A stretch of 64,000 nucleotides of DNA from Chrysomallon squamiferum (GCA_012295275.1 CM022670.1:18166001-18230000); one strand, 5' to 3'; shown: positions 1 through 64,000, counted from the stretch's first letter. Program-made: numbers and translations. The notes: generated by a model from the letters alone, not told the origin.

Positions 1-622
1 CGCAGACAGTTTTTAGATTTCTCAACCAAGGGTGGTATCTCTCTGATCATTAGACGCGTCATTGCTCTCAAAGAAATTGGGCATTTATCCGATTTTCCAG
101 GTTCATTAGACAAAGAATGCTTCGATCACCAACCGCTCGAAGAATTGGGTTATTGTTGAGGTACAAGAATCCTCGTCCAGCGTACGACAAAGAGCACAAT
201 CGAAGAACCCCCTTACTACACGTTGTTTAATATCTGTTAGTATTACTCCACCGAAAAAAAAGCGAGCACCAGCAGTTAAAAGGACTTCATACAAAAGAAG
301 AGCACAGTGTGTTAAGTACTTGGTAAACACTCCAAAGACTGTGCGAGTTAAAATGTTGGAAGTGATTTGCTATCGAGGAACGTCCTTCTCATTCTATTCA
401 GAATATTTACAGAGTTCTGAAATCGGTTTAAAACTCTATTTATCTTTTCGTGAAGAAATGTGTTTCGCAATTCCCGCACACACAGAAACAAAATTAAAGA
501 TATCTCGTAATAAATGACTTTTTCGCTTGATATAAAGACGAATGATATAATGGGAATGTTTTTAAAAAAGTAGAATTTTATACTTATTTAACAGCGCAGT
601 TTCAAAAAAAAAAAAAAAAAAA

Positions 623-657
<35 letters not shown>

Positions 658-2201
658 CCTCTAGAAATAAATGCGTAGAATCTAAGAGATAATAAAATAT
701 TTCTTTTATATTTTTTAAAAACGCATCGATATTTTATATGTTAGTATGTAAATTTAGTTAAGATGATAACAGTAGTAGTTGTTGTTGCTGTTGTTGTAGA
801 AGATGAGGAGGAAATTATAGGTGCAGGAGTAATAGTTGTTGTTGTTGCAGTGATAAAAGTCAGAAAAGTATGATAGTAGAAACAGTGACAGACTAATGGT
901 GGTTGTTGTAGCAATAGTAGCAGCAGCAGTAGTTTAGCAATGGTGGTAAAAGCAGCACGGGTGGCGAAAAACAACCGGCAAGCTTGGGACCAGAGGTGAT
1001 CTGGGTTTTTGGATACAGACTAAATATATACTTAAAACATAAAATAACCAATGGGGAGAAATAAATGAAGTTTTATTTAGTAAATGTATATTAATGGATT
1101 TCTAAAGCACGGTCTGTTTGATCTTTATTATTCTACTTAGAATTCTAAATAACACCTCAGTGCTATACGCTTTCCATTAGCAAGTTGTGTTTCAGCTACT
1201 CGTTTAGTCATGATAAAAAATGAAAATAATAAAAATCTGAAACAAGTAAAAACTTACTGCGGAAAGACCATCTGCACTCTCACTTGAACTGGCGTCACGG
1301 AATCTAAAATAAAGTGCGCCAAGTTCCAGATTTTTGGAAGACGGATAAATGGTTCTGAACCCATAGTTAGATTAGTACTATTAGAGTTGTAATACGAGAG
1401 CAGTAGCAGTAGTAGTAGTAGCAGCAGCAGCAGCATAATTAGCAACAACAGCAACAGCATCAGCTATTATTGCTGCTGTTGTTGTTATGACAGCATTTGT
1501 AACAGTAGTATATAGCAGCAGTTATTGTAGTAGTATATTACATTAGCAGATGAAACCAGAGAAGTTTAATGTCATTTTCATCTTTTTCTTTTCTTTGTTT
1601 CCTTTTTTCTTTGTTACTTTTTTTGCTTTCCATTTCAAAATCATCATTTTTAACCAGTTTCATGGGAAAATCAGAGAGATAGGATGAAAAACAAAACATG
1701 CATTAACGTCTGCCATAACGAATGATTTTAATTATAATACAAATTTACTACTTACAATAAATCTTGTCTAATTTTCTCATCTTATTTTTCTTTACCAAAT
1801 ATTGTGACTTTTTAATGAATGTCAGTGAGATTTATGATTATCTGCAGAGAATTTTCTTCATGCTAACTACCAAGGATAAAATAAACTGTTTCTGTAAATA
1901 ATTAAGTATTTTATTTTGCTGCTAAATGTAACTTTATACGTGGCACTGAAGGTTCTCTCGCTGCTTCAAATTATTAGCACATGGCAAGTGATAAAAGGTG
2001 TTTGGTTTGCACAGTTTAATATTGCATGCGTCCGTGATTTTCTTGTAATACTGATTTTTCCTTTCAACTAATTTATACAACAGATTTAGTTCTGTGTTCC
2101 TGAGACCACCGCTGAAGGTGCGGGGCTTTATATCTTCCAGTTTTGGTCGGTTAAAGATTCTGTTTTGAACCCTTTAATATATTATTTATTGATTGATTGA
2201 T

Positions 2202-2256
<55 letters not shown>

Positions 2257-4008
2257 TGTTATTGCTTTGCAGAACCTTTCAACAGAGAACAATCTTTGCA
2301 ACTTATTCGCTCGGTTTCAGTAGTTAAACATTATTTTAATATTTACGGGATATTCATTAAATATAATTGTATTCGTTCTATTATTCTCTCTCTCTATCTC
2401 TCTCTCTCTCTGTCTCTTTCTCTCTCTCTCTTTCTCTCTTTCTGTTTGTCCGCATGTGCGAGTTTATTCCTTTTATTCTTTTTCCGTTACATTCCTTCAT
2501 TTCTTTTTACTGCTATATTAACTAACTGAATCACATTACTGAAAAGAAGGTAATACTGTATAATTAAACGATGCAAGTTTACAAATGATTGAGTACCTAC
2601 AATGTAATAATATTTAAGGGTTGCAATTTAGACATAAAATTCAGAAATTTCGTCAATATAATAAATAAGAAATTATTTGTAGTGACATATGAATAGTGCA
2701 TATGGGTTAACTCCTTTGTAATATCATGATAATACGAAACTTATGTTTGATATCTACTGAAAGATAACATTAATAATATAAGGATTTTTAAAAAAAATTT
2801 TTTAATAAATGTTAATTCATTCAAGATAATATCAAAGTGTAACTGAAGTTTTTACGGTATCTGAATTCTCTATTAGCTATAGATATTGTACAATTTATAA
2901 ATATTGTCACCTGGTTTTGTTGAAATTCGACTATCTACAAGCAGGAGAGGTGATTGTCTTAGACATTCATTAACACACTTAAGATAAAACGGGCAAGTAA
3001 CATAAACATAAGTCAGCCTAAACTGATACATGAAAAGCTATAAAATATATCTGTTCTTAATTACTCAACATTAATGGCAAAACATTTGACACTGTTGACT
3101 TTAAGTGTTCCAAAAATGGTTCCAGGATAACCAAATTTATGTGCTCATTATTTCTTCATTATAACATGTATGGTGGGTAAGTATTTCATATATTTTTATA
3201 TTGTTCATGCAACAGCTGACTCTCTAGACCCCCAACATGATATGACGTCAACAACTCTATGTATAAAACATGAAACCTGTAAACACAATTACACATCCCT
3301 TTTAAGAGTGATGTGTTTTTATGTTATTATCGTGTGGTGTTATAATCTGGTTTAATTCTGATTGTCTCATATCTGTCTGTATAGCTGTATATCTTTCAGT
3401 ACGCTTCCATAGCGTCAATTTTCTAATGATAAAACTCATTGTGGAATAAGACGTAGAAATACACATCCATATAAAACCAAAAGAAAAAAAAAGTAAAATC
3501 TCAATTTGTTCTGAAAGTGACGTTACTAAATATATTCTTTACCCCTCGTCAAAGTATCGGTTTATCCGTTTTTAGTTTAAAAAGCATTGTTCTCGCAAAT
3601 GAAGCAGAAAATTAGTGCAGCAGTCTGACAGGCATTGGAATGATTGAATTACGTTATGTGTGTCTGGGCGAACAAGGCTAATTAGCAGAAAACACATACC
3701 TCTTTGATGGAGCGTTTTATTCTGGTTTCAGAAAAGTGTTCTGCCAGTCGTTTCCATTTTCAGCGAGGATTAGCGATAATTAACGACCACTGTTAATGCC
3801 TCTTGTAAAACATTCGTGCTTTCCAATTTCAAGTGTATTTGTTTTTCCGTCTCAACTTCTCTTTATACTTTTTTTTTTATAGTTTTCTTATTCTTCTTCA
3901 CATCTGAATTAGTTTTGCTTTTCCTGTTCAGTGTCCTCTCGTAACATTATAATTACTGTTTCAAATATTTTAACTAATTACATTATATTCTGTAAAATAT
4001 TTCTAACT

Positions 4009-4011
<3 letters not shown>

Positions 4012-4104
<93 letters not shown>
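4012..4104. repeat. (CT)n microsatellite
   Basis: Perfect dinucleotide run. Confidence 0.95.
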
Positions 4105-4107
<3 letters not shown>

Positions 4108-5112
4108 ACACACAAACACACTTCATCATTATAATTATTTATTAGTATTAGTATTATTAATATTAGTAGTAGTATTATTCATACTACTGGTAATAGTAGC
4201 AGCAATGATATTGAAGCGGTAGTAGAAGTAGTAGATGCAGAATTTTGTTTCTTTTCTGTTGTGTCAAAACGATCATTAACTGTTATTGCCTGCTAATTCC
4301 AGTTCATCTTGTCTTGAGTCATGAGAAGTTCAGAGGTTTCTCTAGGGAAACAAAACAGGCCATTAATCTGCAAAACCTGAAATCCTACTTAAGCCTCTGT
4401 TTCAAATATTGCTCTGCCATCAGACATAACGTTTCTGCCACGGCGTCATTTATAGCAAATCTCATAAACGTTATTAGCCGTCACAATGAAAAAATTTCTT
4501 TGAAAAACCAAGGATCGGATATTGGTTGAAAGACGATCAAACGAGCCAGAAAGCAAACTGGCTAATTTTCTCTTGTTTTCTTCTCCTGTCATTAAACACG
4601 TCAAACGAATGTCAGGGACACTGGCACGTGTAGAATGTACTTCAGTCTTTATTAGATTTATTGCCGATTTTGACCTCTCTTTAATGTAACTTAAAGCTCG
4701 CTGCCTGATTACAAGGATCGTGATTGAAACCACAGAGGTCATAATTGTAGTTCATGACACCAGGAAAAGATAATTAATTTATTTTAAAAAGGTCGCTCGG
4801 TTTTTTTTATCTTTGTAACTTCAAATTAGGAAACAGGAACTTGACAATTACAGAATCACAATGAAATTACGTTCAGTAGTTCATTTCCCTTCTTATGTTT
4901 ATAAAGTCAGATTAAGAGCTAAATTTTTTAACATTTGTCGAAGTTAACTCTTTAAATTTCATTTATTTACTTATTTTAATGTTTATAAAGTCAAAGTTAG
5001 CAAATCAAACTTAGATATCTGTAAAGTACAGTTTTGTAATTAATTTGTTTGTAAAAGATCGTTTCCTTTTATTTAGAGAATTTTATTTTATTTTATTTTA
5101 TTTATTTATTTT

Positions 5113-5146
<34 letters not shown>

Positions 5147-5298
5147 CAGTGAAGAAAACGAAACCTTGATGTTCTTAACTTACAATTAATTTTATTCGAA
5201 AATGTGTATTCTTAACGTTTTAAAGTAACGTTAAAAAGTGAACAAAAATTACGTATACAATTACTATTGCTGCTGTTATTCCTCTTCTTCTTCTTCTT

Positions 5299-5359
<61 letters not shown>

Positions 5360-5362
5360 CAG

Positions 5363-8122
<2,760 letters not shown>

Positions 8123-8281
8123 GGACATTTGAGGATGTTCAAAATAACGGTAATAAATTTGGAAAGAAGATGACTAAATGGCGATACTCTGGTTCCGTAA
8201 TGACCGTTGTCTCTGGAACAAAAATCATCATTCAACGGCTATTGGGACAATAGGCCAAAGTACGAACAACGTCTGTGTGTG

Positions 8282-8316
<35 letters not shown>

Positions 8317-8760
8317 TGTGTTTGTATTTGTGTGTCCATATCTGTTTATATATGTGTATAAGTATGTATGTAAGTGTGTATATGTATCATTTGTTTGTGA
8401 TTATGTGTATGTGAATTTCTATGAACCTATGTGTCTGTGTGTCACTAAGTAATATACAAACATGCAGGCACAGAAGCATTTATATGCATATATATGAGAA
8501 ACGACAGTTTTGCATAGAGAATAATCTATTGATAAGTTGTTTATGACACCATACAATAACGACTTTTTTTAATTTCCAGTGCAAAATGTTATTACGGGAG
8601 AAAAAAAAAAAAAAATGTTTCTTTTATACTAAAGTTATAGAAATAAATTTAAAAACATATCTTACATTTTTAATACCTTGTACGAAAAATGTTCAGCTTT
8701 CTTACTCATCTGTGGCATAAATAATAATAATAATCATAATAAAGAATAAAAGTAATAATA

Positions 8761-8797
<37 letters not shown>

Positions 8798-8881
8798 CAC
8801 ACCAAAAAACCCTAGATATTGCGAAAGATTTATTTTCTTTTTCATTGTTGGAAAATAAATATTGGCTTAATCCAAGTTCAT

Positions 8882-8918
<37 letters not shown>

Positions 8919-11641
8919 CAGTACCAAAAAATAAATGTTGTATATGTTAATATTATTAAAATATTTAGCTTCAGCTGATTTGTAAGTATCTAGGTCGAAC
9001 ATTTTGGGCTCTATAAAGTTACTTTACAAAATGCAACTTAATAACTGCGAGTTAAGAACTGCTCAAAACAAAAACGCAGCTGCAGTGAAAAATGCGTAGA
9101 TGTATTTTTATGTGAAATTTTACTTAAGTTAGTGGTGTTTACAAGCAAAAACCATTACAGAATGAATAGTTTATTAGTACCTGTGTTTATTTATTTATTT
9201 ATTTATTTATTTGTTTGTTTGTTTATTTATTAAGTTGTGTGAGGAACTTATTTTATTTTCATTATGAAATAAAATATTTCACAAAGCTAATTATGTTGAT
9301 GATGATGATGATGGCGACGTTGATAAATAAATCAAATTTAACATCGGAAAATATTTCAGTATTAACGATTTTTAAGTTGTTTTTTTTGGATTCTTTTTGT
9401 ATGATAATTAAATAGGAGAAACGTCATTATTTTTATTTTTTTTATTTTTGGTGTGTTTTTTTTCTGTTTTTTTTTTTTTTTAAATGTTTTTGTTCTTTAC
9501 TGTTGTTGTTTAGAGAATATTTGTGCAATAATTTTATAATAAAAAAAATTATTTGTTGTTGTTGCTGTTGTTATATCGAATACCATTGTATTTTGGTCGG
9601 TATTAAAAATCAGGTAGATTTTAATTGTGTATCTGCAACAATAAAAATAATGAAAACGTTTATCCGTGTTTGTTTTGCTATACTCCTAACTCATTAAGCT
9701 AAGCTACAACTGTATTTAATTTGTTCGGAAGAATTCGCATAAAATAAAGTATAACACTATTAAATTAAAATTAAAATTAAAATTAAAATTAAAATAAATA
9801 AATAATATGACTTTAAACATGAAAGGATTGGAAAATAATGATAATTAATTTATTATTACTAAATAGAGATAAACAGACAGACATAGATAGATGGATAGAC
9901 AGACAGATAGATAGAGAGATAAATAGATAGAAATAGATAAAAATGGATGGATCGATGGATAGATACCTACCTATTTAATTTTATTATTTTCATTCCATTT
10001 TATTTGACTTTATAGGGTTTTTTTTTTTTTTTTTTTTCTTTTATTCTTTAAAAGTAAAAATATTTGTAAAAAGTCAAGTATTATAATACAACATGATGAA
10101 ATATGCTAAACTGAAAAGATGGAAATTTGAAGAAGAAAATGACAAAACAAATGATGATGAATGAAGACTATTTATTTTCAGTTTAACTGTCACAAAGATG
10201 AAGAATATGTGTTCATAATAATAACTGCATAAGAAATGAGACCATTAAGTTCTAACAATTTCATGTCATTCTTAAAACATACACATTAAAGTAATTAAAA
10301 TTGCTATGAATATTAAAATGAAATGCACAACAGTAAAATGAAAATAGATAAATAAATAATTAACATTGTAAAATTAATTAAATATAACCATGCCTTGAAT
10401 AATTATAATAGAATGCACCATTTAAAATTTAAAAAAAAAAAAATGGATTTCATACATCTGCTTCCAAATAATATTTGTGAAAATATATATAATTAAGCTG
10501 TCCAAAATAAATCTTCAAAAAATGTATAATCTAATTATCATGTTATAACGCACACACATTTCTTTCTCCACTATATTAATATATAAGAAGTGTAAACATT
10601 TTAAATGCTAAAGTATTAAAACAATTTTAGTGTATGTTAATGCAGAATGATATTTCAGTATTAAAAACACTTAAACAATGAAACAAAATCCATGGTAAAA
10701 TGTCTGTAATCAGTCTGGATATTTGTGTCTATTTGTAAATATATTCACTTACATTCAAATTAAATAATAAAATATACAGAACTTCAGATGCACAGAACAA
10801 CTGTTGTGATAAAATATTTTTAATCTACATAATAGGTGTGCAATTTACATGAAAGTATTGGCAACTGTACAGATGGTTTCTTGCTTTGCCTCAGTGTACT
10901 GAACAAAAATAATACTAACAATAAGTTAAAATGATTAAAAACACAATAGTTTGAAAAGGAAATGCTACAAGTCTAACTGAGATTGCATGCCTCATCTTGG
11001 TCCATGTTCAAATTTTATACACATCCAGCATACACCCAGCTTCCAACACTAATATCATAACCCAGATGACAAGATTAAAGATTAAACTGTATTATTTGAT
11101 TTGATAATGAACGGAAGTATGAATGATATGTAGATTTTATTATTTTTATGTACCATGACACAGTCAATAGGCAAGAGAAAATACTTATCAAAACGTGATG
11201 AGGAAATCACGTATCCCATCAGACTGAGCTTCAATTATTATTTTATTTATTTATTTATTTATTTATTTATTCAATTTATTTTTTTATTGTGTTTTTTTCT
11301 GTGATTTTAACAATAAAAATGATCCTTTTCAAAACGACTGGATTTGTGACTGGTGTCAGTTTGTAACTGTTCCTCAAACAAGATACTACATAAATATAAA
11401 TTTATTATTATTATTATAATACCATATTTATATAGCACCTTTTCCATACTAAGTAAGTTCAAAGGTGCTTTATAGTGTAAATAAATAAACTAAAATATAA
11501 AAAGACATGGACATAAACATATTAAAATAAATGTAAACATAATGATGAACATATTAAAATGATGGTAAAAATAAATGAATCACAAACAAAATTATGTAAG
11601 AACTGTTATGGGAACTAAAATTATACTTTTTACTTAACATC

Positions 11642-11693
<52 letters not shown>

Positions 11694-11810
11694 AAAAATA
11701 TTTTAATACAAATAAAACAATCAGAACCTCATGTCAGTATGTAGTTTTCCTAAAAAACATAACATCTCAAGATGGCCATTTATTACAAATTATTACTGTT
11801 GTTGTTGTTG

Positions 11811-11869
<59 letters not shown>

Positions 11870-12936
11870 AACAGATATATATTTCAAAGTATACTGAAAA
11901 ACATTCAACAAAACCACCAGAATTTTATGTCTTAATTCAGCATGCAATTATGCTAAGACAGATGACTTCTCAAGCAAACTGTCATCTCTTATAATAATAA
12001 TCAAAAACTGAAGAAAAAAAATAATATCATTAACAGAATATATTTAAAAAACAAAATTAGATATATCAATTGTATGTTTAAGAAGAATGCTTGCTTTGAT
12101 TCTAATACTGCATACAGTTTACTCAGAGTAAATCCTGTGTGATTAAAATGCACAAATAAATAAATAAAACTTTAGGTAAAATTTTGACCACTCCGTCTAT
12201 CTGGATGTTTGTAGATTTTGGATTAAATACACATCTTTAGTTGTTGTTTTTTTGTTGTTGTTGTTTATTTTTTTATCAAAAATTTGTTGTCAATATGTTT
12301 CAACTCTGAAAATATAAAAAAAATATCATGTTAAATCTAAAACTATGCTTTTATTATTATTATTGTACAATAATATTATTATAATTAATAATCATGTGAT
12401 GATGATGATGATAATAATCATCATCATCATAAGAATAAATTTAAAATTAATAATAATAATAATGTTGATGAATGTTAAAAGACATAAATTTGTACTTAAA
12501 TAAGGAAAATCGTAAGGTTCAGAATATTATTTTCTGATAAAGAAATATAAAATATTTCTATTAATAATAAAACACAATAATATGCACTATAAAAAGGATA
12601 ATAAAAATCTGTCTGTTGACTACATATAAAAAGATCCAGCTACTGAAGCGTGATTTACATACTTGTGAGATTCTTTCACAGTTTTATAATTTTACACTTA
12701 CAGCACTGTAACACTGAGCATAACAAATGTAACAAGCAGGAAATTTCTTTAACTTTTCTTCCTCATTTCTTCAGTATGTTTCTCTTTCTATCTCTTCTAA
12801 ACTATCTGTCAGACTGTCAGTTAATTTGTAACAAAAATAATAAGTTTCATTTTAAAAATATTGAACATCTATCTATCTCTTCTTAACTGTCCATGAAACT
12901 GTCTATTAATTTTTAACAAAGAAAACAATTTACAAC

Positions 12937-14157
12937 TCAAGAATTGCTTACAATTTTAGTAACCAGGGTATCACATTTTGTACCAGTTACACCAGGCATA
13001 CATGAACACTTGAATTGTCCTTGGCTGTCTTCAAAACAGAACCCTCTATTGCATGGATTCGGACTGCACCCAATAACTTTTGTTTCACAATGTTTACCCT
13101 GAAATAAACACAAAATTTGTTAAGCTTTTGAAGATCTTACTGGTTTACTCTTAGGAGCAAGACAAAAGATATAAAAATCAAAATCAAATTTTGAAAAGGT
13201 GGAAATGAAAGAAACAGTATCTTATTCTTAGAAAGCAGAGGCAGAAACATTAAAATTACAAGTATTTTAACATTAATTAAAATAGAGATAATTAAAATAT
13301 TCAAAATTGATAAAACTTCTAAAAAACAGCCATCTTAATATTTTATTACAGAAATGCATGGAAAAAATCAAAGACAAAAGTTTAAAAAGGTATTTTATTC
13401 CATATTTCAGATGGTATAAGGCTGTATTAAAGTTTAATACTTACAATATAGCCTGTGGGACACTCACACACTGGCCCTGTAACTGTATTCCAGCAGTCTC
13501 CTTTGTTTAAACAAAAACCTTCTTTACAGCCATTCACTGTATTAAAAAAAAAATAATAAAATAAAAACTTTTTTTACTTCAGGAGGTTTTGTTTATCGTG
13601 TTGGTTTTTTTTTTAATTTGATATTGTTTAAAAAAAATTATTTCCTTCCATTTCTAGTTATTTTTTAATATTTTCTTCTCATTTTTTTTTTTCCAAGGTG
13701 TTTTTATGATGTCTGGGTGTTGTAATGAAATGACAGTAAATAATCTGATTTGTTTATATCTGTGTTTTTATAAATTTTATTTCTTTATTTATTTTATTTT
13801 CTATTATTATTTTTTTTTTTTTTTATTATTATTATTTTTTTTTTTTTGTTGTTGTTGTTGTTGTTATTGTTATTGCATTTGCCCTTTCATTTACTGAATG
13901 GATATAAATGGTTTATTATATAAAATTTTAAAATGTGACTTCAGTTAAATAATTCCTTTTAGCACAAGTTCTGAGTTAAGTATTTATTTCTTTATGTTTA
14001 ATATATATGTAAAAAGATTAAAAATAAAAAATAATAAAAATTATCATGAAATAATAAAAACAATAATTTTTATAAGGTGTTATAAAGGTGTATATAAAAG
14101 ATTCCTTGATAGTGTCCAGAAGTAACAGGCAGGTAATTAAAATATTCTAATTATACT

Positions 14158-14193
<36 letters not shown>

Positions 14194-17100
14194 AAACATA
14201 AACTTGATACCTAATAACCATAAATGAAAGGTACTGAGGTGTCATTAAACAGAATCCATTCATTCTATACATATGTGTGATGACATAATAAGAAACGTAA
14301 GTATTAACTCTGAAATAAATATTTGTTTTAATTTTTAATTTTTAATAATGTGGTTGTTTACCTGAAAGTTGACAAAACAAGCCCTCATCCTGGGAAGGGC
14401 AGTCACAAAACACACCCAGTTCATCGACAGAACAGTTGCCATTGTTGAGACAGGGAGATGGACTGCAGCTGGATACTTCAGTCTCACACAGTGGACCTGA
14501 TTTCAAAAATAAAGTTACAGTCACGAATTCATTCAATTTACTGATTCCCTCTCTCTCTCACTCACTCACACACACAAATATATACACATTTAAATGATTA
14601 CTGAAAAAATCAAACACTACAAAAAGTTGTGATATGTGCTGCATTGTTGGTGGGAGAATGGATATAAAAATAACTACTGCTAATTAATGAATAATTCAAG
14701 TAGTAACTGTTGTGCATTTCCTTTCTTTTAAAATTTACATCTGACATCTAGCATTAACAGCACCCACATTTTTCTAAAATATACATATAAAGTCAGTGTC
14801 AAATAAATATTTAATAATTTAAATTTTAAAACAACTAACTTTCATCAACAGCAATTTAATACAAGTACCTGTGTAAGGGGGATGACATGCACAAGAAATT
14901 TTGAGTCCATCTGTTGAACTGCAGACACCACCATTATGACATGGTTTAGACAAACATGGATCAAATAACCTCTCACAAGTTTTACCTACAACATGAAAAA
15001 AACAAAGTTATTATTTAGAATTTTTTATTAATAGAAACAACTTCAGAAGTGGTTATATTTAAATTTCTTGTCATTTATACATTATAAACAAAAATGGGTT
15101 AAGTAATATTAAAAAAACAAATTTTTCAGTTATTTTATAAACCAAAGAAACATAAACATAAATATTATACTTTTCAATTTCTACAGTCTACTGAAATAAA
15201 AATGTACAATATTATTTTCTAATAATAAAAACAAAGAAAAAAAAGACTCAAAGTCTACTCCAATATTTATTTATTTATTTATTTATTTGTTGTTGTTATA
15301 ATTTGAAAATGTTATGTGACATTTTATAAAGGAAAAGTTAAGTAACTGTTTTGTTTCATATTTGCAGATATTTCAAGAAATGTCTGTGTTTGATAATGCA
15401 TGTATGTACAAGTGTATATGAATAGTGATTGATGTTTTTCTTTAATTTAACACTTTGCATAATACAATTCTTGAAATACCTACCAATCTGTCTTTCTAAA
15501 ATCCATTTTAATTTTTTAAATGATTAAATTTAAATGAAAAAAACAACAACCTAGGCAAGCATGCACAAGTAAGGCTCTATAATATTTTCTATCTTTAGAA
15601 CTGAAAGCAGCAGTATGATACTTCAAAGAGGTACCAAACAAAAGCTGGTAACACTGATAACTTTTCTTCATTGTTATTACAAACCTGTGTAGGAGGGAAG
15701 ACACAGACATGAGAAGGAGTGGTCAAGGTTGAGGCAGGTGGCATTGTTTTTACATGGCAGGAGGTCACAGGGTTTAAGAAGCTCATCACATAATGTACCT
15801 ACAAGCATATTATTAAATGAATTTGGGAATTTTTCAATAAATCTAAGCTGATCTGGTAAATGGAAAGAAAGAAACAGAAATAAAGAAACTGTTTTCATAA
15901 TTTATTAACATGTTAATGGCAAATATTTCAGCAAATCTAGATAAATCTCATCAAGACAAACTGATTATTCTAACCTAGTCTGAACTGTATAAAATTTGCC
16001 TTTAAAAACTAGTTAAGACGAGATCAGACTAAGCTAGATCAGGCCAAACAAAACATTGAATGTTTATTTTAATGAAGCTAGACTAAGTAAGTTAAGCTCA
16101 TCAAAGCAGAGGGCTTTTTTTAGACTGCATTAAAACCATGCTAGGCCAAATTTTATTGAGGTTAGAACAAGCTTTATTATTAAGCTGAAGCTAAATCTCA
16201 CTCTTCTATTTAAAACTATATCTAAACTCACCGGTATATCCTGGCTGACAGAAACAGACAAAACCCAAATTGTTTTTATTACTGAGACAAGTGGCATTGT
16301 TGTGACATGGGCTGGATGCACACGCTGGTTGTTGTGTTTGACAGAGGTCACCAGTGTATCCAGGCCTACACTGGCAGACAAATGTAGAGCCCTGGTTAAT
16401 ACAAGTTCCACCATTCTGACACTTAACCTTTTTACATGGCAGCTCGGTTTCACATCTAGGTCCTTTTAAAACAACAATTATTATAAACAGTTCACTGGAA
16501 TTCAACATTAACTGTCAATATAAATTTATAATATATAATCAGAATTAAACTGATTATAATGAACCTTAAAACTATTGTTAAAAAAAAGAAATCATTATAG
16601 CAAATTACATCATAGCAACAACAAAAAAAAATAATAATAATAATAAAATGTAGAATATATAAAAATAAATATTGTGATATAAATATTTTGTCATTACTAA
16701 ATTAAATAATAAGAATACTATATTATTACTTATCATCAAGGAAAATCACCACATGATTTGTTTCACCTACCTGTATAGCCTTCATTACAAACACACTTAA
16801 GGACTCCACTTTCTGTGTGACATATGCCATGGATACATGTATTTGTGTCACATGTTTGAATCAGAGAATCACAATTTTTACCAGTGTATGAAGGTTGACA
16901 AAGACACACATAATCTTTTCCTATGTTCTTACATGTCCCATGAACACAGTGCTGCTTAGCACATGGTAGTTCAATTTCACAGGTGACACCTTGGTAATTC
17001 TTAGTACACTGACAGAGAAAAGAGTCACCAGAATTCACACAAGTGCCAGAATTTAAACATGGCTGGCTACTGCATGGCACATATCTCTCACATTTAGCAC

Positions 17101-20100
17101 CCATATGAGTGGGAGGACAGGAACATACATAATTCAAGCCCAGTTCAGAGCAGTTACCTTTGTTCAGACAAGGATTGGGAATGCAAGGACTGATTCTTGT
17201 TTCACAGTTTCCACCAGTGAAGTGAGGCTGGCACTGACATTTGTATGATGGTGAAGAATTCACACATATGCCTCCATTTTTACATGGTCCACTGCCACAT
17301 GGGTTGTAAATTTCACACCTTGGACCGGAGAATGTAGCTTTGCAAGAACAGCTGTATGAAGACTGAAGATTTGTACATGTTCCTCCATTCAGACAGGGAG
17401 ACTGAGAGCAAGGGACGTAACTTTCACAGTTTCTGCCTGTGTAGTCTGGCAAACACAAACACCTGTATGTTTCACCAGTATTTTCACACCGAGCACCATT
17501 GACACAGGGATTGCTGGAGCAGGCAATGTAGGTCTCGCAGTTTTTACCCGTCCTTGATGAAGGACAGATGCATCGGTAATTGTTACTGTCAATATTTATA
17601 CAAGCAGCACCGAACATACATGGGTTGTTGACACATGGCAAGTATGTCTCACAACGGGAGCCTGTCCACTGGGCAAGGCACACACATTTAAAACTGTTCC
17701 TTGCTTCAATGCATTTCCCAAAATTTAAACATGGAGAACTTTTACAGTATAATTTTATTTCGCAAATTTTCCCAGTATAATCATCAGGACATGAACATTT
17801 AAAACTGCCTCCGTCAGTCAAGCATGTTCCTCCATTTCTACATGGGGCACTGCTGCAAGGGAGGTAAGTCTCACAATAGCGACCAGTAAAATTTGATGGA
17901 CAAACACATCTGAACTGAGTAGTAGATACATCTTCACAAGTCCCACCATTTTGACATACCTGAGTGGAACATGACAGTTTTGTTTCACAAGCTGAACCAG
18001 TAAAACCTGATGGACAGACACAGAATGGTCCAGTACTGGATGCCTGACATGTTCCATTGTTCAGACATGGTTTGGAGGTGCTGCATGAATCACTTATCTC
18101 ACAGAACTTGCCAGAATGGCCTCGTGTGCAGTTACATGTGTATTCACTTCCCTTTGGCTCGCAAATGCCTTTATTAAAACAAGGGTTGCTGTTACAGGGC
18201 TGTGGATCTTCACAGTTCTTGCCACTGTAGATGAGTGGACATGTGCAGTGATAGACGTTGCTGATTACAGTACACATGCCTTTGTTTTTACATGGTTCCT
18301 TGGCACAAGGGTTGAGTTCCCTCTCGCAGAGTTTTCCTGTAAGTGAAAGTACATTCAGCATATCTCAGTTTCAAGAATAACAGTAAGTCGGTTTTAAAGA
18401 GTGTCTATATGTAGGTGTCCGAGTTACAAGTTTGTCCATGTCTGAATATTCAATCTACAGCCAAAAAGTGTTTTTCTGGATTAATGAAGATTTTACAAAA
18501 GATTTCTATAAGACTTTTTAAATATTTGTTTTGTTATCTTAATGATTTTACTGTAATCAATGTAAGTTATCCGTTACTGTCTAAAAAAAAAAATCACCTG
18601 TGAATCCAGCGGTACAATAGCATTCATAATATCCAGGTTTAAGATTACTTGAACACCATTTCTTGGCATGACTGCAGCAGTATGCATTGTTTTTACATGG
18701 GTTTGATAAACAAGGATCATGTTCTTTCTCACATCTTGTTCCCTCGTAGCCACTGTCACAGGTACATTGAAAACTGTTGATTCCATCAGTACAGGTACCT
18801 AATAAGAATAAATACAAAAATAAAACTGGAATTATTAGTCTATACATCATTAAGTAAATATAATTAAAAAAACATAAACATAGGTGTTATTATTTTTTAT
18901 CATTATTTTCTTTTTTTTCAAATAGTCCTTGCTCCTAGCACATCTAAATGTTCATAATTATATATGCATATTGTATCAATACCCAATCAACAAAATCTAA
19001 ATTTTACACACACCATTAATGGTTATGAAACAAGCTAAAACATGAATCAATATATTTAGTGTTCTTGTTAAACAAATGACCAATGCTGAATAATAATTTT
19101 TATCAATTTAAGACAGAACTATACATAAGTTGTATGATTCAGAAGACTTCACATACCATGAACACAGGGATTTGTTTTGCAGTCATCAATATTAACTTCA
19201 CACAGAGATCCAGTAAATCCAGGGAGACAACTGCAATGAGGAGACCCATCAGGCAGAGTGGAAGGGAAACAAACTCCATAATTTTGACAAGGATCTTCTG
19301 CAAAAAAAAAAAAAAAAAAAAATTAAAAAAACAACAAACACTTATTATATATATATATATATTCACACACACAGACACACATACACACAAAAAGATAATA
19401 TGATGTCCATTACATGCTGTTGAAAGTAATGATAATAAATATCTTATTAAAATCTATGAAATAAATTTTTTAAAGACTAAATTAGAAATGCTTTAAAAGA
19501 TTATGAGTTAACTAAAGAGAAGTACCTGAAGAATTCAAGAAGCTTTCAATTTCCATTAAAAAAGAAAATAAGAACAAAAATTTAAACAAGAGTATTTTCA
19601 GCCAGTTACTTTAAATACTAATTTTCAGCAAAATCTGAGGTGTCATTTTCCCATTATTTAAAGTGATTTGACCCAGAAGAATATTGTTTGATACAAATAT
19701 ACACTGCTGGCAAACTGACTATACTGACATCAGCACTAAGGACCAAGTGAAATGAAAACAGTAATCTTTTCTTAGACTAAATATATAAATCATGCATGTT
19801 ATTTTGTTGGGTTTTTCTTTTCTTTTTAATTAATTTATTTACTTATTATTTTACTTATTATTAGTATTAGTCTTATTATCATCATTAATTACTGTTATTA
19901 TTATTATTACGCATAATTTATAGCATAATTTTATTATTTTACTTTGGATTATTATTGGGTTTTTTTGTTTTTCTTACTTTGTTTACACAGCTGTTCTCGT
20001 TCACAGTTTTGCCCAGCTCTGTTGACAGGACAACTACAGGTGAATGTATCAACACCATCTTCACAAGTCCCACCAAACTTACATGGGTTTGGATCGCAGT

Positions 20101-20332
20101 CATTTATATTAATTTCACACCGATCACCTAATGTATGAAAAATATTTGATCAATAATACAAACTCTTGTGTAAATTTACTGTTTTATGTGAAGTTAATAT
20201 ATTTCTCTAAAGTACAGAATTTTAAGGAATATCTTTTTAAATATTTTATTCTCTTAAATACTAATTTATATGGAGATGGTAAATCTGTTTATGCAAAACA
20301 GTTAATGTGTATGTTTCTGACCTTCTTGTATG

Positions 20333-20373
<41 letters not shown>

Positions 20374-22650
20374 CTGTATGTATGTATGTATGTATGTATC
20401 TACCTACCTACCTCCACACATATCTTACACATATACACATACATGAACACACACACACAAATTTATCTAAAAACTTTTTTTAAATTAAAATTGTTTGCTG
20501 TATGTATATAAAAAAAAATAATAATAATAATATATTCTTAAGGAGCCTCTCATAACTATTATTCTGAAATATATATCTTTATGAAGTAGTTGTAGCTTTC
20601 CAAACATAAGACCAATCAATATATCTTTTATGAATTTGGTTTTATTCATTTACATCATTATATATATCCTGGATTTAATTATCCACTGTAACAATATCTT
20701 ACATCTTTCAAAGAACTCCTGAGACATAATGTTTTATCCAACAACATCTGATCAATCAATCCAGTTCACAGACTCTCTCAGATTCATCTGTGGTAGTTTC
20801 ATTAAATATTGATTTATTCCACATTATTAATTCATTGTTAATTAGATGGGAAACAAGCTGATTTAGAACTTACATACCTGTAAAACCTTTCCTGCACTGA
20901 CAAACGAATTTGTTGATTCCATCTGTACATGTTCCATTGTTTAGACATGGACTGGCAGCACATTCATCTATATTCACTTCACATTGTCTTCCAGAATAAC
21001 CAGCTGAACAATGGCAAGTGAAGGAGTCACCAAACACCTTTTATACAGAAACAAAAAATTAGTCAAAGAATTAATATTATAGAGTTACCTCTGTAAAGCA
21101 AACAAAATCACATTAATAAAGCAGCTGTATAAATTAGTCCTGCTTGATACTCACATTGAGCTATTTCACATCTCACATAAACATTGTTATTTTTCCTGTT
21201 GTATTTTGGGTTTTGTTTTTTTAAAAGATTATAGTTCGTGTTTATAAAAAAAATCTCTTATCACAGTTGATTAAAAATAGCTCTTAAAATAGTTTCTTCA
21301 GATTTTCTCTCTTACCTCAGCATCATGCAAAAACATTTAATGCTTAATAATCATTAATAATAAAATGTTTAGAGATGTTTTTGAATAACTACTTATTCAA
21401 ATGCACACACAATTCAAGTGTCTAAACAACCATCTACATGAAACACAGAGAAACACATACAAACTTTTTCACTCACAAATCAACACAAAGCTGATCAGAA
21501 AAAAATGATAAATCTCAGAATAATATGAACAAGACAATGAAAGGAGTTTCTGTTTAATTAAAAAAACAAAATATACCTGACACATTCCATTGTTTAAACA
21601 AGGTAATGAAATGCAAGGATTCATTGGAGTTTTACACAGTTTGCCAACATAACCTGCAACAATAAATATTTTACTTAAAATATTTTAAAGTGTACCTATG
21701 TTTGGAGCATCACATTATTTTTGTTTAAATTAAAAAAATTAAAAATAAAAGAACAAATTAAGGTTAAAATGCCATCTCATCATGAAAGAAGGAAACATTA
21801 ATTATGTTAATTACATTAAATACAAATCTATAATTGTTGTATTTTACTATTACAATTACTATTATCATTATTAATAATAAATAAGTGTATAATAAATTAT
21901 TACTTCTGTTTAAATACTAAATTGTTTCTATGCAGATTCCTAGACATTAATATAAAATTATCTCACTGCTTACTCACCTGGGACACAGTTACAAAAAAAC
22001 TGACCAGCTCTCAGTGGTGTACATACTCCATACATACATGGATTTGGTTCACAGACAGCGGGATCAACAACTAAACAGAAAATTATTCCACATTCAGTTT
22101 AACCATTTTTGTTTATTTGATAGCTTGTTGTTGTTTTTTTGAGGTTGTCTTTTTATTTTATTTTGTCACACCAATAACCCTCCCTCCCTCAAAAAAATAA
22201 AATAATAATAATAATAAAAAAAGTAAAAACAAAAGAGTTAAATTACATTAGATTTAGATTACCAGAGATTTCTTTAGACATTCAATCTTTATACATGCTT
22301 ACCAAAAGTATAAAATCAATTAAAACATCAAGGAAATGTGAGTTAACATAGTACTGATAAAGAATCTGTTCTATAACTATGTCATCATCATGAAAATGTG
22401 AAATTTAAAAACCTCAGTTGAGTGTTAGTGTCAGGTGAATCTAACACATACTACAACAAAAACACAGATACACAAAACAGTTATATCTAGCTGTATAACC
22501 AAAGCAGTAAACAATGACAATACAATTGCAGTTGTTAATAAAACAACAACAGGAAAACTAAAGATATAATTTTAGTATTTTCAAACATTCAGCCTGCAAT
22601 GTTGTTTTGCAAATAAATATTTTAATATAATAGATTTATTAATACATGTA

Positions 22651-22703
<53 letters not shown>

Positions 22704-24490
22704 GTGTGTTAGCATGTGTGTGTGTGATGTGTGAACAAATATAAACTGAAGCAGTGCAAGCAGTATTATTAGGATGCAAACCTTTTAAAAGCATGCATAA
22801 AATCATACAACTACTGCAATCAACTGTTATAACAAGTTACACTTCATGACTATAATTATTTATACCAACCCCAGTGAATAATTTAAAAATGTTTTTGATC
22901 ATGTCTTACTTCCTGGCACTCAAACCTATTTAAATTAAAAATGGAACTATTTTAATGGCACTTTATTTTTTATAATTAGTAAATTGTAAAAAAGTATGAT
23001 TTCATCACAGTTGTCTTTGAATCATAAAGAATGGTGCATGTACTCAATTACAGAATCCTCAGTTAAGTTATCCAAATTTGTTTTGTTTTTGTTTTTTAAT
23101 AAAAATACACTAATTTTTACTATTTCTGGACATCAGAAAAGAAAAAGAACAGATTTAATAACTAGTCAAAAGACATAATGTTGGAAAAACTTGTACTCCT
23201 AAAGAACAACAGTAAGAAATGACAGTTGATAAGATACACATCAATTTCAATTAAATTAAAATACAAAAACAGAATTAGATCTATTCCATAGTTCAGTTCA
23301 CTTTCCACTCTGTAACGTATTCTAATGTGCTGATGTTAAGTAAAACTGGTGTATATGAGACATACCAAGAGAAGGAATGCTGGTATTAACAGGTGAGAGG
23401 GTAGTAGTTGACTCATGCAGTGTAGTGCTGGACTTGGGCAGTGCCGTTTCGCACCTGAAGCCAGTGAAGTCTGGTTTACAGACACAGAGTGTGTAGGCCA
23501 CGGTGATATTTGCTTTAGCTGGCACGCCATAGCATGTACCACCATTCAAACATGGTTTTGTTTCACATGGATCAGCTGCAATAAAATGCTTGTCATAAAA
23601 TACTTTCATGCATGTGAAAAAAGATTTTTAAAGGAAAAAGGATTATATACGATCTTTTCAAGATAAGAAAACAAAAGTATTTTTGGATTAAGTTGATTTT
23701 TAACTACATACATGAATTCATATATAATAAAGGTTACATTTTATATGTGAAAGCAGTGCAAATTATAATTTTTTCTGATAAAAAAAAAGTGGTCAAATTT
23801 ATTACAGTGACAGTAGTAATAAGGAAAATAGCACAATATCTAAATAAACATAACTATGACAATAAATATAAACATAAAGATAATAATAACTATTATTCAT
23901 GTTGTTGTTGTTGTTGTTACTGTGTTATTGTTATTATTATTATTATCATTATTTTATAGACAAATGAATATATATTAAAATAAATAATTAAAAATGTAAG
24001 ACATTTTTGAGCATACTATTGTGACAGGTGGCATTTGACTCATCCTTCCCATCTGGACAGTCAGATTCCCCATCACACACCCAGCTTGCTAGAATACACT
24101 TGTCAGGATTGTCCGGTGTGCCACAGAATGTCAGATAGAAAGGATTTACAAAATCTGGGCATCTGTCGATAATGGCTAAAACAAAAATATATTTTTTTCT
24201 CTTTTTTAATTTCACCACACATTTTACAGTATAATTATTATACTAAAATAATACAACAAAATATAAAAATAAAGTAATATGTTAAAAGACAAAAATAAAT
24301 TATTTTAGTTATGAATTAACTTAAACTTAGCACAGACCAGCATGATTACAAAATAAATCAAGTATTATTTTAATTTAAAACGTTTGGAGAAAAAAAAAAA
24401 ATAAATAACAATCTTACGTTTTGGTGACTGCTGTGCAAATATAGACGTACATGTTCCAAATGTAAATAATACAATCAACCAAAAGGCCAT
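12937..24490 (-). CDS. Secreted LDLa + ~29 EGF-repeat protein (fibropellin/Notch-ectodomain-like), ~1226 aa
   Basis: 16 coding exons: 24418-24490 (signal peptide [19 protein letters not shown]), 24017-24175 (LDLa, [21 protein letters not shown]), 23366-23575 (EGF + S/T linker), 21978-22070, 21577-21653, 20878-21037, 19978-20127, 19157-19297, 18598-18798, 16771-18336 (14 EGFs), 16232-16462, 15685-15798, 14869-14985, 14362-14496, 13445-13536, 12937-13098. All are GT-AG and phase-compatible, total 3681 nt. The last exon could instead splice at 12951; no TM segment was seen. Confidence 0.88.
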
Positions 24491-25937
24491 GTTCTTTCCC
24501 TGTACTCCTTTGTTTATAATCTACTGCATATTTCAATATTTTACTATTCTGAAACAGCAGTGGAACAGGTCTATACAGCTCTATACAACTAAAAAGAAAT
24601 AATAAAATAATGATTAAGTCATTAACAAAGATTTTTTCTTATGTACAATACATGAACAATAATTTGCGATACTTAATTGTATTATTTGCTGATTATTTTT
24701 CTTTTTAATAGGAACGTGCAAACTGCTTACTATTTAGAATATTGCATATATTACCTTTCTAAATTATTATTTCAAATATTTCAATTATTTAAACTAGCAG
24801 TTGAACGATTCGTAGCAAAATATTCCTCACAGAACTTACATCTAAACAGCAAAATTACTATTTATTTCATTTTGCCAATTTTGTAAGTTGCGGTACTGTG
24901 ACAGCACAACAGTGTTAATGGTAAGCCATATCGACTCAAGTACCATGGAGTAAATACGCTGTATACACTGTGATTATCACTATGTGAGTTGAGTGACTCG
25001 AATGAGTAATCATGTAATGTACAACATAATGTTCAGCCAATAAATTAGCAAAGGAGATAACAAAAGAGTTTTAGGCATTCCGATTACCAAAATATGAAAT
25101 AATTTTATTACCTTGGTCAAAGCTGAAGGCAGCAAGATAACAAAAATTTAACACTAGAGCAAATTGCCTGCATAGTTTTTATTTTATTCAAGACTTCATA
25201 AAAAATGCAATACAGTACTTCTGTGTGGTTCATAAATTTGGTTTTATTACGTAGAAGAGTTCTAACAAGAGAAAAAGAGAGAAAAAAAAGTGTTATCGAC
25301 ATTAAGGTGCGATTTTCACATGGTTTGTTGATTGTTTTCTGTGAATATTTGGATAATTTTGTATTGACACCGCTGTTTGTTGAACATATTTTTATTTATT
25401 TATTATTATTTTTTTAAATACTTACATGGAACTATCGGAACTCCTTTACCTTTAGCTTTAGAATCAACAAATGAAAGCAAAGGTGAAAACACGTTTTCAG
25501 GTTTTGGTAAGTTTGTCAACTTAAGTTAATGAATTCTGACAGACTTTTGGTGAAAGCAAAACTGCAAAAATATTTTAGCGATTAAATTATGTTTACAAAT
25601 TAGCATTTATTTTTAATTGGTAATATCTTTAAGACTGTTAAGTTTAATAGAATTACCATATTTATACCAGTATCATGAGTATGTCATGTTTACTAAATGA
25701 AATGTAAAATTTTAAGGGTCTAAATCACACGCTTCAGTCAGAAAACTAATTATATTAAATGAAACATTTCAAATTAATATAATAGTGTAAGTATTCCACT
25801 TAAATATATAGAGTTAGTATTCTTTTTTTCTTTATTTAAATTGTAAAAAAAAAAAAAATGGATAAAAGTTTATTATATTTCTTGCACTTGTTTTTTTTTA
25901 AATATATATTATTTCTATTCTTCTTCTTTTTCTTCTT

Positions 25938-25997
<60 letters not shown>

Positions 25998-26064
25998 TTT
26001 TTTTATATATATATATGTTTGTAAATGGTTATGGTGTGTTATTTTTTCAGGAATATCAATAATT

Positions 26065-29000
26065 ATGTTTCCACATCTGAAGACTGTTCTACAACTCTGT
26101 GCCCAATGCCAAAGAAAAATGTTCCAGAGCACAGTAAAATACAGTACTTTCCAAACCACTTGTTATCAGAGACTTTTGAAACATTACTATGAGAATATTT
26201 TTGCAAGACAAATCTTTAAAATCCAAAAATTTTCTTCTGGGTATTCACTACAGAAAGAGGAATCAAGTAAAGCTGATGATGTAGAAGTCAGTATTGAAAA
26301 AAATCCATATTTTATAAAATACAAAAACCAGTTACAACAGCTAAAAAGGTATTTTTACAGTGAACATATATGTATACATGCTTTAAAGTTATTCTGTTTT
26401 TAACAATTTATATCTTTTTTCAGTAAAAGCTACATAAAATCCTAATATGGTTTAGTGATTAATGAAAAAAACAAACAGAACAAAACATTTGTTAATATTT
26501 GTATTTTATAAATTATCGAAATTTAGTGACATTTGGCAGCATAAAACTTCAATTTAAAAAAAATATATATATATACTCTGGTATCTCGACTTACGAGTTC
26601 AATTCGTTTCGTGACCGAGCTCGTATCTCAATTTGCTTATATATCAAATCAATTTTCCCAACTGAAATTAATTGAAATACCATTAATTTGTCCCAGCCCC
26701 CATGGCCAGAAAAAAGAAATTTGGCAAAATACTGCACAAAGTACGAGAACAACACAACAGAGATGCTTCCATGGCAAGGTAACCATGTGAAGTAAACAAG
26801 TGAGACTTGGCATGCAGGCTAGATGTTATGTTGTTCATATGTATCTGAAGCTCACTCATAACTCGTATTTTGGCTCGCAACTCAAAGCACAAAATTGCCT
26901 GCCTAACTGCTCGTAACTTGAAAAATTAATAAGTTGGGGCACTTGTAAGTTGAGGTTCCACTGTAGATATATATATTTATATTTATCTTTTTAAATTTGA
27001 TGTCACAATACTCAAAAATATGAACAGTTATTTACTGTATATTGTTTGAATGTAATTTTATAACAAAGTTTTTTTATTATTGGTTGTTTCAATTTTTCCA
27101 GCATGTCTCCTGAACTGTATGAAGAAAAACTTAAACTGTTAAAGCAACAATTAAAACCAAAAGCCTCTCAAGAATCTGTGAAAGAAACAGAAACTGAAAA
27201 AACAGCCACTGATAAAAATAAAAGGATGATTAAAACTGGAAGGATGAAACCTAAGGTTTGCTTACCGTATATACTTGTGTACAAGGCGACCTTATGTATA
27301 AGTCAATGTGTATTTTGAGACCAATAATTGAGTCATTTTAGGTATTACTTGTGTATAAGTCGACTGTAGATTCCAGGCACCGTCACTATTTTTAGACCAG
27401 TGTGACAGTGCCATGAAGGCCTACATTGTACGCCTACTGTAACATAACTTGCACGAACATACCATAATAATGTAAATGCGTGTATTACACGAGCTATAGC
27501 CTAAATGTATCATAAATAGTATCTCTTGTTTTGATTTGTCGGTAGTGGATATTAATGATGATTGCAATATTATTTCACCAAATTCTTTACAATTACACAA
27601 GTGAGTTTTGTTTATGAAATTAGGACCGATATTTAGTGCAATTTGGCAGAGAAGTCTGCATTCCTAGATCATTGCAAGACGCCGTAAGGCATAACGCCGT
27701 ACTGATGGTTTTCTCACTTTAAAATGTATTTTTATGTCATTAAACGGAAGAATATCATGTTTTACATTCATATTTGGTTTTGTTATTTAATTTTTCAAAA
27801 TTTTTTATACGATAAAATTATATTTTTGAAAAGCTGAAAGACTGCGATTATTTTAGATGCATCCCGTAGCAAAAAATAGTCAAAATGGTGACTCTTCAGC
27901 AACAGCTACAAAAGCATTACCTATGTATAAGTCGACCCCCAAAATATTACCTTAATATAGTCTCCCAAAAGTTCAACTTATACACAAGTATATACAGTAT
28001 TTATTTTAATGCATAGTTAATTATATGTCCAGCAACAAGTTAGTTCACAGTTTATATTTTATCTCCATTTTTCACTGGCATTTTTGGACATTAGTGATAA
28101 TTGTGTGAACTGGAGTAATTTTTCATTACTGAAAGTTTTAAGTCAAACTTTTGATTATATGATTTTTATTATAAAATGTTATTATTGTTTATAATGTTTT
28201 TATTATAGTTATCATTTGTATTTATTTTATTTTATTTTACTTTTTCCTAAAGTTGCTCAGTTTATTTAATATCATAATAAAGTAAAAATAAGAAAAGGTA
28301 ATTATATGTAAAAGCAGTACATTTGAATTGGTGTGCATAAAATAACTAATGTATTAATGCATGCTAGTTTGTTAGTGGATCTCAAATGTTTGTATTTATT
28401 TATGTATAAGAACCACATATTCTTAACAGCTTCTTAACAATATCCCTTGAGATTCCATTAATTAATTTATTTATTTTGTTATTACTATTATTATTTTATT
28501 TCATTTTATTTTTATAATTTATGTTTTCATTACATTTATCACAGACACTTGATGGTGTTATGAAAATTGAACTAGTGAAAGATAAATCAGCTGAAGAGAT
28601 CGAACAGGTAAATATGATTTTCAACTTTTTTTTGGTTTCTATATGGGATTGTGTGTTTTAGTTGTTATTATTTTTTTAACACAAATAAATTTTTCTGTTA
28701 TGATTTTATAAACAGTAGCAGAAAAACAGTTATTCATGCACTGAAGATTATTTTATTCCAGAGGGTTATTGAAGTATTGAAGAGGTATCCAAGCACAATT
28801 CTGACAATTACATAAAACATTTTTTCACACGCAATGTCAAATGGTTGCTAATTATATTCTTATATTTCCCTTCCTTATTGTTTCTTAGTGAGTGCAGAAT
28901 ATTTCTTTTTTTAATATTGCAAATTACATCTTTTGTAACAAACAAAAAAAATGTATTTGAGTCAAGAGCAGTGCTTATAACATTATTATTTATTTTAATT

Positions 29001-31180
29001 TATTTTAATTTATTTTAATTTTTTGTTTTAGTTATGGAAAGAATATCACAAAAAAAAAGACTGTGTATATGCTGTTTTAAAGGTATTGTTTATTCTGATA
29101 CATCTGTGTGTATGGTATGGTATGGTATGGTATGGTGTATATTATGATGTACATACGTAAACCAGGCCAACATAAGCCATGGTTCAATACTGCATTGGAG
29201 TCTGTATGCAAAATTATTAAAACTGGTATTGAAAATAATTTTAAATATGTATTAAAAAAAATAGCATCAGCATTTTCCAGTATTAATGTGAATAAAAATA
29301 ATTCTTGATTGCTGAAATAAAATAACAAAACTTGATTATTTCGTGGTGTTTATATTTTTGTATATAAATGAATTTGTAATTTTGTAATTTTAACAGGATG
29401 ATGATTATTGGGATCTTATTACAAAGGCAGAACTTGCTCCCATGGTAAGTTTCTTAATGGTTATGTTAATGCTGTAAATTATAATTCTTACCTGTGATAG
29501 GCAATATATATAAATTAATATGTATTTATCTATTTTGTTTGTGTGTGTGTTTGTGTTTATTTATAATCTTTTCTATTTATACTAAATTTTCTGTATTTAA
29601 ATAAATGCTTGATTATGTAGGATGTAAAACCTCCATTTTAATACTATCATTTTCATTTATTTCTAATAATACTTTTTAAATAGACAGATCTGCTCCTTTC
29701 AGCCTGAGCCAATATTTACTACAAATCTTTAAAATTTTGAAAAATAATATTAAGGAAAAGTTATTTTAACTTTTTGTAACTAAAATGTTAAAAGATGTAT
29801 AAACATACATATGGAGTAATTAAATATTGTAATGTATGTACCATTTCTACTCAGTTTGCATACCCGCTACCCAGGGATAATGGATATGAATTTATGCTGT
29901 CACAAATAGATGGAAATGAGGTTTATTTTACATCACTGGCATTGTATCAGGTATGACTTTTAATTCTTTATTTTTTTCCTCCACTATTTTTAAATAACAT
30001 ACAAACCCACATATTATTGCAAAATAGGTGTGTATTCATGTATGCATGTACTGCATTGACTAAATTACCAATAGTTTCTGTGTTTGAACCACTAGTTTAT
30101 TAAATTCTGTATCTGTAGCTTCAGCAATAATCAGTGTGAATAGTTCACAGAGACCTACTCTCATGTGTTATTAAACAATCCTGTTTAGTAACTAACTGTG
30201 TGGACGTATTGTTAAACCACTAGTTATTAATTTTATTTTTGAAGAATAAGATCATAAATATATAATTTATTATATTGTAATGGAATATATATTTTTCAAT
30301 GCCTTCAATATTTTTTTGTCTTATATTTTCAGAAATTGAAGGAAAGTGCACAACCCTGTCTGACACTGACTCATTATACTGAATTTCTGAAAGATAAAGG
30401 TCTGTAGTTTAATTTTAACTGTTCAAAATAACTGCATGTGAATTCACTGTAACATTAATGTTAGAAGCATGCCAGTTTAGATTTTTCTAGAGGAAAATAA
30501 AAACGAAACATTGATGAGTTTGTTAGTGTGTTTTAAGCAGTGGTATTTATTATAAATATATTTGTAATAATTTTGTAATAATATGAAATAATATTTATTG
30601 ATGTTTAACTGAAAAAACATTTAATGCCATAAATACCTAATAATGTCATTTTATTTTAAAATGTTTTTTATAGGTATTGTTCTGATGAATGGACATTATG
30701 ATAGTAATATTTTAGTAAGTTGTTTTTGTCTGTAAAAATAATATTCTTATTAAACAGTAACAATATTTTTACCATGTTTTCGATCACAAGATATGTTTGT
30801 GGGTTTATTTATAACTGTTATGTGTACGAAACTTTAAATTTAGACATTTGTTTAATTTATATAGTATATAAAAGTGTTTGTTTTATACCCACTACCCAAT
30901 CTGATAGAATTGTTTTGTCTATATCCATCTTCCAGATCTGTTTCAAGTAATAGTTTCAACACTTCAATCAATTTTATTACAGCTTAAGTTATTTTAAATT
31001 CGATACATTTGTTTTCAGAAGCTGCATGAAGCTTTAAGTCTTGTAAACCAGATGACTCTGTATTATGGACGAGGTGCAGTGAAATTCAATTTGGTTCGAC
31101 AGTTCAATCTCACACCAGAGAGTTTCAACTACCAAGACTTGATAGAGAACCTTCAAAATATTCAACTTATGAAATCATAG
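26065..31180 (+). CDS. ATPAF1: ATP synthase mitochondrial F1 complex assembly factor 1 (ATP11 family), 321 aa
   Basis: Exons 26065-26348, 27102-27255, 28545-28607, 29032-29082, 29397-29444, 29855-29950, 30333-30399, 30674-30714, 31019-31180 (966 nt, in frame). Motifs: NPYFIKYKNQLQQLK, KTLDGVMKIELVKDKSAEEIEQLWKEYH, PMFAYPLPRDNGYEF, VYFTSLALYQ, KGIVLMNG, LVRQFNLTPESFNYQDLIE. The N-terminus resembles a basic transit peptide. Confidence 0.93.
26576..26963. mobile_element. Non-autonomous Tc1/mariner (Tigger/pogo-like) MITE in an ATPAF1 intron
   Basis: Degenerate terminal inverted repeats: left CTCTGGTATCTCGACTTACGAGT, right reverse complement CAGTGGAACCTCAACTTACAAGT. TA flanks both sides (26574-75, 26964-65). 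No transposase ORF. Confidence 0.75.
27265..27997. mobile_element. Non-autonomous pogo/Tc2-like MITE in an ATPAF1 intron
   Basis: TIRs CCGTATATACTTGTGTACAAGGCGAC (left) and CTGTATATACTTGTGTATAAGTTGAAC (right, reverse complement), with TA on both sides. Subterminal TGTATAAGTC(G/A)A repeats lie near 27295, 27352 and 27924. Confidence 0.8.
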
Positions 31181-31359
31181 TAATAAATATTTGTAGGAAT
31201 CATCTGAAGAAAACACTTTTAACTTTAGTTTTTTGATTAGTGGATTTCACGTTTGTATTTTTTTTTTTACCTTGGTTTCATTTAGGAATAGCTGAAAAGA
31301 TACACAATGTCTGTTTATTTTTATATAAAATCAAAATAGTTAAAATAAAATAGTAATAC

Positions 31360-31730
31360 TTTCATTAAATAAAATATTCATAAAAAACAACCATTAATGT
31401 TTTTTTTTATGTTTTACAACAATGTTTTACAACCATGAATCACAACTCATAAAAACATAAATATTTTTAACATTTATTTGAAATAAATTCACAACAATTC
31501 TGAACTCTTAAATTATAGTAATTTAAAATCCAGTCCTTCCAACAATAATAATAATCATATATTTTCATTAAATAAAATATTCACAGAAACCTACCATTAA
31601 CGTTTTTTATGCTTTACAACCATGAAGCACAACTCATAAAAACAAGTTTAATAACATTTATTTGAAATAAATTGACAACAATTCAGAATTCTTGAATTAT
31701 AGTAATTTAGAATTTAGTCCTTCCAATAGT
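31360..31730. repeat. ~200-bp tandem duplication between the convergent ATPAF1 and PITHD1 3' ends
   Basis: 31360-31550 and 31563-31730 share TTTCATTAAATAAAATATTCA...ACAACCATGAA.CACAACTCATAAAAACA...ACATTTATTTGAAATAAATT...AGTCCTTCCAA. Confidence 0.85.
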
Positions 31731-31956
31731 AATAATAATAATAATAATGAAAGTAACAACATTAGTGTCAGAAGAAAGAAGATAATCAAGATACATGCTT
31801 ATGATCTTAATACAAAATCCAGTTATGAAAATAGCACTTGATGATATATCACAAAATTGCACCACGTTATTGTTATACCACTAAAAATGATTAATCAACT
31901 GATAGACAAACAAATACTGGTATAACAGTGATTTTGCTGTGTTCTTGTTTGTTTTT

Positions 31957-34900
31957 TTACTTGATGATGTGGCCAACACCGTCCAATATGTTTGTTTTGT
32001 GGTCAGCAAGGTTAGCCCGAGCTTCATAAGCACAAATGGTTACTTCGTGTCGATGGGCCTGAAATTAAAATATTAATTATTATAATTTTATAACAGAATT
32101 TTCAGTTAATACAATTAAATAAAGAAGGATAATGTAAAGAAATTTTGTAACACAAAAATGCTCACAAAACATACTGTGAGTACTGACTTCATAAAATTTA
32201 CATTTTCTCTTAACATGTCAACTTCTTTAAATACAGGTATGTTACAACCTGTTTTGGAATAACCTAAATACTTTTACAGAAATGAAACAAAAGTTTATCA
32301 GTAATGTGATATAATATATATTTCACAAATATTACAATTAATTGCCAGTATCTGAATGTTAATAAATGTATTTAGTAAATTTTATTTTTCAATATTATTT
32401 TCAGTAAGAATAAAGAAAACAGACGGCAAATCTCTTATCATTTATACTGCTTGAAGATATTTAACCTGATGTGAGGTATCTGGACCAGCAGACAGTTCAG
32501 AAATTAATTAAACTGGTCAATGACAAAAGAAGAAGAAAACAGAACTGGACAATTATCTGAAACAACCTCTGATGACTTCACATAATTTCACTATTTAACT
32601 GTATCTATTTAACTATTTACGACAGTACAAGTAAATAATAATGAATGCTTTATAATATATGAATCTACCTCCATGAAATCTCCTCTTAGACCTATGTAGT
32701 AAACAAGAGTGCTGTCATTGCCAAAGTTTCCAGGAAAATATATGGATAGGTGTTCAACATTGTTGAATCTGGCAACTCTGAAAAGATAATAATAATGTCG
32801 AAAGAAAAATTTAAACTTTTATTATAATCTGTTTGCCTAAATCATTCTTTCAATAACAAAACAATTAGCTTTTATTGTTAATAACATAATACAATTGCAA
32901 TCATTGTTTTTAATTTTATTACAAAAACCTTTCTGTCTTGACATATTTTCTTAAAACTTTTCAACATTATTTAAGTTTTATTTATTGTATTTATTTTTAT
33001 TACTTGATTAGCCTGAAAACAGGTTATAGTAAAAAAAAAAGTAAAATAGAAATGGTTCTATTGCAAACATTATCCATCCTAAATGCTGAAGAATATACCA
33101 GTCATGGCTGTAATTTCAAAAATAAAGAATATAAATGGCTAGAACAGGATTTTGTGTTTTTCACATTGGAGCTTCTGGGTGTCTTAGGCAGCCCTGAGAC
33201 CCCTCACCAAACTGTTTTGGAGCGGGGGCTCCATGATCAAGTGTTTTTGCCTATCTCAAAAAGAGTCTAGTTACAGCCATGCCAGTAATAACAGTTTATG
33301 CTAGTACAACATACTTTGTGGAATATTCTAACATTCCTTGTGGGTCAGGAAACAATTCAAATTCTTGTTCTGGCTCCATCCCAACATCATCAAATGACAT
33401 ATTTGGTTTGTTTTTAAATCTGAAATAATTTCATGACAATTTAATGTCTTTATTTAAAATGGTACAATATGAATTTTCCAGTGCTAAAACAATGCTGAAG
33501 ATATTATTTATTTTCTTTTATTTATCATATCTGAAACAAAGCAACAATTTTAAATATTTATTGAAGTAAGTAAAGCCTTAAGATATTTTACAATTGTTAT
33601 TGTTATTCACTAGTTAACAGAGAAAATTGTTGTAGGGTTCATTTTTCTCATTAAAAAATGTATGTTTTCATAATAAAATAATACTGACTATTATTTGAAG
33701 CATTTTGGACAGATGCTTAGCCTTTTCTAATATTTTGAAATGACATAAAACAGCTAAATTTTAGTGAGAGTTACGAAATCAGCTTACAACTTCATTCGTG
33801 ATGGGTGACTATCATCTTGACCGCCAATGATTATTACACCTTTCAGTTTTACAACTCCAGTAAAGCTAAAACAGTGAGTAATAATGCATTATTAAGATTT
33901 ACCAGTACTTCTGAAATATTAAGTTTTATTTTCAAAGCTTAACAAACTGTAATCAATTATAAAGTTTGAGAAAAAAATGCTTTAAAAATAGATAGATGTT
34001 TCTTTCAGTGAAGCAGAATTTACCACATTTCCCTTTTATTAGATTTGTTAAAATAAAGGTTAAGAAAAAGTATTTAAACTAATCCAGTATTAAAAGATAT
34101 ATGAACATACATACGGAATATTAAAAAGTAACTCTTCATCAGCATCACTTTCAACAAACTGAAAAATATGTGTGTCCTATTCTGTTAAAAGTATTATTAT
34201 TAAAACAATTTCAACATTATTCTACTTTTAAGATTTATGTTAATTAAAAATGTTATTTCATTATTTGAATCAGAAAGAGTGGCAGACAAAGTTACATTTT
34301 ATTATATTTGCCAATAATATGTAAACTTGCAGTTTAGACATGACCAGTTCATCAAAATATAATTTTTGTCTCTTTAGTAAAATAACTTACTTGCATTTTC
34401 TGGTGATTTTTGAAGTAAATATAATTTTGTTATCATTCATTACTCAATAACATCAGACAGCTAACTTCTAATTAATACTGCACATGGTGGAGTCAAAGAC
34501 TCAAAATGTAAATGTAATTTGTATATGAAGAAAACCCTACTTATTTAAGTATTTTGGATCTTAAATGAAAAGCAGTACTTAAAATACAAAGGGATATATC
34601 TGTAAACTGTTTTCTGTTTATTTGCTCTTGTAAACATTTAACAACCTAGTTTTGTAAAGACTAGAAAGTAATTAATTTTTGTATAATTATATAACACAAA
34701 TGGATCCAACATTAATGCCTTAGTATCAAAATTATTCAGAATTGAATCCAACAGCAGAATATTTTGACGACCATGTAGAAAATGTATTCTAGTGAAAAGA
34801 AAAAAACAAACAAAAACATGCTGCAGGAAATGTGAGAAATAATATTAACATCAATTATCTTGATGAACACATTATTGACAAAAGCAGTGCTTCTCAGTCT

Positions 34901-35752
34901 TGGTTAGCCTAAGGTAAGTTTAATGGCTTAACATTCAGCTTATGAAATTGACTAAAGTCACATTTTCTCTTTTCAACAACAGAAACAAAAATACAGCGAA
35001 TTCTGACTACAGACTAGTCAATGATCTGCTTGATTTATTTAATATATTTAAATGATGTATGTCAATCTCATCCAGGATAATTATTATCATTTAAAAAAAG
35101 GTTTGAGAAAACTGAAGTTAAATACTTATTATTAGCATCTTTTAATTATTCAACGTACTATAGTGACAATAGTCAGAGCCATTATACATCATCTGTTTCA
35201 ACATTTGTACATCAAAAATCCATTTATTATTATTATTGTTGTTGTTAGCTCACAGTATATTAATTATACTATTATTACACATATTAACTACAATAGATTA
35301 GAGTCTGTAATTATTACATATAATTATAATACAATATTAGTAACTAACTGAGGCCAAGTACTATTACTACTAGTGCTAGTAATAGCAGTACAGAGTACTA
35401 CTTTTGTTATTATTACGTTTACTATTAGTATTACTAGTATTACTATTAGTATTAATATTACGTTTACTATTAGTATTACTAGTGTTACTATTAGTATTAA
35501 TATTATTATGTACTAAAATTAGTATTACTACTTCACCTCATCTTTTTGAAGACGTTGATCCCATGGTTTGAAAACGGTTTTGCCAGAATCATCAACAACT
35601 TCATTCAAACACTGAACTCTATCAAAATCTATTTTCGAGTATAGACTATACTGTGCAATTCTTTCCGAATCTGGAACGTCTTCAATCCCGTTGTGACTAT
35701 GTCCACTGCAGTTGTGGCTGTGACCATGACCATCATCTCCATGTCCTGACAT
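31957..35752 (-). CDS. PITHD1: PITH domain-containing protein 1, 217 aa
   Basis: Exons 35537-35752, 34115-34158, 33788-33865, 33315-33419, 32669-32777, 31957-32058 (654 nt). Motifs: SLYSKIDFDRVQCLNE, VFKPWDQR, FVESDADEELLFNIPFTGVVKLKGVIIIGG, HPSRMKLFKN, YYIGLRGDFMEAHRHEVTICAYEARANLADHK. Confidence 0.95.
33103..33281. mobile_element. Small non-autonomous TIR element in a PITHD1 intron
   Basis: Inverted ends CATGGCTGTAAT ... GTTACAGCCATG, flanked by the direct repeat CCAGT (33098-33102, 33282-33286). The interior is GC-richer than the intron. Confidence 0.6.
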
Positions 35753-36767
35753 TTCGTATACAGTGTCTAAGAAAAACGACTGACACTCTATAAAATAATC
35801 TTAATTTCGTATCAGATGAAGAAATATCTACTTCGTAGACGATCTAATTTCTAACCACAAACAAAACCATGACGTTTTATAAAAAGTTACGTCCCTTGTT
35901 AATTTACTTCCGTTTGAGGCAACAATCTCTAACTGGGGTATTTCCCAAACGAAACAGAAGGCCAGTAATGAAATTAATTTTAATTCCATGTCATATTTAG
36001 TGTGCAAAGTAAATTAATATTCTAACTGATCCTAATATATGTTGTGTTTGTTTCATAGACTGTGTACAAAATAATATATATTAACAGTAACAATACATTT
36101 GTAATTACGGTACGTGCGCGCGCGAATAAAAAAAATAACATTAGCATGATTAGGGCAACAACACCCGCATTTAAAAAAAGAAAAGCAATGTGTGTATGAT
36201 TAAATATTTTATACGTGGGGGTGTATTGTTTGTTGGTATTAGTTATGGTTTTAAAACTTGTTTGTTTGTAATCACGATGTCTGTTCTAATATAATTATCA
36301 TGTAAAAATCGATTGTTCCATCTACTCAGATAATTCGAGTATTTTCTTTTCGTTTCTTTTTCTTTCTTTCGTCGCTGTTGTTCATTTATAGTACATTATA
36401 AATGATGTTTTGTTCAGACTGACAAATGTTGCGAGCAGAAACCATGGTTCGTGGTATGTATAAAATACGAACACACACGTACACAGATTCACACACAATT
36501 AAATCAATAATAACCGGATCCAAGCAAATTTCATTGCCCCCATTTTATTCCTCTTTAAACCATTCATTAAAAATGTGATAAAACCAGCATCTGTTAATTC
36601 GAAAAACCTTTCTTTTTACTGTTATAAATGTATAAACGTCACGACTAAAAAATGTCGTTAGAAAATAAAACAGGATAGCAAAAATTAAATAAAAATAATA
36701 TATTTAAATTACTTCTTTAATTCACCACAGATACAATTTAATTTGCATTGTTAATCTCTAATACTGT

Positions 36768-37467
36768 TCAGTCGTCGTAATCATAATCGAATGCAATCGG
36801 TACATTTCTTTTTTCTTTTTTCTTTCCACGGCCACATGGTAATCCTTTCTTGCAACGTTCACAAAGATCAGCTCGATGTGGTTTTTTAGGATCATTGTGT
36901 CGTTTCTCCTTTTCAGCCCAGTCGCAAATACATTCCTGCTCACCACATCGTTTGCAGACAAGAGGTTCTACACGATAAGGCAAACAGCTTGTACCACAGT
37001 TTTTGCAGTCCTGATGAAATTTTGGCTGTAAAGTTAAAACTTAGACTGATATATTTGACTCTTAAAATCTCATTTTTAAATATTATTTTGTATTTTGTTT
37101 TATGTATATAAAACAATGGTTTAAAACTACTTTCATATTTTAACTTAATAATAAATTCATTATGGTATGAATAGTAATATTAACAGTAGTAGTAGTGATG
37201 TTACATATACACGTACTTTCAAACTTGCATATAAATAAAGACGTACACACATGCATAAACACACGTTCATGTACACATATATTAATATAATCTCGAAATC
37301 GTTTCACGTTATATATATAAAAAATATATTAAATGATTAAAATAAAATAATTGTAGAATACATACTGTAAGTTTTCCTAAAACTCTTGAACAGTAGACAT
37401 GTGAACTTTCCCATAGTTGTTTGCATTTTCGACAACGAAAAAATCCATAGCACGGCTTAGACGACAT
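36768..37467 (-). CDS. ZAR1-like stand-alone 3CxxC zinc-binding domain protein, copy 1 (119 aa, intact)
   Basis: Exons 37366-37467 and 36768-37025 with a phase-0 GT-AG intron: MSSKPCYGFFRCRKCKQLWESSHVYCSRVLGKLT|PKFHQDCKNCGTSCLPYRVEPLVCKRCGEQECICDWAEKEKRHNDPKKPHRADLCERCKKGLPCGRGKKKEKRNVPIAFDYDYDD. This matches the ZAR1 C-terminal pattern YGxxxCxxC..WES..VxC..QxCxxC....PYRVE...CxxC....CxC...RHxDPKxPHRxDLCxRCK. Confidence 0.88.
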
Positions 37468-37798
37468 TCTTGATCAGTTTTTAAATATCCTTCTTTTCAG
37501 TAGATTCTGTTCGTTAATATGTCAACTGGTCAAATATTCTCGATAATTCTAAAGTTTAAAAAATTCTTAGAATCAAAAATGAAACAACAATTTACCTTAA
37601 AGGTTGTAAACGAACACGCCTTTTCTATGAAAAGTATAAAATAGCCGGTAATGAAAGTAGGTTTTTTCTTTTTCCTTTTTTTATTTACTGATGAAATCAT
37701 TTTCTATTTTCGGCGTTACGTAATACAAACATGACCATTTTACTTTAAGTTACTTTCAAAATGTAAATATTGTTTTCTAGGCTTCTTATTTCATTTAC

Positions 37799-37843
<45 letters not shown>

Positions 37844-38514
37844 AAAAAATCACTCTTTTTTATATATTATCTAACAGAACACGTGTTTTTCTAATGCTAA
37901 GGCTCACATGGGGCCCTTTTGTTTCCAGGCCGAAAGCACAAACCATTGCACCAAACAGTTTTGTTACTCATTGTTTTATTGTTCACCTATCTGATATTCA
38001 AGGGAAATGAATATGAATGTAATACTTTTATAAAACTGCAGTGAGCTGGACAGAGTATAATTTTGCTAGAAAACTGAACTTGATGTTAATAATAATAATA
38101 GATAGATAGATAGATAGATAGATAGACATACAGACACGACAATCGCAAAACACAAAATGAGAAAGGAGAATACAACCAAATATTTGTATTCTGACGAACT
38201 GAGAAACAAATACATGCTGAAATAATAGACAGTATTCATGTTCATATACGTTAATGTATTGTATCTGTCACATCTGAATGTGTCACATTTGAATGTGCTT
38301 AGCAAAAAGAAAATAATTCTTTTTCCATTTTTTTTTTTTTTCTATTCGTGGGGAGGTATTTATTTTTCTTTTGTGGATTTTGTGGGTATCATCGTTTTTC
38401 TTTAATTCGAGTGTATTCCAGTTTAGGAAATGTTATATAATATACTGTAACTCTCAGGACCTTGTAATCTAATTCATATTCAATAATTTCGTGAATATTC
38501 GTGTTACTTTTTTA

Positions 38515-39035
38515 AATTCGTTCTAAAGACTGCTTTTAAGGTCTTTTCATCATCCGAGCTGTTTCCACCATGAATCACTGGCACACGGATGTAACGAAAT
38601 TAGTCACTATTTGGCTCAATACTTTGTTTATGAAACCCGTTTTCTTTTCTGTTTTTTTTTTTCTTTTGTGGAATCACTATTGTTAGTGTGTTCTGAAGAC
38701 CTAGAACCAAGGGAAGCAATTCTGCCTCTTCTTGATCTGGAAGGAGAGAAATAACTCGATGGATAACTCTTTTGGTAGGAATTATTAAAGTATTTGATAC
38801 CGCAAGAATTTAATCGTTTGAAAGTTTGTTTTTAGGAATCGGAGCAAAGAATTCATGATTTGTCATACTGATTACTGGTGGAAAAGTTTCATTCACTGTT
38901 CATTTTCTGACATAGAATGTTCTTTGGCTTTCTTAAGCAAAGCTATTTTGAGGTCATATTCTTCTAAACTCATCCTGAGAGTGGTTACCTTTCTTAAATC
39001 TCGACATGCCTTTTTTACGTCTTCTGTTAACCTCT
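38515..39035 (-). pseudogene. 5'-truncated, frameshifted copy of the 50740-51477 orphan gene
   Basis: Colinear with 50740-51272 but with indels and stops, and no start codon. Confidence 0.8.
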
Positions 39036-39500
39036 GTTAAGATATTTCAATCGCCAGTGTTTTTCATTTATTGCAAATTATCCTTCCCATAATGTTGTTT
39101 TATTCATGCTGGCAAATGCTGGTTCTTGGTATGTATAAAATACGAACATACACACGTTCACAAACACACACAATTAAACCAATAAGCGGTTCCAAGCACA
39201 ATTTTACTGCTCACAGTTTATTCCTCTGTTAAACTATTCATTAATCTGATAAAACCTGCAGCTGTAAATTCCAAAAGCCTATTTTTTTACCCTGTTATGA
39301 GTGTATAAACGTCTCGACTAAAAAACTTCGATAGTAAATAAAACAACAGCAAAAAGCTAATAAAACAAAACAATACATTTAAAATATTCCTTTATTTCAC
39401 CATAGGTAGACTTTAATCTGCAGTTTTAATTTGTACTGTTAATTTGTACAGTTGTTCAATCCTGTTAATCAATAGTGACTGTAATCTGTAGTATGCTGCA

Positions 39501-40150
39501 CTATTTAAGGCCACATGGCAATCCTTTCTTGCAACGTTCACAAAGATCAGCTCGATGTGGTTTTTAGGATCATTGTGTCGTTTCTTCTTTTCAGCCCTGT
39601 CGCAAACAATTCCTGCTCACCACATCGTGTGCAGACAAGAGGTTCTACACGATAAGGCAAACAGCTTGTACCACAGTTTTTGCAGTCCTGGCGATATTTT
39701 GCCTGTAAAGTTAAAACTTAGACTGATATATTTGACTCTTAAAATCTCATTTTTAAATATTATTTTGTATTTTGTTTTATGTATATAAAACAAATAATGG
39801 TTTAAAACTACTTTCATATTTTAACTTAATAATAAATTCATTATGGTATGAATAGTAATATTAACAGTAGTAGTAGTGATGTTACATATACACGTACTTT
39901 CAAACTTGCATATAAATAAAGACGTACACACATGCATAAATACACGTTCATGTACACATATATATATAATATATAATCTCGAAATCGTTTCACGTTATAC
40001 ATATAAAAAATATATTAAATGATTAAAATAAAATAATTGTAGAATACATACTGTAAGTTTTCCGGAAACTCTTGAACAGTAGACATGTGAACTTTCCCAT
40101 AGTTGGTTGCATTTTGAACAACGAAAAAATCCATAGCAAACGAAGGACAT
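39501..40150 (-). pseudogene. ZAR1-like copy 2 (frameshifted as assembled)
   Basis: Exon 40052-40150 is intact (MSFVCYGFFRCSKCNQLWESSHVYCSRVSGKLT). Exon 39501-39702 is 2 nt shorter than in copy 3, from 1-nt deletions near 39608 and in the T-run near 39561. These could be sequencing errors. Confidence 0.7.
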
Positions 40151-40481
40151 TCTTGATCAGTTTTTAAATATCCTTCTTCTCAGTAGATTCTGTTCGTTAA
40201 TATGTCAACTGGTCAAATATTCTCGATAATTCTAAAGTTTAAAAAATTCTTAGAATCAAAAATGAAACAACAATTTACCTTAAAGGTTGTAAACGAACAC
40301 GCCTTTTCTATGAAAAGTATAAAATAGCCGGTAATGAAAGTAGGTTTTTTCTTTTTCCTTTTTTTATTTACTGATGAAATCATTTTCTATTTTCGGCGTT
40401 ACGTAATACAAACATGACCATTTTACTTTAAGTTACTTTCAAAATGTAAATATTGTTTTCTAGGCTTCTTATTTCATTTAC

Positions 40482-40523
<42 letters not shown>

Positions 40524-41189
40524 AAAAATCACTCTTTTTTATATATTATCTAACAGAACACGTGTTTTTCTAATGCTAAGGCTCACATGGGGCCCTTTTG
40601 TTTCCAGGCCGAAAGCACAAACCATTGCACCAAATAGTTTTGTTACTCATTGTTTTATTGTTCACCTATCTGATATTCAAGGGAAATGAATATGAATGTA
40701 ATACTTTTATAAAACTGCAGTGAGCTGGACAGAGTATAATTTTGCTAGAAAACTGAACTTGATGTTAATAATAATAATAATAGATAGATAGATAGATAGA
40801 CATACAGACACGACAATCGCAAAACACAAAATGAGAAAGGAGAATACAACCAAATATTTGTATTCTGTCGAACTGAGAAGCAAATACATGCTGAAATAAT
40901 AGACAGTATTTATGTTCATATACGTTAATGTATTGTATCTGTCACATCTGAATGTGTCACATTTGAATGTGCTTAGCAAAAAGAAAATAATTCTTTTTCC
41001 ATTTTTTTTTGTTTTCTATTCGTGGGGAGGTATTTATTTTTCTTTTGTGGATTTTGTGGGTATCATCGTTTTTCTTTAATTCGAGTGTATTCCAGTTTAG
41101 GAAATGTTATATAATATACTGTAACTCTCAGGACCTTGTAATCTAATTCATATTCAATAATTTCGTGAATATTCGTGTTACTTTTTTAA

Positions 41190-41712
41190 ATTCGTTCTAA
41201 AGACTGCTTTTAAGGTCTTTTCATCATCCGAGCTGTTTCCACCATGAATCACTGGCACACAGGTGTAACGAAATTAGTCACTATTTGGCTCAATACTTTG
41301 TTTATGAAACCCGTTTTTTTTTTGTTTTGTTTTTTCTGTTTTTTGTGGTATCACTATTGCTAGTGTGTTCTGAAGACCTAGAACCAAGGGAAGCAATACT
41401 GCCTCTTCTTGACCTGGAAGGAGAGAAATAACTCGATGGATAACTCTTTTGGTAGGAATTATTAAAATGTTTGATACCACAAGAATTTAATCGTTTGAAA
41501 GTTTGTTTTTAGGAATCGGAGCAAAGAATTCATGATTTGTCATACTGATTACTGGTGGAAAAGTTTCATTCACTGTTCATTTTCTGACATAGAATGTTCT
41601 TTGGCTTTCTTAAGCAAAGCTATTTTGAGGTCAAATTCTTCTAAACTCATCTTGAGAGTGGTTACCTTTTGTTAAATCTCGACATGCCTTTTTTATGTCT
41701 TCTGTTAACCTC
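41190..41712 (-). pseudogene. 5'-truncated copy of the 50740-51477 orphan gene
   Basis: Near-identical to 38515-39035 and homologous to 50740-51272. Confidence 0.8.
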
Positions 41713-42199
41713 TGTTAAGATATTTCAGTCGCCAGTGTTTCACATTTATTGCAAATTATCCTTCCCACAATGTTGTTTTATTCATGCTGGCAAATGCTGC
41801 GAGCAGAAAGCACGGTTCTTGGTATGTATAAAATACGAACATACACACGTACACAAACACTCACACACAATTAAACCTATAAGCGGTTCCAAGCACAATT
41901 TTACTGCTCACAGTTTATTCCTCTGTTAAACCATTCATTAACCTGATAAAACCTGCAGCTGTAAATTCCAAAAGCCTATTTTCTTACCCTGCTATGAGTG
42001 TATAAACGTCTCGACTAAAAAACTTCGATAGTAAATAAAACTGAAAAGCAAAAAGCTAATAAAACAAAACAATAAATTTAAAATATTCCTTTATTTCACC
42101 ATAGGTAGACTTTAATCTGCAGTGTTAATTTGTACTGTTAATTTGTACAGTTGTTCAGTCCTATTAATCAATAGTGACTGTGATCTGTAGTATGCTGCA

Positions 42200-42848
42200 C
42201 TATTTAAGGCAACATGGCAATCCTTTCTTGCAACGTTCACAAAGATCAGCTCGATGTGGTTTTTTAGGATCATTGTGTCGTTTCTTCTTTTCAGCCCTGT
42301 CGCAAATACATTCCTGCTCACCACATCGTGTGCAGACAAGAGGTTCTACACGATAAGGCAAACAGCTTGTACCACAGTTTTTGCAGTCCTGGCGATATTT
42401 TGGCTGTAAAGTTAAAACTTAGACTGATATATTTGACTCTTAAAATCTCATTTTTAAATATTATTTTGTATTTTGTTTTATGTATATAAAACAAATAATG
42501 GTTTAAAACTACTTTCATATTTTAACTTAATAATAAATTCATTATGGTATGAATAGTAATATTAACAGTAGTAGTAGTGATGTTACATATACACGTACTT
42601 TCAAACTTGCATATAAATAAAGACGTACACACATGCATAAATACACGTTCATGTACACATATATATTAATATAATCTCGAAATCGTTTCACGTTATACAT
42701 ATAAAAAATATATTAAATGATTAAAATAAAATAATTGTAGAATACATACTGTAAGTTTTCCGGAAACTCTTGAACAGTAGACATGTGAACTTTCCCATAG
42801 TTGGTTGCATTTTGAACAACGAAAAAATCCATAGCAAACGAAGGACAT
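42200..42848 (-). CDS. ZAR1-like stand-alone 3CxxC zinc-binding domain protein, copy 3 (100 aa, intact)
   Basis: Exons 42750-42848 and 42200-42403: MSFVCYGFFRCSKCNQLWESSHVYCSRVSGKLT|PKYRQDCKNCGTSCLPYRVEPLVCTRCGEQECICDRAEKKKRHNDPKKPHRADLCERCKKGLPCCLK*. An AATAAA lies about 105 nt after the stop. Confidence 0.88.
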
Positions 42849-43180
42849 TCTTGATCAGTTTTTAAATATCCTTCTTCTCAGTAGATTCTGTTCGTTAATA
42901 TGTCAACTGGTCAAATATTCTCGATAATTCTAAAGTTTAAAAAATTCTTAGAATCAAAAATGAAACAACAATTTACCTTAAAGGTTGTAAACGAACACGC
43001 CTTTTCTATGAAAAGTATAAAATAGCCGGTAATGAAAGTAGGTTTTTTCTTTTTCCTTTTTTTATTTACTGATGAAATCATTTTCTATTTTCGGCGTTAC
43101 GTAATACAAACATGACCATTTTACTTTAAGTTACTTTCAAAATGTAAATATTATTTTTCTAGGCTTCTTATTTCATTTAC

Positions 43181-43222
<42 letters not shown>

Positions 43223-43889
43223 AAAAATCACTCTTTTTTATATATTATCTAACAGAACACGTGTTTTTCTAATGCTAAGGCTCACATGGGGCCCTTTTGT
43301 TTCCAGGCCGAAAGCACAAACCATTGCACCAAATAGTTTTGTTACTCATTGTTTTATTGTTCACCTATCTGATATTCAAGGGAAATGAATATGAATGTAA
43401 TACTTTTATAAAACTGCAGTGAGCTGGACAGAGTATAATTTTGCTAGAAAACTGAACTTGATGTTAATAATAATAATAATAGATAGATAGATAGATAGAC
43501 ATACAGACACGACAATCGCAAAACACAAAATGAGAAAGGAGAATACAACCAAATATTTGTATTCTGACGAACTGAGAAGCAAATACATGCTGAAATAATA
43601 GACAGTATTCATGTTCATATACGTTAATGTATTGTATCTGTCACATCTGAATGTGTCACATTTGAATGTGCTTAGCAAAAAGAAAATAATTCTTTTTCCA
43701 TTTTTTTTTTTTTTCTATTCGTGGGGAGGTATTTATTTTTCTTTTGTGGATTTTGTGGGTATCATCGTTTTTCTTTAATTCGAGTGTATTCCAGTTTAGG
43801 AAATGTTATATAATATACTGTAACTCTCAGGACCTTGTAATCTAATTCATATTCAATAATTTCGTGAATATTCGTGTTACTTTTTTAAA

Positions 43890-44010
43890 TTCGTTCTAAA
43901 GACTGCTTTTAAGGTCTTTTCATCAACCGAGCTGTTTCCACCATGAATCACTGGCACACGGATGTAACGAAATTAGTCACTATTTGGCTCAATACTTTGT
44001 TTATGAAACC

Positions 44011-44042
<32 letters not shown>

Positions 44043-44190
44043 GTGGAATCACTATTGTTCGTGTGTTCTGACATAGAAGACCTATTTTAGAACCAAGGGA
44101 CCTTTCTTAAATTCTGCCCTCTTCTTAATCTGGAAGGAGAGAAATAACTCCCGATGGATAACTCTGGTTTTGGTAGGAATTATTAAAGTT
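43890..44190 (-). pseudogene. Truncated, garbled copy of the orphan gene 3' end
   Basis: Homologous to 38515-38790; the sequence becomes interleaved after ~44065. Confidence 0.6.
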
Positions 44191-44433
44191 AAACTATTCA
44201 TTTTGATACAGCTGTAAATTCCAAAAGCCTATTTTTTTACCCTGTTATGAGTGTATAAACGTCTCGACTAAAAAACTTCGATAGTAAATAAAACAACAGC
44301 AAAAGCTAATAAAACAAAACAATACATTTTAAAAATTTAATCTTTAATCTGCAGTTTTAAAGTTTGTTTTTTACAGGAATCCTGTTAATCAAAGAATCTG
44401 TAGTATGATTTGTCATGGCAATCCTTTCTTGAT

Positions 44434-45050
44434 TCACATACTGATTACTCGATGTGGTTTTTTAAGATCAATGTGCCGTTCATCGTCACAATCTTCGCAG
44501 GAAAGGGGTTCTACACGATAAGGCAAACAGCTTGTACCACATTTTTTGCAATCCTGATGGTATTTTCCCTGTAAAGTTAAATGTTAGACTGACATATTTG
44601 ACTAAAAATCTCATTGTTAAATATTATTTATTATTTTGATTTAAGTATATAAAACAAATCATGTCGTAAAACTACTTTCATATTTTAACTATATAATAAA
44701 TAATTCATTATGTACGAGTAGTACTATTAATAGTAGTAGTAGTAGTAAAGTTACATTATATACCTACTTTCAAACTTACATACTAACATACATATAAATA
44801 CAGACATACATACATCAACACATACATACATATACATATATAAAAACATACATATTTCACACAGGTACACGCACACACACACACACAGTAATTTCATCTC
44901 GAAATCACTCACTTTGTATAAAAAAATATGTATTAAATGATTAAAATAAAATAATTGCAAAATACATACTGTACACGGGACACGAGAACTTTCCCATGTG
45001 TTTTTGCATTCTGGACAACGAAAATATCCATAGCACGTCTCAGATGACAT
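44434..45050 (-). CDS. ZAR1-like copy 4, divergent; C-terminus disrupted as assembled
   Basis: Exons 44970-45050 (MSSETCYGYFRCPECKNTWESSRVPCT) and 44434-44568 (GKYHQDCKKCGTSCLPYRVEPLSCEDCDDERHIDLKKPHRVISM*). The CxC segment is missing, and the final DLCxRC falls in the garbled region. Confidence 0.55.
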
Positions 45051-45267
45051 TCTTGATCAGTTTCTAAATATCCTTCTTCTCGGTAGATTCTGTTCATTAA
45101 TGTGTCAAAAAACTAAATATTCTCGACAATTCTGATTTTAAAAGTTCTCAGAAACAAAAATGAAACTACAGTTTACCTTGAAGTGTGTAAACGATAGCCT
45201 AAAACCGGAGTAGGGTTTTTTGTTGTTGTTTTTTATTTACTGATGAAATAATTTTATATTTTCGGCG

Positions 45268-45412
45268 CTTTCTTAAGCATAGCCATCTTGAGATCGAATT
45301 CTTCTAAACTCATACTTAGAGTGTTTCCCCTTCTCAGATCTCGATGTGCCTTTTTCTCTTCTTCTGTTAACCGTCTAGGGTAAATGATGCTCTTGGAGGA
45401 AAATGGGTTAAT
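45268..45412 (-). pseudogene. Internal fragment of the orphan gene (corresponds to ~51166-51311)
   Basis: CTTTCTTAAGCATAGCCATCTTGAGATCGAATTC...AATGGGTTAATGT is nearly identical to the intact gene. Confidence 0.8.
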
Positions 45413-45855
45413 GTATGTATGTATGTATGTATGTATGTATGTATGTATGTATGTATGTATGTATGTGTGTGTATTTATTTATTTATTTCAGTAAGAATTT
45501 CTTTTTACACTGTAAAAATGATATCTCCGTTCTAGGTTTACATATGAAATAAATTAAGTTTCAAAATATTATTTTCTTTTTCATTTTTATTTTTTCGTTG
45601 TTGTTGTTTTCTACCCGAAAAGATACGGGAAGGATCGAGAATAATAATAAATATTCTTCCTGTTATTTTGACTAATTTTGTGCTTTCTTTCTTTTTGACA
45701 GCTCCATAACGCGGTGGTCATCAGTCGCATTGTATCAAGATTATTTTTAGCGATGACGAAAAGTACTGGTCGAAGGAATCGTCTTTCATTAGATATGTGA
45801 TGTTCTTGTTGTTTCTCCTACTGCTGTTGTCGTCGTTGTTGTTCTCATCAACTTC

Positions 45856-45888
<33 letters not shown>

Positions 45889-46292
45889 CGTATGTGTGTA
45901 TGTATGTGTATTTATGTATGTATGTATTAAAAAATGATATATTAACATGCACATTATCATTTAAAATTAACTGATTACAACTTTTGAAAGCACGATATCG
46001 TTTGTTTGGGACTTTTTTCCTTAAATAATGTTGATAAATCTTTAATAAGTAGCTATATTGCTAACGTTATGTATAATATAATATTTTCAATTTATATATA
46101 TATATTCTTTTACAATGTCAAGAAATATTTTATGCCATATATGCATATGATTTAAATTTTATTATATATTTTCTCATATAAGAACCCCTAGGCAAGATAA
46201 GAATATATTTTATATTAGTAATGTAATAATATTGTATGTTGGTGTGTGTGTATATCTATGTGAATAAATGCTATGACCAATGTCTCAGTAAG
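45413..46292 (+). repeat. Direct duplicate of the 56620-57540 segment
   Basis: Colinear from (ATGT)n..TTTATTTCAG.AAGAATTT through GCGGTGGTCATCAGTCGCATTGTATCAAG to AATAAATGCTATG.CCA.TGTCTCA.TAAG. Confidence 0.88.
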
Positions 46293-46355
46293 CAGACACG
46301 CGAACTTTCCCATGTCTTGTTGCATTTTGGACGAAAATATCTATACGACGTCCTT
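46292..46355 (-). pseudogene. ZAR1-like copy 5, exon-1 remnant
   Basis: YRYFRPKCNKTWESSRVC. The ATG and one Cys codon are lost, and the copy is truncated by the duplicated segment. The upstream flank is homologous to 37470-37750. Confidence 0.75.
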
Positions 46356-46898
46356 GAACAGCTTTTAAATATCCTTCTTCTCAGTAGATTCTGTTCATTA
46401 ATCAAATGATTAAATATTCTCGATAATTGTAAGTTAAAAGTTCTTAGAATCAAAAATTAAACGGCAGTTTACTTTGAAGGCTGTATACGAACACGCCTTT
46501 TCTATGAAAATTATGAAATAGCCGAAAACGAAAATAGGTTTTTCAGAGGGTATTCTTTCGAGCAGGGCGGAGGGATTTACTGATGAAATAAGTTTCTATT
46601 ATTAGTCGATTTCACACTATAAACGTGTAACGTAATACAAAGATAATCATTTTACACCATAACCTATTGCATCGTGTAGTTTTATTACACGTAGTTTTAT
46701 TATTCAGCTATCGGACATTCAAAGGAGATGATTCTGCATTTATTATTTTTATAAAACTTCTGTGAGCTGGATAAATTATAATTTTGCTAGGCATTTAAAG
46801 TAGACATCAATAATAATAATTATAATTATAATTATAATAACAATAGAAGTACTGGTAATAATAGTTGTAACAATAGTAGTACTAATTGTTGTTGTTAT

Positions 46899-46932
<34 letters not shown>

Positions 46933-47321
46933 GACAAACAGATACTGCCACAAAATGATAACGGGGTACAGAAACAAATATATTTGTATTCCGACGAATT
47001 CAGAAACAAATGCATGCCGAAATCATAAGCAGTATTCACATTCATATATGTTAATGTATTTCTCACACCTGAATGTGTCACATTTGAACTTGCTTAGCAA
47101 ATAGAAAATAATTTTTCTTTTCTGTTTGTGAGAAAGATTTTCCTTTTTTTACATTTGGATTGTGTGGGTATCATCATTTTTTCTCTTTTGTTTATTTCGA
47201 GTCCATTCCAGTTTAGGAAATGTTATATAATATACTGTAACTCTCAGCACCTCGTAATGTAATTCATATTCAGTAAACTAATTTAGTCGTATGTTTTTGA
47301 TTATTATTATATATATATATA

Positions 47322-47354
<33 letters not shown>

Positions 47355-47360
<6 letters not shown>

Positions 47361-47865
47361 CGTTCTAAAGACTTTCCTTTTAAAGCCCAGCGTGTCTGTT
47401 CGTCAACCGATCTACTTCTACCATGAATCACTGGCCCACGGTTATAAAGAAATGAGCCACTGTTTGGTTCAATACCTTGTTTATCAAACCCGTTTTCTGT
47501 GGAATCGCTACTAATAGAGTATAGTGAAGACTTAGAACTAACGGAATCAATTTTGCCTATACTTCTTGATCTGAAAGGACAGAAATAACGCTGTGGATAA
47601 ACCTTTTGGGGGGAATTATCACAGTATTTAATATTGCAAGAATTTAATGGTTTAATAGCTTTTTATATGATAATTCTGTTTTTAGGAATTGGAGCAAAGA
47701 ATTCACGATTTTTCATACTGATTACTGGTGGAAAAAATTCATTCATTCTTCATTTTCTACACAAATTCGTCTTTGGGTATATAAGACAAAGCTATATTGA
47801 GGTCGAAAGTGCTTCCTCTTCTTAGATTTCGATATGCCTTTTTCTCGTCTTCTTTTAACCGTCTG
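47355..47865 (-). pseudogene. 5'-truncated copy of the orphan gene
   Basis: Homologous to 50740-51272 (e.g. LKEDEKKAYRNLRRGST), with deletions and frameshifts. Confidence 0.8.
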
Positions 47866-48309
47866 TTAAGATATGTCATTCGCCAGTGTTGCTCATTCAT
47901 TTCAAATGTTCTTTTGCTCCTACTTGGGAATGTTGCGAGCAGAAAGCACGTTTCTTGGTGTGTATAAAATACGAACATACACACATACACACATACTCAT
48001 CCAATATGAAATCTATAATAATCGGATCCAGGCACAATTTCTCTGTCCCTACTGTTATCCTGTTTAAACCATTTATTTAAAAATCTGATATAACCTGCAC
48101 CTGTAAATTCCAAACACCTTTCTTTTTTCCTGTCATAAATGTATGAACATCACGACTATAAAACGTCGTTAGTAAATAAAAATGGACAACAAAAAAGCGA
48201 ATGAAACAAAACAATACATTTAAATTATTCCTTTATTTCACCTTAGGTAGACTTTAATCTGCACTGATAATCTGTACCGTTGTTCGACGGTAATCTGTGC
48301 TATTCTGCA

Positions 48310-49108
48310 CTATTTACGGCTGCACGGCAATCCTTTCTTGCAACGTTCGCAGAGATGAGCTCGATGTGGTTTTACATCGCAATCGCAGAACTTGGTGCGA
48401 CAACTTTCGCAGAAATCACGTTCTAGACTATAGGGCGCACAAGTTGCACCACATTTGTCGCATCCCAACATTCTTCTCACTGTAAAGTTAAAATTTAGAC
48501 TGACATATTTGACTACAAATCTCATTTTTAAGTATTATTTTGTATTTTCATTTATATATATATATATATAGATATATATATATATATATATAAAACAAAT
48601 CAAGGCGTAAAAGTACTTTCATATTATAACTTAATAATAAATTCATTATGGTACGAGTAGTACTATTAATAGCAGTAATAGTAGTAAAGTTACATATACA
48701 CATACTTTCAAACTTACATATAACATACATATAAATACAGACATACATGCACCAACATATAGATAAATACTTATATACGTACATACAAGCATACATACAT
48801 GCATATGTACACACTCATATGCACCTACATACACACACATGCACGTCCATACATATACATACATGTATACACATATACATACATACATATACATATACAC
48901 AGTAATTTCATCTCGAAATCGTCTCACTTTATATATCTATATCTATCTATATGTCTATATCTATCTATCTATCTATATATTAAATGTTTAAAGTAAAATA
49001 ATTGCAAAATACATACTACGAGTTCTCTGGCGATTACTGAACAGGCGATAGTTGGATCTGCCCATCAGTGGCTGCAGTTTGTACAACGAAAAATTCCACA
49101 GACGACAT
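48310..49108 (-). pseudogene. ZAR1-like copy 6, diverged pseudogene
   Basis: Exon 1 (49017-49108) has a frameshift after the ATG and an in-frame TGA (CGIFRCTNCSH*WADPTIAC). Exon 2 (48310-48479) reads CDKCGATCAPYSLERDFCESCRTKFCDCDVKPHRAHLCERCKKGLPCSRK but is 1 nt out of phase with the acceptor. Confidence 0.78.
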
Positions 49109-49442
49109 TCTTGATCAGTTTCTAAATATCCTTCTTCTCAGTAGATACTCTCAATTAATATGTCAAAAGATTAAATATTTTCGAAAAGTCTAAGTTGAAA
49201 AGTTCTTAGTAACAAAAATGAAACTACAGTTTACCTGGAAGGGTGCAAACGAACATTCCTTTTCTATGAAAAGTATAAAATAGCCGAAAATTGAATTATT
49301 TTTTTTATTATTATTATTTTTTTTTTTATTGATGCAATCATTTTCTATTTTTGGCCTTTTTACGTAATACAAACATGATCATTTTACTTCAAATTACTTT
49401 TAATATGTAAATATTGTTTTCTAGGCTTCTTATTTCATTTAC

Positions 49443-49487
<45 letters not shown>

Positions 49488-50004
49488 AAATTCATTCTTT
49501 TTATATATATTAACTAAGACTACTCATGTGTTTTTCTAATATTAAGGCTCACGTACAGGGCCTATTAGAGGGTAGTCCAGCTGATACTTTCTTCCGGGGC
49601 CCAAGAGCTAAGAAGCGGCCCCACAATAACCCTGCAGCATATATCACCACTCAGTAACAAGCACCTTCTAGTACAGCTCAGCCCGACATACGCTTACATT
49701 TACATACACAAACAACATTGCACTTATCACACCATATTGACTTCTTTTTAATAGTATTTTGTGAAAAACCTTAGCCTGCCTCGGGACCCCAAATGGGTTT
49801 TGTACCGCCTTGCAAAATTTCTCATGCATGATCTACTGCACCAAACAATTTTGTTACACGTAGCTTTATTATTCACCTGATATTCAAGGGAGATGAATCT
49901 GCATGTAATGTTTTACACAAATGCAGTGCGATGGACAAAGTATAATTTTGCTAGACTGTTAAACTACAAATTAATAATAATAATAATAGATAGATAGATG
50001 GATG

Positions 50005-50062
<58 letters not shown>

Positions 50063-50242
50063 AAGATAGATAGAGAGACAGACAAACAGACCCGGACAGA
50101 CAGACAATCGCAACACTGTCACAAAATGAGAAATAAGAAAGCACTGTTCTTGGTATGTATAAAATACGAACATACACACGTACACACACACTCACCCACA
50201 GTGAAATCTATAATAACCGGAATAAGGCACAATTTAATTACC

Positions 50243-50343
<101 letters not shown>

Positions 50344-50739
50344 CAAATAGTACACTCACAACACTGTCACAAAATGAGAAAGGAAATACAACCAAAAAAA
50401 ACTGTATTCCAACGAACTCAGAAACAAACACATGCTGAAATCTTACACAGTATTTATGTTCATATACGTTAATGTTTTGTATCTGTCACATCGGAATATG
50501 TCATATTTTAATGTGCTTAGCAAAAAGAAAATCATTTTTTTTTTTTTTTTTTTTATTCGTGAGGAGGATTTTATTTTTCTTATTTTCGGATTTTGCTCTT
50601 TTGTTTAACGGGAGTTCATTCCAGTTTAGGAAATGTTATATAATATACTGTAACTCTCAGAACCTCGTAATATAATTCATTTTCAATAAACTAATTTCGT
50701 CGATATTCGTTTTTTACGTGTCAGTGTTTTTTTTTTTTT

Positions 50740-51477
50740 TTACTTTCGTTGTAAAGACTTTCCTTGTAAAGCCCAGCGTGTCTGTTCGTCAACCGATCTA
50801 CTTCTACCATGAATCACTGGCCCACGGTTATAAAGAAATGAGCCACTGTTTGGTTCAATACCTTGTTTATCAAACCCGTTTTCTGTGGAATCGCTACTAA
50901 CAGAGTATAGTGAAGAGCTAGAACTAAGGGAAGCAATTCTGCCTCTACTTCTTGACCTGGAAGGAGAGAAATGACTCGATGGATAACTCTTTTGGCGGGA
51001 AGTATCGCAGTATTTAATATCGCAAGAATTTAATCGTTTGAAAGCTTCTCTTATGGTATGTTTGTTTTTAGGAATTGGAGCAAAGAATTCGTGATTTTTC
51101 ATACTGATTATTGGTGGAAAAGTTTCATTCACCTCTTCATTTTCTGACATAGAATCTTCTTTGGCTTTCTTAAGCATAGCCATCTTGAGATCGAATTCTT
51201 CTAAACTCATACTTAGAGTGCTTCCCCTTCTCAGATCTCGATATGCCTTTTTCTCGTCTTCTGTTAACCCTCTTGGGTAAATGATGCTCTTGGTGGAAAA
51301 TGGGTTAATGTCTGCAAGTAACTGCTGCGCATCGCCCACTGTTGAGTTTATTTTTAAAGCCTGCATCTTGTGTTCCATTTCCAAAGATTCCATCTTTCTG
51401 TTCAAGTAAGTTTCTTGCTTCTTGTTGCGATATCTGGCAGCTTCCATAGCTCTAGTGTCTATCGGGGTGTGCGACAT
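50740..51477 (-). CDS. Uncharacterised 245-aa protein (N-terminal coiled-coil-like helix, Ser/Arg-rich disordered C-terminus), single coding exon
   Basis: 738-nt ORF free of microsatellite. An acceptor (TTTTAATTTTAG) lies 3 nt before the ATG, and a candidate 5'UTR donor AAG|GTGAGT is at 52196. All duplicated copies of it have decayed while this one stays open. Confidence 0.75.
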   Translation of the reverse strand: MSHTPIDTRAMEAARYRNKKQETYLNRKMESLEMEHKMQALKINSTVGDAQQLLADINPFSTKSIIYPRGLTEDEKKAYRDLRRGSTLSMSLEEFDLKMAMLKKAKEDSMSENEEVNETFPPIISMKNHEFFAPIPKNKHTIREAFKRLNSCDIKYCDTSRQKSYPSSHFSPSRSRSRGRIASLSSSSSLYSVSSDSTENGFDKQGIEPNSGSFLYNRGPVIHGRSRSVDEQTRWALQGKSLQRK

Positions 51478-51791
51478 TGTCTAAAATTAAAATTATCTTT
51501 ATTAATAAAATAATCGCTTAATAAATGATGCTGATGACCATGATTATGATGATGATGATGATGATGATAATAATAATAATAATAATAATCATTACAACAA
51601 CAGCATGATCATCATCATTATCTTCTAAGATAGTAGGAGTATCCGTTAAGTGTCCGTTTGCCTTTGAATCTATTCATGGATTCATAGGTTTAATAATATT
51701 AATAATACTGTCACAGAGAATCTGACTATAATATTTGAAGACAACAGAAAAACATATCTTCAACAAAACGGCCGGACAGAGATGAGTAAAA

Positions 51792-51913
<122 letters not shown>

Positions 51914-52303
51914 TATAATAATGAAGAAACGTATACTATTTATGTATTCTCTTCCTGCCTCACACAAATTCATATGTATAAGCCAAAGAAACACATACAC
52001 ACACGATATCCATAATATCATACTTAAAAATCTTCATCAATATTTGTAACATTTTCTTTATTCATTTTAAAACATTCCTTATATACGCACGCCGGAACGC
52101 GCACACACACACATACACATTATAATACAACAAAATAAACATTCTGATGACTTTTTGAGAGTAAATAATATACTCCAAGTTAAGTAACAAACTCACCTTT
52201 CTTTTTTTCTTTATCTTTTCTTCTTTTCTTTTTTCGCAGGTAACCACACAACCACACGCTTACTGAAGAATCCTTTATTCAACTGAAGAGGTTTGGTTTC
52301 GTC

Positions 52304-52343
<40 letters not shown>

Positions 52344-52810
52344 CAACAACAGTAAAACAAAATCTAAACTGACTCAAGTAATAATTCTGTCGGATGGACA
52401 AATTATCTTCAAGATACTCCGCGACTGTCTAGGTAGCTATGTAATTTTCAAGTGATACCTCCCCTGTTTGACAGGACTGTAGACTTTATTACAAATGATA
52501 TACAAGCAGAACCTAATAACGACAGATGGTCGTAACAAATCAATTGATAGAGACAATTTTGCGTAACCTCACATGCGGTGATGAATCTTAACTAAACCCT
52601 CCAGGGACGTACCAGAATGTTCAAACGGCGCTGTCGCTTTAAGGTGAAAACAATTGTAGATTTTCATTAGATACGTGGATAAATCGATTAAGTCAAACGA
52701 TTCTACAGACATTTTTTAAAATGGTATATAGACAGAAAGATAGATTGCTAAATGAGTAAATAAACGTTTGGTAGATATTTAATAATGATGATAACAATGA
52801 AGACATAACT

Positions 52811-52811
52811 A

Positions 52812-52867
<56 letters not shown>

Positions 52868-52931
52868 ATAATAGTAATAATAATAATAATAATAACAACA
52901 ATAATAACAAAAAAAAAACAACAACAACAAC

Positions 52932-52965
<34 letters not shown>
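52811..52965. repeat. Compound (TAG)n/(TAA)n/(CAA)n microsatellite
   Basis: Consecutive trinucleotide runs. Confidence 0.9.
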
Positions 52966-53835
52966 TTACAATTATAAATACAACAGTAGAGTAAAAGTAA
53001 ATGATGAATATGATTGCCAAAAAAGCAACAACAATAATGTATAAGAATTATATATGAATATACTGATTATTATTATTGTTGTTGTTGTTGTTGTTGTTGT
53101 TATTATTATTATTGTAACAAAAATTTGTTCAGATGTCCGGTCTGTCAAAATCAGTATATTCACATGTAATTTTTATTGATTAATATCATTCCTTTGAGAA
53201 GATTTTATGAAACATTTTCACCATTTATCCAATAACAAAAACATCGAGATTAAAGCTTAACATGGTCCCTCATTCATAGGATATGAAAATTATAAGAAGA
53301 TAAAATTATATATTTGTCACTGCTTCAGACAATGAAATAAATTAATCTTAGTTAATACATGCTAGCTAAAGCTAGATTAATTTGAAGAAACGGAAATATA
53401 ATTTTTCATAATTGAAGATTGTAAATGCTATAATTCAGTGGAATTAATAATAATTAATTTGATGATATTCATGAAAAAAAAGTTTCTATTATTACATGGC
53501 AAACCAAAGCTAATGATGACAAGATGACGATGAAGAAATAAATGATGATAATGATTAGACAAGGGGAGGGAAGATGAAGAGGACACAAATGTTAAAAAAG
53601 TGTTGTACTTTGTAATGATTTGTAGATTTGACCATTAAATTTTCCTTTATTTCCTTTTAATTTATTATTTTATTTCTTTTCGATATTTTGTTCTATGTAT
53701 TGGATTTAGTTTACCTTTTTTTTAATTTTTTTTTTTTTAATTATATTTTTTGTACTAAGTGTTGAAAGAATACATTTGTTTTAATTTTGTTTAAGTTAAT
53801 AAAATTAAAAATCAATTTAAAAAAATAGATCAGAA

Positions 53836-53907
<72 letters not shown>

Positions 53908-53964
53908 ACTTCCAAAAGAAAACCCACGAACACCACCAACCATAAACAATAATAAAATATATAA

Positions 53965-54008
<44 letters not shown>

Positions 54009-54931
54009 AATTAATCATTTCAAAACAGAACGATAAATTAAAATAAAATAAAAATTTTGCTCGTGCAAATACTCAATATAACATTAACTTACTTCTAAAA
54101 AGCGCGTACTTATGTTTTTAAAATGCCTGAATTAAATTGCGTTGAGTGTTCAATCGAATAACGCCATAGGAATGCTGTATAAGGCAAAGAGCGGTTTCAA
54201 GAGGTTTTATTGACTGTCGTAAATAAAATAACAAAAACAGATTATTGCTTACGCTGAAGTAAACTGTCGATAAAATAGCTCGTAAACGAAACTATTAAAC
54301 ACATTGATCGCTTTCAATAATATAACTTTTCATGTCTTGCTTATTTTCTTTCTTTCTTTCTGTCTTTCATTCTTTCTTTCTTTCATTCTTTATTTATTTA
54401 TTTCACTTCATTCATTTTATTTTATTTTTCTTTATTTTGTTATTTATTTTATGTTATTTATCTGTTTATATTTTTGAATTATTGTCATTATTAGTTTTAC
54501 TGTTCTTTGTTGGTTGTTTTTGAAATATTTTGTTGCATATATATATATATATACATCGGTCTCGGATGAATTACATTATTTGACATTCAACTCTGAGATC
54601 TGAATCGTATCATACTTCTTAGTAAATAAGTTCACTGTTTTCAGACATATATTATATCTACGTTTATTAACATGGTTATATCATTTCATTATTTACTTTC
54701 CGGTCTTTCAAACCTGGAGATGGGTTCTATTTTAGAAACGACATCAAACAGACTTCGGGTGGGCTAACTCTAGTGGGGGTCACACACTGCTCGTGTAAAA
54801 CAAACAGACAGAAGTGGGTGCAAATGTCTTGAATTTTTATTATTACTGCATTGATTTTTATTCGTTTAGGTTAACCTGAAAGGAGTGTCAGAAGGAACTG
54901 TATGTTTGTTTGTGTGTGTGTGTGTGTGTGT

Positions 54932-55028
<97 letters not shown>

Positions 55029-55799
55029 GGAGGAGGAAAGGACAGAAAGAAACAGACTGAGATAGAAGTATGTCATATAGATGTATTATTTTATTAAAGG
55101 AAACTGACCGATGACACGCCTAAATAAAGTGAATGGTGAAATGTTAACGATGATAACAATGATAACGATGAATAAAAAATAATAAGCGTTGTGACATAAC
55201 ATAATGGTTCTGCATTAAAACAGCTTCAAGTACGAAACTGTTTATTTTGAAACATACAGGCTTAATTTCTTCTAGGTAATATAAATGTTATCTTGTTGCT
55301 GGCGGAAAAAAGACTCCAGCGGCTGTCTTCTCTTTCACAGAGGCTCTATATCAGATGCATTTAATAAAATTTCACTTACTTTTTTCTTTCTTTCTTACTT
55401 TCTTTGTATGGAAATTTTTTTAAACACGTATTTCATCCTCACAACTGATATATTTGCATTAATGTTAATATTGCCATTTAGCTTGCTTTCAGTCTGTATT
55501 CTGATTTATGTAATGTACACACTGTGATCTCTCTTATCTGTAAATAACATATTTTACTGCAGCTGTTCTATCAGATATATTACAGTATTATAAAAGAACA
55601 CTTGACACAAACTATTATGCTCTCTAATCATTTTAACGTATATACTTTGATAGACCTACGTATTGTTCGTGTACATGTGTGTTTGTATGTCTATGTCAGT
55701 GTGTCGCTGCCTAACTCTCTCTGTTGAAGTGTGTGAAGAATGCAACAGAAATCAAGTTTAGTTACTGGAAGTACGTTATATTTGTTTATTAATAATGTT

Positions 55800-55880
<81 letters not shown>

Positions 55881-56135
55881 ATACGTTCATGGGTTTATCA
55901 ATTTCTCTACATTTCAAAAAAAAAATAATAATAATCGAAGGCAGGAAAGCTGTTGTTCTTTAACTGTCAAATACAATAGTAGGTTTGTGAAATGCAATAA
56001 CATCAATTTATCAGGCAAAAAATAACGTGAAACGCAAGCATATTACACACCCTAAACATTTTAATCAATAAATAACAAAACAAAATGTGTGCAACACTCC
56101 AATTCTAACAAAGAAACAGAACGGAAACCATACAA

Positions 56136-56179
<44 letters not shown>

Positions 56180-56408
56180 TTATCTGTATGTATGTATATA
56201 GGTAGCTAGGTAGGTACGTACGTAACTGTGTGCTTGTTGGTACATATATATATATATGTATGCAGTTTAGGATTTTTGAATATTGTCTGTCTTATGTACG
56301 TCTGAACAGACTCTGCACTTAGAAAATGTTCGGGAACGCACTGACGCAGGAGGACAAAGTCCGATCACGACCTCACGTAAGTACGTAACTGTGTGCTTGT
56401 GGGTACAT

Positions 56409-56454
<46 letters not shown>

Positions 56455-56619
56455 TATATTTGTACGTATGTATGCATGAATGCAAAATTAATTAATGTAT
56501 CCAATACAATTATACACTTTCGCTTCTTACAATATACTCAGTCTGTATAGGTTTTCTACTCTTATTCGTGGATTTTTTATTATTATTATTATTATATGTA
56601 TGTATGTATTTATATATGT

Positions 56620-57540
56620 ATGTATTTATGTATGTATGTATGTATGTATGTATGTATGTATCTATACGTATTTATTTATTTCAGGAAGAATTTCCTTTTA
56701 CATTGTTGAAATAATATCTCCATTCTACGTTTACATATGATATACGTTTCAAAATATATTTTTTTATCCTTTTTTGTTGTTGTTGTTGTTGTTATTGTTT
56801 TTTACCCGTAAACGTACGGGAAGGATCAAAAATAATAATAAATATTCTTCTTTTATTTTAACTAATTTTGTGATTTCTTTTTTTTTGACAGCTTCGTGAC
56901 GCGGTGGTCATCAGTCGCATTGTATCAAGATTATTTTTAGCGATGACGAAAAGAACTGGTCGACGGAATCGTCTTTCATTAGATATGTGATGTTCTTGTT
57001 GTTTCTGCTACTGCTGTTGTCATCATCGTCGTTGTCGTTGTTGTTGTTGTTATCATCCTCATCCTCGTCAACTTCATTTTTATATATACACACACACAGA
57101 CAAACACTGTATGTATGTATATATGTATGTATGCATGTGTATATTTGTATGTATGTATGCATGTGTATATTTGTATGTATGTATGTATGTATAAAATGAT
57201 ATATAGACATACATATTATCATTTAAAATTAACTTATTATAACATTTGAAAACACGATATCGTTTGTTTTGGGGTTTTCCTTAAATAATGTTGATAAATC
57301 TTTAATAAGTGGCTATATTGCTAATGTTATGTATAATATAATATCTTCAATTTATATATATATAGTTTTACAATATCAAGAAATATTTTATGCCAAATAT
57401 GATTTAAATTTTATATATTTTCTCATCTTAGAATCTCTAGGCTAGATGATAATATAGTTTTATATTAGTACTGTAAAAATATATTATGTCATTTAATTTT
57501 TAAACAAATAAATAAATGCTATGTCCAGTGTCTCAATAAG
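56620..57540 (+). repeat. Partner of the 45413-46292 duplicated segment
   Basis: Direct sequence comparison shows colinear similarity over ~900 bp. Confidence 0.88.
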
Positions 57541-58106
57541 TATTTCTGATCTTATACCTAAAGACAAAAAGAACTGAAGGATTAACCTTTTGGACAAAAC
57601 CTTGTATTTTTTACAATAAGGACAACAGTTAAATCAGTACTAAAGGTTTTTTGGTTTTTTCCAGCAATAATGGGAAAGATGTTAGGATCATGTATCTACT
57701 CATCGTCAGATATGTTAACCTAACTGGTGCTGCTATTAAAAAAAGAAGTAATCTCTAACTTTCTCCTTTACAAGCGCATAACAGCACTTGTGCACTGTAG
57801 ACCCCCCCCCATGCGTTCGTCTGCTCTGCACGAAACAGCGCCAGCCTCTTGCAATAAACAACGAGGAACTAAGCGCTTCGAGCTGCGTAACTCTTTTAAT
57901 AAAGCTTTCCTAGCAAAATCTTTAATGAAAGAAACAGATATATTTCTTAAAATTATGTCCGCCATCCTGCATTCTGAGATCAGATACAGAAATTTCTTCG
58001 GAAGCATTTTTCCTGTCGTTTTATGCATGCTTGAACATGAAAACATTCTGAAAACTACTACCAATAATCGCAGTATGCCATCACACAAACACACACACAC
58101 ACACAC

Positions 58107-58146
<40 letters not shown>

Positions 58147-58660
58147 CCAAGCAATAATAAAATAAAAATTAAATTAAAAAATGTACTCAATATTGCAGAA
58201 CCATAAACTCGTGACAGTTGTAAGGAATCGTTAAAGCGTGGCATCACAAACTGAGTTTTTGTTCAATCTATTTTTCATCAGTGACACAAACCGCTGTGAA
58301 CATGAACTTCAGTGGGTGTTGATACGTTTACGACAATACGGAGATTAAACCTGTGTCTTTATCTGCATTCGAAATCTGCACACAGATAACCTGAAACAGT
58401 CATCGATGAATCGCAACACTAACGAAGCATTAAAAGGAAAAATAAAAACAAAATGAACAAAGTGATAATTAAATTTGACATTGTTAAGCTACCTGAATAG
58501 CACCCAGGGACACAGATTGGATGGATCCGCCTTACAGTCTCCAATTTGTTTGTTTCCCAACACATATTTATCTATCTATTTATTTATTTATTTTTTTTTT
58601 TTTTTTTTTTTTAATTTAATTTTCAATTTCTATTTTCTAATTCTTTAATTTTTTTTATAT

Positions 58661-58726
<66 letters not shown>

Positions 58727-61448
58727 GTATAACAAAAATTATTTAATTTTGAAAGTTATAACCGTTACAGTGATGGTAACGCCTTTTCTTGAACCCTTCA
58801 TGCGCCACTATGGTGTTTTAAAAAATTCTCTATTGTTGATAAAATTCAGTCTTGAATACATTATACAATAACTTTGTTTCGTTATGTATCAGGCATGTCT
58901 ATCTATTTATAATCTAAAGTTAAAAGAGATTAATAATAAAATTAATTAAGGTTTGTAATATCCTGAATGGTAGTCTTTGCATGCTTTCAAAACATTTTTC
59001 ATTCGCTATAGACAATCAGTGATGCGTTGACTGAAACGGGATATTGTTATATGTTTCACAGGAATGGACTGATTGACCTATAATTATATAAGATAATTAT
59101 AAACTAAAACCTGTGTATGACCTGGAAAAAGATATATTAAAGAATTGTTTTATCATTGCCAGTTTAGATAAATTAAAATATGACATGATTCAAAACGTCT
59201 AGGAAAAACATTTTGTTTCTGTTTACAGATAACGCCCTTGTAATAGGATCTATTTTACAAACACAGGTATAACAAAACAGCGATAGTCATATTTATTTCA
59301 AAGATCTTTACTCAAAAATTAATACCGTGGAAGTGAAGAAGATAGGCGTTCATTGGGTGGGCGGCTGTGAAAAAAAGAAACAAAGAAACAAAACAAAGAA
59401 GCTATCTGTGCCTAAAAATAGACAGCAAATTTGGAAAATAGTATTTACATGTGATATTGCTTTCCTATAATAACAGAGATAATTTTTCAGTTTCCCAAAA
59501 AATTATATATGCATGTGTGTGTATCTATAACAAAAGAAAACCGACAGATACATTTGGCTAAACGTACACTTTAAAAAATATAATTAATTATATAAAAAAA
59601 TAGCAATTAAGAATAATAATAATAATAATATTAATATAAAAAAATAAATTAAAAAATAAATATATGTATATATTACCTTAAAAATATCATATACCATTTT
59701 GTAATATGACGTTTAACATTATGGATTAAATAATACTTCGCCAAATCTGAAAGGAGTGTTTGTTCCAGTCGCTTAAACCACATTATGTTCCAGTTATTTC
59801 CACCACAAATCACAGAGCTCCGACGAGACTGAGTAAACTGGGGTCAAAGCAAAGTGTACGTAATTGGATTCTGGATATAGAAGGAACGAACCATCAAAGT
59901 GAGTGTTTGTACTATAGGTATGTGCACACACAACCACACACGCACGTACGCACTCACACACGCACGCACTCACTCACACACACAGACACACAGTCATCTA
60001 TTTCTACAATTACTATTTTTGTTACTGTTAATGAAATTCTGCTATTACGACTATTGTTAATGAAATTCTGTTATTACTATTGTCACTACTGATAATACAA
60101 TTACTAATACTACTACTACTAATAAAAAAGATATTACTTCAATCGTTTCAATTCTATTAGTATTTTCACTACCTTCATATCATTAACACGATTCCTACAC
60201 TACCACTAGTACTGCTTCTGCTATTAAAAACTGTTATAACTATTTCTTCTTTACATAGTACTAGTACCATCACTATCATTACTATTACTACTACTACTAT
60301 TACTACTGTTAGTACTATAACTACAACTACTGCCACTACTACCATCAGTGCTACTAATATTTCTTTTACAATTATTACTGCAATACACTAATTCTAGTGA
60401 TTAATTAGTGAAGTTTTAATTCTGAAACAGAAAACCATTACAAAGATTTCGGTGTTGCGACCAAAAACATTCAATTATTTTTGTACCGACTGTTTGATTT
60501 GGTCAAATAAATTGCGACTAAGAAATATAGTATTATATTAAATATATATATACAGCATGTTAAACAGCATTGAAAAAAAATATATATATATTTTATTGCC
60601 AGTCATGTTTACATTGCGACATTTTTATAAACATTACTATATTTATAATAAAAATTTCGGTGGATATGCGAAATATAACTTTTTAAATAGAATTATCTTT
60701 AAACAAACCAAAAACAAAACAAAAAAAACCCCCAAAACATACACCTAACAAACATATAAAAATCCCCAGCAATTTCCGTTTTCATTTATCTGTTATGTTA
60801 CTATATAACAACCTCTATATTAACAGCACTTTCCACTAAAAATCAAGGCTTGTGTACATATTTATTTTCACTTCAATCCTAGCTCTGTAAACTAATATAC
60901 CCTTGACGGTTTTGAGTTCTTTTCAACACTGGCCAGTTCTTTCATGTTTGCTCACAAAGAACAACATATATATTAAACTTTTATCGGCACTAAGTGTGCA
61001 TACAACGAATACCAATACGCAGCTTTACCCTCGGGTCTGAAAGGTTTATGTTTTAATTGCGTGTTTGTACATACAGAAATGGCCATAAAGCGACCGCGAG
61101 CACCGAATTAAAGGGCCGCAATTATGTCTAGCATACGCCGATGAATATAGCCGAAAAATTAGTCCCAAGATAGAATCGGTTACGGTTTTTTCTGTGTATT
61201 TATTGAAGGGTAAGTTGATAAGGGTAAAATATGCATGAAATTATTATTCGCTATTTTATTTATTATAATTTATAAAAAAAAAAATATAAAAAAAAAAAAG
61301 AGAGAAAAAAACCGGTTTTCGGTTTAGAAGCTGCTTTGAGGTTATCATTTGTAAATTGTTAGTACATATGTACCTGAGACTGTGTCTGCTGGTAAGTATA
61401 CTCTATACGTTGACAGCATGATTATTATTTTTTTTTTATTATTATTAA

Positions 61449-61505
<57 letters not shown>

Positions 61506-61863
61506 TTATATATTATTTATTTGTTTATTTATTTTAAGTTATGCTATTCCTGCATATTTTTTTTTTTTTCTGATATTTTTCTCAAATTCTTTCTAGCTAT
61601 GTCTATAATGTAACTGCTTGCTTGATTGTGTAAGTGTATATATTTTTATCTGTTTGTCTGATTTTCTGTTTTTGTTTGTCTGTCTTTCTATTTGTCAGTC
61701 TAATTTACATAATACTTTGAATGATAAATAAGCCTTTCTGTTTTAATGTAAACTGGCATTTAAAATACAATGAAATTGTAACATTGTTTTTACCTAAATA
61801 AATAATTAGCAGCAGCAGTAATAATAGTAGTAGTAGCATTACTTCTGGTTGTAGACGTAGTAA

Positions 61864-61907
<44 letters not shown>

Positions 61908-64000
61908 TTGGTAGCAGGAATGGTGGTAGTAGCAGGAGTAGTAACTGTAGTAGCAGCTGCAATAATAACAGCAGCAGTAGCAACAAAAATAATCTAATTA
62001 GATTAAGAAGGTAAATAAATGTATTTCATTATGTTATATTATAATATTTCAAAAAGACGTATTCATTATAACATGCTTTCATTTTAAGTAAGATACAATT
62101 ATACATTGGTGAGAGAACAGACAATAGAAATGAGGAGAAAGAAAGATACCTAAACGCTTCAAATATGATCTTAAAACATAATGTGTTTGTGTGTATGTGT
62201 ATTTGTAATAATGTATATAAGTGTGTGTACATGTGTGTGGATATCATGGATAACTAGTGCTCTGTACATACGTTTAATTGCCATTAAGTTTATATTGTTG
62301 TGCCACAACAAATTCATTCATGCAGTACCGAAAACAAACATACCCAGTCTATATAAAGCAACTTCTCTGTTATCTTAAAGTTTTCTAATCTGATCTTAAA
62401 ATAATGTTACTATAAACAGTCTCTCGCGCTTCAGTTTTTTTCTGTCCTTAATCTATAATGCCATGCAACTTTTTTTTTTAGCGTTGGCAAACAGTCAAAT
62501 AAAACTCATTTATCCATGCATGGGAAGAATTTAACAAGCACTCGTGTTTATCTGCCCTGTAGATTTTCTTTGGCCATTGTTAGCAATAGATAAAGCTCTC
62601 GATCTGCGGAATGAATGTTGTATTATTTAAGTCTTAAGCAATAAAAACAGGTACAAGAAGAATTATAAAGCGCTGGAGTTTGTATTAACAGTTGGGCCGC
62701 TGTGACAATGTATGGGATCACGGAGGTGCCAATGCTTCAGTTTATCCTGTGACATATTGAACGCCTTCGCCGGTCAATCTGCCAAGTATTGACAGCTGTG
62801 ATAGACAGTTTAGGGTGGAAAGAGAAACAGTTATAGTGTCTCTGTCTCTCCTCCTTCAGTTTGATGGCCTGTCTCACTGTCTTTTTGACTATCTATCTGT
62901 CCTTATGTCTGTCTCTCTCTGTTGTCTATCTGCCTATCTATCTATTTATCTATCTATATACACATATACATAAACATATAAACACATGCACACCATAAAA
63001 ACACACACACACGCCTCCAGTCATAGAAATACTGTTAAGGTACTTCATTGGTAACACATTAACTAGAACACTCGGTAAAAGGTCAAAAACCACAAAATGA
63101 GTAATTCTCACACCCCTTATATCTGAATGCAGAACCACCAGCGGCGTTCACATAAACAGTAAAGGAACAATAAAAAGTTGTTTACCGAAATTACTAAGCG
63201 TTAATAAAACTTTCTAGCCTTCTTTGTAAGAAGATATTATATTTGTTGCCTCTGATATATAGTTTTGTCTACCTATTGTATAAATCGTTAAAAAGAAAAA
63301 AATATATATACAATAAATTATTTCTTTTCGCATATAAACAGTTATAGACATTAATCGCCAGGGTGCTCGGAATATCCTCTAAGTTATTTCCACATACGCT
63401 TGAAAAAAAAAAAAAAAAAAAAAAAAAGCATAATGAGGGAGAAATATTTATTATTTTTTTTCCAGTTTTTATTTTAATTTTATTACAAGGTTGAAAAAAG
63501 GAACTATTTTTTTATGTTTTTTTTTTTTTAATTATATATGTATATATATGTATATTTATTTTTAACAGGTGATCTATACGTAGCTGTCATTAAGAACTTA
63601 TGCATCTTGAAAAAACAATTACATTTTTACAAGTTTTGCGACTCAAACTGACCTCCTTCGACCTGTTACCGTTTGCGGAACAATGCCATCGAATAACCCG
63701 AAAATAAGTGACTTTGGCAAGCATAGCAACGCAAAACCCCGCCTACTTGGAGAAGTGAAAGCGGAATCTGTTTGTTTTGACTTTCTGAACGACAATAATC
63801 CTTTAATAGTGGGTGCATTTCAAACCGCAGGCGAGTTCGACAAGCGTCAGCTTATTATGAATAAGCTTCATGAAAACTTAATAACCACAGCTCTCATCGC
63901 GGACGTGTCGAATGCTAATATTAATGCTCACCAGCCGACGAAAAAGAACAGCAATGCAACGAGTCCTGCTCTGGGTTCGAGTTTCTCGGCTGTGCATTTA

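Follow-up and report, generated by a model that had tools for sequence, protein, structure and literature searches.

A tandem cluster of short ZAR1-like genes, intact and broken, in Chrysomallon squamiferum

The window analysed here, a 64,000-nucleotide stretch of the Chrysomallon squamiferum genome (GCA_012295275.1, CM022670.1:18166001-18230000), carries on its minus strand five ATG-bearing copies of a ZAR1-like gene (c1 to c5) and one exon-1 remnant, arranged in tandem as a first-pass annotation of this DNA had described. All five ATGs lie where that annotation placed them, at 37467, 40150, 42848, 45050 and 49108, and its claim that intact, damaged and dead copies share one array also holds, in that the spliced domain is intact in c1 (119 aa) and c3 (100 aa) only and the other four of six copies are broken. 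Product lengths of 100-119 aa, which it gave for the spliced proteins generally, fit c1 and c3 (2/6) but not the other copies. With moderate confidence we read the locus as a tandem set of mollusc-type short ZAR1 genes, two intact and four broken, likely derived by unequal crossing-over and with products that likely bind maternal mRNAs in the oocyte. It is one more case of a gene kind that is known but under-described.

Copies, gene structure and repeat unit

Coding exon 1 of c1 (37366..37467, minus strand) has 34 codons, includes the first CxxC and a W, and aligns with positions 2-23 of PF13695 at E 0.0016; coding exon 2, with the stop, occupies 36768..37025. The intervening intron predicted from the sequence (37365-37026) is of 340 nt, phase 0 and GT-AG, and the spliced 119-aa product is intact. 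For c3 (42200..42848; exon 1 42848-42750, exon 2 42403-42200) a GT-AG intron of 346 nt is predicted. The junctions proposed earlier, 37366/37025 and 42750/42403, thus coincide exactly with predicted GT-AG introns.

The remaining copies are damaged in different ways. Exon 1 of c2 (39505..40150; exon 1 40150-40052, exon 2 from 39702) is identical to that of c3, and the two copies differ at 2 of 289 aligned coding bases; exon 2 of c2 has two 1-bp deletions (~39608 and ~39565), one of them in an A-run, giving 84 aa with an aberrant end. In c4 (44416..45050; exon 1 45050-44970, exon 2 from 44568, stop ending 44434) a 21-nt deletion in exon 1 and a scrambled 3' end of exon 2 leave 71 aa. The remnant (46295..46357) has ACG instead of ATG, lacks the upstream TGA, and no exon 2 was detected for it. 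The strongly diverged c5 (48310..49108; exon 1 49108-49017, exon 2 48479-48310) is frameshifted and has an in-frame TGA, with its zinc ligands retained. Two age layers are seen: identity among c1-c3 is ~99% across the non-coding 5' sequence, and c4, the remnant and c5 are ~67-82% identical to c1-c3. The array shows the pattern of a birth-and-death family, in that its paralogues, some intact and some pseudogenised, differ in age and the dead ones were formerly under constraint; in this count the lesions of c2 and c4 may be assembly errors.

Although the gene had been described as two-exon, a 29-nt micro-exon is predicted upstream of exon 1 in c1 (37596..37624), c2 (40279-40307), c3 (42977-43005), the remnant (46473-46501) and c5 (49235-49263), all on the minus strand, with conserved flanks consisting of an acceptor-like pyrimidine tract plus AG and a donor-like GTAAA, followed by a predicted intron of ~89 nt. 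The donor alone is retained at the c4 site. Given this predicted exon, the gene is probably not two-exon. The in-frame TGA reported 9 nt 5' of the ATG is present in all five ATG copies (5/5); it had been taken to show that there is no N-terminal extension, and we rejected it as sufficient proof because an AG directly before the ATG, which lacks a pyrimidine tract, could bypass it. The conclusion itself stands on other grounds: the ATG lies 5-6 residues ahead of the domain, likewise in Patella, Mizuhopecten and Haliotis, and because this position is conserved the c1 and c3 proteins probably have no extension.

The repeat unit, of ~2.7 kb, combines the ZAR exons with broken pieces of what is likely a separate orphan gene, ORF X; it starts inside this neighbouring gene and carries dead pieces of it. 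ORF X is intact only at 51477-50740 (minus strand, 245 aa), the source of the remnants found in each unit. By tblastn and DNA alignment, minus-strand remnants were located at 38507..39030 and 41181..41708 (both 5'-truncated and frameshifted), at 43880..44149 (a 3' remnant) and at 47360..47864 (5'-truncated, with a stop and deletions), and tblastn placed a short fragment on the same strand, aa 58-106 and 90% identical to the intact copy, at 45266..45412. The dead remnants differ by 2.3-5.6% between units. Because the repeat unit includes these remnants, the array reaches ~51.5 kb; of the previously proposed span, 36420..49300, the start (~36.4 kb) is upheld and the end is not.

An exact 11-mer offset map showed that 44060..44465 is a mosaic of short patches, in which 11-18-bp stretches alternate between offsets of ~2200-2250 and ~2860-2900, whereas a control stretch does not. 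This segment is likely an assembly consensus chimera, judging from the patch pattern, and because it mixes two repeat registers the copy number and the damage to c4 may be assembly artefacts. It also favours a reading that we consider unlikely, namely that one working mini-ZAR1 sits in an unstable or collapsed repeat, in which the young copies and much of the damage come down to redundant duplication or to consensus errors of long reads. The A-run deletion in c2, the near identity of c2 and c3, and the ORF X remnants, which diverge as much as the core exons of c1 and c3 (4.3%), point the same way. However, c4, the remnant and c5 are too diverged from c1-c3 for consensus error, and c1 and c3 are distinct loci since 8 core residues are replaced between them and their 3' flanks differ by 21%. 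Moreover, c5 kept 21 of 26 family-conserved positions as against 16 of 48 others (p 2e-4), a selective retention that needs a long coding history; because conserved positions were preferentially kept, c5 was a working gene before it broke.

The ZAR1-type domain and its relatives

Searched alone against PF13695, exon 2 scored above the gathering cut-off of 23 in both intact copies (c1, E 3e-5, 24.9 bits; c3, E 1.1e-5, 26.4 bits), and the two exons of c3 matched the solved ZAR1 domain (PDB 9JKO) at E 4.4e-11 and 0.0013. At the level of sequence comparison the match is far above chance expectation, and it bears out the earlier assignment to the C-terminal zinc-binding domain of ZAR1. At 11 Cys and 2 His positions, c3 has the residue found in at least 80% of the 34 invertebrate homologues compared, and none of the 8 replacements between c1 and c3 falls on these residues. 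After splicing, c1 and c3 share 45% identity with the domain of human ZAR1 and 59-63% with a protein of Gigantopelta; the best Atlas score of c3 exon 2, 0.84, was uninformative. A weak exon 1 score to PF17180 zf-3CxxC_2 (E 3e-4 to 0.018) lies below the family cut-off and exon 2 gave no match to that family, whose proteins we take to be ZCCHC24-like. A word-seeded search with c1 exon 2 among proteins of 46-149 aa found no match, a limit of sensitivity given that other searches returned many.

The zinc-binding domain is common to these proteins and to vertebrate ZAR1 and ZAR1L (ZAR2), but the vertebrate proteins have a long disordered N-terminus where only 5-6 residues precede the domain here, and a C-terminal tail of vertebrate type that is missing here; vertebrates have ZAR1 and ZAR2, whereas the present gene is multi-copy. 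If the human protein is 424 aa long, its residue R397 corresponds to a Lys, also basic, in our copies. R397 is an RNA-binding residue of human ZAR1 according to the available part of PMC12799850.

Invertebrate models named 'zygote arrest protein 1-like' are domain-only like c1 and c3 and occur in molluscs, annelids and echinoderms, with lengths of 89-135 aa, in most of them a Met that lies 1-20 residues ahead of the first motif, and often several per species; examples are Littorina XP_070212470, Patella XP_050407858/9, Batillaria BaRGS_029234-029236 and Mizuhopecten OWF39100. Four that were compared are 51-63% identical to the c1/c3 type. In a search restricted to 18-240 aa, 43 named invertebrate homologues were picked, two of which lacked the start motif, and of the 41 counted, 36 have at most 35 residues ahead of the domain (median 8), the median length being 103 aa. 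A search unrestricted in length found vertebrate-type motifs, by regular expression, in 21 of 27 matches of at least 200 aa. Short ZAR1-like models, often multi-copy, occur in gastropods, bivalves, a tubeworm and a brittle star; no cephalopod entry was present among the named matches. Eight mollusc species (Batillaria, Patella, Mytilus, Haliotis rufescens, Lymnaea, Mizuhopecten, Littorina and Mactra) have at least two entries on apparently the same contig or with consecutive gene numbers, an assignment that at chromosome scale does not establish tandem order and in which some pairs may be one gene annotated twice. The tree was built without c2, the remnant and RTP sequences, leaving out P0003 and P0140, which have no domain start, and splitting P0081 into its two domains. 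Most of it lacks resolution, with stars on 17 of 56 inner branches and a bootstrap that had not settled; the starred clades include those of the vertebrate rows (99/97) and of the within-species pairs of Patella and H. rufescens.

Judging from these entries, mollusc genome annotations ordinarily show ZAR1-like genes as short and multi-copy, which makes the cluster unexceptional, and the short amplified form cannot be taken as a peculiarity of the locus, as first proposed. The first-pass annotation had itself listed such an ordinary form among the outcomes that would overturn its proposal, and at the level of databases that outcome applies. This ordinariness is one of database entries and not of published description: no paper on an invertebrate ZAR1 family was found in the partly accessible literature, subscription journals and supplements lying outside the search, and none on zygote arrest in octopus or on a crystal structure of the ZAR1 zinc-binding domain. 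Compared with the invertebrate models, the present locus differs in packing six copies into 13 kb together with a passenger ORF, in flanks that were homogenised recently and in the highly diverged c5.

Selection and alternative readings

Between c1 and c3, the core exons show 12 differences in 276 bases (4.3%) and the adjacent non-coding DNA 11 in 1363 (p 1e-4; p 0.045 when only the intron is compared); of the 12 exonic differences, 11 lie in replaced codons. Exon 1 of c5 differs from that of c3 by 14:9:4 at codon positions 1:2:3 (p 0.028; 0.068 against c1). Together with the recurrence of tandem copies in molluscs, these values favour positively selected, RTP4 3CxxC-like effectors in an RNA-binding arms race (antiviral, anti-transposon or in gamete conflict), a reading we regard as improbable. 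RTP4 has in common with the c1/c3 type a 3CxxC zinc-finger domain, for which nucleic-acid binding would be a shared property and which determines the antiviral effect of RTP4, and the RTP family and ZAR1 are grouped as a 3CXXC zinc-finger subfamily; in RTP4, however, the domain is followed by a disordered region and then by a transmembrane segment, neither of which is present in c1 or c3 (RTP4 as described in the accessible text of PMC12431671). Path-counted, the c1/c3 core gives pN 0.044 and pS 0.041 (ratio ~1.1), with no signal of purifying selection and so no sign of present constraint on either copy; exon 2 against c5 gives dN/dS of 0.6-0.8, with no Fisher test of dN against dS significant. 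The low non-coding divergence may reflect a recent conversion tract, and the p values of these several tests are uncorrected. We rejected positive selection as established: c5 hints at it, but pN is close to pS between c1 and c3. No named match among 93 (18-240 aa), or among 20 named in other searches, is called an RTP, the names being ZAR1-like, 3CxxC-domain or hypothetical; the tree contains no RTP row, which leaves the RTP comparison indirect. The antiviral or anti-transposon role suggested at first gains no direct support from these names or from the ovary bias of a mollusc zar1 in the available part of PMC13023353.

It is improbable that ORF X serves as a long N-terminal exon, disordered in part, for a full-length or chimeric ZAR1-like gene of ~345 aa, with the downstream copies as 5'-truncated duplicates. 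In each unit ORF X does precede the ZAR exons on the 5' side, the AlphaFold model of ORF X has a helical N-half and a disordered Ser/Arg-rich C-half (mean pLDDT 56.8, low confidence), and a GT at the end of ORF X is phase-compatible with the AG immediately preceding the ATG; 2 of 36 hypothetical paths from intact ORF X to the c3 exons are open, as are 5 of 42 in the c5 unit, of 341-350 aa and with their end inside the domain's second half. But the five c5 paths share one phase and do not follow the ZAR frame through exon 1, so they need only a roughly 1-in-3 phase match; it is in the ZAR frame that the conserved residues of c5 exon 1 are kept, and for the same reason c5 was rejected as a gene read in another frame. 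The AG lacks a pyrimidine tract and the ATG position is shared with homologues, as noted above. Among proteins of 134-429 aa the sole homologue of ORF X is P0001 (277 aa, 55% identity, E 6e-76), which has no ZAR domain, and 0 of 73 ZAR-domain matches resemble ORF X. ORF X matched no Pfam family, its low-confidence model had no Foldseek match in the PDB at E<=0.001, and its best Atlas score, 0.80, was uninformative.

Function and wider meaning

Under our preferred reading, as mollusc-type short ZAR1 genes, the cluster was likely amplified by unequal crossing-over, and its mosaic structure would come from repeated unequal exchange and gene conversion. Extra copies appear to retain the zinc ligands while other positions drift (exon 2 of c5 kept 10 of 10 ligands and 19 of 45 other positions) and to be lost later. 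By homology, the intact products would bind mRNA through the zinc domain and have a role in the oocyte. They are basic (pI 9.1, 21-27 Lys+Arg), and a protein of 100-119 aa would fold around zinc like vertebrate ZAR1, with the domain binding 3' UTRs. As far as the consulted parts of these papers go, vertebrate ZAR1 and ZAR2 use the zinc-finger domain at their C-terminus to bind mRNA (PMC6868374), while MARDO, the mammalian mRNA-storage condensate, is built by the disordered region at the N-terminus (PMC12799850). Without that region the short proteins are predicted to be small adaptors, repressing or storing mRNA via partner proteins. The ovary-biased expression of a snail zar1, cited above, was the sole mollusc expression datum found, and the literature examined, accessible in part, yielded no invertebrate member with a tested function.

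ZAR1 and ZAR2 are treated as vertebrate genes in the literature examined, with no non-vertebrate homologue according to PMC2842238, whereas the databases hold dozens of domain-only invertebrate homologues. A speculative view, which we think rather unlikely, is that domain-only mini-ZAR1 is ancestral in animals and became in molluscs a repeatedly tandem-amplified, fast-evolving and so far unrecognised family of small RNA-binding proteins in germline or antiviral conflict, that vertebrates later added the MARDO-making disordered N-terminus, and that the locus is a snapshot of this turnover, perhaps including a chimera of ORF X and c5 that acquires a new N-terminus by exon capture. The locus is one more amplified example and by itself no demonstration of a new system. 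In a ZAR1 that naturally lacks the disordered region, RNA binding would be uncoupled from condensate formation, and such a protein would be a test of whether vertebrates assembled their mRNA-storage function on top of a small, older module for RNA binding.

Array structure and surroundings

The tandem array of ZAR1-like genes is genuine, and two of its six copies are intact. Five copies (c1 to c5) lie on the minus strand with ATGs at 37467, 40150, 42848, 45050 and 49108, respectively, and each has an in-frame TGA 9 nt before its ATG, as the first-pass annotation had described; the sixth is a remnant (46357-46295) of exon 1 only, lacking both the ATG and the upstream TGA. The array had been read as spliced genes of 100-119 aa throughout, which is correct for two copies: splicing at conserved GT-AG sites yields a complete domain in c1 (119 aa) and c3 (100 aa), and the others are damaged, c2 giving 84 aa owing to two 1-bp deletions, c4 giving 71 aa, and c5 stopping after 24 aa, its domain frame interrupted by frameshifts and by a TGA. 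That TGA (49066-49064, minus strand) is a lone nonsense codon amid otherwise kept conserved exon-1 residues; it may be a recent mutation to a stop, a mistake in the assembly or a codon recoded at the RNA level, three cases that look alike in sequence.

The assignment to ZAR1 holds. Exon 2 passes the cut-off of PF13695, the Pfam ZAR1-type zinc-binding domain, exon 1 aligns to profile positions 2-23, and both exons match the solved ZAR1 domain (9JKO). The c1 and c3 proteins are basic (pI 9.1) and 45% identical to the human ZAR1 domain.

The repeat unit is about 2.7 kb long and starts inside another gene, a 245-aa open reading frame that we call ORF X (51477-50740, minus strand). Upstream of exon 1, a micro-exon of 29 nt, flanked by good splice signals and followed by an intron of about 89 nt, is predicted, and the ZAR-like gene therefore probably has 5' non-coding exons. 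At 44060-44465 exact 11-18-bp patches from two repeat registers are interleaved, whereas a control unit stays in a single register; this stretch looks like a consensus chimera, which makes both the copy count and the damage to c4 uncertain.

The closest named homologues are molluscan, and the genome texture might suggest a cephalopod. The window is AT-rich (23-38% GC per 2 kb), with abundant microsatellites throughout, and contains animal genes split by introns. These are a rhodopsin-family GPCR (exons at 5216-~7680, plus strand; PF00001, E 6e-17), a large protein encoded by multiple exons (~14300-24250, minus strand; a frame of 533 codons is open at 16763-18364), in which numerous EGF repeats are joined by an LDL-receptor class A module, and a PITH-domain gene (exon at 35797-35531, minus strand; PF06201, E 3e-10) about 1 kb downstream of the c1 stop and on the same strand. 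A 204-bp inverted repeat at 31356-31743, with arms 80% identical and almost no spacer, is hairpin or MITE-like. Within the array, a segment of about 880 bp (45411-46292) is a 79%-identical copy of 56604-57540, 11 kb away; ORFs of this segment had no Pfam match, and it is possibly a mobile or duplicated element.

Divergence among the copies

Over 1 kb upstream, c1-c3 are 99.2-99.6% identical, and the 3' flank of c1 diverges by about 21%, the mosaic that unequal exchange or conversion would be expected to leave. Between c1 and c3, 12 of 276 core-exon bases differ, with 8 replacements, compared with 11 of 1363 in non-coding sequence (p 1e-4). However, path-counted pN (0.044) is about equal to pS (0.041), and dead pieces of ORF X also diverge from each other by 2.3-5.6%.

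The damaged c5 retains 21 of 26 family-conserved positions against 16 of 48 others (p 2e-4). Its exon-1 differences are scarce at third positions (14:9:4 against c3, p 0.028; against c1, p 0.068), and no such codon-position bias was found in exon 2. These results support the proposed birth-and-death array, with a retained zinc scaffold; positive selection is no more than hinted at. That the copies are neutral or assembly debris is a minority reading, which we consider unlikely.

The single intact ORF X stands at the array's 5' end, and five pieces of it, truncated or frameshifted, are interspersed among the ZAR copies. Searches against Pfam and by fold gave no match, and the predicted structure has a helical N-terminal half and a disordered C-terminal half. 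Its sole homologue among proteins of 134-429 aa, P0001, has 277 aa, 55% identity and no ZAR domain (cluster P0001/P0002, 277 aa, 55-57%). ORF X is thus an orphan ORF with one homologue cluster.

Candidate role of the short product

Vertebrate ZAR1/2 use their C-terminal zinc domain to bind mRNA (PMC6868374). Xenopus ZAR2, which binds the TCS element, acts as a translational repressor when it is tethered (PMC3736149), and the mammalian mRNA-storage condensate MARDO is built by the N-terminal disordered region (PMC12799850). Expression of zar1 in a snail is biased towards the ovary (PMC13023353), and in a clam a ZAR1-like transcript falls under heat stress with other reproduction genes (PMC10869415), the available portion of each giving no gene length. 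By analogy, we somewhat favour a c1/c3-type product that acts as a small adaptor: its zinc domain would bind mRNA in oocytes, and by itself it would not scaffold a condensate. A conflict effector like RTP4 (PMC12431671) is considerably less plausible.

The upstream TGA had been taken to exclude an N-terminal extension; it is present, but with an AG directly ahead of the ATG it is insufficient to decide the matter. Fusion of ORF X to the ZAR exons, which would give such an extension, is nevertheless the most doubtful reading. Among 42 ways of splicing ORF X through the c5 unit, 5 keep the frame open as far as the last zinc motif (341-350 aa), and 2 of 36 hypothetical paths to c3 exons are open. 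All five c5 paths, however, share one phase that reads exon 1 outside the ZAR frame, every piece of ORF X that precedes c1-c3 is dead, none of 73 ZAR-domain homologues resembles ORF X, and the ATG lies 5-6 residues ahead of the domain, as in homologues.

The short form in other animals

The case made in the first-pass annotation depended on treating the short, amplified form as exceptional, but this form is ordinary among named invertebrate homologues. A profile search restricted to 18-240 aa gave 93 matches; from the named invertebrate proteins we picked 43. The start of the domain could be located in 41 of them, 36 of which have at most 35 residues ahead of it (across the 41, median 8; median length 103 aa). 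Without length restriction there were 73 matches (names looked up for 20), and 21 of the 27 of at least 200 aa carry vertebrate-type motifs by regex. ZAR1-type entries have consecutive gene numbers in Batillaria (029234-029236) and consecutive accessions in Patella; Mytilus, Haliotis rufescens, Lymnaea, Mizuhopecten, Littorina and Mactra each have 2-3 entries on a same-length contig, some of which may represent a single gene annotated more than once, and chromosome-scale contigs are no proof of adjacency. No cephalopod entries occur among the named homologues.

In a poorly resolved tree (59 rows, 96 columns), stars mark a clade of the vertebrate rows as well as the pairs from Patella and from H. 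rufescens; the window copies group weakly with Gigantopelta. Eight unnamed or MMETSP homologues also have the ZAR1-type domain (P0064, P0065, P0066, P0070, P0072, P0075, P0103, P0144), some with C2H2 fingers; four form a separate starred clade, and the domain may be older than animals. A ZAR1-type protein labelled Salmonella (P0128) comes from a 375-bp contig and is likely contamination.

A literature search, outside which lay subscription journals and supplements that may bear on the point, found no paper on an invertebrate ZAR1 family; PMC2842238 reports that ZAR2 lacks a homologue outside vertebrates, PMC8396567 gives two sawfly transcripts the ZAR name, and PMC4254928 and PMC10420382 contribute nothing further. 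The locus is a further instance of a kind already present in database annotation but apparently little studied.
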